From a virus (Duplodnaviria > Caudoviricetes), in the IMG/VR virus record IMGVR_UViG_3300011443_000026, positions 1 through 41,768 of that record: 41,768 bases of DNA, one strand, 5' to 3'. Shown piece by piece: positions 1 through 41,768 of this stretch. A program made the position numbers and the translations under genes. The first letter of the stretch is position 1; the number at the start of each line of letters is the position of its first letter. The notes under the pieces are model-generated. The model was not told the DNA's origin. It did no database searches and worked only from the letters and a program-made list of their open reading frames with translations.

Positions 1-144
1 AATAGAAGCATCAGCATCCTTCATACTTGCTTTGACGCTCTGACCCAAAGCCGTCATATCTATGATAGCTTGTTTAGAATCAGAGGTATCAATTACAAAT
101 TTGATTTGGGGATTTTCGCCACTACCACCAGGAAGATCACTCAT
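1..144 (-). CDS. Probable tape measure protein, N-terminus only (runs off window)
   Basis: ATG at 144 overlaps the stop of the upstream ORF (TGATG). Frame reads MSDLPGGSGENPQIKFVIDTSDSKQAIIDM... and is open to the edge. Canonical position after the tail chaperones. Confidence 0.6.
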   Translation of the reverse strand, partial: MSDLPGGSGENPQIKFVIDTSDSKQAIIDMTALGQSVKASMKDADASI

Positions 145-500
145 CAGCTTGGCTTATACTCCCATTTCTTAACTCCACTACCCTTTTGTCCAGCCAGTTC
201 TAATATAGCGGCAAGCCCACCCCCTGCAAAGGGATCATTACTCTTGCCTTTTGCTATCTCGTCCTTGTCGGTTGGAAACTTGAACTTATCATCCAGCAGT
301 TGATTAAGTTCGTACTTCTGCTTCCATTCTTTCTTATCCCCCATCCCAACTTCTATGCGTTCATGCAGCGCATTTTCTAAGATGTTACCAAAGGTCACTA
401 CGGCAGCATCAAATAGATAGGCTACTAGGGGATCTTTTACACACAGCAGTTTAGACGGTCGGCTGTGGGTCTGTTGCACCGTCTGCCATAACGTCCACAT
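144..500 (-). CDS. Tail assembly chaperone, downstream ORF (gpT-like, probably a frameshift extension)
   Basis: Lies between chaperone ORF1 and the tape measure gene; RPSxLLxVxDPxxAYxFD pattern; in the +1 frame of ORF 451-939. Confidence 0.6.
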   Translation of the reverse strand: MWTLWQTVQQTHSRPSKLLCVKDPLVAYLFDAAVVTFGNILENALHERIEVGMGDKKEWKQKYELNQLLDDKFKFPTDKDEIAKGKSNDPFAGGGLAAILELAGQKGSGVKKWEYKPS

Positions 501-939
501 TTGACGGCGGTTCGTAACGAAACCTGGACAATGCTTCGGAAGGTGCGAACACCAGCCGGAAGATATAGGCTCTATCAGCGAGATCTATATCGTCAATAGC
601 AATCTCATTATCCTTTGTTGGATTCTCAACAACCTTCGGTTCTACGAGTCCGGCCACACACACTACACGTAAAGATTCCAGCATTGCCATTGCTTCCTCT
701 GGCGTTTCAGAATCTGAAAGGAACTTCTCGTACTTATCTTCTTCGCCTTTACCGTAGATTTCTTCCAACAGCAAAGTAGTAAGAACCTGCGGTATCTTAC
801 CAAGTTTAAGAAGCTCATCGGGCCGTACTGTACGTATTCGTACGATATAACCACTGTAGGGGAGTTGAATTAACTCCCCCCTTTCACGCTTCTTACGCCA
901 CTCTAATCCTGAACTTACGGGCAACTCGTCCATGATCAT
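451..939 (-). CDS. Tail assembly chaperone (gpG-like)
   Basis: Acidic 162 aa ORF directly after the major tail protein; GGAGA RBS. Confidence 0.65.
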   Translation of the reverse strand: MIMDELPVSSGLEWRKKRERGELIQLPYSGYIVRIRTVRPDELLKLGKIPQVLTTLLLEEIYGKGEEDKYEKFLSDSETPEEAMAMLESLRVVCVAGLVEPKVVENPTKDNEIAIDDIDLADRAYIFRLVFAPSEALSRFRYEPPSNVDVMADGATDPQPTV

Positions 940-947
940 AGTGTCTC

Positions 948-1520
948 CTACGGATTAGCCACAATTCCGGCTGGCGGGAAGGCTGTGATAGGCACATCGG
1001 TAGGATGCGTGATCACGTTAATGGAACCCCAACTGGCATCATCTACCACTTGCATTGTGACTTCAGGAATGGTGAATGTACCATATTCCATCTGTGCCAG
1101 TGTGAAGCCGCTAAGAATTTTACACTTCGGCAGAAAGAGCCAGGTATCCCCAGTTTCTGCTGAAAGTGCTTTCAAGATAATCCCAACATAGGGCATCTTC
1201 TGACCACCCCCGATACGCAAGCTCTTAATGCTAGACGTACCAGATGTGATAGTCTTGCCCGTTAGGATTGCTAGAGTATCCAGATTCAAGCCACCCCAAC
1301 GCATCTGTAGCGTACCGCCAATCGCATTAGCTGCGATGGCCGTTTGTGTATCATCACCCGTAAGAATTGCGGAGATGATTTCCATTGCTACCGAACCCAT
1401 CTGGATAGACATGATGTCACTGCCAGCGGGAGGATTATAGGTAGGCGGGACTCCGGCTACCCAAGCAGCAATTTTGGCATCATTAAGTCCGTACTGTGGT
1501 GATCCCTGATCGAACGGCAT
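948..1520 (-). CDS. Major tail (tube) protein
   Basis: 190 aa beta-rich G/T/S protein with YGLNDAKI N-terminus and LPKCK motif; synteny. Confidence 0.7.
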   Translation of the reverse strand: MPFDQGSPQYGLNDAKIAAWVAGVPPTYNPPAGSDIMSIQMGSVAMEIISAILTGDDTQTAIAANAIGGTLQMRWGGLNLDTLAILTGKTITSGTSSIKSLRIGGGQKMPYVGIILKALSAETGDTWLFLPKCKILSGFTLAQMEYGTFTIPEVTMQVVDDASWGSINVITHPTDVPITAFPPAGIVANP

Positions 1521-1924
1521 TATCTAGGTCCTTCCTCTCCAAATGTTGCAAGTTTTAGATTTACAAGGTTCTGCATACTTCTACGAATGATTGGCCCCCA
1601 AAAATCTCTGGCAGGAGTAAGGATTGCCCATTTCCCCTGATATGCTAATTCCAGCCAAATTGGATAATCTAAATTTGGATCATGCTGCAAAATGATTGTA
1701 CCAATTGGCCCCGTAGGTTCTACTGTAGCTTTTAACCCACGACGGGCATCGCCAGTACGATCTGTCCAGGGGGCATTTTCCTTAGCCCATGCTTCCATAT
1801 CAGCAGCTTGCTCAATGGCAACATGCCTACCTGACTGGAACACGGCGAACAGATACTTCTCCGTTTGTTCCCCTAACTTGGTCAGGGGCGTACCCGTTAG
1901 TTCTACGCCATTCACTACTGGCAT
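1520..1924 (-). CDS. Tail completion protein, HK97 gp10-like
   Basis: AKENAPWTDRTGDARRGL ... YPIWLELA ... ILTPA motifs typical of the family. Confidence 0.75.
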   Translation of the reverse strand: MPVVNGVELTGTPLTKLGEQTEKYLFAVFQSGRHVAIEQAADMEAWAKENAPWTDRTGDARRGLKATVEPTGPIGTIILQHDPNLDYPIWLELAYQGKWAILTPARDFWGPIIRRSMQNLVNLKLATFGEEGPR

Positions 1925-2966
1925 CTAACCCTCCTTTATCCTGCAACAGCTCAATCATTGCGGCAGCAGAATCCTGCCAAGTCTGATGAGTAGATAGCCA
2001 GCCTCTTGCGTTCCTACCAACTTGCTCTGCCTTATCTGGTTGATAGTAACAGAACTGCATAGCATCTGCTACACGATGCTCACTAGCTACCATCCATTCA
2101 CCATTCTCACCTCGTCGTTGCGGCAGCACAGGTTGAATCCTACCACCCCAGGCAATCAATGACCATTCTTCGGTGTGGCCGTCATCTAGTCCTGCATACT
2201 TCTGCGTAATCACAGGCAAGCCCATCATAGCAGCTTCACGGTGCGGCATCCCCCAACCTTCGCATCTTGAGGGTAATACCAGACAATCTCCCTGCCGATA
2301 GAAGTCAGCCATATCTTTATAGACGCTCATGTCTATTTTAATACGCTTATCCATATCTTCAGCTTTGCTAATCAAGGTAAGTAGTGGATTACCTGTAGGA
2401 ATACTTTTGATGATAAGCCTTACATCCTGTATTCCATCAGTCTTGCCTCTAAAAAGTTTGTAGAACGCACCGTAGACTTCTTGCCAGCCCTTACGAGTTC
2501 CCCTATCTGCTATAGTAAGAAAAGTATAAGGCCGATTACGCACAGGTTCTACTAATGGAAACTCATCTGGATCTGTACCTAACGGCACAACAGAAATAGG
2601 AATCTTCAGCCCACTACGCTCAAAGGCTTCCTTATTATGCTGACTCGGCACAATCACACGTTCTACACCTGAGCGATGGATATTAGTTATATGGCTCTTA
2701 GGAAGCATACTACTTTCGCACATCGTGAAGAGCCAGTGTCTACCCTTGCCAGGTAACTTATGGACTCCTTTAGGGATGTTGCAAGTAATGGTAAGATTAT
2801 CCCAGTCTATTCGCTGTTGCCGTAACATCCATTCTGGCTTTGCCATATCATCTGTAGTTAACGGCAGCACATCCAATCCAAACTCCTGCAATGCTTTCAC
2901 CATGCGAGAAGAGAATCTACCATAGCCATCATATTGCTGATAGTAGCTAATCCAATTTACTGTCAT
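1827..2966 (-). CDS. Glycosyltransferase, GT-B fold (family 4-like)
   Basis: GYGR N-terminus, VIVPSQHNK, RKGW, and D.LVLPSRCEGWGMPHREAAMMGLPVI GT4 signature. Confidence 0.9.
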   Translation of the reverse strand: MTVNWISYYQQYDGYGRFSSRMVKALQEFGLDVLPLTTDDMAKPEWMLRQQRIDWDNLTITCNIPKGVHKLPGKGRHWLFTMCESSMLPKSHITNIHRSGVERVIVPSQHNKEAFERSGLKIPISVVPLGTDPDEFPLVEPVRNRPYTFLTIADRGTRKGWQEVYGAFYKLFRGKTDGIQDVRLIIKSIPTGNPLLTLISKAEDMDKRIKIDMSVYKDMADFYRQGDCLVLPSRCEGWGMPHREAAMMGLPVITQKYAGLDDGHTEEWSLIAWGGRIQPVLPQRRGENGEWMVASEHRVADAMQFCYYQPDKAEQVGRNARGWLSTHQTWQDSAAAMIELLQDKGGLDASSEWRRTNGYAPDQVRGTNGEVSVRRVPVR

Positions 2967-3490
2967 GGACGTCGCAGCTTTCGGGTGATGTAATCGCTTC
3001 TTACCATAGATGCACCGTTCAAACTTCCTGGATCTACTAACAATCCTGTAGTGTACATCCAGTTGGTTGAATAGTAATTCGGGAACTTGTAGTTTTGCAA
3101 GAGCGCAAAGATGTAGTTATCCATAACCTCAATGAGATCATAACCTACCCATTGATACATCCATAATTCCACAACTCTGGTCTGTCCAACTACCCGTTCC
3201 TCTGGATCAAAGATTGCTGGATTGGGGATGGGGCTTCGTGCTTTGCAAATGATGATCGGCAGCAAATAGCCATCCACATCATAGGCTTCTGGCGTAGCAT
3301 CACGGTGTATGCCTTGATGTCCCAGGGATGTATAAGCATAGATTCCACCTAGCGCAACAGCTTCCAACGCAGCATCACCTTGAAGATGAGTTACAAACAT
3401 CGCTTCAATAGCAATGGCTGGAGCCGGAGCTTCTCTGCTACTTAAGGTTTCTATCATCACGCCCATCCAACATATCACGCACGAACACAA
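2963..3490 (-). CDS. Probable tail terminator / head-tail completion protein (true start may be ~3457)
   Basis: Size and position; L.GD..L..V..GGIY pattern. Confidence 0.45.
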   Translation of the reverse strand: MCSCVICWMGVMIETLSSREAPAPAIAIEAMFVTHLQGDAALEAVALGGIYAYTSLGHQGIHRDATPEAYDVDGYLLPIIICKARSPIPNPAIFDPEERVVGQTRVVELWMYQWVGYDLIEVMDNYIFALLQNYKFPNYYSTNWMYTTGLLVDPGSLNGASMVRSDYITRKLRRP

Positions 3491-3620
3491 TTAGATCTTC
3501 AATATATCTATCCGTTGCCATAAAGCCATAATCCCGCTCTATCTTCTCACGGATAACTTCTATATCCCCACTATCCACCAAGATTTCAAGCCTCTGCCGT
3601 CTCTCGGATTCGTCGGACAT
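3438..3620 (-). CDS. Small hypothetical protein
   Basis: 60 aa charged ORF overlapping both neighbours. Confidence 0.45.
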   Translation of the reverse strand: MSDESERRQRLEILVDSGDIEVIREKIERDYGFMATDRYIEDLIVFVRDMLDGRDDRNLK

Positions 3621-4266
3621 CTTCCCGCCTTCTGAGCCATTCTTGCATACATGCTACTCTATCTTCTATTTCTATCGAAGGAAAGTGCATGATATAAGCA
3701 TTACTATCATAATTCCTAAAATCTACACTGTGCCAACGTACATCAAAAAAGTAGGTAAGGCGATATAGCTCAGTTTCGTGCGAGAACACAGCACAGGGAT
3801 TCAGATACTTCTCATGCTGTACATAGCCTAACAGGTGATGCAATGCAGCTTGCTCCCACCAATTATGATCTAAGTACTCATCCATCTCCCATATCTTCTC
3901 TAGATACGGCAGCAAGTCAGGTTTCGCAATCCATAGCCCTGCCGATGGAACATCTCCTTCTGGAGAGTAGTGTCTGGTGATTGCTTGGATAGCCCAATCT
4001 GGAATATGCGTCAGTATATCTTCCCCATACTCCAAGATAAGTACATCACAATCTATCCATATCACTACATCATAGATCATCAGCAGTTCTATCATAAGTA
4101 TAATCTTACCCCAGGAAGCAGGTCTACCAAATTCTTGCGCCACTGTGGGGTAATACTCTACATACTGATAGCCATGCTGCGCCGCATACCGTTGAAAGCC
4201 TGGGCGTGACACTTCCAAACAGGCTGCATACTCATCAACGGCAAAGGTGCAGAGAGCCTTCTTCAT
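3586..4266 (-). CDS. Glycosyltransferase, GT-A fold (GT34 / GMA12-MNN10-like)
   Basis: YAAQHGY, SWGKI, WIDCD (DxD), WWEQAAL and IMHF motifs. Confidence 0.85.
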   Translation of the reverse strand: MKKALCTFAVDEYAACLEVSRPGFQRYAAQHGYQYVEYYPTVAQEFGRPASWGKIILMIELLMIYDVVIWIDCDVLILEYGEDILTHIPDWAIQAITRHYSPEGDVPSAGLWIAKPDLLPYLEKIWEMDEYLDHNWWEQAALHHLLGYVQHEKYLNPCAVFSHETELYRLTYFFDVRWHSVDFRNYDSNAYIMHFPSIEIEDRVACMQEWLRRREDVRRIRETAEA

Positions 4267-4646
4267 CCTGTAGCTTCCCAGATGCCCTGTATCTCACCTC
4301 TGGTAGTAATCACATCTACGCACTTATACTCATCACCTTCGTATACGAACACATAACCTTCCTTCATATCCGTGTTGGGAAGTGTAGGATGGTTCTTAAT
4401 GCCATACACGATGACCTTGCGTACAGGTGCGCTTCCTGCTGTGCTTTCACCAGGGGTTGCCGTATTGTCACTCTCAATCCTAACGGTTTGTGAAGCTAAT
4501 CTAGCCCCATTAGGAGTACGGAAGACTGCCTGAGATGGTCTTGCAGATATACGCCGCAGAGCTTCGGAGGCTTTTATACTTGTATCTATCTCGTTCGATC
4601 TCGTCGTCTTTACTAACTTCGAGATCCACGTCGAGAGATCTACCAT
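4263..4646 (-). CDS. Head closure / head-tail joining protein
   Basis: 127 aa beta-rich ORF following the adaptor gene; synteny. Confidence 0.5.
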   Translation of the reverse strand: MVDLSTWISKLVKTTRSNEIDTSIKASEALRRISARPSQAVFRTPNGARLASQTVRIESDNTATPGESTAGSAPVRKVIVYGIKNHPTLPNTDMKEGYVFVYEGDEYKCVDVITTRGEIQGIWEATG

Positions 4647-5023
4647 ACATAGCCTCTTGGATATTCTTTAATTCTAGGAGGGATCTGCATAGGCTTCCCA
4701 GATCTGACTGCTCCCGCTTCGTAACTAACTGCATCCTCCAACAAATTCTCCCATCTGCGTAGTTCACGCACCAAATGGTCGTAGCGTTGGGATGCCTTCT
4801 CAGTCGTGTTGTTCTGCGTATAGTCTACTTCGTTCGCCGCTTGCATCACCATACGTCGCAACGTTATCACACGAGTACTGATCAAGATAGAAGCAGGATC
4901 TTCAAATCGTTCCCCTGCTTCTACGAAGATAGCATCAATTGTCGCATCGGATAGTGCTGCCGTATCATCCGGCAGGAAACCTACATCCATCCGTAACCGT
5001 TGCTGTTCCAGTAATGTAGCCAT
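4640..5023 (-). CDS. Head-tail adaptor (gp15/gp6-like)
   Basis: Helical 127 aa ORF right after the major capsid gene; LRMDVG...LSDATID pattern. Confidence 0.55.
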   Translation of the reverse strand: MATLLEQQRLRMDVGFLPDDTAALSDATIDAIFVEAGERFEDPASILISTRVITLRRMVMQAANEVDYTQNNTTEKASQRYDHLVRELRRWENLLEDAVSYEAGAVRSGKPMQIPPRIKEYPRGYVW

Positions 5024-5031
5024 AAGTCCTC

Positions 5032-6042
5032 TTAGACAGGCCAGGTGATCTCTTCAACGGAACGCAGCGGATTGGCGTAAATCCCCAACCACACATCCCA
5101 TACGATCTGATCCATAATGAAGCGGCTAACATCTGCGTTACCTTGTGCAGATTCCAGTGGTTGCTTCACCAGAGAAACAAAGTCGTCACTTCGGTAAGTG
5201 GTGCTGATGAGATAGCTCTTGCCAAGCGTCACGCCAGGATAGGTAACTGTCTTCTTGCCTCTTGTGCCTGACCAACCCGAATACCCGATGACGGCCCCAA
5301 CCTGTGAGGAAGCCGAGGAATCCAGCGCAAAACCTTCCTGCGGTACACGATTCAACATACGTTGGATCATAAACAGTTGGGCCGGATGGCAGAGCAGTAC
5401 ATACGGGCCTGGTCGTGGATTCACTGTATCAGCTTGTGCCGCTACGATTGCCGATTCCAAAGTAAGGAACCAGTCTTCTGTGGTCGTAACACCTGTCGTC
5501 ACGGCAGCAGATTGGTTGGCAGCAAGATACGTATAGTTCAGAATTGGTTGCAAGTGCATGTGATTGAGCAGCGCATTGTGCGCTTCCCCAACAGCACGCT
5601 CGATGCGAGCAATCTGCCAAAGCTGATTGAACATCATCAACTTCTTGGAATACTCTAGACCAACGCCGAACTGACGCTGCGATACAGTGACTTCGGCTGT
5701 GGTGATGTGTCCAAACTTAACTTCACCACCTTCGAAGACTTCCTCGAACACGAAGCCACCTGGCCCCCAATTCTTGAGGTTAAGGGTTTCCGGCAGCGAA
5801 GCATCTACGATGACATCATAGATTGGTTCGTATACAGTAGGTACACGCATCCGGCCAGCATTAACTTCATACGTGACCCTGGTATACCAATCGGCAGCAA
5901 AGTCATCGGAGCCAATGAACTCATAAACACTTTGTCCATTGACACGTACTTCCTTGAGACTTCTGCTAAGATCAAAGCCCTGCTCAAATTGATAATACGG
6001 TTGCTCCTTACGAGCATTTGTACCGTTGTAGATTACGCCCAT
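5032..6042 (-). CDS. Major capsid protein (HK97 fold)
   Basis: 336 aa; V.EGGEVKFG and FGVGLEYS motifs; AGGAG RBS; synteny. Confidence 0.85.
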   Translation of the reverse strand: MGVIYNGTNARKEQPYYQFEQGFDLSRSLKEVRVNGQSVYEFIGSDDFAADWYTRVTYEVNAGRMRVPTVYEPIYDVIVDASLPETLNLKNWGPGGFVFEEVFEGGEVKFGHITTAEVTVSQRQFGVGLEYSKKLMMFNQLWQIARIERAVGEAHNALLNHMHLQPILNYTYLAANQSAAVTTGVTTTEDWFLTLESAIVAAQADTVNPRPGPYVLLCHPAQLFMIQRMLNRVPQEGFALDSSASSQVGAVIGYSGWSGTRGKKTVTYPGVTLGKSYLISTTYRSDDFVSLVKQPLESAQGNADVSRFIMDQIVWDVWLGIYANPLRSVEEITWPV

Positions 6043-6082
6043 TTCTTCCTCTCCTATGAAAAAAGATCGTTGTGAGGTGATA

Positions 6083-6463
6083 TTAAGAAGCTAAAGAATT
6101 GGCAGCGAGCATCCTACCAATCACAACATTGTTGGCATCTTTGGCTTCCATTGCCTTGAAGAACGCCACGATCCCTGCTCCAGGAGCCAACACATAAGCT
6201 GCATCCTGTGGGGTGTGACCAGTCACACTTGCCAACGTAAGATACACAATAGCTCCCTTCGCAACCGAAAGTGCAGCAGGAACAGTGAATTGGTAGGCAC
6301 GATCATCAATGGCAATGGCAATGGTATCACCGATTGCGCCATTACTCTCGGCAATACCTACCCATCCTTGTGCAACTACAACTTGTCCCTTCGCCACCGC
6401 AGCGGTGAGGGTGACGTTGACAGCCTTGCCATCATTGTCAAAGTACGAAAGTAATCCAGACAT
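6083..6463 (-). CDS. Capsid decoration/cement protein (DUF2190-like)
   Basis: DGKAVNVT..AAVAKGQVV..GWVGIA pattern; lies between scaffold and capsid genes. Confidence 0.75.
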   Translation of the reverse strand: MSGLLSYFDNDGKAVNVTLTAAVAKGQVVVAQGWVGIAESNGAIGDTIAIAIDDRAYQFTVPAALSVAKGAIVYLTLASVTGHTPQDAAYVLAPGAGIVAFFKAMEAKDANNVVIGRMLAANSLAS

Positions 6464-6481
6464 TGTATCCTCCCCTTGTTT

Positions 6482-7633
6482 CTATGAATTCTGTTGAGCA
6501 GTTTGAGAAGGAGCAAGCTTGAACCAGTTGCCCTTCATCTTCGGATCTGTTCCTGCCGCGTTCCCACTCTGTTGCTGCAAGGGTGTGGTTTGATTTGGCC
6601 CCATGCTTTCCTGCAATGCCAGATCAAGAGCTTTCTTCACTGAAGGCTTTTCCAAGACTTCAGCGTAAGCCTTCTCTGCATCTGCCACTGTGAGCGGATT
6701 CTTGGCTTCCACCATGTCAATGACCATTTCCCGCACAGCTTCAATCTTGATGGCCTTATCGCCCGTAGTAGCCATTTCTGTGATCCGAGCCACAACCGCT
6801 GCTTTTTCACGAGCAGCGTCCTTCGCTTGGATACTTTTCACCGCATCCAAGATATTCCCATCTGTCAATCCAAGTGCTTCCTTGATTTCTTTAGAGTACT
6901 CTTGGATGACGGCAGCACGAATGTCATCCGGCAAAGACGCCAGGTCGGAAGCCTTCATTTCACGAATCGCCTGTTGTTTTTCTTCCTCTGTCATTTTCTT
7001 CTCCTTTACATCCACGATAGGTCTAACAACAATGATGCCGCTTTGTTGCGCCATCTCCTGCGTCAGCAACGGTACGGCAGACAGATCACTAATCCCCGCA
7101 CGATCAGCAGGGGCAATGTCGATCTGATTAAGCACCAACGTAGAGGCTATCATCTTGTACGCCCCTAGCTGCTCACTCCAGACGCCATCACCACGAGCAT
7201 CTATACTGGTAGCAATCTTCTTCTGAGTTGCACGATACCGCTGCAATCTCTGACGACTATCTCCCGAAGGCACGTAGCCTTTTCCCAGAAGATATTCCTT
7301 GACTCGCATTGTGCCAATCCAATGCACAGCTTCGGCAGGAAAAGCAAAGGCACGCTGTTCTTCAGAGAGATGCCCCATCAATCCTATGGGCTTGAGCTCT
7401 TGTACCTGTTTCTCAAGCTCAACCAGAAACGCCTCATCGTAGTATCTTTGGTTTCCCGACTTAGAATTAGCCTTGCCAATCGGAAGTGTAACAAAGATAG
7501 GTTTTTCTTCTCCCGCAGTAAGTTCCTGTAGGTCGATGTCTTTGTAGACGGGAACATCTGGCATACCACCTTTGAATTCAGCGATGAGTAGCGTATCTTG
7601 GAATCCGCCAGAAAACAGTTCTCCTTCTTCCAT
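6482..7633 (-). CDS. Prohead protease/scaffold fusion
   Basis: N-terminal S.N.RYY, GH, TSI and ID.AP..RAG pattern followed by a helical charged C-terminus. Confidence 0.65.
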   Translation of the reverse strand: MEEGELFSGGFQDTLLIAEFKGGMPDVPVYKDIDLQELTAGEEKPIFVTLPIGKANSKSGNQRYYDEAFLVELEKQVQELKPIGLMGHLSEEQRAFAFPAEAVHWIGTMRVKEYLLGKGYVPSGDSRQRLQRYRATQKKIATSIDARGDGVWSEQLGAYKMIASTLVLNQIDIAPADRAGISDLSAVPLLTQEMAQQSGIIVVRPIVDVKEKKMTEEEKQQAIREMKASDLASLPDDIRAAVIQEYSKEIKEALGLTDGNILDAVKSIQAKDAAREKAAVVARITEMATTGDKAIKIEAVREMVIDMVEAKNPLTVADAEKAYAEVLEKPSVKKALDLALQESMGPNQTTPLQQQSGNAAGTDPKMKGNWFKLAPSQTAQQNS

Positions 7634-7641
7634 GATCCCTC

Positions 7642-8100
7642 CTATGCAGGTCGGGTAGGTCGTGGCGGCACAGCCCTGCTGGTAGATTCCGTAGTGCTAG
7701 GTGCAGATTCCATTTCAGCCTTAGATTTGGCTTCCGCTTCCTTCTGCTTCTGCTCTTCGGTCTTAGGATGGTTTGGATCTTCCGGCACAGGTGTCACGGG
7801 TGGCTTGATTGTAGAGGGATCTACAGGTTCAGCTTCTTCTTCCGCTGCCGCTTCTGCTACCGTCTTGCCTTCTGCCGGAACCACAGGTGGTTCAATCGTA
7901 CCTTCCGGCAATTCTGCTTCTGGCTTGATTGCATAGGGCTGTGCGGATGATGCCATTGGTTCTGCTTCCGGCTTTGGCAAGCGTACATCCTTTGCCTTAT
8001 CACCTAAGAGCGCATCTACCTTTGCTGCAAGTTCCCCAATCTTGTTCTGAATCCTTACCAACCGCTGTTCCAGCTTAACATTTTCTTTCGATACAGTCAT
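7642..8100 (-). CDS. Hypothetical protein: N-terminal coiled coil plus Pro/Glu-rich disordered tail
   Basis: ORF with GGAGG RBS between portal and scaffold genes. Confidence 0.6.
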   Translation of the reverse strand: MTVSKENVKLEQRLVRIQNKIGELAAKVDALLGDKAKDVRLPKPEAEPMASSAQPYAIKPEAELPEGTIEPPVVPAEGKTVAEAAAEEEAEPVDPSTIKPPVTPVPEDPNHPKTEEQKQKEAEAKSKAEMESAPSTTESTSRAVPPRPTRPA

Positions 8101-8115
8101 TTCTTCCCCCTCCTA

Positions 8116-9612
8116 CTAAACTAATAATTCCAATTCTTCTTGTAGAGATTGATCCATTTCACCTAGCTTCTTCCCACCGTTGGGCGTTGGGCCAGGATCT
8201 GGTGCATTCTCGTTCTGCATTTTCAACGTTCTCTCCATCTTGGCTTCTTCATTGGCTTGCCGTACCTCTGCATCCCGCTTTGCTTTCTTCAGCACTTCTT
8301 CGGGATTTTCAATGTCGATGGGTAAGAGTGTTAGCGCAGTCTTCTCATCCAGCAAGCCTTCTCCGAAAGCCCAATTTACAGCGTCCAACACCATACGGCC
8401 ATTTTGTGTGAGCTTGTTCCATTGCAATACAGGATCCTCTCGCCTTTCGGGGGAGATGATCTCTTCATACGCTTGTACAATACGGCACACATCTAAGATC
8501 CAGGGGGTACAGCTTTTCTGCCTTGCTGTGATGAAGACTTCAAACACTGGCATTTGCGTTTCGGCAGAAGCCTTGCTACCCTCAATCGCATTTCCAAATA
8601 CAAACTCTGGCACTTCCAGATGCTCGATAATAAGATAGAACAACAAACCCAAAATCTTAACCGCATCGTCAGCAAAGCTTCCTGGACTCTTGTAATCCAT
8701 TGTAGCACCGCTGAGAGTTAACACGTCAGACATATCAATGCTGATACTCTCAGATTCCCTTGTGGTCCCGTCGGGGAGCTTTGCAGAAGCCTTGCTGCCG
8801 TATCGACGCCAGAAAGCATTAAGATCTTGCACCGTGTTAAATGCAATCACGGGAGTTGGTCTACCTTGCAAGATGTTCCCTTCAACTGAGGCTTCCAAGA
8901 TTTGTCCGTAACGATGTAGCAAATCAAGGAGAGCCTCAGCTTCAGGATGCCCAAACTGCTCACCTTCCCCAGGATGGTTCGCAACATGAACTACAGGGAT
9001 GATTCCTATAAGATTGGGGTAAGTTTTCGTTCGGATTGTGCCGTTGGAAAACTCTTCTCTATGCACTCTACGATCTACATAGTACTCATCCGTTACGGTC
9101 ATTTTGAGAGAGCCATCTTCTGGATGGGCGAACACTTGTCTTATGCGCCAGCCTATCCGCTTGCCGTAATCATCGGGAGCAACGATGGGATCGACGCAGT
9201 TAGGCGGCACAAGGGTCACAGATCTATCTGCGTTGATCACGAAGAAAGCATCACCATGCTTCAGACTTCCTTCATAAGCACGCATTATATCTTCATGGTG
9301 TAGGGCAAACCATTCATCTAGTCGCTTCTGTGTTCGCTCGCTCTTAAGCAGGAACACGGGTAAGCTCCCCAACACCCATGCGGGTATCTTATGCACGATA
9401 GGTCTGATAAAGAGACCGGAGACTTCGAGTCCGGCCACCTTACAGTAGTAGGCTCGTGTCCAAAAGTCATAGTCCGAACGTCCCCAACTGTAGGTAGGAG
9501 TACGCCAGATCGTTGAGCTCCTGCGTATGATAAGGCTGAAGCTACGTCCCAAGTCTCTTGAGACGTCAGCGAAGATCTCATAGAATCTATCCCAAATTTT
9601 CGGTAGGCGCAT
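8116..9612 (-). CDS. Portal protein
   Basis: 498 aa directly after TerL; N..G.IPVVHVAN ... FG..E motif of SPP1 gp6-like portals. Confidence 0.85.
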   Translation of the reverse strand: MRLPKIWDRFYEIFADVSRDLGRSFSLIIRRSSTIWRTPTYSWGRSDYDFWTRAYYCKVAGLEVSGLFIRPIVHKIPAWVLGSLPVFLLKSERTQKRLDEWFALHHEDIMRAYEGSLKHGDAFFVINADRSVTLVPPNCVDPIVAPDDYGKRIGWRIRQVFAHPEDGSLKMTVTDEYYVDRRVHREEFSNGTIRTKTYPNLIGIIPVVHVANHPGEGEQFGHPEAEALLDLLHRYGQILEASVEGNILQGRPTPVIAFNTVQDLNAFWRRYGSKASAKLPDGTTRESESISIDMSDVLTLSGATMDYKSPGSFADDAVKILGLLFYLIIEHLEVPEFVFGNAIEGSKASAETQMPVFEVFITARQKSCTPWILDVCRIVQAYEEIISPERREDPVLQWNKLTQNGRMVLDAVNWAFGEGLLDEKTALTLLPIDIENPEEVLKKAKRDAEVRQANEEAKMERTLKMQNENAPDPGPTPNGGKKLGEMDQSLQEELELLV

Positions 9613-11218
9613 GGACAGCCCTCGTTGATGTTCTGATTACTCTTACGGTACGCACGAAGTTACTCTGTCCACGTCGCATTGTGGATACGGCCCCAACAGG
9701 TATTTCATCCCCTACAGTTTCCATCACAGATGCAGCACGTCGCCCCTCAACCTGAGCAGATGCCATCATTACATCCCCACCGAGAATAATGATCCTAGCG
9801 CATTGAGCCAGCGCAAAACTCGTTGCTCTATCATCATGCTCATGTTCAGGGGCTTTTAACGTGCTACCGACTATAGAGGCAAGTTGTTGATAAGTAGAAA
9901 AAGCATGTACAATCGCGTCGCCCTCTTGTATAACCTTTGTACAATGTGTATACATAATGGCCTTTCCTTTGGTGGTGTTCAGCCACCCAGGACGGCCATC
10001 CATACCGTTCATCGTACCTTCAAAGCCATCCTCTGCCAGCTTGAGCAGCACAGCATGACCATGATTGTTGCGTTCCACCAAGACACTGGCTTCATTATAG
10101 AAGCCAGCTAACTTCTCAATGTAATCTGCAAAGGTGTTCGGTTGCAGCCGTTCGGCCAGCAACGCTACTTCCTCGCCTGTAGCCACATCCATAACAGTTG
10201 CAGAGCTATCATCTGAGTTAGGATTTCCTTCTGCAGGATCCGCCCCAATGACGTAGATATGCCCATCTTCAGGTCGCTTAAACACAGTAAGACCAGGAAG
10301 CCCAATATTATCATCCCCTTCGAGCTCCTCGTAAACTGCCTCCAGCCATTCATATGGGATTCTCTTATCCATACTTCTAGGCTTTAATGCTTCAGAATCA
10401 GTAGCTGGATATTGCTCGTACAGGTCGTCAAGGCTTCCTGTACGAGATTCAATATCCACCTTCTCCTTCTCATACCATTCCGGAGTCCTACGAGGATGAA
10501 CGTACCAGGGCAAGAAGATGTGCGCCCAGGCCGTCTTGCCAGCTTTGGCGTCGATGTAGATCTTTTTGAAATCGCTAATTGGTTTGTCTTTATCGGCACG
10601 AGAAAGCAGTATCATTTTGCCACCATTAGCGATGGTAGGCTTTACTGCTCTGAGAAGTGAATTTAGGTCAGGAGAGAGATCAGCTTCGTCAACAATAGCC
10701 AGAGTAGCAGTATAAGAATCCCCAGCAGAAGTAGGAAAACTTCGGGCTGTGCTCTCATTTTCCATACTCCACTCATGGGCATTGTCGGTGAAAACAGTAT
10801 GACCGCCCTTCATCCATTCCGGCAAGCGGTCATACATTCCTCTGAGACGGTCTTCAGAGAGAAGGTAGATAGCATCTATATCCCGCTTACTAAATATCAA
10901 TATAGATGCTATCGGCCTAAAGATCATGCACCATAAAGCGTAAGCAAGAACAAGCCAGGTGAGACCAATCTGCCTTGCCTTGAGTACGATGGATAGCTGA
11001 TTGTTGTGGATGATGTCCAATGCGGCCATCTGTGCAGGCCACAATTCAAAGGGAACCCAACTGGCATCTACAGTATCGTAGATGTAGCAGTAAGTCCTTA
11101 TGAAGTAGGCAGGACTATGGTAACACTTCCCCAGCTCCTCCGCTTCCAACTCCGTCATCGAGAAGGTAGGGGATTGAGAGAAGTTCGCCTTCCTCAGCAA
11201 CGTCATCTTCTTGGGCAT
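9587..11218 (-). CDS. terL: Terminase large subunit
   Basis: LKARQIGLTW (Walker A), IVDEAD (Walker B), nuclease motifs GADPAEG, VERNNHG and HDDRA. Confidence 0.95.
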   Translation of the reverse strand: MPKKMTLLRKANFSQSPTFSMTELEAEELGKCYHSPAYFIRTYCYIYDTVDASWVPFELWPAQMAALDIIHNNQLSIVLKARQIGLTWLVLAYALWCMIFRPIASILIFSKRDIDAIYLLSEDRLRGMYDRLPEWMKGGHTVFTDNAHEWSMENESTARSFPTSAGDSYTATLAIVDEADLSPDLNSLLRAVKPTIANGGKMILLSRADKDKPISDFKKIYIDAKAGKTAWAHIFLPWYVHPRRTPEWYEKEKVDIESRTGSLDDLYEQYPATDSEALKPRSMDKRIPYEWLEAVYEELEGDDNIGLPGLTVFKRPEDGHIYVIGADPAEGNPNSDDSSATVMDVATGEEVALLAERLQPNTFADYIEKLAGFYNEASVLVERNNHGHAVLLKLAEDGFEGTMNGMDGRPGWLNTTKGKAIMYTHCTKVIQEGDAIVHAFSTYQQLASIVGSTLKAPEHEHDDRATSFALAQCARIIILGGDVMMASAQVEGRRAASVMETVGDEIPVGAVSTMRRGQSNFVRTVRVIRTSTRAVHAPTENLG

Positions 11219-11588
11219 CTATAGCCTTTGTGCCGTTCCGCATTGCAGCGATAAGCGAGCGAGCATCCACGTTTACTTGCACATTGTTATTGGTTGTGAG
11301 GTTCTTGGAAGTATCATAGCCACGATCTTTAGCTTGCGTTCTGAGGAAGAACATTAAAAGACCTGGCTCTGTCTCCATCTGGGCAATAAGTATATCTTCT
11401 GCCCTATCTTTGACCGCTTCCTTCACCTGGATTTTGGCATCCATCACAGCTGGATGGTGTACCATATAATCCATAAGTTCGCCTCTGGACAGCCCAAGTT
11501 CCTTTGCGGCCAGAGCCATATTCCCCAATTGATTGCGTATTGCTAAGATTACAATACTTTCTTCCAGATATTCTGCTTGGTTTATCAT
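11115..11588 (-). CDS. terS: Terminase small subunit
   Basis: HTH-like GNMALAAKELGLSR, FFLRTQAKDRGY motif; directly upstream of terL. Confidence 0.75.
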   Translation of the reverse strand: MINQAEYLEESIVILAIRNQLGNMALAAKELGLSRGELMDYMVHHPAVMDAKIQVKEAVKDRAEDILIAQMETEPGLLMFFLRTQAKDRGYDTSKNLTTNNNVQVNVDARSLIAAMRNGTKAIDAQEDDVAEEGELLSIPYLLDDGVGSGGAGEVLP

Positions 11589-11687
11589 CTGGGATTCCTT
11601 ATGATGAATGTGTTAGGTTTAGCCTAACACATAACACTTGTATTGTAAAGTGGCAAAAGGGCTGTATATTGTGGGCATATACCCAAT

Positions 11688-11716
11688 TTGCGCCCTAGCG
11701 GGGGCTGTGCTATACT
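11688..11716 (+). promoter_or_regulatory. Sigma70-type promoter for the replication operon
   Basis: TTGCGC - 17 nt - TATACT with TG extended -10, in the divergent intergenic region. Confidence 0.6.
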
Positions 11717-11776
11717 GCTATATACGTTGTGCGCCCAAGCACAATAAAATATAACGCCGAGAAAGGCCAAGACAGA

Positions 11777-13465
11777 ATGCCAGAAAAGCAACCGCCAACT
11801 CCAGATGTTGGCAGAGTAACCTTCTACAAAGATACAAAACAAGATTTTCTTTTCTTCGTCCCCAGTAAAATTAACCCCACCCTCAAGCTGCTGGAAGGCA
11901 GTATGTGGTTCGTAGCTAACAACCCTGAATTAGGTTTGTGCTATCGTGCCGCAACTAGCCTTGAAGCACTATATTGGTTACGGGATAGCTTAGGTCCGTT
12001 GATGCTTGCGCCGGAAGTAGCAAAGTGGCGCAGAGAAGCTACATGGGTAAATCCAATACCATCCATACAAAACCTTCCCCTATTCCCTTTCCAACAGGAA
12101 GCTGTTGGTTTCCTAGTTGATCGCTCTCGTGCGATGCTCAGCCTTAGCCCAGGATTAGGTAAGACCATCTGTAGCATTACGGCGGCAAACCTACTAGGAG
12201 AGGATGTAGAAAAGGTACTGGTCATAGCACCTCTTTCCCTGCTGTATATGTGGAAAAGCGAGATTGCCAAGTGGGAACCTTTCCTACCTCGCAAGAGCCG
12301 TGTAATTATCTATCACGGCAAGAAGGCCAGCCTACAAGAAATAGACCAACCCTACGATGGTATGACCTGGGTGATTACCAATCCAGAAACCGCTATAAAA
12401 ATTGTACCGACCTTGCTGACCAAGAAGTTTGACCTGCTTATACTGGATGAAAGCATCCTGTACAAAAGCCGTACATCACAACGCACCAAAGGCGTCACCC
12501 GTTTAGCCAAAGGTATCCCAATGGTTTGGGAACTGACAGGCGCACCAGCCAATCGTATGATAGACGATATATGGTCGCAGTTCAATATCCTCAAGCCCAA
12601 AGCCTATGCGAGCTACTGGCGTTTTGCTCAAGAGTATTGTATGGTGAACCCGTCCCCCTGGGGCAATCAGGTAATCGCCAACAAAATGAACGCTGAAGAA
12701 GTTATCAAAAAGCGTTTCCAAGATATATACTTTGCCCGTAGTCAAAGCGAAGTGTTAGATATACCAGAGTGGATTTTTGAAGAAATAGACATACCCATGA
12801 AAGCCAAGCAGGAAAAGGCTTATCATGAAATGGCTATAGACCTAGCCACTACACTGAACCAAGAAGATGAAAGCGGCAACATCACGGCCAGCACAAAGGT
12901 CACAGTGGAAAACCATCTATCAAAGGTAGTGCGTTTAATCCAACTAGCCAGCAACCCGATGTTGTTAGATGGTACAAACGAAAGCGGTAAATGGGATGCT
13001 CTTCCGGAACTAATGGAAATCTACGATGGCCCCTGGTTAGTATGGGTGAGCTTCACCCGTACCGCCTACTACCTGGAAGAATTCCTAGCCCGTAAGGTAG
13101 ACCAGCGCATTGGTAAGATTATAGGCGCAACAGATACAGAAGAGCGTAACAATTGGATACGTAAATTTCAAGAAGGTGAAACCAAGATCCTTATCCTGAA
13201 CATGCAAACAGGGAGCTTCGGCCACACCCTCACGGCAGCGAGGACAGCCTTCTACCCTGAAAGAAACTATGATAGCAACTACTTTCAGAGTCTTCATCGT
13301 TTCCGCCGTATCGGTACAGTTCATGCTCCTAATGTGGTTCATCTTAGATCTGTGTACCAAGACGGTTCACCTACTATTGACCATCTGGTTCACGGTCTTC
13401 TAGACTATAGAGTTGGGATGATCAAGGATTTGACTACTGGCATGTTAAAGGATATACTTAAATGA
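11777..13465 (+). CDS. SNF2-family (SF2) helicase
   Basis: LFPFQ, PGLGKT, ILDES, LTGAP and Q..HRFRRIG motifs; GAAAGG RBS before ATG 11777. Confidence 0.9.
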   Translation: MPEKQPPTPDVGRVTFYKDTKQDFLFFVPSKINPTLKLLEGSMWFVANNPELGLCYRAATSLEALYWLRDSLGPLMLAPEVAKWRREATWVNPIPSIQNLPLFPFQQEAVGFLVDRSRAMLSLSPGLGKTICSITAANLLGEDVEKVLVIAPLSLLYMWKSEIAKWEPFLPRKSRVIIYHGKKASLQEIDQPYDGMTWVITNPETAIKIVPTLLTKKFDLLILDESILYKSRTSQRTKGVTRLAKGIPMVWELTGAPANRMIDDIWSQFNILKPKAYASYWRFAQEYCMVNPSPWGNQVIANKMNAEEVIKKRFQDIYFARSQSEVLDIPEWIFEEIDIPMKAKQEKAYHEMAIDLATTLNQEDESGNITASTKVTVENHLSKVVRLIQLASNPMLLDGTNESGKWDALPELMEIYDGPWLVWVSFTRTAYYLEEFLARKVDQRIGKIIGATDTEERNNWIRKFQEGETKILILNMQTGSFGHTLTAARTAFYPERNYDSNYFQSLHRFRRIGTVHAPNVVHLRSVYQDGSPTIDHLVHGLLDYRVGMIKDLTTGMLKDILK

Positions 13466-13860
13466 AGATTCAAGAGATGACTACAAAAGGTCTACAGAGA
13501 TTAGAAAACCCAAAGTTTCGAAAGGCTTTTTGCGGTAAACCAGGATTCCGCTTGCAAGCCCTGAAAGCCTATGCGGAAGGGGTAGAATACATCACAGATG
13601 GCTATAGCACAGATGTTAATGAACTGGCTTTTCAGGTCAATGGCAATCTTTCTAATTTCCATCCCCAACAAGATTGCTTGATTCCGGCAGGGACAGGCAT
13701 CATCAACATCTTGGTAGGCTACTATCTAGCCGCACACTTCCCCAATGAATCCATTGCTGTGGCTTTCTTCCAGCGTGAGATTACAAAGCATGATAGAACC
13801 GTAATCCCTGAGGACTACGAATTCTATAGATTCTATCCAGGCGAGCTACTAGGAGCATAA
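13462..13860 (+). CDS. Hypothetical protein
   Basis: 132 aa ORF coupled to the helicase gene (ATGA overlap). Confidence 0.6.
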   Translation: MKIQEMTTKGLQRLENPKFRKAFCGKPGFRLQALKAYAEGVEYITDGYSTDVNELAFQVNGNLSNFHPQQDCLIPAGTGIINILVGYYLAAHFPNESIAVAFFQREITKHDRTVIPEDYEFYRFYPGELLGA

Positions 13861-13950
13861 GGAGGCAACATGGCGTGCAGATCACCGCCGATAAAAACAT
13901 AACATGTTGTATAAACCCGCATTCGTAGAAGTGAAACAGGAGATAAACTA

Positions 13951-14727
13951 ATGGCAGATCCCGCAGAGAGGATCGCACAACCACCATCCCTTGCAAGGGA
14001 TATACCCTTCGGTACTTGGGATGACACTACAGCAGAAGATAAGGGTTGGAAAATACTTGTTTATGGCGACAGCGGTAGCGGTAAGACCTACTTCGCTGGT
14101 ACTTTCCCTGATCCACTCTTCCTTGACTTAGAAGATGGTATGCGCTCCCTTCTACCGTTAAAGCGTAACATCAAACGATACCCCAAGAGTCCGGCCCAAC
14201 AGATCACAACATTGGATGAGGTGAAAGCCTTCTACCAAATTGTGAAGAAGATAAAGCCAGAAGAAGCACCGTTCAAGACCATCGTCATAGATAGCCTGAA
14301 CGAGCTGCAAATCCTGGTATTGGAAAATTCGGTGAAGACTAATCCAGCTCAGCGAATCTACGATGACCAACCTACGATGCAAGATTATGGGAAGTTAGCC
14401 CGTGATATGCAGACCCTAGTACGGCTGTTCATCAAACTACCCTACAACATCATCTTCGTTGCAGGGTGCAAGGAACGTGAATTTCCTGAAGATAAGTTGC
14501 TGCCGTTGTTTTCCGGCAAGAAGACTGGGCCTGACGTCAGAAGGATCATTGAACAGATCGGCTATTGCTATACTAAGCAAGCGGCGAAAGATCAACCCGT
14601 TGAGCATATGATAGCATTCTCAGATACTCCGGCCTATATAGCCAAAGACCGGACGGGGAAGTTAGCACGACCAATCCGTAATACCTATGAAGCATTGATG
14701 AGTGTAGTCAACAAGGGGAAAGAATAA
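13951..14727 (+). CDS. AAA_24 ATPase / Sak4-like single-strand annealing protein
   Basis: LVYGDSGSGKT, LFLDLEDG, TIVIDSL, AKDRTG; AGGAG RBS. Confidence 0.85.
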   Translation: MADPAERIAQPPSLARDIPFGTWDDTTAEDKGWKILVYGDSGSGKTYFAGTFPDPLFLDLEDGMRSLLPLKRNIKRYPKSPAQQITTLDEVKAFYQIVKKIKPEEAPFKTIVIDSLNELQILVLENSVKTNPAQRIYDDQPTMQDYGKLARDMQTLVRLFIKLPYNIIFVAGCKEREFPEDKLLPLFSGKKTGPDVRRIIEQIGYCYTKQAAKDQPVEHMIAFSDTPAYIAKDRTGKLARPIRNTYEALMSVVNKGKE

Positions 14728-14729
14728 CC

Positions 14730-15239
14730 ATGAAAATCGATCTAGAGCGTTCAACACTGTTAGCTGACGGTATCTATAAGGTGCGTGTTATGGAGACCGA
14801 AGACCGCACAAGTGCCGCTGGCAATCCTTACGTCAACCTTACCTGTGACGTACTGGATGAGGCAGGGAAGTCCACTGGCAACACCATCTGGCACACATTA
14901 ACCATGACGCCAAAGGCGAAGTTCATGGTGGGCCGGTTCCTGGACGCGGTAGGTGCGCCCCTCACAGGTGCAATCAATTCCCGCAGCCTGAAGAACAAGA
15001 CCCTGTGGGCCAAGATCGGCAAGGACACCTATCAAGGCAAGAGCAAGAATGTAATCGTCGAACCGCTTACCCCAGAACAAGCAGGCAAGGATGCTGATAG
15101 CATCAACAATGTTTTTAACCTGGGTGACGATGCAGACACCAGCAACGGCTTTGAGGATGATATTGCCAGTTGGGAGAATGAGAAAGATGACGGCCTAGCC
15201 AACGTCCCGGATGAGATGAGTGAAGATTCCCGCTTCTAA
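14730..15239 (+). CDS. Single-stranded DNA-binding protein (DUF669-like)
   Basis: L.DG.Y.V.V...E...S.AGNP pattern, acidic C-terminal tail ending in F, adjacent to Sak4-like gene. Confidence 0.75.
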   Translation: MKIDLERSTLLADGIYKVRVMETEDRTSAAGNPYVNLTCDVLDEAGKSTGNTIWHTLTMTPKAKFMVGRFLDAVGAPLTGAINSRSLKNKTLWAKIGKDTYQGKSKNVIVEPLTPEQAGKDADSINNVFNLGDDADTSNGFEDDIASWENEKDDGLANVPDEMSEDSRF

Positions 15240-15245
15240 TTAATC

Positions 15246-15272
15246 GGGGGGCGCAGCAATGCGCCCCCTTAT
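15246..15272 (+). terminator. Stem-loop, possible intrinsic terminator
   Basis: GGGGGCGCA-GCAA-TGCGCCCCC followed by TTATCT (short U tract). Confidence 0.55.
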
Positions 15273-15293
15273 CTATGAAAGAGACCCATAGAG

Positions 15294-15683
15294 ATGAACG
15301 GCAGCACCAGTAGAATCCTAGCCTTTGACCCAGGAGAAATGGTGGGTATAGCCTTACTAGAAGATGGTGAATTTTTATGGGGAATGACTTGTAAGGCCAA
15401 AGCCTTTGAACGTTACCCCTTCATCTTGTCGCTTACCAAGATGACCAACCCTACCACCATCGTCATAGAATCCCCACCCAACCAGACACCACACTTCAAC
15501 AAAGACCAGGTTCATGTGTATGAACTACTCAAGAGTTACTATGAAATAGCTGGACTCACCGTAGTTTGCATTACACCTGGACAGTGGAAAAGATTAGTAG
15601 AACGTTGTAAAATTGATGTTACGCACGTAAGAGACGCCGCAGATATGGCAACCCTACAGTACAGGAAAGAGCTCAAGAAATGA
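15294..15683 (+). CDS. RuvC-like Holliday junction resolvase
   Basis: ILAFDPG, IVIES, P.QWK and H..DA motifs. Confidence 0.75.
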   Translation: MNGSTSRILAFDPGEMVGIALLEDGEFLWGMTCKAKAFERYPFILSLTKMTNPTTIVIESPPNQTPHFNKDQVHVYELLKSYYEIAGLTVVCITPGQWKRLVERCKIDVTHVRDAADMATLQYRKELKK

Positions 15684-16501
15684 ATGAGCCAGACATCACA
15701 ATTATCGGTGGAGGTTTGAGCGCAATCTATGCTTACTTTGGATGCTTAGATGCTGGCTATAATGCTGACCAGATAGAAGTGCTGGCAAGCAAGATGGCAC
15801 TACCCATCGGCGCAATCTTCATGTACGAAAGTCCGATCCCCTGGGTAGCCACACCCATCACCAGTATCCTACTAGGTACAGCAGATGTATATTCTGTAAA
15901 CCAGTGGACGAAGGTTGTAAAGACCAGCGCACATAACAGATTTGGTAATAGCCAGAAAACTGTGACAGACTATCTGTACATGTATGAGGAAATGGCTACA
16001 ACGCTATGGGGTATGATGCCTAGTCTACGGGAAAGCAAGCCTCTATCCCCTACCGATATAGAAGAGCTCAAGCATGAACGCAAGGCAGTAATCTGTACCT
16101 TCGCCAATCCCACCACCAAGCAAGGATATGCAGATAAGGGTTATCTCATAAACTTCCCCATCTACATCAATAAGGTGGAAACGGATAAGCACATCGTAGT
16201 TTATAATGGCTTGAACACAATCCCCTGGGTACGGCAGACAATGGTTCCCGGACACCAGTACACGGAATATCCAAACCATGTCTTCAGTATAGCCGTCGCT
16301 ACCTATGAGAACAATCGTGGAAATGGAGATGGGCAGATACACTTTGCCCCTGACCTCATGCCCAACACACCACCGTTAACTTGGGATGAGCGCATAGAAA
16401 ACAATCTTCTACGAGTTGGTAGATTGGCTGCTTTCGAAACAGGCTACCTATCCCACAAAGCTAGACGTGAAACATCACGCTTTCTACAGGAGTTAGTATG
16501 A
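15680..16501 (+). CDS. FAD/NAD-binding Rossmann-fold protein (oxidoreductase/mutase-like)
   Basis: ITIIGGGLSA dinucleotide-binding motif; C-terminal VGRLA.F as in UDP-galactopyranose mutase-like flavoproteins. Confidence 0.6.
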   Translation: MNEPDITIIGGGLSAIYAYFGCLDAGYNADQIEVLASKMALPIGAIFMYESPIPWVATPITSILLGTADVYSVNQWTKVVKTSAHNRFGNSQKTVTDYLYMYEEMATTLWGMMPSLRESKPLSPTDIEELKHERKAVICTFANPTTKQGYADKGYLINFPIYINKVETDKHIVVYNGLNTIPWVRQTMVPGHQYTEYPNHVFSIAVATYENNRGNGDGQIHFAPDLMPNTPPLTWDERIENNLLRVGRLAAFETGYLSHKARRETSRFLQELV

Positions 16502-17469
16502 GAAAGACCTTAGCCCAAGTATGGGACGAACAGCAAGAATACAACAACAAAGTACAGGAACTGCAAGAACGTAACAACACAGAATGGGTCATCAACTACA
16601 TTCTGGGCGCACATAGCGAGCTAAGTGAGCTATTAGAGCAAACTCACTGGAAGACGCATCGCATAGAACGTACTGGTCGATTCGGCCCAAACGTACTAGA
16701 AGAACTAGCTGACGTCACCAAGTATGTGTTCAGCATGTGGCAGCAGATGGGCTATGGTGAGCAAGATATGCTAGACGCCATGCACCGCAAACATGAAATT
16801 CTTGAGCAGCTCATGTATCAAGACACAAGACCACAACTACAAGAACGCAATATCCTAATGCTAGATTTAGATGGTGTAGTTGCCAATTTCCGTGAAGGCT
16901 TTATGCAATGGCTCAGTGGAACCCCCTGGCAAGATATACTCACCCTAGACGAACGTGACATCGGCTTACACATGGACATCAACAATGGCTGGAACTACCA
17001 TAGCTATCACCAAGCTAAGATGGAATTTGAACGTGACGGTGGTTACGGCACACTACCATCCATCGCCCGTATTAAGAAGTGCGTTAACGCCCTACACAGA
17101 GTCGGTTGGTACGTCATCGTGTATACAGCTAGACCTTATCGTACCTACAAGCGTATCTGGAGTGACACTTGGCTATGGCTTAAAAACCACGATATCGAAA
17201 CAGATGAGCTACACTTTGGCTATGATGAGCGTGTAGTTGCGGCCAGCCAATACAAAGAAGAGAACCATGTCGTCGCCATAGAGGATGATCCTACACTTAT
17301 CAAACGTTATGTAGGCTGCAACATCCCCGTCCTGCTATGCCCACAACCGTACAACCAGAACATCTTTCTCAACAACGACTATCTGAGGTTAATACAAGAT
17401 GAACAAGAACATTGGGACATCAGTAATGCTGTCCACAACACAATTACCACTGGGTCTTTCCATGCCTGA
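16498..17469 (+). CDS. Fusion of all-alpha NTP pyrophosphatase (dimeric dUTPase/MazG-like) and HAD nucleotidase
   Basis: SELSELL..THWK.H and EELADV; then LDLDGVV, YTAR and IEDD HAD motifs. Confidence 0.8.
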   Translation: MRKTLAQVWDEQQEYNNKVQELQERNNTEWVINYILGAHSELSELLEQTHWKTHRIERTGRFGPNVLEELADVTKYVFSMWQQMGYGEQDMLDAMHRKHEILEQLMYQDTRPQLQERNILMLDLDGVVANFREGFMQWLSGTPWQDILTLDERDIGLHMDINNGWNYHSYHQAKMEFERDGGYGTLPSIARIKKCVNALHRVGWYVIVYTARPYRTYKRIWSDTWLWLKNHDIETDELHFGYDERVVAASQYKEENHVVAIEDDPTLIKRYVGCNIPVLLCPQPYNQNIFLNNDYLRLIQDEQEHWDISNAVHNTITTGSFHA

Positions 17470-17830
17470 CAGAGAAAAGGAAACACTTGAAGCCATGCGT
17501 GATTTGGTCAATACCCCGACCGTCTTGACTCCTGTAGAACAGCAGCGTAAGGAAACTACGTTACATCTCTACAAACAAGAATTTGAAGTTTGTAAAGATA
17601 TTTTTGTAGACCGAAACAAGGTCTACAAAAATACTTTTGAATATATGGGATTGATCGGCACAGTGATCACCCTTATAGGAGACGTTTATCGCCTACGCAA
17701 CATGATTATACAGGAACCCGATCACGGCAGGAAGTACAAAGAGCAGATTGAAGATAAATTGCGTGACGTTGTGAACCAAGCATTGATTAGCTTAATGATG
17801 CTACACGACGACAACTACGAAGGCAAGTAA
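17462..17830 (+). CDS. DUF1599-like nucleotide-modification-associated domain protein
   Basis: C.DIF..RN..Y...F ... RL.N ... IEDKL.D..N pattern. Confidence 0.6.
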   Translation: MPDREKETLEAMRDLVNTPTVLTPVEQQRKETTLHLYKQEFEVCKDIFVDRNKVYKNTFEYMGLIGTVITLIGDVYRLRNMIIQEPDHGRKYKEQIEDKLRDVVNQALISLMMLHDDNYEGK

Positions 17831-17831
17831 C

Positions 17832-18647
17832 ATGACCACCATGTCCCGTAAGGGCAGCAATGTCTTCAATGAAGCACCAGATCAGCAAGGGCGCAATGAT
17901 GAATATTACGCTAATCTGGAGGTACACATTTTACAGTACCCCACCCGTGAGCAGTTCCTTAAGCTCATGAGCAAAGCCAGTGTTGCTGTACGAGGCAACA
18001 TTGTAGGGGATGAGGAAATTGACGAGGTGATGGCAGATGATATGCTACGAGGTGGCTTGAACCAATCCTTAGAATGGATGCAGGTCATCTTTGAAGTAGG
18101 GGGCGTCAGCAGGGGCGTTACCCACCAACTCGTACGAACCCGTAAAGCCAGCTTTGCTCAACAGAGTATGCGCTATGCCAACATGGGTACATTCAATGCA
18201 AGAGTACCTGTACGCATATCCAAGTCCCCTGAAGCCCTACGTATATGGCGCAAAGCTATAGAAGCCAGCCGCCAAGCCTATCAAGAACTTACCAACATGG
18301 GTGTGCCGATGGAAGATGCAAGGACGGTATGCCCAATCGCAACGCAAACGTATATTATTTGCAGCTACCCACTTAGCGAATTCCTTGCGCTGTACAGCTA
18401 CAGAGCCTGTCAGATGTTCTACCCAGAGATGGTAGCCTTAATGGGGTTGATGAAAGCAGAACTAATCCGTGTATGCCCCTGGCTAGAAGAACACATCAAG
18501 ATAAGTTGTGAAAAGACTGGGCCTGGAATCAATGGCTTACCGCATAAGTGTATGTATCAAGGCTTTGAAATGGTACAGGGGAACTGTACCTTTGAGTGGG
18601 CTGTGGAGGACAATCGGGTATATAAATCCCGGAAGGTAGATAGGTAA
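17832..18647 (+). CDS. thyX: Flavin-dependent thymidylate synthase-like protein (divergent)
   Basis: S.LE....F...GVSR..THQLVRTRKASFAQQSMRY and EDAR..P motifs. Confidence 0.8.
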   Translation: MTTMSRKGSNVFNEAPDQQGRNDEYYANLEVHILQYPTREQFLKLMSKASVAVRGNIVGDEEIDEVMADDMLRGGLNQSLEWMQVIFEVGGVSRGVTHQLVRTRKASFAQQSMRYANMGTFNARVPVRISKSPEALRIWRKAIEASRQAYQELTNMGVPMEDARTVCPIATQTYIICSYPLSEFLALYSYRACQMFYPEMVALMGLMKAELIRVCPWLEEHIKISCEKTGPGINGLPHKCMYQGFEMVQGNCTFEWAVEDNRVYKSRKVDR

Positions 18648-18928
18648 TGCTATCCCTACAATTTTTGCTGGAGCTTCATGGTCAGAACAAACAGCTTACG
18701 GCAGAAGAAGTTAATCAAATAGCCGCTGAGGTCAACACCACCCTACGAGCCAATCGTAGGGTGGGGGAACTAACAGAGGAGGAAGTGCTATGGGGAAATA
18801 AGTTACTGATGAGCTTATATGTATTTTCCCGTGTGGACGAGAACCTTGAAGTAGATGTTACCCCGCAAGACATAGATTACATGGTGGAAGAAACAAGTTA
18901 CTTACAGATGGGTTACAGTAGGAATTAG
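18647..18928 (+). CDS. Hypothetical protein
   Basis: 93 aa ORF translationally coupled to thyX. Confidence 0.6.
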   Translation: MLSLQFLLELHGQNKQLTAEEVNQIAAEVNTTLRANRRVGELTEEEVLWGNKLLMSLYVFSRVDENLEVDVTPQDIDYMVEETSYLQMGYSRN

Positions 18929-18936
18929 GAGGAATC

Positions 18937-20970
18937 GTGGAATACCTAACGCTGGAACAAATACGTTCCTGTAGAGGCCATACAGTCGTCATCGACACAG
19001 AGACGACAGGATTAGAATGGTGGAACCAAAGCATCATAGGGGTAGGCATACATTGTGAAGAGCTCAATATATCAGGCTATCTTCCTACATGCACCTATGA
19101 AGACGTAGAATACGGCAAGCCCACCAAGAAGAAGATGTGGTTGGGCAAGAAAGACTATTCACGAAGTAGTGTAGGCTGTAGGGTGTATGAATATGTGGTG
19201 ACGCACAAGAAACGCCCTACAGCCATACCCGATGAAGATCTAGTGGATGAAGCCAAAGCCGCTGTACGCTATATGGCAGATGACCCCAATACCACCATTA
19301 TCGGCCACAACCTAAAGTTTGATGCACACTTCCTGGACTTGTTGCTTTACGAACTTCCTTGCCGCATATACGATACTACAGTGTTGGTGCATCTGTACGA
19401 TAGCCGCCTAAAGAAGAGCTTAGAGAAGGCAGAAGAATACTTTCTAAATACCAAGAGTAAACGTGGTTACGTAGATCTTGGTAAGGGTGAAGGTAAGCTC
19501 ATGCCCTGGAACTGGTCACTACCTAATTTAGCCGCCTATTGTCGCAATGACTGTATTGTAACATACCAACTGTTCGAAGTGCTAATGCCCCAAATGGAAA
19601 AGTACAAGTTGAAAAACTTGCTGTCATTACAGATGAAGTTCCTACGGGTATTGCAGAAGATGGAACGGCGTGGTCTTGCGCTAAACTACCCCTATATGAT
19701 AGAATCCAAAGCTATCCTGGAGAAGAACCTAGCGGCACTAGAACAGGATCTGTATGATGCTTGTGGTCAAGTGTTCAATTGGCGTTCCGGCCCACAACTC
19801 TCCAAAGCCATATACGAAGGGCTAGGCATTGAAAAGCCAGAGAATCCATTTGCTGACCCTGACGGTGTGGACAGATCCCGTATGGCGCACGTCAACAAGT
19901 ACAACAAGTATCGTACCAGCAGCTTCATATTGATGGAGAAGGGCGCACATCCTCTCGGTGGTCTTATCCTGGAAATGAGAGAATGCGATAAACTAATCGG
20001 TTTCCTCGACAACTATAAGGAACTAGCAGATGACGATAGAATTGTTCACGGTACTTTCAATATCACTGGTACTAGAACGGGAAGGCTTTCCTCCAGTAGA
20101 CCTAACCTTCAAAACATCCCTTCCAGTCATCGAGCACGAGAAGACACAGGGGTTTTCAGCGGTGGGGGTGTTCGGGAAGGTGAATATAACTTACGACAAG
20201 CAATCATTTCTAAACCAGGATATTCTCTTGTTAGCATTGACCATCGACAACAAGAAATGCGAATGTTTGGAATCTTAGCACAAGAACCAGTTATGATGGA
20301 AGCCCTAAAGAACCGTGAAGATATCCACATGCGAGTAGCTCTCTCGGTATGGGGGGATTGTGGGCCGGAGTTGAATGACCTGCATCGTGAATGGTCAAAG
20401 GCTATTGGCTTCGGGCTTATCTACGGGATGACCACTGGTAGTTTACAATACAAGCTCAACAAAACACCAGAGGAAGCTCAAAAGATTGCACAGCAATATT
20501 GGGCAACCTTTCCAAGAATCCAACCCTGGCTGAATGAAGTAATCAAGAAGGGAACCAAGCAAGGTTACATCCGTTATTGGGATGGGCGCATATGGCGTGA
20601 GGATGACAACCTAAAGATGTACAAAGGCGCAAATGCACAGATTCAGGGGGGTGCTGCCGGAATCATGTCTCTTGCCATTGTACGGGCTGACCGTGTAGTT
20701 ACCACGCAAGATTGGGGTGGCGCACTCAGCATTGTACATGATGAGGCTATCTTTGAGATACGTGATGAATGCGTGGAAGAAGCTGTACCCGTGTTGTTAC
20801 GTGTAATGGAAGTAGAAGATATCTTTAATCTACCATTTAATGCAGAAGCCAAAGTAGGCAAGAGCTACGGCACACTACAGAAGATCAAAGTCGCAGCCGA
20901 CATATCCGCCATTGATTGGAAGCAATATGCAGAAGAGAAAGTTGTCAATCCCATACTAGAGGTGGCGTGA
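18937..20970 (+). CDS. polA: Family A DNA polymerase with 3'-5' exonuclease domain
   Basis: DTETTG, HNLKFD and Y..ND (exonuclease); TRTGRLSSS.PNLQNIP; motif A DHRQQEMR, B K...FGLIYG, C VHDE. Confidence 0.95.
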   Translation: MEYLTLEQIRSCRGHTVVIDTETTGLEWWNQSIIGVGIHCEELNISGYLPTCTYEDVEYGKPTKKKMWLGKKDYSRSSVGCRVYEYVVTHKKRPTAIPDEDLVDEAKAAVRYMADDPNTTIIGHNLKFDAHFLDLLLYELPCRIYDTTVLVHLYDSRLKKSLEKAEEYFLNTKSKRGYVDLGKGEGKLMPWNWSLPNLAAYCRNDCIVTYQLFEVLMPQMEKYKLKNLLSLQMKFLRVLQKMERRGLALNYPYMIESKAILEKNLAALEQDLYDACGQVFNWRSGPQLSKAIYEGLGIEKPENPFADPDGVDRSRMAHVNKYNKYRTSSFILMEKGAHPLGGLILEMRECDKLIGFLDNYKELADDDRIVHGTFNITGTRTGRLSSSRPNLQNIPSSHRAREDTGVFSGGGVREGEYNLRQAIISKPGYSLVSIDHRQQEMRMFGILAQEPVMMEALKNREDIHMRVALSVWGDCGPELNDLHREWSKAIGFGLIYGMTTGSLQYKLNKTPEEAQKIAQQYWATFPRIQPWLNEVIKKGTKQGYIRYWDGRIWREDDNLKMYKGANAQIQGGAAGIMSLAIVRADRVVTTQDWGGALSIVHDEAIFEIRDECVEEAVPVLLRVMEVEDIFNLPFNAEAKVGKSYGTLQKIKVAADISAIDWKQYAEEKVVNPILEVA

Positions 20971-23585
20971 TGCCCAGTCTGTCTGACCTACTATTAAAAC
21001 GGTTTTACACAGGAAATAACTACTACGCCATAGGAGGCAAGAGAGCCAGAAGTGACGGCAAAGAAGAATCCATCTACAATCCAGTGATGAGCGTTCCCAA
21101 AGCCAGTGAAATAGAAAAACACCTGATAGGTGATATGGTGATGGGTGCATACACGCTCCGGCAGGACAACACTGTCATGTGGATGTGCTTTGATGTAGAT
21201 AGTACCGATCTACAAGCCGCCAAAGATCTTACGCTAAAGCTAAGTAACTTCCTGCAAGAAGTTCCCCACGCCATAGAATTTTCGGGCAACAAGGGCTATC
21301 ATGTATGGCTGTTCTTCGGGAAGCCTGTACCCGCTGAGAATGTGAGAGCCATAGGTGCAGAAATAAGGGAGCAAATAGGCGGTAAGATAGGGGGTGATCC
21401 CCACATTGAGATATTCCCCAAACAGGACAAGCTCACAGAAAGCAACCCCCTGGGGAATCTTGTAAAGCTACCGTTAGGTTTACATCCCGTTAGCAAGAAC
21501 CGTAGCTGCTTCATCACACCGCACAGCGGTTGGGAGCAGGGTGAGATTGTAGATCCCTTCAAAGCCCTAGACAAGACTATCACCTTAGAGGATTTAGCCA
21601 GTCTCCTAAATGACTATGAAGACCCCAAAGAAGTTATCGTACAGACGTTATCTGGCTACTGGCTTGAAGGCCAGCGGCATGACCTTTCACTATTTCTATC
21701 CGGCTGGTTGGCTACAGCCGGATGGGAAGAGGAAGATGCCATAGACGTTATAGAGAGATTACATGCAGAAGCAGGAGGTGATCTTACAAACCAACTGCAA
21801 TGTGTACAAGATACGTATGAAAAGCATAATGCAGGAGGGCAGATATTAGGGCTACAAGCCCTGACCGATAGATTGCCCGGTACGGTAATTCGTAAGTTAG
21901 CAGATGCCATTGCCAAGCAAAACGTCACCCCCATTATGACCTTAATAGATAGAATACGTCTTAGTAAAGGCGTAACTTATCTTAAGAGTCGTAGTGCGGC
22001 TGTGGCTGTACTTTCCTTCCTTAAGGAAAAGGGTAGAGTTGTAATAGATTCATCTACCGAAAAGCTATACTGGCTAGATAAAACCAGTCATCACCTACAT
22101 AGCATGGAAGATAGCTATTGGGATAGCATATTGTACAATGTCTTTGGGTTGAACACAGCAGATGGCTTTGGGCAAAGTACGTCCAAAGGAATCTATCATA
22201 GTGCTAGGGAAACCGCATACAAGATCAAGGCATATAATCGTAGCTACTGGTCGGGGGAAAAGCTATACCTAAACTTAGGAACAGCTTACAATTATGTGCT
22301 TACAGGGGAAGAGAACGGCCAAGCCGTATGGGATAACAAACATCTTAACGGTGAAGAAGATATTATCTTCCGTAACCGTGACAGCAGTTTACATATAGAT
22401 TTAGACCAAGCAAGGGATAAAGGGATTAAGGCATTGAATCCCTGGAACTTTTTGGTAAATGACCTGAACTTCGGTATAGGTTCTACAGGTGTAAGTCCAG
22501 GCCAGCAAAAAGAACTCATCAAGGCTTGGTTCCTCAGTACCTTCTTTCCCGACATCATGCCCACCCGTCCCCTGCTCACCATCATTGCTGATCCTGGGGC
22601 GGGCAAGACTACGGCAGCACGTAGATTCCTGTACATACTGGAAGGGCCGCACAGCAATGTGAATGGTGTAGTGGCAGATAAACCAGATAGCTTACGAGCT
22701 TCAATGGGCGCACATAAGTTCATTGTGCTAGACAACCTGGAGAAGAACAAGAGCTATTGGTTAGTAGATTTGCTTAACCGCATATCCACAGGTACACATA
22801 TAGAGTTGCGTAAGCTACACACCACCAACGAGATACAACGCATCCTCCCAGATTGCTTTGTCATCCTAACTGCCACCTCACTACCCTTTAGCGAAGAAAG
22901 TCTTTTCACACGGCTCCTACCAATTGAGCTTGCGGCTATCAGCAAACCTACGCCAGAATATTCAATGCAAAACAAGATCCTGCACAACATTGACGGGATA
23001 TGGATGGGAATTGTGGGTATGCTCAACAAAACGGTTCAGGAGCTGGTCAAAGTTAAGACCGCTCCGGCCCCCACAGAAAGTAGATTAGCAGACTTCACCG
23101 TATTCTGCAATAGAATACGAGGAATGGAAAATGGTGAAAAGGGTGTAATCAACGGGGAACTGTTGATTAAAGGGTTGGAGCAAATGACCAACCGCCAGAA
23201 GGTATTGCTGCATGAATCCAGCCCTATGATTGCTGTGCTAGATATATGGTTGCGGGAAGATAGAGCAGCCGGGGAACGGCAGGGCAGAGGGTCAGAAGGT
23301 ATAGAGGCGGGGAAGTGGCATACGGCAGCAGAGCTTAATGGTTTACTTCAACAGATAGCCATGAAGCTACATTACCAGTGGATTTGGGAAAGTGGGCAGA
23401 GCTTGGGGAAACACATCCAAGCCCTAGAACCTAACCTCGTCAGGAACTATGGTATGCAAGTCATAGCGGCAACCAACAACAGTCCTAAGAAATTTAGGTT
23501 TGTGATGGAGATGATAGATTATAATGAAGATCATAGAAGTGATACCGAACATACTATCAATCTAGATAGGGAAGAGGAAGAGTAA
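20970..23585 (+). CDS. AEP primase-polymerase fused to a P-loop helicase
   Basis: FDVD, FSGNKGYH, EIFPKQ and GNLVKLPLG (AEP); DPGAGKTT and LDNLE (P-loop). Confidence 0.85.
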   Translation: MPSLSDLLLKRFYTGNNYYAIGGKRARSDGKEESIYNPVMSVPKASEIEKHLIGDMVMGAYTLRQDNTVMWMCFDVDSTDLQAAKDLTLKLSNFLQEVPHAIEFSGNKGYHVWLFFGKPVPAENVRAIGAEIREQIGGKIGGDPHIEIFPKQDKLTESNPLGNLVKLPLGLHPVSKNRSCFITPHSGWEQGEIVDPFKALDKTITLEDLASLLNDYEDPKEVIVQTLSGYWLEGQRHDLSLFLSGWLATAGWEEEDAIDVIERLHAEAGGDLTNQLQCVQDTYEKHNAGGQILGLQALTDRLPGTVIRKLADAIAKQNVTPIMTLIDRIRLSKGVTYLKSRSAAVAVLSFLKEKGRVVIDSSTEKLYWLDKTSHHLHSMEDSYWDSILYNVFGLNTADGFGQSTSKGIYHSARETAYKIKAYNRSYWSGEKLYLNLGTAYNYVLTGEENGQAVWDNKHLNGEEDIIFRNRDSSLHIDLDQARDKGIKALNPWNFLVNDLNFGIGSTGVSPGQQKELIKAWFLSTFFPDIMPTRPLLTIIADPGAGKTTAARRFLYILEGPHSNVNGVVADKPDSLRASMGAHKFIVLDNLEKNKSYWLVDLLNRISTGTHIELRKLHTTNEIQRILPDCFVILTATSLPFSEESLFTRLLPIELAAISKPTPEYSMQNKILHNIDGIWMGIVGMLNKTVQELVKVKTAPAPTESRLADFTVFCNRIRGMENGEKGVINGELLIKGLEQMTNRQKVLLHESSPMIAVLDIWLREDRAAGERQGRGSEGIEAGKWHTAAELNGLLQQIAMKLHYQWIWESGQSLGKHIQALEPNLVRNYGMQVIAATNNSPKKFRFVMEMIDYNEDHRSDTEHTINLDREEEE

Positions 23586-25486
23586 TGACACAGTTCATAC
23601 ATGGTACACATGATTTAGATGGGCATGTTCATATGCTCAACAAGCCAGGATGGTTGGTGGTCACCGAAAGCTTGGGAAGCAATCCTAATGATCATACAGG
23701 TGGGAACTACAGCTATTGGACGCAGTTGGGCTTCAGCATCATAGCTAGGCTGAACAATGGCTACCATCCCGTAGGTACGATACCGCAAGCAAATGAATAC
23801 GAAGACTTTGCTACAAGATGTGCGAACTTCGTTGCGGCCACACCAGGCATCACAGTAGCGATTGTGGGCAATGAACCCAATCATAAGAACGAGAGGCCAT
23901 ACGAACAAACCATCACACCCGTACAATATGCCAAGTGTTTTGATCTGTGTTATGAAAGCATCCATAATGTAGCTCCCACCATCCAAGTAGCCACCTCTGC
24001 GGTGGCTCCTTGGGATGCAACTACCCACTATCCAGGCAACCAGAACGGGGATTGGGTACAGTATTGGGTAGATATGCTCAACACTATCCAGAAAGCCGAT
24101 GCCATCACGCTCCATACCTATACTCACGGTGTTGCGCCGGAACTCATCACCAATCAGGAGAAGATGTCCCCACCCTTCAATCGGTATCACTACCACTTCC
24201 TAGCCTATCAGGACTTCATGGATAGGATGCCCGCACGCTTCCGGCAACACCCTGTATACATCACAGAAACAGACCAGGTCATCCCCTGGGCTGACCAGAA
24301 CGCCGGATGGGTACAAGAAGCTTACAACGAGATAGACTACTGGAATCACAACAATGCACAGAAGATACACGCTCTCTGTTTATATCGCAGCAACAAAAAT
24401 GACATGTGGAGCTTTACCGATAAGCAGGGAGTTATCGATGATTTCAAGGAAGCCGTACAAGCCGGACATCGCTTTCCCGTTACCGACCACCCCCTCCCGC
24501 CTACGACGCCACAACCGCCCGAAGAGATTACGCCATCCCCTCCGCAACCCCCTTCCACCGCTGTTGATGTAAGAGACATAGATCCCATGCTCATCGTGCG
24601 TGGCGTGAGTTTTGATTACGCTACGCCACCGCAGGGGATATGGTACTGGAAGATTACGAAGGCGCAATGGTTGGAGAATGCGGCCCAAACAGTAGGACCA
24701 GACCATCACATCTTAGGTAGGGTACTGAAAGATAATCAAGAACAAGCCGGAGTAAGATTACAGGTGGATTGGCCTTCCGGCAGCACACTAGTCACCAGTA
24801 AGAGAGATGAACCTAGTGCGACGTATAACTATGATTTCCCCATGTCAGCTTCTTTGAATGAGTATTCTATTAAAGTTGATGATGGCGTCAGCGATAGAGC
24901 CACTGGGATTGGAATGGGGAAGAACGGCAACCCCCGAGAACATACATCTACGTGGATTAACTTTGAATGGACGCAATCCCAAGGAACAGTAATCCCACCC
25001 GTAAAGCCCCCTATAGAACCAACACCAGAACCAGAGGATATGGAGCATCCCCTACAGGGAAGTAGGATTACGCAGCACTTCTACCAGAATCCGGCAAACT
25101 ATCAACAGTTCGGACTACCTGGTCATAACGGCACGGACTTCGGTGGCAAGCCAAGCAGGACTCCAGTATTGTGCATCGCGAAGGGTATAGTAGCCTTCAT
25201 AGGGAATGATGTAGCTTACGGAAACTACGTGCGGGTGAAGCACCAAGACATGGATTGTTATACGTTCTTCGCCCATTTGGACTCTATCTCGGTTGCGGCA
25301 GGACAAGTAATCGTGGCGGGACAGGAAGTAGGGAAGTTGGGAACTACGGGGAATTCGACGGGAGTACATCTACATTTGGAAGTGCGGTTGATGAATACAG
25401 ATGGAACTTATCGGGAAGGGACTCCTATGCCGAAGGGCAGAGTAGATCCACAGACCTTTTTCTGTGAACGTGGGTTGCGTCTATGA
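23585..25486 (+). CDS. Endolysin: glycoside-hydrolase-like domain, Pro-rich linkers, M23 peptidase
   Basis: GNEPN and YITE (GH-A clan-like); HNGTDF, YGNYV, HL and STGVHLHLE (M23). Confidence 0.8.
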   Translation: MTQFIHGTHDLDGHVHMLNKPGWLVVTESLGSNPNDHTGGNYSYWTQLGFSIIARLNNGYHPVGTIPQANEYEDFATRCANFVAATPGITVAIVGNEPNHKNERPYEQTITPVQYAKCFDLCYESIHNVAPTIQVATSAVAPWDATTHYPGNQNGDWVQYWVDMLNTIQKADAITLHTYTHGVAPELITNQEKMSPPFNRYHYHFLAYQDFMDRMPARFRQHPVYITETDQVIPWADQNAGWVQEAYNEIDYWNHNNAQKIHALCLYRSNKNDMWSFTDKQGVIDDFKEAVQAGHRFPVTDHPLPPTTPQPPEEITPSPPQPPSTAVDVRDIDPMLIVRGVSFDYATPPQGIWYWKITKAQWLENAAQTVGPDHHILGRVLKDNQEQAGVRLQVDWPSGSTLVTSKRDEPSATYNYDFPMSASLNEYSIKVDDGVSDRATGIGMGKNGNPREHTSTWINFEWTQSQGTVIPPVKPPIEPTPEPEDMEHPLQGSRITQHFYQNPANYQQFGLPGHNGTDFGGKPSRTPVLCIAKGIVAFIGNDVAYGNYVRVKHQDMDCYTFFAHLDSISVAAGQVIVAGQEVGKLGTTGNSTGVHLHLEVRLMNTDGTYREGTPMPKGRVDPQTFFCERGLRL

Positions 25487-25599
25487 AGATAGAAATCAAT
25501 AATGAAGACATCCTCGTCGCTGCGATTGTGATGGGGATCCTCTTCTGCATAGCTCGTCTATTGGTGGAACTGTTGATGTGGTGGATAGGGGGAGGATGA
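25483..25599 (+). CDS. Small membrane protein, holin candidate (38 aa, not in ORF track)
   Basis: MKIEINNEDILVAAIVMGILFCIARLLVELLMWWIGGG; ATGA overlap with the endolysin stop. Confidence 0.5.
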   Translation: MKIEINNEDILVAAIVMGILFCIARLLVELLMWWIGGG

Positions 25600-25603
25600 T
25601 AAG

Positions 25604-26626
25604 ATGATTGAGGAGAAGTTAGAGCAGAGTCGGGAGATTGTTGAAAAGGTGATGCGGAAGTATGAACCCTACGCCATCGTAGCAATGGTATCTGGCGGGA
25701 AGGATTCCCTGTGCGCCTATATGGTAGGACGTGAATTGGGCGTGCCTGTGACGCACATCATGCACGGAGTGACCGGAACTGGAGTGTTGGAAACCACACA
25801 GTTCGTACGGAAGTTTGCGGCAGCAGAAGATGTAATCTATCTGGAAGCGGATGCGGAAAGTAGTTATGAAGATTACGTGAGGAGGAAGGGATTCTTTGGG
25901 ATTGGCGTACAAGCTCATGGATTTTCATACAGGATACTGAAGCACCAACCGTTCTTCAAAGTCATATCCTCTTCGATACGGCAGAGGAAGTGGTATCGTA
26001 ATGTGATGCTATTGAACGGAGCTAGGATTGCGGAGAGCGTCAATCGTGCGAAGAACATGACTGTACCCTTTCGGGATGATGGTGGGAATATTTGGACGAA
26101 CATCATCCACTATTGGACCCGGCAGGAAAGAGATGAATATCTGGAGAGCAGGGGAGCTGCGATCAATCCTGTGACGACTGTGCTATGTAGATCAGGGGAA
26201 TGTCTATGCGGAACGATGCAGAACGCAGCAATTCGGGAAGAGGTTGCATTTTACTTCCCAGAGTGGGGAGGTTGGATTGATAAGTTGGAGCAAGAGGTGA
26301 AGAGTGTGTTTGGATGGGGATGGGGTGAGCTGAACCCGATTGCGGCGCAGCGAAAGATCGAGCGGGAAGAGAGGAGGAAGGTGGGAAGAAGGGAATATCG
26401 TAGAAGGGTGGATGACGATGATTCCGGCAGCACCAATAGATCATATCAACCTATGTGCGTAGATTGCTTGGAGGATGGGGAAGTGGGGGAGGATGGGAAT
26501 GACGGAGATGGTAGTGGAGCTGGATTGGGTGGTGATGATGTTTCTCTTCGCTATAGTGAGCTTCTTGGCACTTTTAACCGAACTGTGGTGGAAAGAGAGA
26601 ATAAGAGCCGAAGAAGAAGACCTTAG
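25604..26626 (+). CDS. PAPS reductase-family (PP-loop) protein
   Basis: SGGKDS, TG....T, LK..P, G.R..ES..R and SGECLCG motifs. Confidence 0.85.
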   Translation: MIEEKLEQSREIVEKVMRKYEPYAIVAMVSGGKDSLCAYMVGRELGVPVTHIMHGVTGTGVLETTQFVRKFAAAEDVIYLEADAESSYEDYVRRKGFFGIGVQAHGFSYRILKHQPFFKVISSSIRQRKWYRNVMLLNGARIAESVNRAKNMTVPFRDDGGNIWTNIIHYWTRQERDEYLESRGAAINPVTTVLCRSGECLCGTMQNAAIREEVAFYFPEWGGWIDKLEQEVKSVFGWGWGELNPIAAQRKIEREERRKVGRREYRRRVDDDDSGSTNRSYQPMCVDCLEDGEVGEDGNDGDGSGAGLGGDDVSLRYSELLGTFNRTVVERENKSRRRRP

Positions 26627-26669
26627 GATCTGGAGGGATTTGTTCTATGCCCTGGAAACAGATGAGTGA
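26475..26669 (+). CDS. Small membrane protein
   Basis: One hydrophobic segment then a charged tail; overlaps the low-complexity tail of the PAPS gene. Confidence 0.4.
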   Translation: MGKWGRMGMTEMVVELDWVVMMFLFAIVSFLALLTELWWKERIRAEEEDLRIWRDLFYALETDE

Positions 26670-26859
26670 GTGGGAGATTGATATGACGGGAACGGTCTTC
26701 ATCGTCGGCGTCTTCGTTACGGCAGCCGCATTGAGTTTATGGATTGACTGGATGGGTGAGACTTGGGGAATTGTTTGGTGGATGAGGGGTGTGATTTGGA
26801 TGGGAATGTTGATTGGGATGTTAGTGGTGATATTGTGGATCATAGGAGCATTTCGTTGA
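26647..26859 (+). CDS. Small two-TM membrane protein (holin-like candidate)
   Basis: Two hydrophobic segments in 70 aa. Confidence 0.45.
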   Translation: MPWKQMSEWEIDMTGTVFIVGVFVTAAALSLWIDWMGETWGIVWWMRGVIWMGMLIGMLVVILWIIGAFR

Positions 26860-27037
26860 TAGGTAACGGCCCAACACACGGGGAGGAAGAAGGAGAGAGG
26901 TGGATCAGAAGCTTCACAATTGGATTCTGGCGTGGATTCTGGCTCGGGATATTGTGGCAGATGGGAGGGAAGTATATTATTATGATCCTGATCATTATCT
27001 GGGTTTGGATCCTGATGCGTGCGTGCGGGATGAGCTG

Positions 27038-27487
27038 ATGGGGAAGGGAACAGTTAAGATGACGAAGATTCGTGTGGGGGATCTTACATTGGAGGAGCGG
27101 GAAACAGCGGTGATGCAGAATGCTAGCGATCGTGGGAAGTGGGTGATCTATACAGATGACCCCGTTATGATTGCGAAGCTCGAGAGATTGGGGATGCCGG
27201 CTGTGGTGAGAGCGGATGGGATTGGAAGGGAGTATATCGTGGATGCCAATCAAGTTTCATTTCGTAGGAAGAGAGTGTTGTCGGAAGAGGAGAAGGAGAG
27301 GAGGAGGGAGAGAGCTAGAAGGAGCTTCGGACACGGCCAGCCGAAGAGTACGGCCCCACAGACTAGGAAGGCGGGGGATGAGAAGGAAGTTTGTGATGCG
27401 TGCGGTGGAACCGGATATTGGGATGGGGATGTGGAAGGTGGGATTGCTTGTGATGTGTGCGGGGGAAGTGGGGTAAAGGAGGACTAA
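27038..27487 (+). CDS. Hypothetical protein with C-terminal CxxCxGxG zinc finger pair
   Basis: CDACGGTG and CDVCGGSG; basic helix RKRVLSEEEKERRRERAR; start chosen at a TGATG overlap. Confidence 0.6.
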   Translation: MGKGTVKMTKIRVGDLTLEERETAVMQNASDRGKWVIYTDDPVMIAKLERLGMPAVVRADGIGREYIVDANQVSFRRKRVLSEEEKERRRERARRSFGHGQPKSTAPQTRKAGDEKEVCDACGGTGYWDGDVEGGIACDVCGGSGVKED

Positions 27488-27496
27488 TTAAGGTGG

Positions 27497-27535
27497 GGGC
27501 ATTGTGGCGGCTTTAGGCATGTTGCCACAATGCCC
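27497..27535 (+). terminator. Inverted repeat ending the rightward operon
   Basis: GGGCATTGTGGC ... GCCACAATGCCC (12 bp stem); no adjacent U tract. Confidence 0.45.
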
Positions 27536-27697
27536 AAAAAAGTTTTATATTGGCTGCGTGTAGGCGTTTTAAGCGTGCTTAGGTGCGTTTAGGTAGTTTG
27601 CTACCTTTTACTTGTTTTAAGGGCTTGCGGTGGCTTAAAATGGTGCTTTTTAATCATATTTTATCATTTTATAAAATCAAAAAAAAAAAAATTTTCA

Positions 27698-27739
27698 AAA
27701 AATGGTCGTTTTATCGGGAAAAATGGTCGTTTTATCGGG
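27698..27739. repeat. Perfect 21 bp tandem repeat x2 next to an A13 tract
   Basis: AAAAATGGTCGTTTTATCGGG at 27698-27718 and 27719-27739. Confidence 0.9.
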
Positions 27740-28310
27740 GATGGGTCGGATCGCCGGCGGCTACCTGCAGCAAAAGATGCAATGCCGCAAGTACCTAACC
27801 AAAAAAGTTGCAAAAATTGCCCAGCCGCCCAGCCGGGGCAGCCCCCCAAGCCGCAATTTTTGTTACAGCAAGCAAGCCCCCAAGCCCAGCCGCCCAAGCT
27901 TTGCCGGGGGGTAAGCCCCCACACAAAGCCCCAAAAAACCCTAAAAGCTGGGCAGCCGCCCAGTTTTATAACCTGTATAGGGGGTATAGGGGGTTATAAA
28001 ATGGTTGCAATTATTTATGCTAAATAATAATGGTAAGTTGTTTTTTGCCCCCCGTACACTGGTAAAAAGTTGCAATATGCCCAAACGGTAACCCCATGCC
28101 CGTTTGTATGCCCAAAGTGCCAAATGCCCAAAAAGGCCAAAAAGCCGGGCAAGGTTAAATTTTGCTTTATGTAAACTACCGTTTTTTGTAGCCCATTTGT
28201 GCTATTTACATAAAGCGCAAAAAGCCGCCCGGCACGGCCCCAAAGCCGCCAAAATAGGTTTATTAAACCCGCAATAAAAGTTGCGTAGGGGTTAGTGTAC
28301 AATATACTTT

Positions 28311-28545
28311 AAGGTATTGTAAGGCAAAGTATTAAGTGCCAAGTTAGCCGTAGTGTATTTTGCATAATGTATGTATAAACCCGTGTGTACATAGTTTGTT
28401 ATACCTTAATACCTTACAATACCTTACCCCCACTTTGCAGCCGGGCAAGGTATTGCCGGGGGGCTTGCCGGGCTTTACCTTGCAATACCTTACTTTGGGG
28501 CTTGCCGGGCTTGCCGGGCAAGGTATTGTAAAGCATTAAGGTATT
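28311..28545. repeat. Cluster of AAGGTATT octamers in both orientations
   Basis: Copies at 28311(+), 28408(-), 28418(-), 28447(+), 28484(-), 28520(+), 28538(+). Confidence 0.8.
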
Positions 28546-30025
28546 GCAAGCCCCCTTTTTTGCCGGGCTGCCCCCACGCAAGCCGCCCAAAAAGCCCTTT
28601 TAGCTGCAAGCTAAAACCCAACTATTTTATTATGTAAACCATACCAAAAAGCCCAAAAAGCAAGCCGCCAAGCCCTATATAGGTTGCAATAGTACCCTAG
28701 TACCAAAAAGCCCTACAAAAGCCCTTGCAGCCCCCCAGCAAGCCCCAGCCGCCAAGCTGGGGGGCTTTTTGCTGGGGCTTGCCGGGCTTTTTTGCTGGGC
28801 TTGCCGGGGCAGCCGCCCAGCCCCCCACAAAGCCCCCCAGCCAAAGCCCGGCTTGGCTGCCCAAGCCCAAAGCAAGCCCCCAAGCCGGGCTTTGCTTTGG
28901 CGGCCCGGCTGCCCCCCGGCAAGCCGCCCAGCCCCAGCCCCCAAGTAAAGCAAGCTGGGGCCAAGATTTTTTATGTAAAGTGCTTGCAAATTGCAAGTAA
29001 ACTATGGGGCTTGCCGGGCCGCAAAGCTGCCCAGCAAAGCCCCCCACAAAAGCCCACACAAAAGCCCCCCACACAAAGCCCCCACACTATTGCAATACAG
29101 CGCAAGTGTAATTTGCATATATAGCCCATTGTGTTAGTATGTGCATAGTAGTATTGCACTTTAAGTAAAACGGGGGTTTGGCTGGGGGCAATTGCCCCCA
29201 TGCCCCAGCCCCCCAGCCCCAGCCCAGCTTTTGCCCATGCTTACTTATGGGGGGTTGCTGGGGCAAACTAGCCGCAAAGCCGCAAAGCTTTGTGTGGGGG
29301 GCTTGCCGGGCTTTTGCCGGGGCAGCCCCCACGTACCTTAAAAACAGCATATGCGCCAAAAAGCAATAAGTAAGCCAAGTACACAATGTAAACGTTAGGC
29401 TATAAACCAAAGCTTTGCCCCCCAGCCGGGGGGCTTGGGCTGGGGCATTAAACCCCCCATAATTTGCCCATACACTTTGCAAGCCCCCCTAGTTATAGGG
29501 CAGCAAGCAAGCGTATAAAGCTTTGCCAAGTAAGCCGTATAAAACCCCAAAGTAAGGTAAAGCCAAAGCCCCCCAGCCGGGGGGCAGCCGCCAAGCCGGG
29601 TTATACCTACGCAATAAAAGCCCATAGTGTAGTAAGCCACAGCAACACCGCTAAACGCACATACCGTAAAACCGGGGCAGCCCCAAAGCCCCCCGTATAA
29701 CCCGGCTGCCCGGCTTGCAAACATAACCCCCTAGTAAGGGGGGTATAGGGTAAAAAATTAGGCAACCCCCAAGTAAGGTATTTACAAGTACAACGTTAAA
29801 CCCAAAGTTGCAAGTATGGGCATATGTAATATGTTACAAAAGCGTATGGGCTGCCCCCACTTTGCCGGGGGTTTGCACATATAACCATAACCCCAGCATA
29901 AAGCCGGGCAGCCCCATGCGCCAAGCATTACATACACTTGCAAGCCCCCCAGCTTGCCCCCCGGCTGGGCTGGGGGCTTTGCAAGTGTATGCAATGGGCA
30001 TACCATAGTAAAGCAAGGTAAAAAC

Positions 30026-30286
30026 ATGCAAAAAGTAATAGTAAGTAAACGCAACCATTTGGCACATGGGGTTGTGTATACATGGGGCTGCAAGTATTAC
30101 TACACAATGGGCAAGCAAGCCTGGGCTTACCCCCCAAGCTTTGCCGGGCAGCCCGGCAAGCCAAGCCCCCAAGTAAAAAGCCGGGCATGTTATTGTGGGG
30201 GTTTTATTGCCATATATAAAGCCCACACAATAAGTTATTATGCCCCCCATGCTTTTAGCTGGGGGCTGCCCAGCCGGGGGGTATAA
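30026..30286 (+). CDS. Small basic protein lacking Asp/Glu (86 aa)
   Basis: Preceded by a double hairpin and AAGCAAGG RBS variant; stop abuts the next ATG (TAAATG). Confidence 0.55.
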   Translation: MQKVIVSKRNHLAHGVVYTWGCKYYYTMGKQAWAYPPSFAGQPGKPSPQVKSRACYCGGFIAIYKAHTISYYAPHAFSWGLPSRGV

Positions 30287-31216
30287 ATGCCCGGTTTAAC
30301 CCGGCAAGCTGGGGGCAAGCCCAAAAAGCTTACCCCAGCCCCAGCCTATAAACGCATACAAAGCATGGGGGCAAGCAAAGCCAAAAAAGCCAAAGCCCTT
30401 AATGCCCAAGCTTTTGCCCGGCTTGCTGCCCACAAAGCCCGGCTTTTAAGCCGGGGCATTGCCCCCAAAGTAGTTGCCAAAGCCAAGCCCCAGCACATAC
30501 GTAAATGGGCAAAAGCCCCCAAGCCCTTGCAGCCCATAAAGCTGCAAAAAGCCGCCCAAGTGTACTTGCAGTATACGCATATACAATGGTTTATGGGGGT
30601 TGCAAGGTATTACACAATGCCCGGCTTTACAGTGGGCTATTTGCAAGCTGTTAACCCAGCCCAGCAAACCATAACAGTGTATATACCAAAGCCCCCAGCC
30701 GGGCAGCCGGGGGGCAGCCATATTGCAAGCATAAACCCTAACGGCTTGCAGCATACCTATACAGTAATAAACCCAAGCCCGGCTGGGGCTTACTTGGGCA
30801 TACTGCAAGCCCTTGCCCAAGCCGCCAAAGCCAAAGCCGCCAAGCAAGCAAGCCGGGCAGCCGCCAAGCTGCAAGCCGCCCAAGCTGCCCTTGCGGCCCG
30901 GCAAGCAAAAGCCGCCACAAAAGCCGCCCAAGCTGCCCTTGCAGCCCAAGCCCAAGCCCTTGCCCAGCAAGCCAAAGCCCTTGCAGCCGGGGCAGCCGCA
31001 AAGCCGCCCAAGCCGCCCAAAGCAAAGCCCCCCAAGCAAGCCGGGGGGCAAAAGCCCAAGCCCAGCAAGCCGCCCAAGTACAAGCCCGGCTTGCAGCCCA
31101 AAAAGCCCAAAAAATTTGCCCCCAAAGCCGCCCAGCAAGCCGCCAAAGCCAAAGCTTTGCACAAAGCCGCCCATGCCCTTGCAGCTTTGCAGCAAGCCGC
31201 CCAAAGCCCCATATAA
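30287..31216 (+). CDS. Lys/Ala/Pro/Gln-rich basic protein lacking Asp/Glu (histone H1-like tails, central globular segment)
   Basis: 309 aa; GGGGGG RBS-like run; plausible non-repetitive central domain; followed by an intergenic hairpin element. Confidence 0.65.
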   Translation: MPGLTRQAGGKPKKLTPAPAYKRIQSMGASKAKKAKALNAQAFARLAAHKARLLSRGIAPKVVAKAKPQHIRKWAKAPKPLQPIKLQKAAQVYLQYTHIQWFMGVARYYTMPGFTVGYLQAVNPAQQTITVYIPKPPAGQPGGSHIASINPNGLQHTYTVINPSPAGAYLGILQALAQAAKAKAAKQASRAAAKLQAAQAALAARQAKAATKAAQAALAAQAQALAQQAKALAAGAAAKPPKPPKAKPPKQAGGQKPKPSKPPKYKPGLQPKKPKKFAPKAAQQAAKAKALHKAAHALAALQQAAQSPI

Positions 31217-31330
31217 GCCGCCCAAAGCCCCCCAGCAAGCCCAGCTTGCCGGGGGGCTGGGGCTGCCCATTATGCGTATTTTGGCGCATAACATACAACT
31301 TTACATAACCAAGAAAGGTTATAACGTACC

Positions 31331-31744
31331 ATGCAAACCCAAGCCACAACCCAAGCCCCAGCCGCCCAAACCCCAGCCACAAAAGCCCCCTACGCTAATA
31401 CAGCTTTGGGGCAATTTGCCGGGTATGCCCAAGCCCAAGCCCAAAAAGCCGCCCAGCAAGCTGCCCGGCTTGCAGCCGCCACGTATACACTGGTAAAGCC
31501 CAGCAAAGCCAACATAAGCCGCAATAAACCGGGCATAACCCAAGCCCAGCAAAACGTGGTAAACGCAAACCTTGCAGCAACCCTAATTTTGCAGCTTTAC
31601 CCCCTAGTTGCCCAAAGTGGGCTTACCCCAGCCCAGCAAGCCCAAGTAAGCCAACACTTGCTGCAAAGCGTTTATACCTTGCAGCAAGCCGCCCAAATTG
31701 CCCCAGCCAAGCAAGCCGTACAATTAGTGCTGCCCCCCAAGTAA
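31331..31744 (+). CDS. Gln/Ala-rich helical protein lacking Asp/Glu
   Basis: AAGAAAGG RBS shared with the early genes; followed by an intrinsic terminator. Confidence 0.75.
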   Translation: MQTQATTQAPAAQTPATKAPYANTALGQFAGYAQAQAQKAAQQAARLAAATYTLVKPSKANISRNKPGITQAQQNVVNANLAATLILQLYPLVAQSGLTPAQQAQVSQHLLQSVYTLQQAAQIAPAKQAVQLVLPPK

Positions 31745-31789
31745 GCCCCAGCAAGCCCCCCGTTTTACTTGGGCTTGCCCCCACACAAT

Positions 31790-31820
31790 GCCCCAGCCCC
31801 CCGGCTGGGGCTTTTTTTTT
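31790..31820 (+). terminator. Rho-independent terminator
   Basis: GCCCCAGCC-CCCC-GGCTGGGGC followed by T9. Confidence 0.85.
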
Positions 31821-32390
31821 GCCCAGCCGGGCAGCAAGCAAATTGCTGCCCCCCGGCTGGGCAGCAACCCAAGCCCGGCAAGCAAGCCGGGCAGCAAACC
31901 CCAGCAAGCCGGGCAGCCCACAAAGCCCCCCGGCTTGCCCAGCAACTTTACATAATAAATCTTAACCCCAGCTGGGTTAAACCCCCCAGCAAGCCCCCCG
32001 GCAAAGCCGGGCAGCAAAGCCCAGCCCCCAAGCCGGGCAGCAAAGCCCCCAGCCCTTACAATGGGCTTGCCGGGCTTTGCCCCAGCTTGCCGGGCAGCAA
32101 GCCGCCCAAGCCCAGCCCCCCGGCAAAGCAAGCCGCCCAAGCCGCCCACAATGGGCAGCCGGGCAGCCCAGCCCCAGCAAGCCCAGCCGGGCAGCCGCAA
32201 AGCTGCCCCCAGCCGGGCAGCAAGGGCAGCCGGGCAAGGGCAGCCCCCACAATGGGCAGCCCCAGCAAGCCGGGGGGCAGCCGCCCAGCAAGCCGGGCAG
32301 CAAGGGCAGCCCAGCCCCCACAATGGGCAGCCGCCCAGCCGGGCAAGGGCAAGCCGCCCAAGCCGGGCAGCCGCCCAAGCCGGGCAGCAA
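31821..32390. repeat. Degenerate low-complexity repeats (AGCCGGGCAGC, CAAGCC, CCCACAATGGGCAGCC)
   Basis: Many AGCCGGGCA copies; CCCACAATGGGCAGCC three times near 32145, 32246 and 32317. Confidence 0.8.
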
Positions 32391-32498
32391 CGCAAAAAAG
32401 ATTGTATAGCAGTTTTTGTAAAACAAATCTCGGCACAGTTTTTGCAAAACAAATCTCGTAACCAGTTTTACACCACACGATCTGAAAGGCAACACAAA

Positions 32499-32726
32499 GT
32501 GAAAATCAAAAAAGCTGTGCCGGGTACAAAAGTAAATACAAGATTCCACGGCGCAAAAGTGCAAGGTGAAATCTCGTACCTGTACCCGGTACAAAAAGAT
32601 TACAGGCATACAATGGTAGAATTAGAAATTGTGTACCAAAACACAATCTTTAGTGTAAGCCGCTACCTGTACGAAATTACAGCCGTACCAAAGCCAAAAA
32701 CAGAAATCTCGCCAGCCAAGCAATAG
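32499..32726 (+). CDS. Hypothetical early protein (75 aa)
   Basis: GAAAGG RBS then GTG; this is the non-repetitive C-terminal part of ORF 32061-32726. Confidence 0.6.
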   Translation: MKIKKAVPGTKVNTRFHGAKVQGEISYLYPVQKDYRHTMVELEIVYQNTIFSVSRYLYEITAVPKPKTEISPAKQ

Positions 32727-32822
32727 GCAAACGAGGCGGCACAAACAAGAACAATGTTTGGGCCGCACCGTTTACCAGATTGTGGTAAAATAAACCAACA
32801 CAAAGTTCAGAAAGGCTTTACC

Positions 32823-33053
32823 ATGCAACAAGAAAAAGTGCAACTGCGTATCATATTTCCCCCATGTGGCGCACAGCACCACCCGGCATTTTCAGATGCA
32901 ATTATGCTACCAGATGGTAACTATCGTTTAGATTACCCGCTGCACATAAAAGGTATTCTGAAATCTCGCAAAGTGCAAGAAGAATGGGCTTTGCAAAAAG
33001 CCAAGCACATCCGAAGCTGGGGTGGCGGCATTTCAGTTCTGATAGTAGGCTAG
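32823..33053 (+). CDS. Hypothetical early protein
   Basis: ATG after TTCAGAAAGG. Confidence 0.65.
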   Translation: MQQEKVQLRIIFPPCGAQHHPAFSDAIMLPDGNYRLDYPLHIKGILKSRKVQEEWALQKAKHIRSWGGGISVLIVG

Positions 33054-33165
33054 GCTTGTAGGCAAACTAGATTGTAGGGTACAGTTTTGCACCTTACAAT
33101 CTGGTTTACGGGCAAGCGTGCCAGTAAAAGAAAAAGAAAAACACAAGTTCAGAAAGGCTTACAAA

Positions 33166-33648
33166 ATGTTTATGGATTGTTGGGTTGCCACCGATGGAAT
33201 TACAACCGTACGGTTTGCAGATTGGCAAAGCGCAGAAATATACTGCGCTGAAACAGGATGGCCCAAAGCCGATCTGCTGTATGTACGGCAGCAAGTAACC
33301 GTTGGATCGGATGGCAGCGTAACGCTAGAACCCTGGTGCAATCGGATGGACCCCAATGTAGATTGCGAAGTAGAAGGTACATGGCAAGAAAGTTTGTACC
33401 TGCCACCAGCGCAAAGCATGATTGATGGGTACAGCGAAGATGACCAGCCTGTAACCTACAACAATCCGAAATATTTGCAGCAACTAGGCAGTATTTCGGA
33501 AAGGTTGGGCTGGCCGTTTAGAGACCTAGCTGCAACAGAACCCACTATTTACCACAATCTTGTGGCCTACGTGCAAGAATGCGATGCACAGCACAAGAAG
33601 CCCCTGCTAAAGGAAGCGGAAAAAATTGTGGGTAGGTACGCCAACTAA
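33166..33648 (+). CDS. Hypothetical early protein
   Basis: ATG after TTCAGAAAGG. Confidence 0.7.
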   Translation: MFMDCWVATDGITTVRFADWQSAEIYCAETGWPKADLLYVRQQVTVGSDGSVTLEPWCNRMDPNVDCEVEGTWQESLYLPPAQSMIDGYSEDDQPVTYNNPKYLQQLGSISERLGWPFRDLAATEPTIYHNLVAYVQECDAQHKKPLLKEAEKIVGRYAN

Positions 33649-33762
33649 TCTTGTAGGCAAAGGGTACGGCACACATAACAATCTGATGTGTGTGCCGTTA
33701 CCTTTACATACAATCTAGTATGGTAAAATAAGTACAACCAAATGGTCAGAAAGGCCAACCCC

Positions 33763-33978
33763 ATGAACCAGAAAATCTTGGCGCAAGCCACAGCGCAAGC
33801 GCAACAATCGGAAGACCTACAGGTAACAGTTGAAAGATTGTTAGCCTTAAACCCATCTTTCGACTTGTATTACTTTTCCGAATGGTTTGCCGCCCAAAAC
33901 GGTTACAATCCATCGGAATGGCAAATACAAGAACAGTTGCAATGGCATATAGAAGAATACCTACAGCCTAGTTTGTAG
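33763..33978 (+). CDS. Hypothetical early protein
   Basis: ATG after TCAGAAAGG. Confidence 0.65.
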   Translation: MNQKILAQATAQAQQSEDLQVTVERLLALNPSFDLYYFSEWFAAQNGYNPSEWQIQEQLQWHIEEYLQPSL

Positions 33979-34072
33979 GCAAACCAGATTGCATAGCAGT
34001 TTTTAGCTTTGCAATCTCGTTTACTTACAATCTCGTAAGTAACATAACCAAAGTTCAGAAAGGCTTACAAAA

Positions 34073-34381
34073 ATGTTTCGCATTCAGTATGTAGTAAATG
34101 CCCCTATAATTCCAGATATATCTGATCTGCCAGCTTGGTTTGCATCGGATGAGGGGCAAGCAGCAAATCCAGTGGTGCAATATACAGAAAATATTTCTGA
34201 AGCACTTACAATTTCTGCTGCCCTAATCTCTAAATACGATTATGGTATTTCACCCAACGGCAACAATCTGGGTACTATACATCTGGTAATAGAGTGGGTT
34301 GAATTAGAAGATAATGAATACGATGGCTATGCCCCCTATCTTCACTTTGTATGGTATACAGAAATAGGATTAGAGCAATAA
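34073..34381 (+). CDS. Hypothetical acidic early protein
   Basis: ATG after TTCAGAAAGG. Confidence 0.7.
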   Translation: MFRIQYVVNAPIIPDISDLPAWFASDEGQAANPVVQYTENISEALTISAALISKYDYGISPNGNNLGTIHLVIEWVELEDNEYDGYAPYLHFVWYTEIGLEQ

Positions 34382-34493
34382 AGATTGCCAGCAAAGGGTA
34401 CGGCCCACCAATCAGAAGCATGGTTGGGCCGTTACCTTTACTTACAATCTGGTAAGTAATAACAAGAAGTACAAGTTCAGAAAGGACTTACAA

Positions 34494-34925
34494 ATGCGAG
34501 CCACAACATGGGATGAGCTGGCTAAAGAGATTCACGAAGTTAACCCTGGCTTTACGGGATGGGACTTTATTGAAACTTGCCGCCATATGGCGCAAGAAAA
34601 TTCTGAACCCGCACCCACACTAGAGCAAGTATGGTTACACTTTTTAGAGAATCGACTAGACCGCCAAGCCGATGGGATGGATGTGGGGCATTACATGGTA
34701 CAGTACACCACAGGAGATTCGGAAGAGCTAGAGTCCGACTACTACAATGAACTGCAACATGCAATTGTTCGGACGCTGCAACTGGCAAAAGAACACCAAC
34801 ACCCAGAATTTAACCTGTGGATCACGTATTGCGCTTACCCAAATGGTGATCTGACTACCGTAGGTAACTACGATCATCAAACCGGGTTTAACTTTGTAGA
34901 GGAGAAGCTACAAACCGATTACTAG
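34494..34925 (+). CDS. Hypothetical acidic early protein
   Basis: ATG after TTCAGAAAGGA. Confidence 0.7.
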   Translation: MRATTWDELAKEIHEVNPGFTGWDFIETCRHMAQENSEPAPTLEQVWLHFLENRLDRQADGMDVGHYMVQYTTGDSEELESDYYNELQHAIVRTLQLAKEHQHPEFNLWITYCAYPNGDLTTVGNYDHQTGFNFVEEKLQTDY

Positions 34926-35018
34926 GCAAAAAGTACGGCACACCACATGATTGTTGTGCCGTACCTTTTACCTATAATCCGAGGTAAAACCAACCCAAAG
35001 TTCAGAAAGGCTTTAACA

Positions 35019-35324
35019 ATGACCAGTCCGAAGACGCAACGTGCGTTAGTTCTCGTACCCCGCTTAGAAGAAAAAGATTTTGTACATGGGGATGGGGATA
35101 TGGGTTTTGCCATACATCCGATGGCTGGCTATGGTACAATCATAGTTAACTTGGATGGATGGGATTGCCACTTACAGTTCTTGCGATCAGACGGCATGGG
35201 TAGCTATCAAGTTTACGAATACGTAAACGAAGAAGAAGAGATTGTCTGCTACCTAACCAATCCGCAAGAATTTGCTACCGTAACGCCAGTAGATGATAGC
35301 TACTACCACATGACTGGAAGCTAA
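35019..35324 (+). CDS. Hypothetical acidic early protein
   Basis: ATG after TTCAGAAAGG. Confidence 0.65.
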   Translation: MTSPKTQRALVLVPRLEEKDFVHGDGDMGFAIHPMAGYGTIIVNLDGWDCHLQFLRSDGMGSYQVYEYVNEEEEIVCYLTNPQEFATVTPVDDSYYHMTGS

Positions 35325-35433
35325 ACCCCGCCCAACCCGATGTAAGCAAACCAAGCCGCACAGGAATGTGCGGCCAGGTTTACAGATATCGGATCTGTAA
35401 CAAAATACTATCTCAAGAAAGGGATAAAATGAA

Positions 35434-35664
35434 ATGAAGTACATATTACTAGAGCGCAAAAACTCGGAAGCTCCACGCCCGATAGAATTTGGCGCACATG
35501 ACCGCTTACGCACATTTCAGATGGGCTATAAGCAAGCGTTGATGAGCCAGGGTTGGAAGAGCTTTGCCACCTACCATAAGGATTATTACAATCTGGTAGA
35601 TGGTAACGGCCAACACATCCAGTTGTATATTCTGACCGAGCAAGAATGGAAAGACGAGGAGTAA
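35434..35664 (+). CDS. Hypothetical protein
   Basis: CAAGAAAGGG RBS. Confidence 0.65.
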   Translation: MKYILLERKNSEAPRPIEFGAHDRLRTFQMGYKQALMSQGWKSFATYHKDYYNLVDGNGQHIQLYILTEQEWKDEE

Positions 35665-35665
35665 C

Positions 35666-35947
35666 ATGCACTATGTAATGTACAAAGAAGCTGACGGCAA
35701 CAGTGATCCGGAAGTGTTGTTTGCAGGATCACGAGACAAGGCAATCGGTTACTACCAGGGTTTTGTGGATGCAATCCAAAGAATGGGCAACCATACACCA
35801 GATTTTCGGATGGTAAAAGACCCAGATATTGATTTACGGATCGCCCGTATACACTTCTATCGTAACGATAATCCAGGTTATGCTTTCAACTTATGGATTA
35901 AGAATTTACAACTTCCTCACGCTTACAACTACAAACATAAGGAATAG
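35666..35947 (+). CDS. Hypothetical protein
   Basis: GAGGAG RBS; coupled to the previous gene. Confidence 0.65.
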   Translation: MHYVMYKEADGNSDPEVLFAGSRDKAIGYYQGFVDAIQRMGNHTPDFRMVKDPDIDLRIARIHFYRNDNPGYAFNLWIKNLQLPHAYNYKHKE

Positions 35948-35955
35948 GAAATAAT

Positions 35956-36126
35956 ATGCTATATCAGCTCGTTGCTTGGCTAACCAGCACGCCAATCTGC
36001 TCGGAAAATGTGTTTAGTCTTCTCAACTTTAAGGAGAACTGTATGCTACCCATCGTTCCATGGGAATTTGCTGTACTGGCAATCATCGTTATCTTGTGCT
36101 TAACGTTGGGCCGGAAAAGAGTTTAG
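35956..36126 (+). CDS. Small membrane protein (start may be internal ATG 36043)
   Basis: ...MLPIVPWEFAVLAIIVILCLTLGRKRV; AAGGAG before the second ATG. Confidence 0.4.
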   Translation: MLYQLVAWLTSTPICSENVFSLLNFKENCMLPIVPWEFAVLAIIVILCLTLGRKRV

Positions 36127-36217
36127 GCGCAAACCAGATGCTATCATCCAATGGTAGCATTTGGTGTGCGAATAGACGCACAATAATCTAATTTAGGTTT
36201 CAAGAAAGGAACCAAAC

Positions 36218-36715
36218 ATGAACGCCATTACCAACACGATCAAGTTCCCTCGCTTTAAGAAGGATGGAATTATCGCAACTGCTGTTAAGAACCATGAAGA
36301 TTATATGGTTCGGCAGAAGGTGCGGTTCTCCTTCATCAAGCAAGCGGCACGCTTAATCGACGAGACTTGGTTGCCTGAAGACAGCCGCTTCTATGTGGAA
36401 AGCTACGGCATGACCATCTACATCCCCTGGTCACGCACAAATCTCATAGCGGCACGCAAGGCGATCGGTAGTGGGTGGAAGTTCGATAGTCAGTACAAGT
36501 CGGATAACGGTACACTGACCAAGAACTACCACCGCTACATCGAATCAGAGTACATCAGCCTGACCCTGGTGATGGATGCTGAGAAGTTGGTTGAAGGAGC
36601 TTGCAAGCGCATCTTGGTGGAAGAGAAGACCGAGATGGTGCAGGTCACACGATCCACCTACAAGGTCATCTGTGAAGATGGCACAGAAATGATGGAAGTG
36701 GAACGGGAAAGCTAA
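36218..36715 (+). CDS. Hypothetical protein
   Basis: TTCAAGAAAGGA RBS; 165 aa. Confidence 0.75.
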   Translation: MNAITNTIKFPRFKKDGIIATAVKNHEDYMVRQKVRFSFIKQAARLIDETWLPEDSRFYVESYGMTIYIPWSRTNLIAARKAIGSGWKFDSQYKSDNGTLTKNYHRYIESEYISLTLVMDAEKLVEGACKRILVEEKTEMVQVTRSTYKVICEDGTEMMEVERES

Positions 36716-36819
36716 GTCAGAGTGCAGCGGCAAGAGCAATCTTGCCGCTGTAATGCACCCCTCATGTGAGGGCAGGTCACAAGTCCTGTTTGCATTGTTT
36801 CCAGAAAGGAACGCTATGT

Positions 36820-37101
36820 ATGTTACGAAACTGTTCTGCTGATACCCTATTTGGTAGAGCGGATGATAAGCTAACTAGAATTTCCAGTATCTTGCGACAA
36901 CTTGCGAAAGAACAGCAAGAATACTGGGAAGAAGCTAGACTCATTGGCGCACCAGGGGAATGCTGGAATTTAATCCAGCGCAGATATGACAGTACGCTAA
37001 AGGTGATGTTTGATATATGGGGCATGGATGAAACCGAATACCTTGCTGCCGTAAGGCAACGCACCAGTGAACGATGGGTCTATTATAATTTACCATTCTA
37101 G
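36820..37101 (+). CDS. Hypothetical protein
   Basis: CCAGAAAGGA RBS; start uncertain. Confidence 0.55.
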   Translation: MLRNCSADTLFGRADDKLTRISSILRQLAKEQQEYWEEARLIGAPGECWNLIQRRYDSTLKVMFDIWGMDETEYLAAVRQRTSERWVYYNLPF

Positions 37102-37115
37102 GATCAGGAGATCTC

Positions 37116-37391
37116 ATGAACGAAGAACAAGATAGGTTGGAATTTGAGGAACTGCAAAAGGTAGCTCGGCAAGAATATGAAAACAATATTCTCAAGAATC
37201 TACGGGATGCAGTAGCAGATGCCTATGTGCCTCTCTTCCCACCCCATCAACCGACCAACGTAAGCTGGAAAGTAGAACGCTTACTCTCATATTTAAGCCT
37301 AGCAATCACCCTTCATTTGGACGACTTTGAAGAGGGTTGGTGGGAAGAAAATGAGTTGATGGAAGAATACGATAACCTGTTCATCGGTTAG
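37116..37391 (+). CDS. Hypothetical acidic protein
   Basis: AGGAG RBS. Confidence 0.65.
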   Translation: MNEEQDRLEFEELQKVARQEYENNILKNLRDAVADAYVPLFPPHQPTNVSWKVERLLSYLSLAITLHLDDFEEGWWEENELMEEYDNLFIG

Positions 37392-37518
37392 CAGAGTCCG
37401 GCAGCACATCCTAAAAGATGTGTTTGCCGTAATGCAGGTTTCGTGGTACAATGAGTCCACGAGACAAGGTGACAACTCCTTAAGAAGCATAGTCTATAGT
37501 TTCAAGAAAGGAACTGCA

Positions 37519-37833
37519 ATGTTTGCTCCCAAGATCCAAAAGTTAATCAAGGATCAGTTGGCTGCGGATGATCATCTTCCTGCCTACGCATGGCCTGGAG
37601 GCTATCCTATCTTTTATATGGATGCCGAGACCAATGTTCTTTGTCCCAAATGTGCGTGGAAAGATAAAGATGATGAATATCGCATCATTACTGATTACGA
37701 AATTAACTGGGAAGATCCAGATCTGTTCTGCGAAGAGTGCAATGAGGTAATTGAATCTGCCTATGCAGATGATAATTATGCTCATGACAATCGCACGGAA
37801 TGGAATGATATGCACATGGCGGATGACGACTAA
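37519..37833 (+). CDS. Acidic protein with two CxxC pairs
   Basis: AWPGGYP, CPKC and CEEC; TTCAAGAAAGGA RBS. Confidence 0.7.
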   Translation: MFAPKIQKLIKDQLAADDHLPAYAWPGGYPIFYMDAETNVLCPKCAWKDKDDEYRIITDYEINWEDPDLFCEECNEVIESAYADDNYAHDNRTEWNDMHMADDD

Positions 37834-38243
37834 TGCGTAAATCTACAATCCACCCCGCATATAAGAACATGACGGATGCACAGCTCAAAGAGTACATCCG
37901 TCACAAACTGGAATCCCATCCACATTGGGCAAGACGTGCCTTGCTTGCGCTGTACGATGAACAGACAGATGCTGAAAAGGAAGACCCTACCGTCCACGAA
38001 AGTAATGGTTATGGATTTTCCCCACAGGATCAGGAATTTCTCACATCATTAGCGCAGCAAGCTCTGCGAGACCAAACCTTCTCGATGAAACAATTGGGAT
38101 GGCTCTATACTCTTCTTCCTAAGTATTCGGGTCAGCTCGTAAAGTTGATCCGGCAACAGCAAACGGAAGATGAAATCTCTATCGATCTTAATCGTGAAAG
38201 ACAATGGGAGAAACCCGATGAAGATGAAAGCGAAGGGGATTAA
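37833..38243 (+). CDS. Conserved-looking phage hypothetical protein
   Basis: RALLALY..QT..E, NG.GF...D..FLTSLA, S.KQ, KY..QL pattern. Confidence 0.7.
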   Translation: MRKSTIHPAYKNMTDAQLKEYIRHKLESHPHWARRALLALYDEQTDAEKEDPTVHESNGYGFSPQDQEFLTSLAQQALRDQTFSMKQLGWLYTLLPKYSGQLVKLIRQQQTEDEISIDLNRERQWEKPDEDESEGD

Positions 38244-38511
38244 GTACATCCCGCCCACTCCTACGCATGAAGTTCTTATGCGCTGCGAGAACGATGACGA
38301 TACGGTAGCATTGTTTGCCGGAACCTGGAATGAGTGCTGCATCTACACTCAGGCTTACATAGATTCCACTCTGACGCACAGCAGCTACTATTATCTCAAC
38401 GAGCATGGGATACATACCCCGCAAGAATATGATCACATTCTACACTTCCGCTCACCTTTGGTAAGTGTAGATAACTTCGATCTCTGGATCGATACGGCCA
38501 AACCAGCATAG
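38170..38511 (+). CDS. Hypothetical protein, possible distant paralog of 35666-35947 (start probably ~38218)
   Basis: H.V......D....LFAG.......Y.Q..DS pattern shared with 35666-35947. Confidence 0.55.
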   Translation: MKSLSILIVKDNGRNPMKMKAKGIKYIPPTPTHEVLMRCENDDDTVALFAGTWNECCIYTQAYIDSTLTHSSYYYLNEHGIHTPQEYDHILHFRSPLVSVDNFDLWIDTAKPA

Positions 38512-38608
38512 TTCCACATAACCTACACTATTGAAGGATAGTGTAGGTACATTGTGTAGATATGCTACACAATCAAAAACTATTTGGTTTCAAGAAAGGA
38601 ACTACATC

Positions 38609-39643
38609 ATGGCTCACAACATCTTCAACGAACGCTTCTACTCCCTTCGCCAACCTGCTTGGCACGGACTCGGAACGATCGGTGAGGCGGAGCAGACCGC
38701 TACAGAGATTTTCAATGCGATGCAACCCTACATTGTGACTCTGGAACCGGTCTTCACAAAAGTTGGTAAGATCAAGTTACAGCTTCCCAACAATGTGATT
38801 ACCCGCCACCCAATCCCTGATGATCCCAATTTCCGTAGCTTTGGGATTGTTGGGCCGGACTATACAATGGTGGATCCGCTCCGCACTTGTGAAATCTGGG
38901 ACGAGGCAACGCAGAAGTCCGTTGAAACACTCGGTGTTCTGGGGCAAGGTGAGAGCATCTTCATCACCACCAAGTTACCATCCTTCAGTATTAAAGGCCG
39001 AAGTGATGGAGCAGGGGATGATGTTGATTCTTATCTGCTTCTTCACAGTCCATACGGGGATGGCGCTATCCAAGTTCGTGTTACGCCAGTTCGTGTGGTC
39101 TGCCAGAACACGCTGATCGCAGCCAAGTCTGCCAGCACCGAGAGTTTCAGAATCATCCACGATAAGGACGTCGAAAGTCGTCTGGCTGGTTGGATGACTG
39201 GAATTGTGCAACGTGCGGAGAGCAAGAGCGCAGCCCTGGCAGAAGTCTTCAACTATATGGCTTCCACAACGATCGACGACGAAACGGCAGAAGATGCCCT
39301 CAAGCGTATCTATGTGGATCCCCGTAAGCCCTCTTATGTTCCTGACCAAACGGTTATGGAGCGCAGGGAAAAGGCTTATGAAGCTGATGTGAAGGCTAAG
39401 GCAGGATGGCGGGAGCGTGTTATTGAAGACTGGCAAGGTCAGGGCATGGGCATGGATAGCGACGTCCTGAATGGTACGGTATGGGGTCTCTACAATGCAG
39501 TCGTAGAGATTGAAGATTATCGTCCTACCACAGGTGTCGTAGGTGATAGCCGTCAGTGGAACACACTGTTCGGCGATCGTAGCAAGACCAAGGAATTGGC
39601 TTACGAGCAGCTCTTCCAATATTGCATCGAGGCGAATACCTAA
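38609..39643 (+). CDS. DUF932/DUF945 (TIGR03299-like) phage/plasmid protein
   Basis: MAH, R.PAWHGLG, ETLGVL..G, TPVRVVCQNTL and GT.WG.YNAV.E motifs. Confidence 0.85.
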   Translation: MAHNIFNERFYSLRQPAWHGLGTIGEAEQTATEIFNAMQPYIVTLEPVFTKVGKIKLQLPNNVITRHPIPDDPNFRSFGIVGPDYTMVDPLRTCEIWDEATQKSVETLGVLGQGESIFITTKLPSFSIKGRSDGAGDDVDSYLLLHSPYGDGAIQVRVTPVRVVCQNTLIAAKSASTESFRIIHDKDVESRLAGWMTGIVQRAESKSAALAEVFNYMASTTIDDETAEDALKRIYVDPRKPSYVPDQTVMERREKAYEADVKAKAGWRERVIEDWQGQGMGMDSDVLNGTVWGLYNAVVEIEDYRPTTGVVGDSRQWNTLFGDRSKTKELAYEQLFQYCIEANT

Positions 39644-39906
39644 TGCCACGCTCAGGAAGACCCGCATACAAATCAGAATACACACCGCTAGAGCGCAAGT
39701 ATAAGTTCATTCTAGCTTGGTGTAAGCTGGTCGATAGTCAGCAGTATTACATCGATAAGCAACTAAAAACGGCAGAAAGCACTAATGCGCCGCTAGAAGC
39801 TTATTCCCAACGACCGGATGGCACATGGCGCACCTTAGAGGATCTGGCTGCAACGGATCCCGGGACGGCAGCAGCTCTTCGGGAATGGGCGGCTTACGTA
39901 AGGTAA
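39643..39906 (+). CDS. Hypothetical protein
   Basis: TAATG coupling to the upstream gene. Confidence 0.6.
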   Translation: MPRSGRPAYKSEYTPLERKYKFILAWCKLVDSQQYYIDKQLKTAESTNAPLEAYSQRPDGTWRTLEDLAATDPGTAAALREWAAYVR

Positions 39907-40011
39907 GAAGTTCGTAAATTCAGACAGATGGCTCTCACGATGTGGGGGCCATTTGTCTGCATCATACGAGATGCAGAAAGAAAACCAATTCCAGAAAGGA
40001 CTAGATATGAA

Positions 40012-40920
40012 ATGAAACTGATACGTGACCGCTGGATGCCGATGTTTGCTCTAGCAAGACAGCTGGAACCCAGGGTTCTTAACTTAAGAACTAAAGAAGC
40101 TCCAGATATAATAGAGCAAGGCATGAAAGCGGATTATCGTGCGGCAGAAGCATTGATGGCAATATCAGAAACTATTGTGCTGCCGTCATCTGTTATGCTA
40201 GACCTAGTTCACAACATCGACAGGATCGATACTCGTGGATGGGTTAGGCTGCCGTATCCTTATGTTACCATTCAGTTCACCCACCCAATCTTAGAAACAG
40301 ATCTCATGGCGCATGAGGAAAAGAATGATCTCATGAAGACATTTGGTCTTAAGGAAGATATGGTGGAAGGGATTGTAATCGGTAACGCAGATCAGGACAA
40401 ACGTCCTTTTCCACCGCAACATGTATTCAACATGATGAACTGCTGTATACTCTTCCGCAGTACAAGTGTTAATCGTGTAGCATGGTTAGGAACAGATAAA
40501 CCTGCTCATCCCCACTGGCAGAACAGCACCTTCAAGGAAGCTAATCTGCCGCCCAACGCCAGGGAAAATAAGTACAGGATGATAGCGTTATGCTATGCGA
40601 TCAACCTGTTCTTAAACGCCCCCAACGTGATTGTTCAGCGTGAGAAGCCTGATCCCAAAGTTAATGCTAAACGCAAGAGCAAAGGAAAAGCCCTTCTGCC
40701 TGAATATCACACTGTTACAATTCAGAAGTTGCAAGTCAAGTACGAAGAACCTGGCGGGAAGACGGGAACGGCCCACACACGTATGTATCCTGTGCGTGGA
40801 CACTTCCGCAAACTCGCACAGTACGAAGATCCAATATGGATTCCAAACCATTTCAGGGGATTGAAGCATGGTCTTGAGAGTATGGTAAAGGAAGTCTATA
40901 GAGTCCCACCCAAGAAGTAG
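40012..40920 (+). CDS. Phage hypothetical protein with C-terminal VRGH.R...WI..H.RG motif
   Basis: CCAGAAAGGA RBS; LPYP and VRGHFR motifs. Confidence 0.75.
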   Translation: MKLIRDRWMPMFALARQLEPRVLNLRTKEAPDIIEQGMKADYRAAEALMAISETIVLPSSVMLDLVHNIDRIDTRGWVRLPYPYVTIQFTHPILETDLMAHEEKNDLMKTFGLKEDMVEGIVIGNADQDKRPFPPQHVFNMMNCCILFRSTSVNRVAWLGTDKPAHPHWQNSTFKEANLPPNARENKYRMIALCYAINLFLNAPNVIVQREKPDPKVNAKRKSKGKALLPEYHTVTIQKLQVKYEEPGGKTGTAHTRMYPVRGHFRKLAQYEDPIWIPNHFRGLKHGLESMVKEVYRVPPKK

Positions 40921-40948
40921 TTAGTAACGGATTGGTCGGTAGGGGAAT

Positions 40949-40977
40949 TTGCCTTGCCGCCTAATTCGTGCTATAAT
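40949..40977 (+). promoter_or_regulatory. Sigma70-type promoter
   Basis: TTGCCT - 17 nt - TATAAT with TG extended -10. Confidence 0.7.
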
Positions 40978-41029
40978 AAATCCTGTAGTTATTGCAGTCC
41001 CCACACAAACCAAGAAAGGTTTAACCACA

Positions 41030-41768
41030 ATGTCCGACCAAGTTCAGCCCAACATCGCCAGTCAAATCGAGGCCCTCGTTGCCGCTAAAGCAGCAGATGG
41101 TGAGTACACCACTGTTCGCTTCGCAGCCAAGCACCTGGGAATCAAGCAAGCCGATGTACGGCCAAACCTTCCCGAAGGAGCTACGCTTCTTCCCTCTAGC
41201 AATGGGTCACTCGGCGAAAGCCGTATCCAATTATCAACTGGAGAGGAGGAAGAGTATGTAGATGCAGATACTCTGCCTACCAACTCCAGCGAAAGCGGTG
41301 AAGAGGAAGTCGTTCAGGTAATGCTACCAAGAAAGACGAGGCGTGTTAAAGTGGAAACTGAACCGAAGGTACAAGAGCTTGATGCAGAAGGCAACCCCAT
41401 TCCGGAAGCGGAAAAGGTAATCTGCACCATCTGCGGCAATCCCGTTCGCAAGAATACCATCGTGCGACGTGGGATTTGTCCTCTCTGCTTCCGTCAGCTT
41501 GCCAAGAACGTAGGCATAAACGCTACGAAGTTGGAAAGCCTTACGGATGAGGAGTTTGAGATCGTAGTTGGTGAAGAGCTGAGCAAGCGTCGCAGTTTGG
41601 AAGAATACAAAGCCAGTCGTATTCTTACGGATGAGCAGATCAAGGCAATGGGGGAAAGCATTATCCCCGTCAAGCAAGTCTTTGCTGCCGCTAAAGCTGC
41701 CGGATACGGGCCTGGTCGTGTCGCTCAGGCAATGGGTGGCGATCGTTTCCGGCACGAACCTCTCGGTG
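41030..41768 (+). CDS. Hypothetical protein with zinc ribbon, truncated at window edge (missing from ORF track)
   Basis: CAAGAAAGGT RBS; frame MSDQVQPNIASQIEALV... open to the end; CTIC...CPLC. Confidence 0.75.
   Translation, partial: MSDQVQPNIASQIEALVAAKAADGEYTTVRFAAKHLGIKQADVRPNLPEGATLLPSSNGSLGESRIQLSTGEEEEYVDADTLPTNSSESGEEEVVQVMLPRKTRRVKVETEPKVQELDAEGNPIPEAEKVICTICGNPVRKNTIVRRGICPLCFRQLAKNVGINATKLESLTDEEFEIVVGEELSKRRSLEEYKASRILTDEQIKAMGESIIPVKQVFAAAKAAGYGPGRVAQAMGGDRFRHEPLG

Follow-up and report, generated by a model that had tools for sequence, protein, structure and literature searches.

A block nearly devoid of GA and TC in a family of uncultured sediment phages, and its possible relation to a DNA mark

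Dinucleotide-directed marks and leading genome regions

Pseudomonas phage iggy carries dPreQ0 written by DpdA at GA only (PMC10484667), and coliphage CAjan has a DpdA-written mark at GA and GGC (PMC7544227); both marks are presented as proven in these two sources. Sugar-type thymidine adducts in a TG motif are reported for the Pbunavirus phages F8 and 14-1 (preprint PMC12191111), and thymidine hypermodification is described for M6, ViI and PaMx11, the last of which uses an FAD oxidoreductase (PMC8989533). In CmdTAC, as its report describes, CmdT ADP-ribosylates the A of GA in single-stranded RNA (PMC11618068). The first-step-transfer regions of T5 and BF23 and the early-injected regions of Murciavirus are described as leading regions of about 8% with stricter motif avoidance and a repeat-rich non-coding end (PMC10644984; PMC12455610).

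The phage considered here is represented by a window of 41,768 nucleotides, the whole stretch of DNA that was analysed. Its host probably belongs to the Anaerolineae (Chloroflexota), and cultured phages are distant from it (best terminase and polymerase matches below 30%). With iggy and CAjan it would share a dinucleotide-context mark giving restriction protection, one that is deduced here from sequence, and it has the palindrome pattern of iggy, which also contains four GA/TC-free runs of 152–171 bp. Neither of those phages, however, has a multi-kilobase block (the longest GA/TC-free run of CAjan is 81 bp), and no DpdA or Que genes were found in the phage studied here. The likeness to the thymidine hypermodifiers would be a partial, context-bound, bulky mark, proposed here to lie on T. 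F8 further encodes a ThyX homologue (25%) as well as kinase/phosphatase and MazG, but the 36 kb of it examined contain neither a GA/TC block nor a match to the oxidoreductase profile, and the motif here would be TC. The leading regions of T5, BF23 and Murciavirus resemble the block in share, avoidance and repeats, but according to the same sources they avoid host recognition sites of 4–8 bp in unmodified genomes, whereas here a whole dinucleotide is banned, likely the one that bears the phage's own mark. CmdTAC offers a GA dinucleotide read in an anti-phage setting, but the target is mRNA, a single strand, which cannot account for TC being missing from the sense strand and from non-coding DNA. 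No description of a multi-kilobase dinucleotide-free leader was found in the openly accessible literature that was searched.

The block, its proteins and the short patches

The features of the block and its surroundings are as follows.

27746..27795, plus strand: left-edge signal, a GGATCG-like word (the final GA/TC before the block) and then ATGCC...AAGTAC, conserved in the window and the relatives compared
27778..32399, no strand: GA/TC-free leader block with three exceptions, all A-A-GA-W
30287..31216, plus strand: D1, 309 aa, basic, without Asp or Glu; a long N-terminal helix and then a small beta barrel that weakly resembles SH3/Tudor/KOW folds
31331..31744, plus strand: D2, 137 aa, without Asp or Glu, helical and Gln/Ala-rich, kept in the four whole-block relatives
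31790..31811, plus strand: terminator-like hairpin and T run 3' of D2, followed by a GC-rich non-coding repeat tract to about 32390
32400..34100, no strand: transition zone with about 70 GA/TC per kb (body 115–135), where C-N-GA, GATT and GAAA are the first to return

The three GA/TC positions given in the initial annotation were reproduced exactly: the 4,622 bp of the block hold two GA and one TC, at 28965, 31313 and 31960. The observed/expected ratios (o/e) of the two dinucleotides are 0.01 and 0.00, compared with about 1.0 in both flanks, and base shuffles of the block contained 548 ± 18 GA/TC with a minimum of 481 (n = 2000). The depletion goes far beyond low complexity, since D1 and D2, recoded with the codon usage of the genome, would still carry 52 ± 6 and 24 ± 4 GA/TC, where 0 and 0 are observed. 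Coding and non-coding parts are depleted alike, and on both strands; on the coding strand TC is absent to the same degree as GA. The initial 2.5 kb contain no convincing gene and many short GC-rich repeats and hairpins, and a search for an extended −10 pattern inside the block gave no match.

Misassembly or contamination is ruled out by matching contigs in runs X2–X8, which cover parts of the block, most with 0 differences. Its left edge is crossed by contigs of X2 and X3, and its right edge by contigs of X2, X3 and X4. The depth of the X1 contigs across the block is flat at 8.3–9.4, save for one 379-bp contig at 4.5, with no doubling, in contig data that do not resolve genome ends. The left-edge signal may correspond to a genome end or packaging site.

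Two of the accompanying statements held in part. GATC, said to be used freely outside the block, is present there, but at an o/e of about 0.7. The absence of general restriction-site avoidance was also only partly right: six blocks together contain no CCAAT (75 expected), one CCWGG (54 expected) and little GGCC (o/e 0.07), all of which are kept or half kept in the genome body.

The block is a trait of a family of uncultured sediment phages. A search of related contigs for a syntenic desert found four relatives with entire blocks at the same genome location, the DNA being unalignable between them. The edges are sharp and conserved. With isolated exceptions counted in, the blocks span 4.6–5.0 kb and end 150–650 bp past D2, and the idea of a strict "length ruler" was dropped on account of these values. 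The leader of the G003 lineage is leaky, with 59 of its 65 GA in CNGA and 54 in GCNGA (5.6% in the G003 body); four other genomes likewise prefer a C at −2 of GA in their transition zones, a context preference that resembles that of a DNA-acting enzyme. Searching with the left-edge motif gave seven loci, four known before and three (L110, L112, L114) without a long GA/TC-free run. Scans of viral contigs with D1 alone, with the PAPS-like protein alone or with a block repeat pattern returned no relatives. L010 (of equal length and 100% identical) was treated as the window's own record and omitted from the counts, as were the duplicates L012, L013, L016 and L021 (of L001, L004, L005 and L002, respectively), the near copies L014 (of L004) and L020 (of L017), and L015, L018 and L019, which do not reach the block.

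Asp and Glu are absent from 21 of 22 D1 homologues, about 3,750 residues. The model of D1 is good (pLDDT 87), and its best fold matches, all below the tool's bar of 8, are to ribosomal SH3-like chains (Z 6.0), the PcrA/UvrD Tudor domain (Z 5.1) and NusG (Z 4.9). D2 gave a poor model (pLDDT 62) with no family or fold match, and neither protein matched a PHROG family.

A new finding beyond the block is that conserved GA/TC-free patches occur at two control regions.

11607..11759, no strand: 153-bp patch spanning the intergenic stretch between the divergent small terminase and helicase genes (chance about 4e-6) and including an extended −10-like word (11708)
27483..27654, no strand: 172-bp patch past the last replication-operon gene and before the block, 166–175 bp in six relatives

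The second of these is interrupted by one site in two more relatives. The divergent region carries a patch of 153–172 bp in four of the five relatives covering it, its GA/TC-free run in G003 being only 57 bp, and in most relatives both types of patch are 153–179 bp long. A promoter-like word of good quality at 40969 sits amid GA/TC.

Restriction sites in the genome body and candidate writer genes

The genome body was analysed as 213 kb pooled from seven related genomes, with six-base palindromes counted as purged below 0.15 of expectation. Purged palindromes make up 20 of the 48 without GA/TC and 0 of the 16 with it (p = 0.003); since these genomes are related to one another, the pooled p-values overstate independence. 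Genome by genome, the medians agree in direction in all seven, with p < 0.05 in six. Where purged sites survive, TC overlaps 48 of 96 flanks against an expected 0.29, and GA 62 of 126 against 0.25, these latter G-outside (G|A) sites being rescued here but not in iggy (1 of 8, a small number). The o/e of CGCG is 0.14, 0.46 and 1.03 with zero, one and two GA/TC overlaps, and rescue is confined to overlap, being down to 1.2–1.3x at 2 bases. GGWCC is an exception, purged (o/e 0.12) despite containing GA/TC, and GTCGAC, CTCGAG, TTCGAA and GGATCC, all with GA/TC, stand at 0.23–0.33.

As a positive control, iggy gave 0 of 16 against 9 of 48 palindromes, with TC overlap in 30 of 56 flanks (expected 0.17). 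Of the negative controls, G008 was reversed (11 of 16 GA/TC palindromes purged), and a prophage of the likely host family showed no difference (3/16 and 15–16/48) and no overlap excess, so that the putative mark is not simply host-wide. The block-less G007 leans the same way, though less strongly (0/16 versus 10–11/48, p = 0.2).

Two features are candidates for making such a mark.

1827..2966, minus strand: glycosyltransferase (GT4) encoded within the head-tail operon and present in all five relatives covering it
15680..18647, plus strand: conserved nucleotide cluster of FAD-binding oxidoreductase, MazG/dUTPase-HAD fusion, 143-aa helical protein and ThyX-like enzyme

The oxidoreductase belongs to the amino-oxidase/UDP-galactopyranose-mutase clan and found no match in cultured phages by tblastn; in the ThyX-like enzyme RTR replaces RHR. 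Thymidylate-synthase-like and pyrophosphatase/phosphatase genes near the polymerase, a hallmark of thymidine hypermodifiers, are present, and the cluster is a candidate source of a modified pyrimidine. It was rejected as a sufficient cause, as it is also found in G007, G008 and mycobacteriophage Onyinye, all block-less. GT4, the sole candidate for a DNA-level second-step writer, was rejected on the same count, occurring too in a prophage without a block.

Neither a 5-hmdU kinase nor an amino acid:DNA transferase was named by Pfam and PHROG scans. The precedents that had been put forward for a genome-wide mark do not apply in their known form. PF01702 (DpdA/TGT) matched 0 of 5 clade records and 14 of 14 controls, a search that a very divergent DpdA could escape; the DpdA proteins of iggy and CAjan had no tblastn match at E ≤ 1 in the window and 19 clade loci, and no FolE or QueCDE was present among the window ORFs and G001-specific ORFs scanned. 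A Dnd/Ssp-like PAPS reductase as the cause was likewise rejected: the gene occurs in the window only, with no match in relatives, and PADLOC matched none of 30 proteins. The phosphorothioate motifs GATC, GAAC and GAGC are not singled out in the transition zones. CRISPR PAM avoidance was also set aside: no spacer match turned up across 151 genomes from the likely host family, although with two candidates scored per genome this search had little power.

Interpretation of the GA/TC-free regions

The reading that we prefer, and which we place slightly on the favourable side of even, is that over most of its DNA the phage modifies TC/GA steps covalently with a bulky mark. The mark would guard the genome body against the restriction enzymes of the host, and the block and two control regions would stay bare, likely to let host RNA polymerase initiate there and pass through before any phage protein exists. 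It would most likely sit on the T of TC and be made via the ThyX-like/oxidoreductase/MazG-HAD cluster and a second, context-reading step. The block would be the first-read genome end and perhaps the first-injected DNA, from which D1, basic and SH3/Tudor-like, and D2 may let transcription or DNA entry proceed into marked DNA. A bare leader would have to purge the restriction sites tolerated in the body, such as CCAAT, CCWGG and GGCC. That such a mark exists, and that the phage is its writer, we infer from sequence patterns; the mid-genome patches and the relaxed purging of sites containing or overlapping GA/TC lend partial support to the genome-wide mark and bare leader of the initial annotation. 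Observations that speak against the preferred reading are the purging of GGWCC, the low values of GTCGAC, CTCGAG, TTCGAA and GGATCC, the trend in the block-less G007, the missing long free run in CAjan, the promoter-like word amid GA/TC at 40969, the negative search for an extended −10 pattern in the block, the short run of G003, and the block-less phages that carry the cluster or GT4. In a more specific form, which we put forward tentatively and regard as possible but doubtful, sequence alone would divide the genome into two chemical states: the body carries an undescribed bulky TC/GA mark whose writer belongs to none of the known DpdA, kinase/transferase and TET routes, while the bare 4.6–5 kb acts as a boot sector whose acid-free D1 (Tudor/KOW-like domain) and D2 convert host RNA polymerase to read through the mark.

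If true, this would lay bare the cost of DNA hypermodification, with first genes and control regions left unmarked and two proteins stripped of Asp and Glu, and would imply that phages of Chloroflexota, on which little work exists, have an enzyme that reads TC/GA and modifies DNA. An old question, how host RNA polymerase deals with hypermodified phage DNA when infection begins, would become testable, with D1 and D2 as hand-over candidates. From sequence by itself, banned words and spared sites would then reveal that a phage's DNA is modified and which contexts the mark prefers, and the site-rescue test, positive on iggy too, could uncover hidden modifications in uncultured phages.

The same mark could serve a different leader, one kept bare to evade a host nuclease or glycosylase of the END, GmrSD or Dag type that depends on modification, up to the time when D1 and D2 are made as inhibitors, the rest of the genome entering or being exposed later. 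Every line of evidence for the mark applies here as well. The block is about 8% of a genome of about 56 kb, equal to the reported first-step share of T5 (7.9%), and END nucleases are described as hitting many hypermodified phages, some of which encode inhibitors (preprint PMC12191111). We nonetheless consider this unlikely, as the mid-genome patches of 153–172 bp are left unexplained and neither D1 nor D2 matched the family or fold of a known inhibitor. The patches also count against the absence of any phage mark, in which a T5-like, first-entering leader, for as long as no counter-defence has been produced, dodges a host effector that recognises TC/GA in its unmodified form (an ADP-ribosyltransferase like DarT or CmdT, a deaminase acting on TC, a nuclease linked to phosphorothioates or a dinucleotide PAM), because an effector acting at entry gives no reason for them. 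Blocks drop CCAAT, CCWGG and GGCC as first-injected regions are reported to drop restriction-modification sites (PMC10644984; PMC12455610), and GA is read by CmdT (PMC11618068); but a target of single-stranded RNA would purge one strand, where both are purged here, survival of GA/TC-overlapping sites in the body is not predicted either, and the prophage of the likely host family has neither block nor patch. The host effector of the initial annotation, which fits neither patches nor site pattern well, is retained as a distinctly improbable rival.

Block, patches and site rescue would all be accounted for by a phage protein that binds TC/GA non-covalently, as a coat or silencer that also shuts off host genes, and shields overlapping sites, with leader and promoters kept free. 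A DNA-binding shield has been proposed for T5 (cited in PMC10644984), and D1 is strongly basic. Rescue limited to overlap (1.2–1.3x at 2 bases) is, however, narrower than a protein footprint, and protection at entry would require a co-injected protein. To our knowledge, no protein reads a bare dinucleotide tightly enough, and we think a coat highly unlikely. As for a mutational scar, left by a TC deaminase erasing TC in DNA that is often single-stranded, AA/TT is elevated in the blocks and the patches lie at likely melting regions. This reading is largely refuted and scarcely credible: G+C is not lowered (0.43–0.56 compared with 0.45–0.47, and higher in five of six blocks), the edges are sharp and conserved, and in the block proteins Ala, Gln, Thr, Pro and Lys stand in place of Asp and Glu, with Asn barely raised (5.0 versus 4.3%).

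Extent and conservation of the GA/TC-free block

The window is a complete 41,768-bp contig of a tailed phage, and its sequence is present in sediment, groundwater and soil runs. It is laid out as follows.

Minus strand: structural operon
From 11729: replication operon
27778-32399: block nearly free of GA/TC
After the block: small early genes

The near-absence of GA and TC from 27778-32399 described in the initial annotation is borne out: GA occurs twice and TC once, at 28965, 31313 and 31960, every time within A-A-GA-W, and each dinucleotide stands at about 1.0 of expectation both left and right of the block. Shuffled sequence gives 548 ± 18 GA/TC against the 3 observed. Low complexity does not account for this. 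Nor does misassembly or contamination, given that contigs of seven further runs match the stretch, mostly with 0 differences, and span both edges. The left edge is sharp, and we infer a genome end there; on the right, GA/TC occurs at ~70 per kb (32400-34100), rising to the 115-135 of the genome body by ~36 kb.

Alignment of the primase returned 9 viral and 73 metagenome loci. With the window's own record and duplicates removed, eight distinct relatives, their primases 76-94% identical, extend to the block start, and the syntenic desert sought among them is whole or nearly so in four.

Blocks of the relatives
G004: first GA/TC at +4720
G002: first GA/TC at +4782
L017: first GA/TC at +4561, the sole one in 4,865 bp
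L022: first GA/TC at +4640, dense again from +4965
L011: 0 GA/TC in 3,677 bp, up to the contig end
G001: 1 GA/TC in 788 bp, up to the contig end
G005: contig stops after 105 bp
G003 (L003:16980-19474): leaky leader, 65 GA/TC in 2.5 kb

In all of them the start directly follows a word resembling GGATCG and the motif ATGCC...AAGTAC, and only short pieces align between the blocks of relatives. In the leaky leader, GA lies in GCNGA in 54 of 65 cases (5.6% in the G003 body) and in CNGA in 59 of 65; four other genomes, too, show a preference for C at -2 of GA in their transition zones. GCNGC is absent from this leader. No block is present in G007 or G008, two distant relatives that are complete (primase 40%, different structural genes). 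An unrelated 25-kb virus record (G009; L123, L124) is low in GA/TC throughout (~70 per kb) and lacks ATC over 2.5 kb.

Further words are lost from six blocks pooled: CCAAT occurs 0 times against 75 expected at the body rate, CCWGG once against 54, and GGCC stands at 0.07 of expectation. This fits an unprotected leader, or secondary contexts of a mark. According to PMC10644984 and PMC12455610, the first-entering DNA of T5 and Murciavirus is likewise unprotected.

Outside the block, the window holds only two long GA/TC-free runs, the next longest being 41 bp.

11607-11759: 153 bp, GA/TC-free, chance ~4e-6
27483-27654: 172 bp, GA/TC-free

The former spans the divergent region that separates small terminase from helicase and contains an extended -10-like word; its counterpart measures 153-172 bp in G001, G002, G004 and G005 and just 57 bp in G003. 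The latter has counterparts of 166-175 bp in six relatives and is interrupted by one site in two more. A simple promoter rule is weakened by a promoter-like word at 40969 that sits among GA/TC. G001 also has a lineage-specific 179-bp GA/TC-free patch immediately before an HNH endonuclease gene (L083:7100-7278), which has no counterpart in the window and is no copy of a block.

Restriction sites in the genome body

A protective mark on TC/GA would make it unnecessary to purge sites in which TC/GA occurs. Among six-base palindromes in 213 kb of body sequence from seven genomes, 20 of 48 without GA/TC were purged (below 0.15 of second-order expectation) against none of the 16 that contain it (p=0.003). 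The direction is the same in all seven genomes (p<0.05 in six); pooled p-values are optimistic because the genomes are kin. Survivors of purged sites overlap TC at 48 of 96 flanks (0.29 expected; above expectation in 6/7 genomes) and GA at 62 of 126 (0.25 expected; 7/7), an effect that is weak at a distance of two bases. Within one degenerate site family, observed/expected is 0-0.02 with no unit, 0.09-0.27 with one and 0.87 with two (GAGCTC). GA/TC-containing exceptions with low ratios are GGWCC (0.12), GTCGAC (0.23) and CTCGAG (0.30).

Purging with and without GA/TC was 0/16 and 9/48 in the Pseudomonas phage iggy (TC overlap 30/56, GA overlap 1/8), 0/16 and 9/48 in coliphage CAjan (not significant), 0/16 and 10-11/48 in G007 (not significant), and 3/16 and 15-16/48, without overlap excess, in a prophage from the family to which the host probably belongs. 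In G008 it was 11/16 and 7/48; the purging there of GA/TC-containing palindromes and of GATC (0.18) is the reverse of that in the block-bearing clade, and G008 carries, besides two methyltransferase-like genes, the nucleotide cluster that the window has at 15680-18647.

The mark of iggy is, according to PMC10484667, a small change on G; a bulky adduct would fit better with the rescue here of sites overlapping TC as well as sites overlapping GA. The last 628 bp of iggy (MN029011.1, 60001-60628) hold 14 GA/TC against 97 per kb genome-wide, and GA/TC-free runs of 152-171 bp lie at four places, 27694, 39300, 42700 and 60074, one of them within a low-complexity gene; no mention of these features was found in the accessible part of that paper. 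In F8 (NC_007810.1, ~50600-51170), a Pbunavirus with thymidine hypermodification, a hypothetical gene lacks AT over a run of 573 bp and AC/GT over 224 bp, which may be low complexity.

Acid-free proteins and candidate enzymes

Two open reading frames within the block encode proteins without Asp or Glu, which make up 12% of residues in other genes.

30287-31216: D1
31331-31744: D2

Recoded with genome codon usage, they would carry 52 and 24 GA/TC, so avoidance is also synonymous. All four relatives whose blocks are whole keep both. When 1.84 billion representatives were searched with a profile, D1 had 22 homologues, the window's own cluster included, 21 of them without acidic residues; D2 had no match in searches. 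The predicted structure of D1 (pLDDT 87) combines a long basic helix with a small beta barrel, the modelled likeness of which to SH3/Tudor/KOW folds is weak (best Z 6.0). The D1 homologue of G003 (P0092) has 9 Asp/Glu, 5 after Ala (GCN), possibly the same context rule as the GCNGA of its leader.

No writer was identified among the genes examined: searches found no TGT/DpdA, PADLOC matched none of 30 proteins, and the window's genes include no methyltransferase. The genome part absent from the window is covered by G001. Candidates for the mark are:

15680-18647 (nucleotide cluster): FAD-binding oxidoreductase
Same cluster: MazG/dUTPase-HAD
Same cluster: 143-aa protein, presumably Nmad1/DUF1599-like
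Same cluster: ThyX-like, RTR for RHR
1827-2966 (-): GT4 glycosyltransferase gene

Neither cluster nor GT4 suffices, the former occurring without a block in G007, G008 and mycobacteriophage Onyinye and the latter in a prophage without one. Among the genomes examined, the two occur together only in the block-bearing clade, a suggestive observation, though an ad hoc one. The PAPS-reductase-like gene (25604-26626, +) is private to the window and was rejected as a shared cause; it occupies a variable slot before the block that in two relatives holds ParB-N proteins (L002:16442-17089; L005:14738-15457). A second glycosyltransferase-like ORF, so labelled from its sequence, lies in the head-tail operon (3586-4266, -) and is common to G002 only.

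Readings of the block and the likely host

The GA/TC-free block is real, conserved and strongly selected, and that it is a mutational scar seems very improbable. Our preferred reading, which as a whole we hold only slightly more probable than its negation, is that a bulky, phage-written TC/GA mark, probably on T, would shield the genome body, with leader and control regions kept bare and so readable by host RNA polymerase, and that D1 and D2 would pass reading on to marked DNA. The same mark figures in an unlikely but serious alternative, in which the bare leader hides from a modification-dependent nuclease; as both share it, a mark of some kind is fairly probable. That a host effector acts on unmodified TC/GA we consider rather doubtful, and that TC/GA carries a non-covalent coat more doubtful still.

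The component parts, motif-bound hypermodification and stricter leading regions, are of known kinds. No account of a self-exclusion zone several kb long, with proteins that lack acidic residues and promoter patches to match, turned up in the literature searched. Unmodified regions may be mapped in the supplements of the iggy and CAjan papers.

The host is likely a member of the Anaerolineae (Chloroflexota), judging by the lysin and prophage genes.

23585-25486 (+): lysin, N-terminal domain and C-terminal M23

Among its best 120 homologues, the only organism-named ones are from an Anaerolineae and a Caldilineaceae bacterium, and one Chloroflexota family has matches to the lysin at the DNA level as well as related head-tail genes in prophages. 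A weak search for CRISPR spacers, in which two candidates were scored for each of 151 genomes of the likely host family, found no match to the phage. A 330-aa early protein (39928-40920, +) resembles AcrVA2-like proteins in its features (0.98; 13-15% of the cluster's members carry the family); its predicted structure has a TM of 0.50-0.57 to a named AcrVA2-like entry, and it is kept in G001 and G004.
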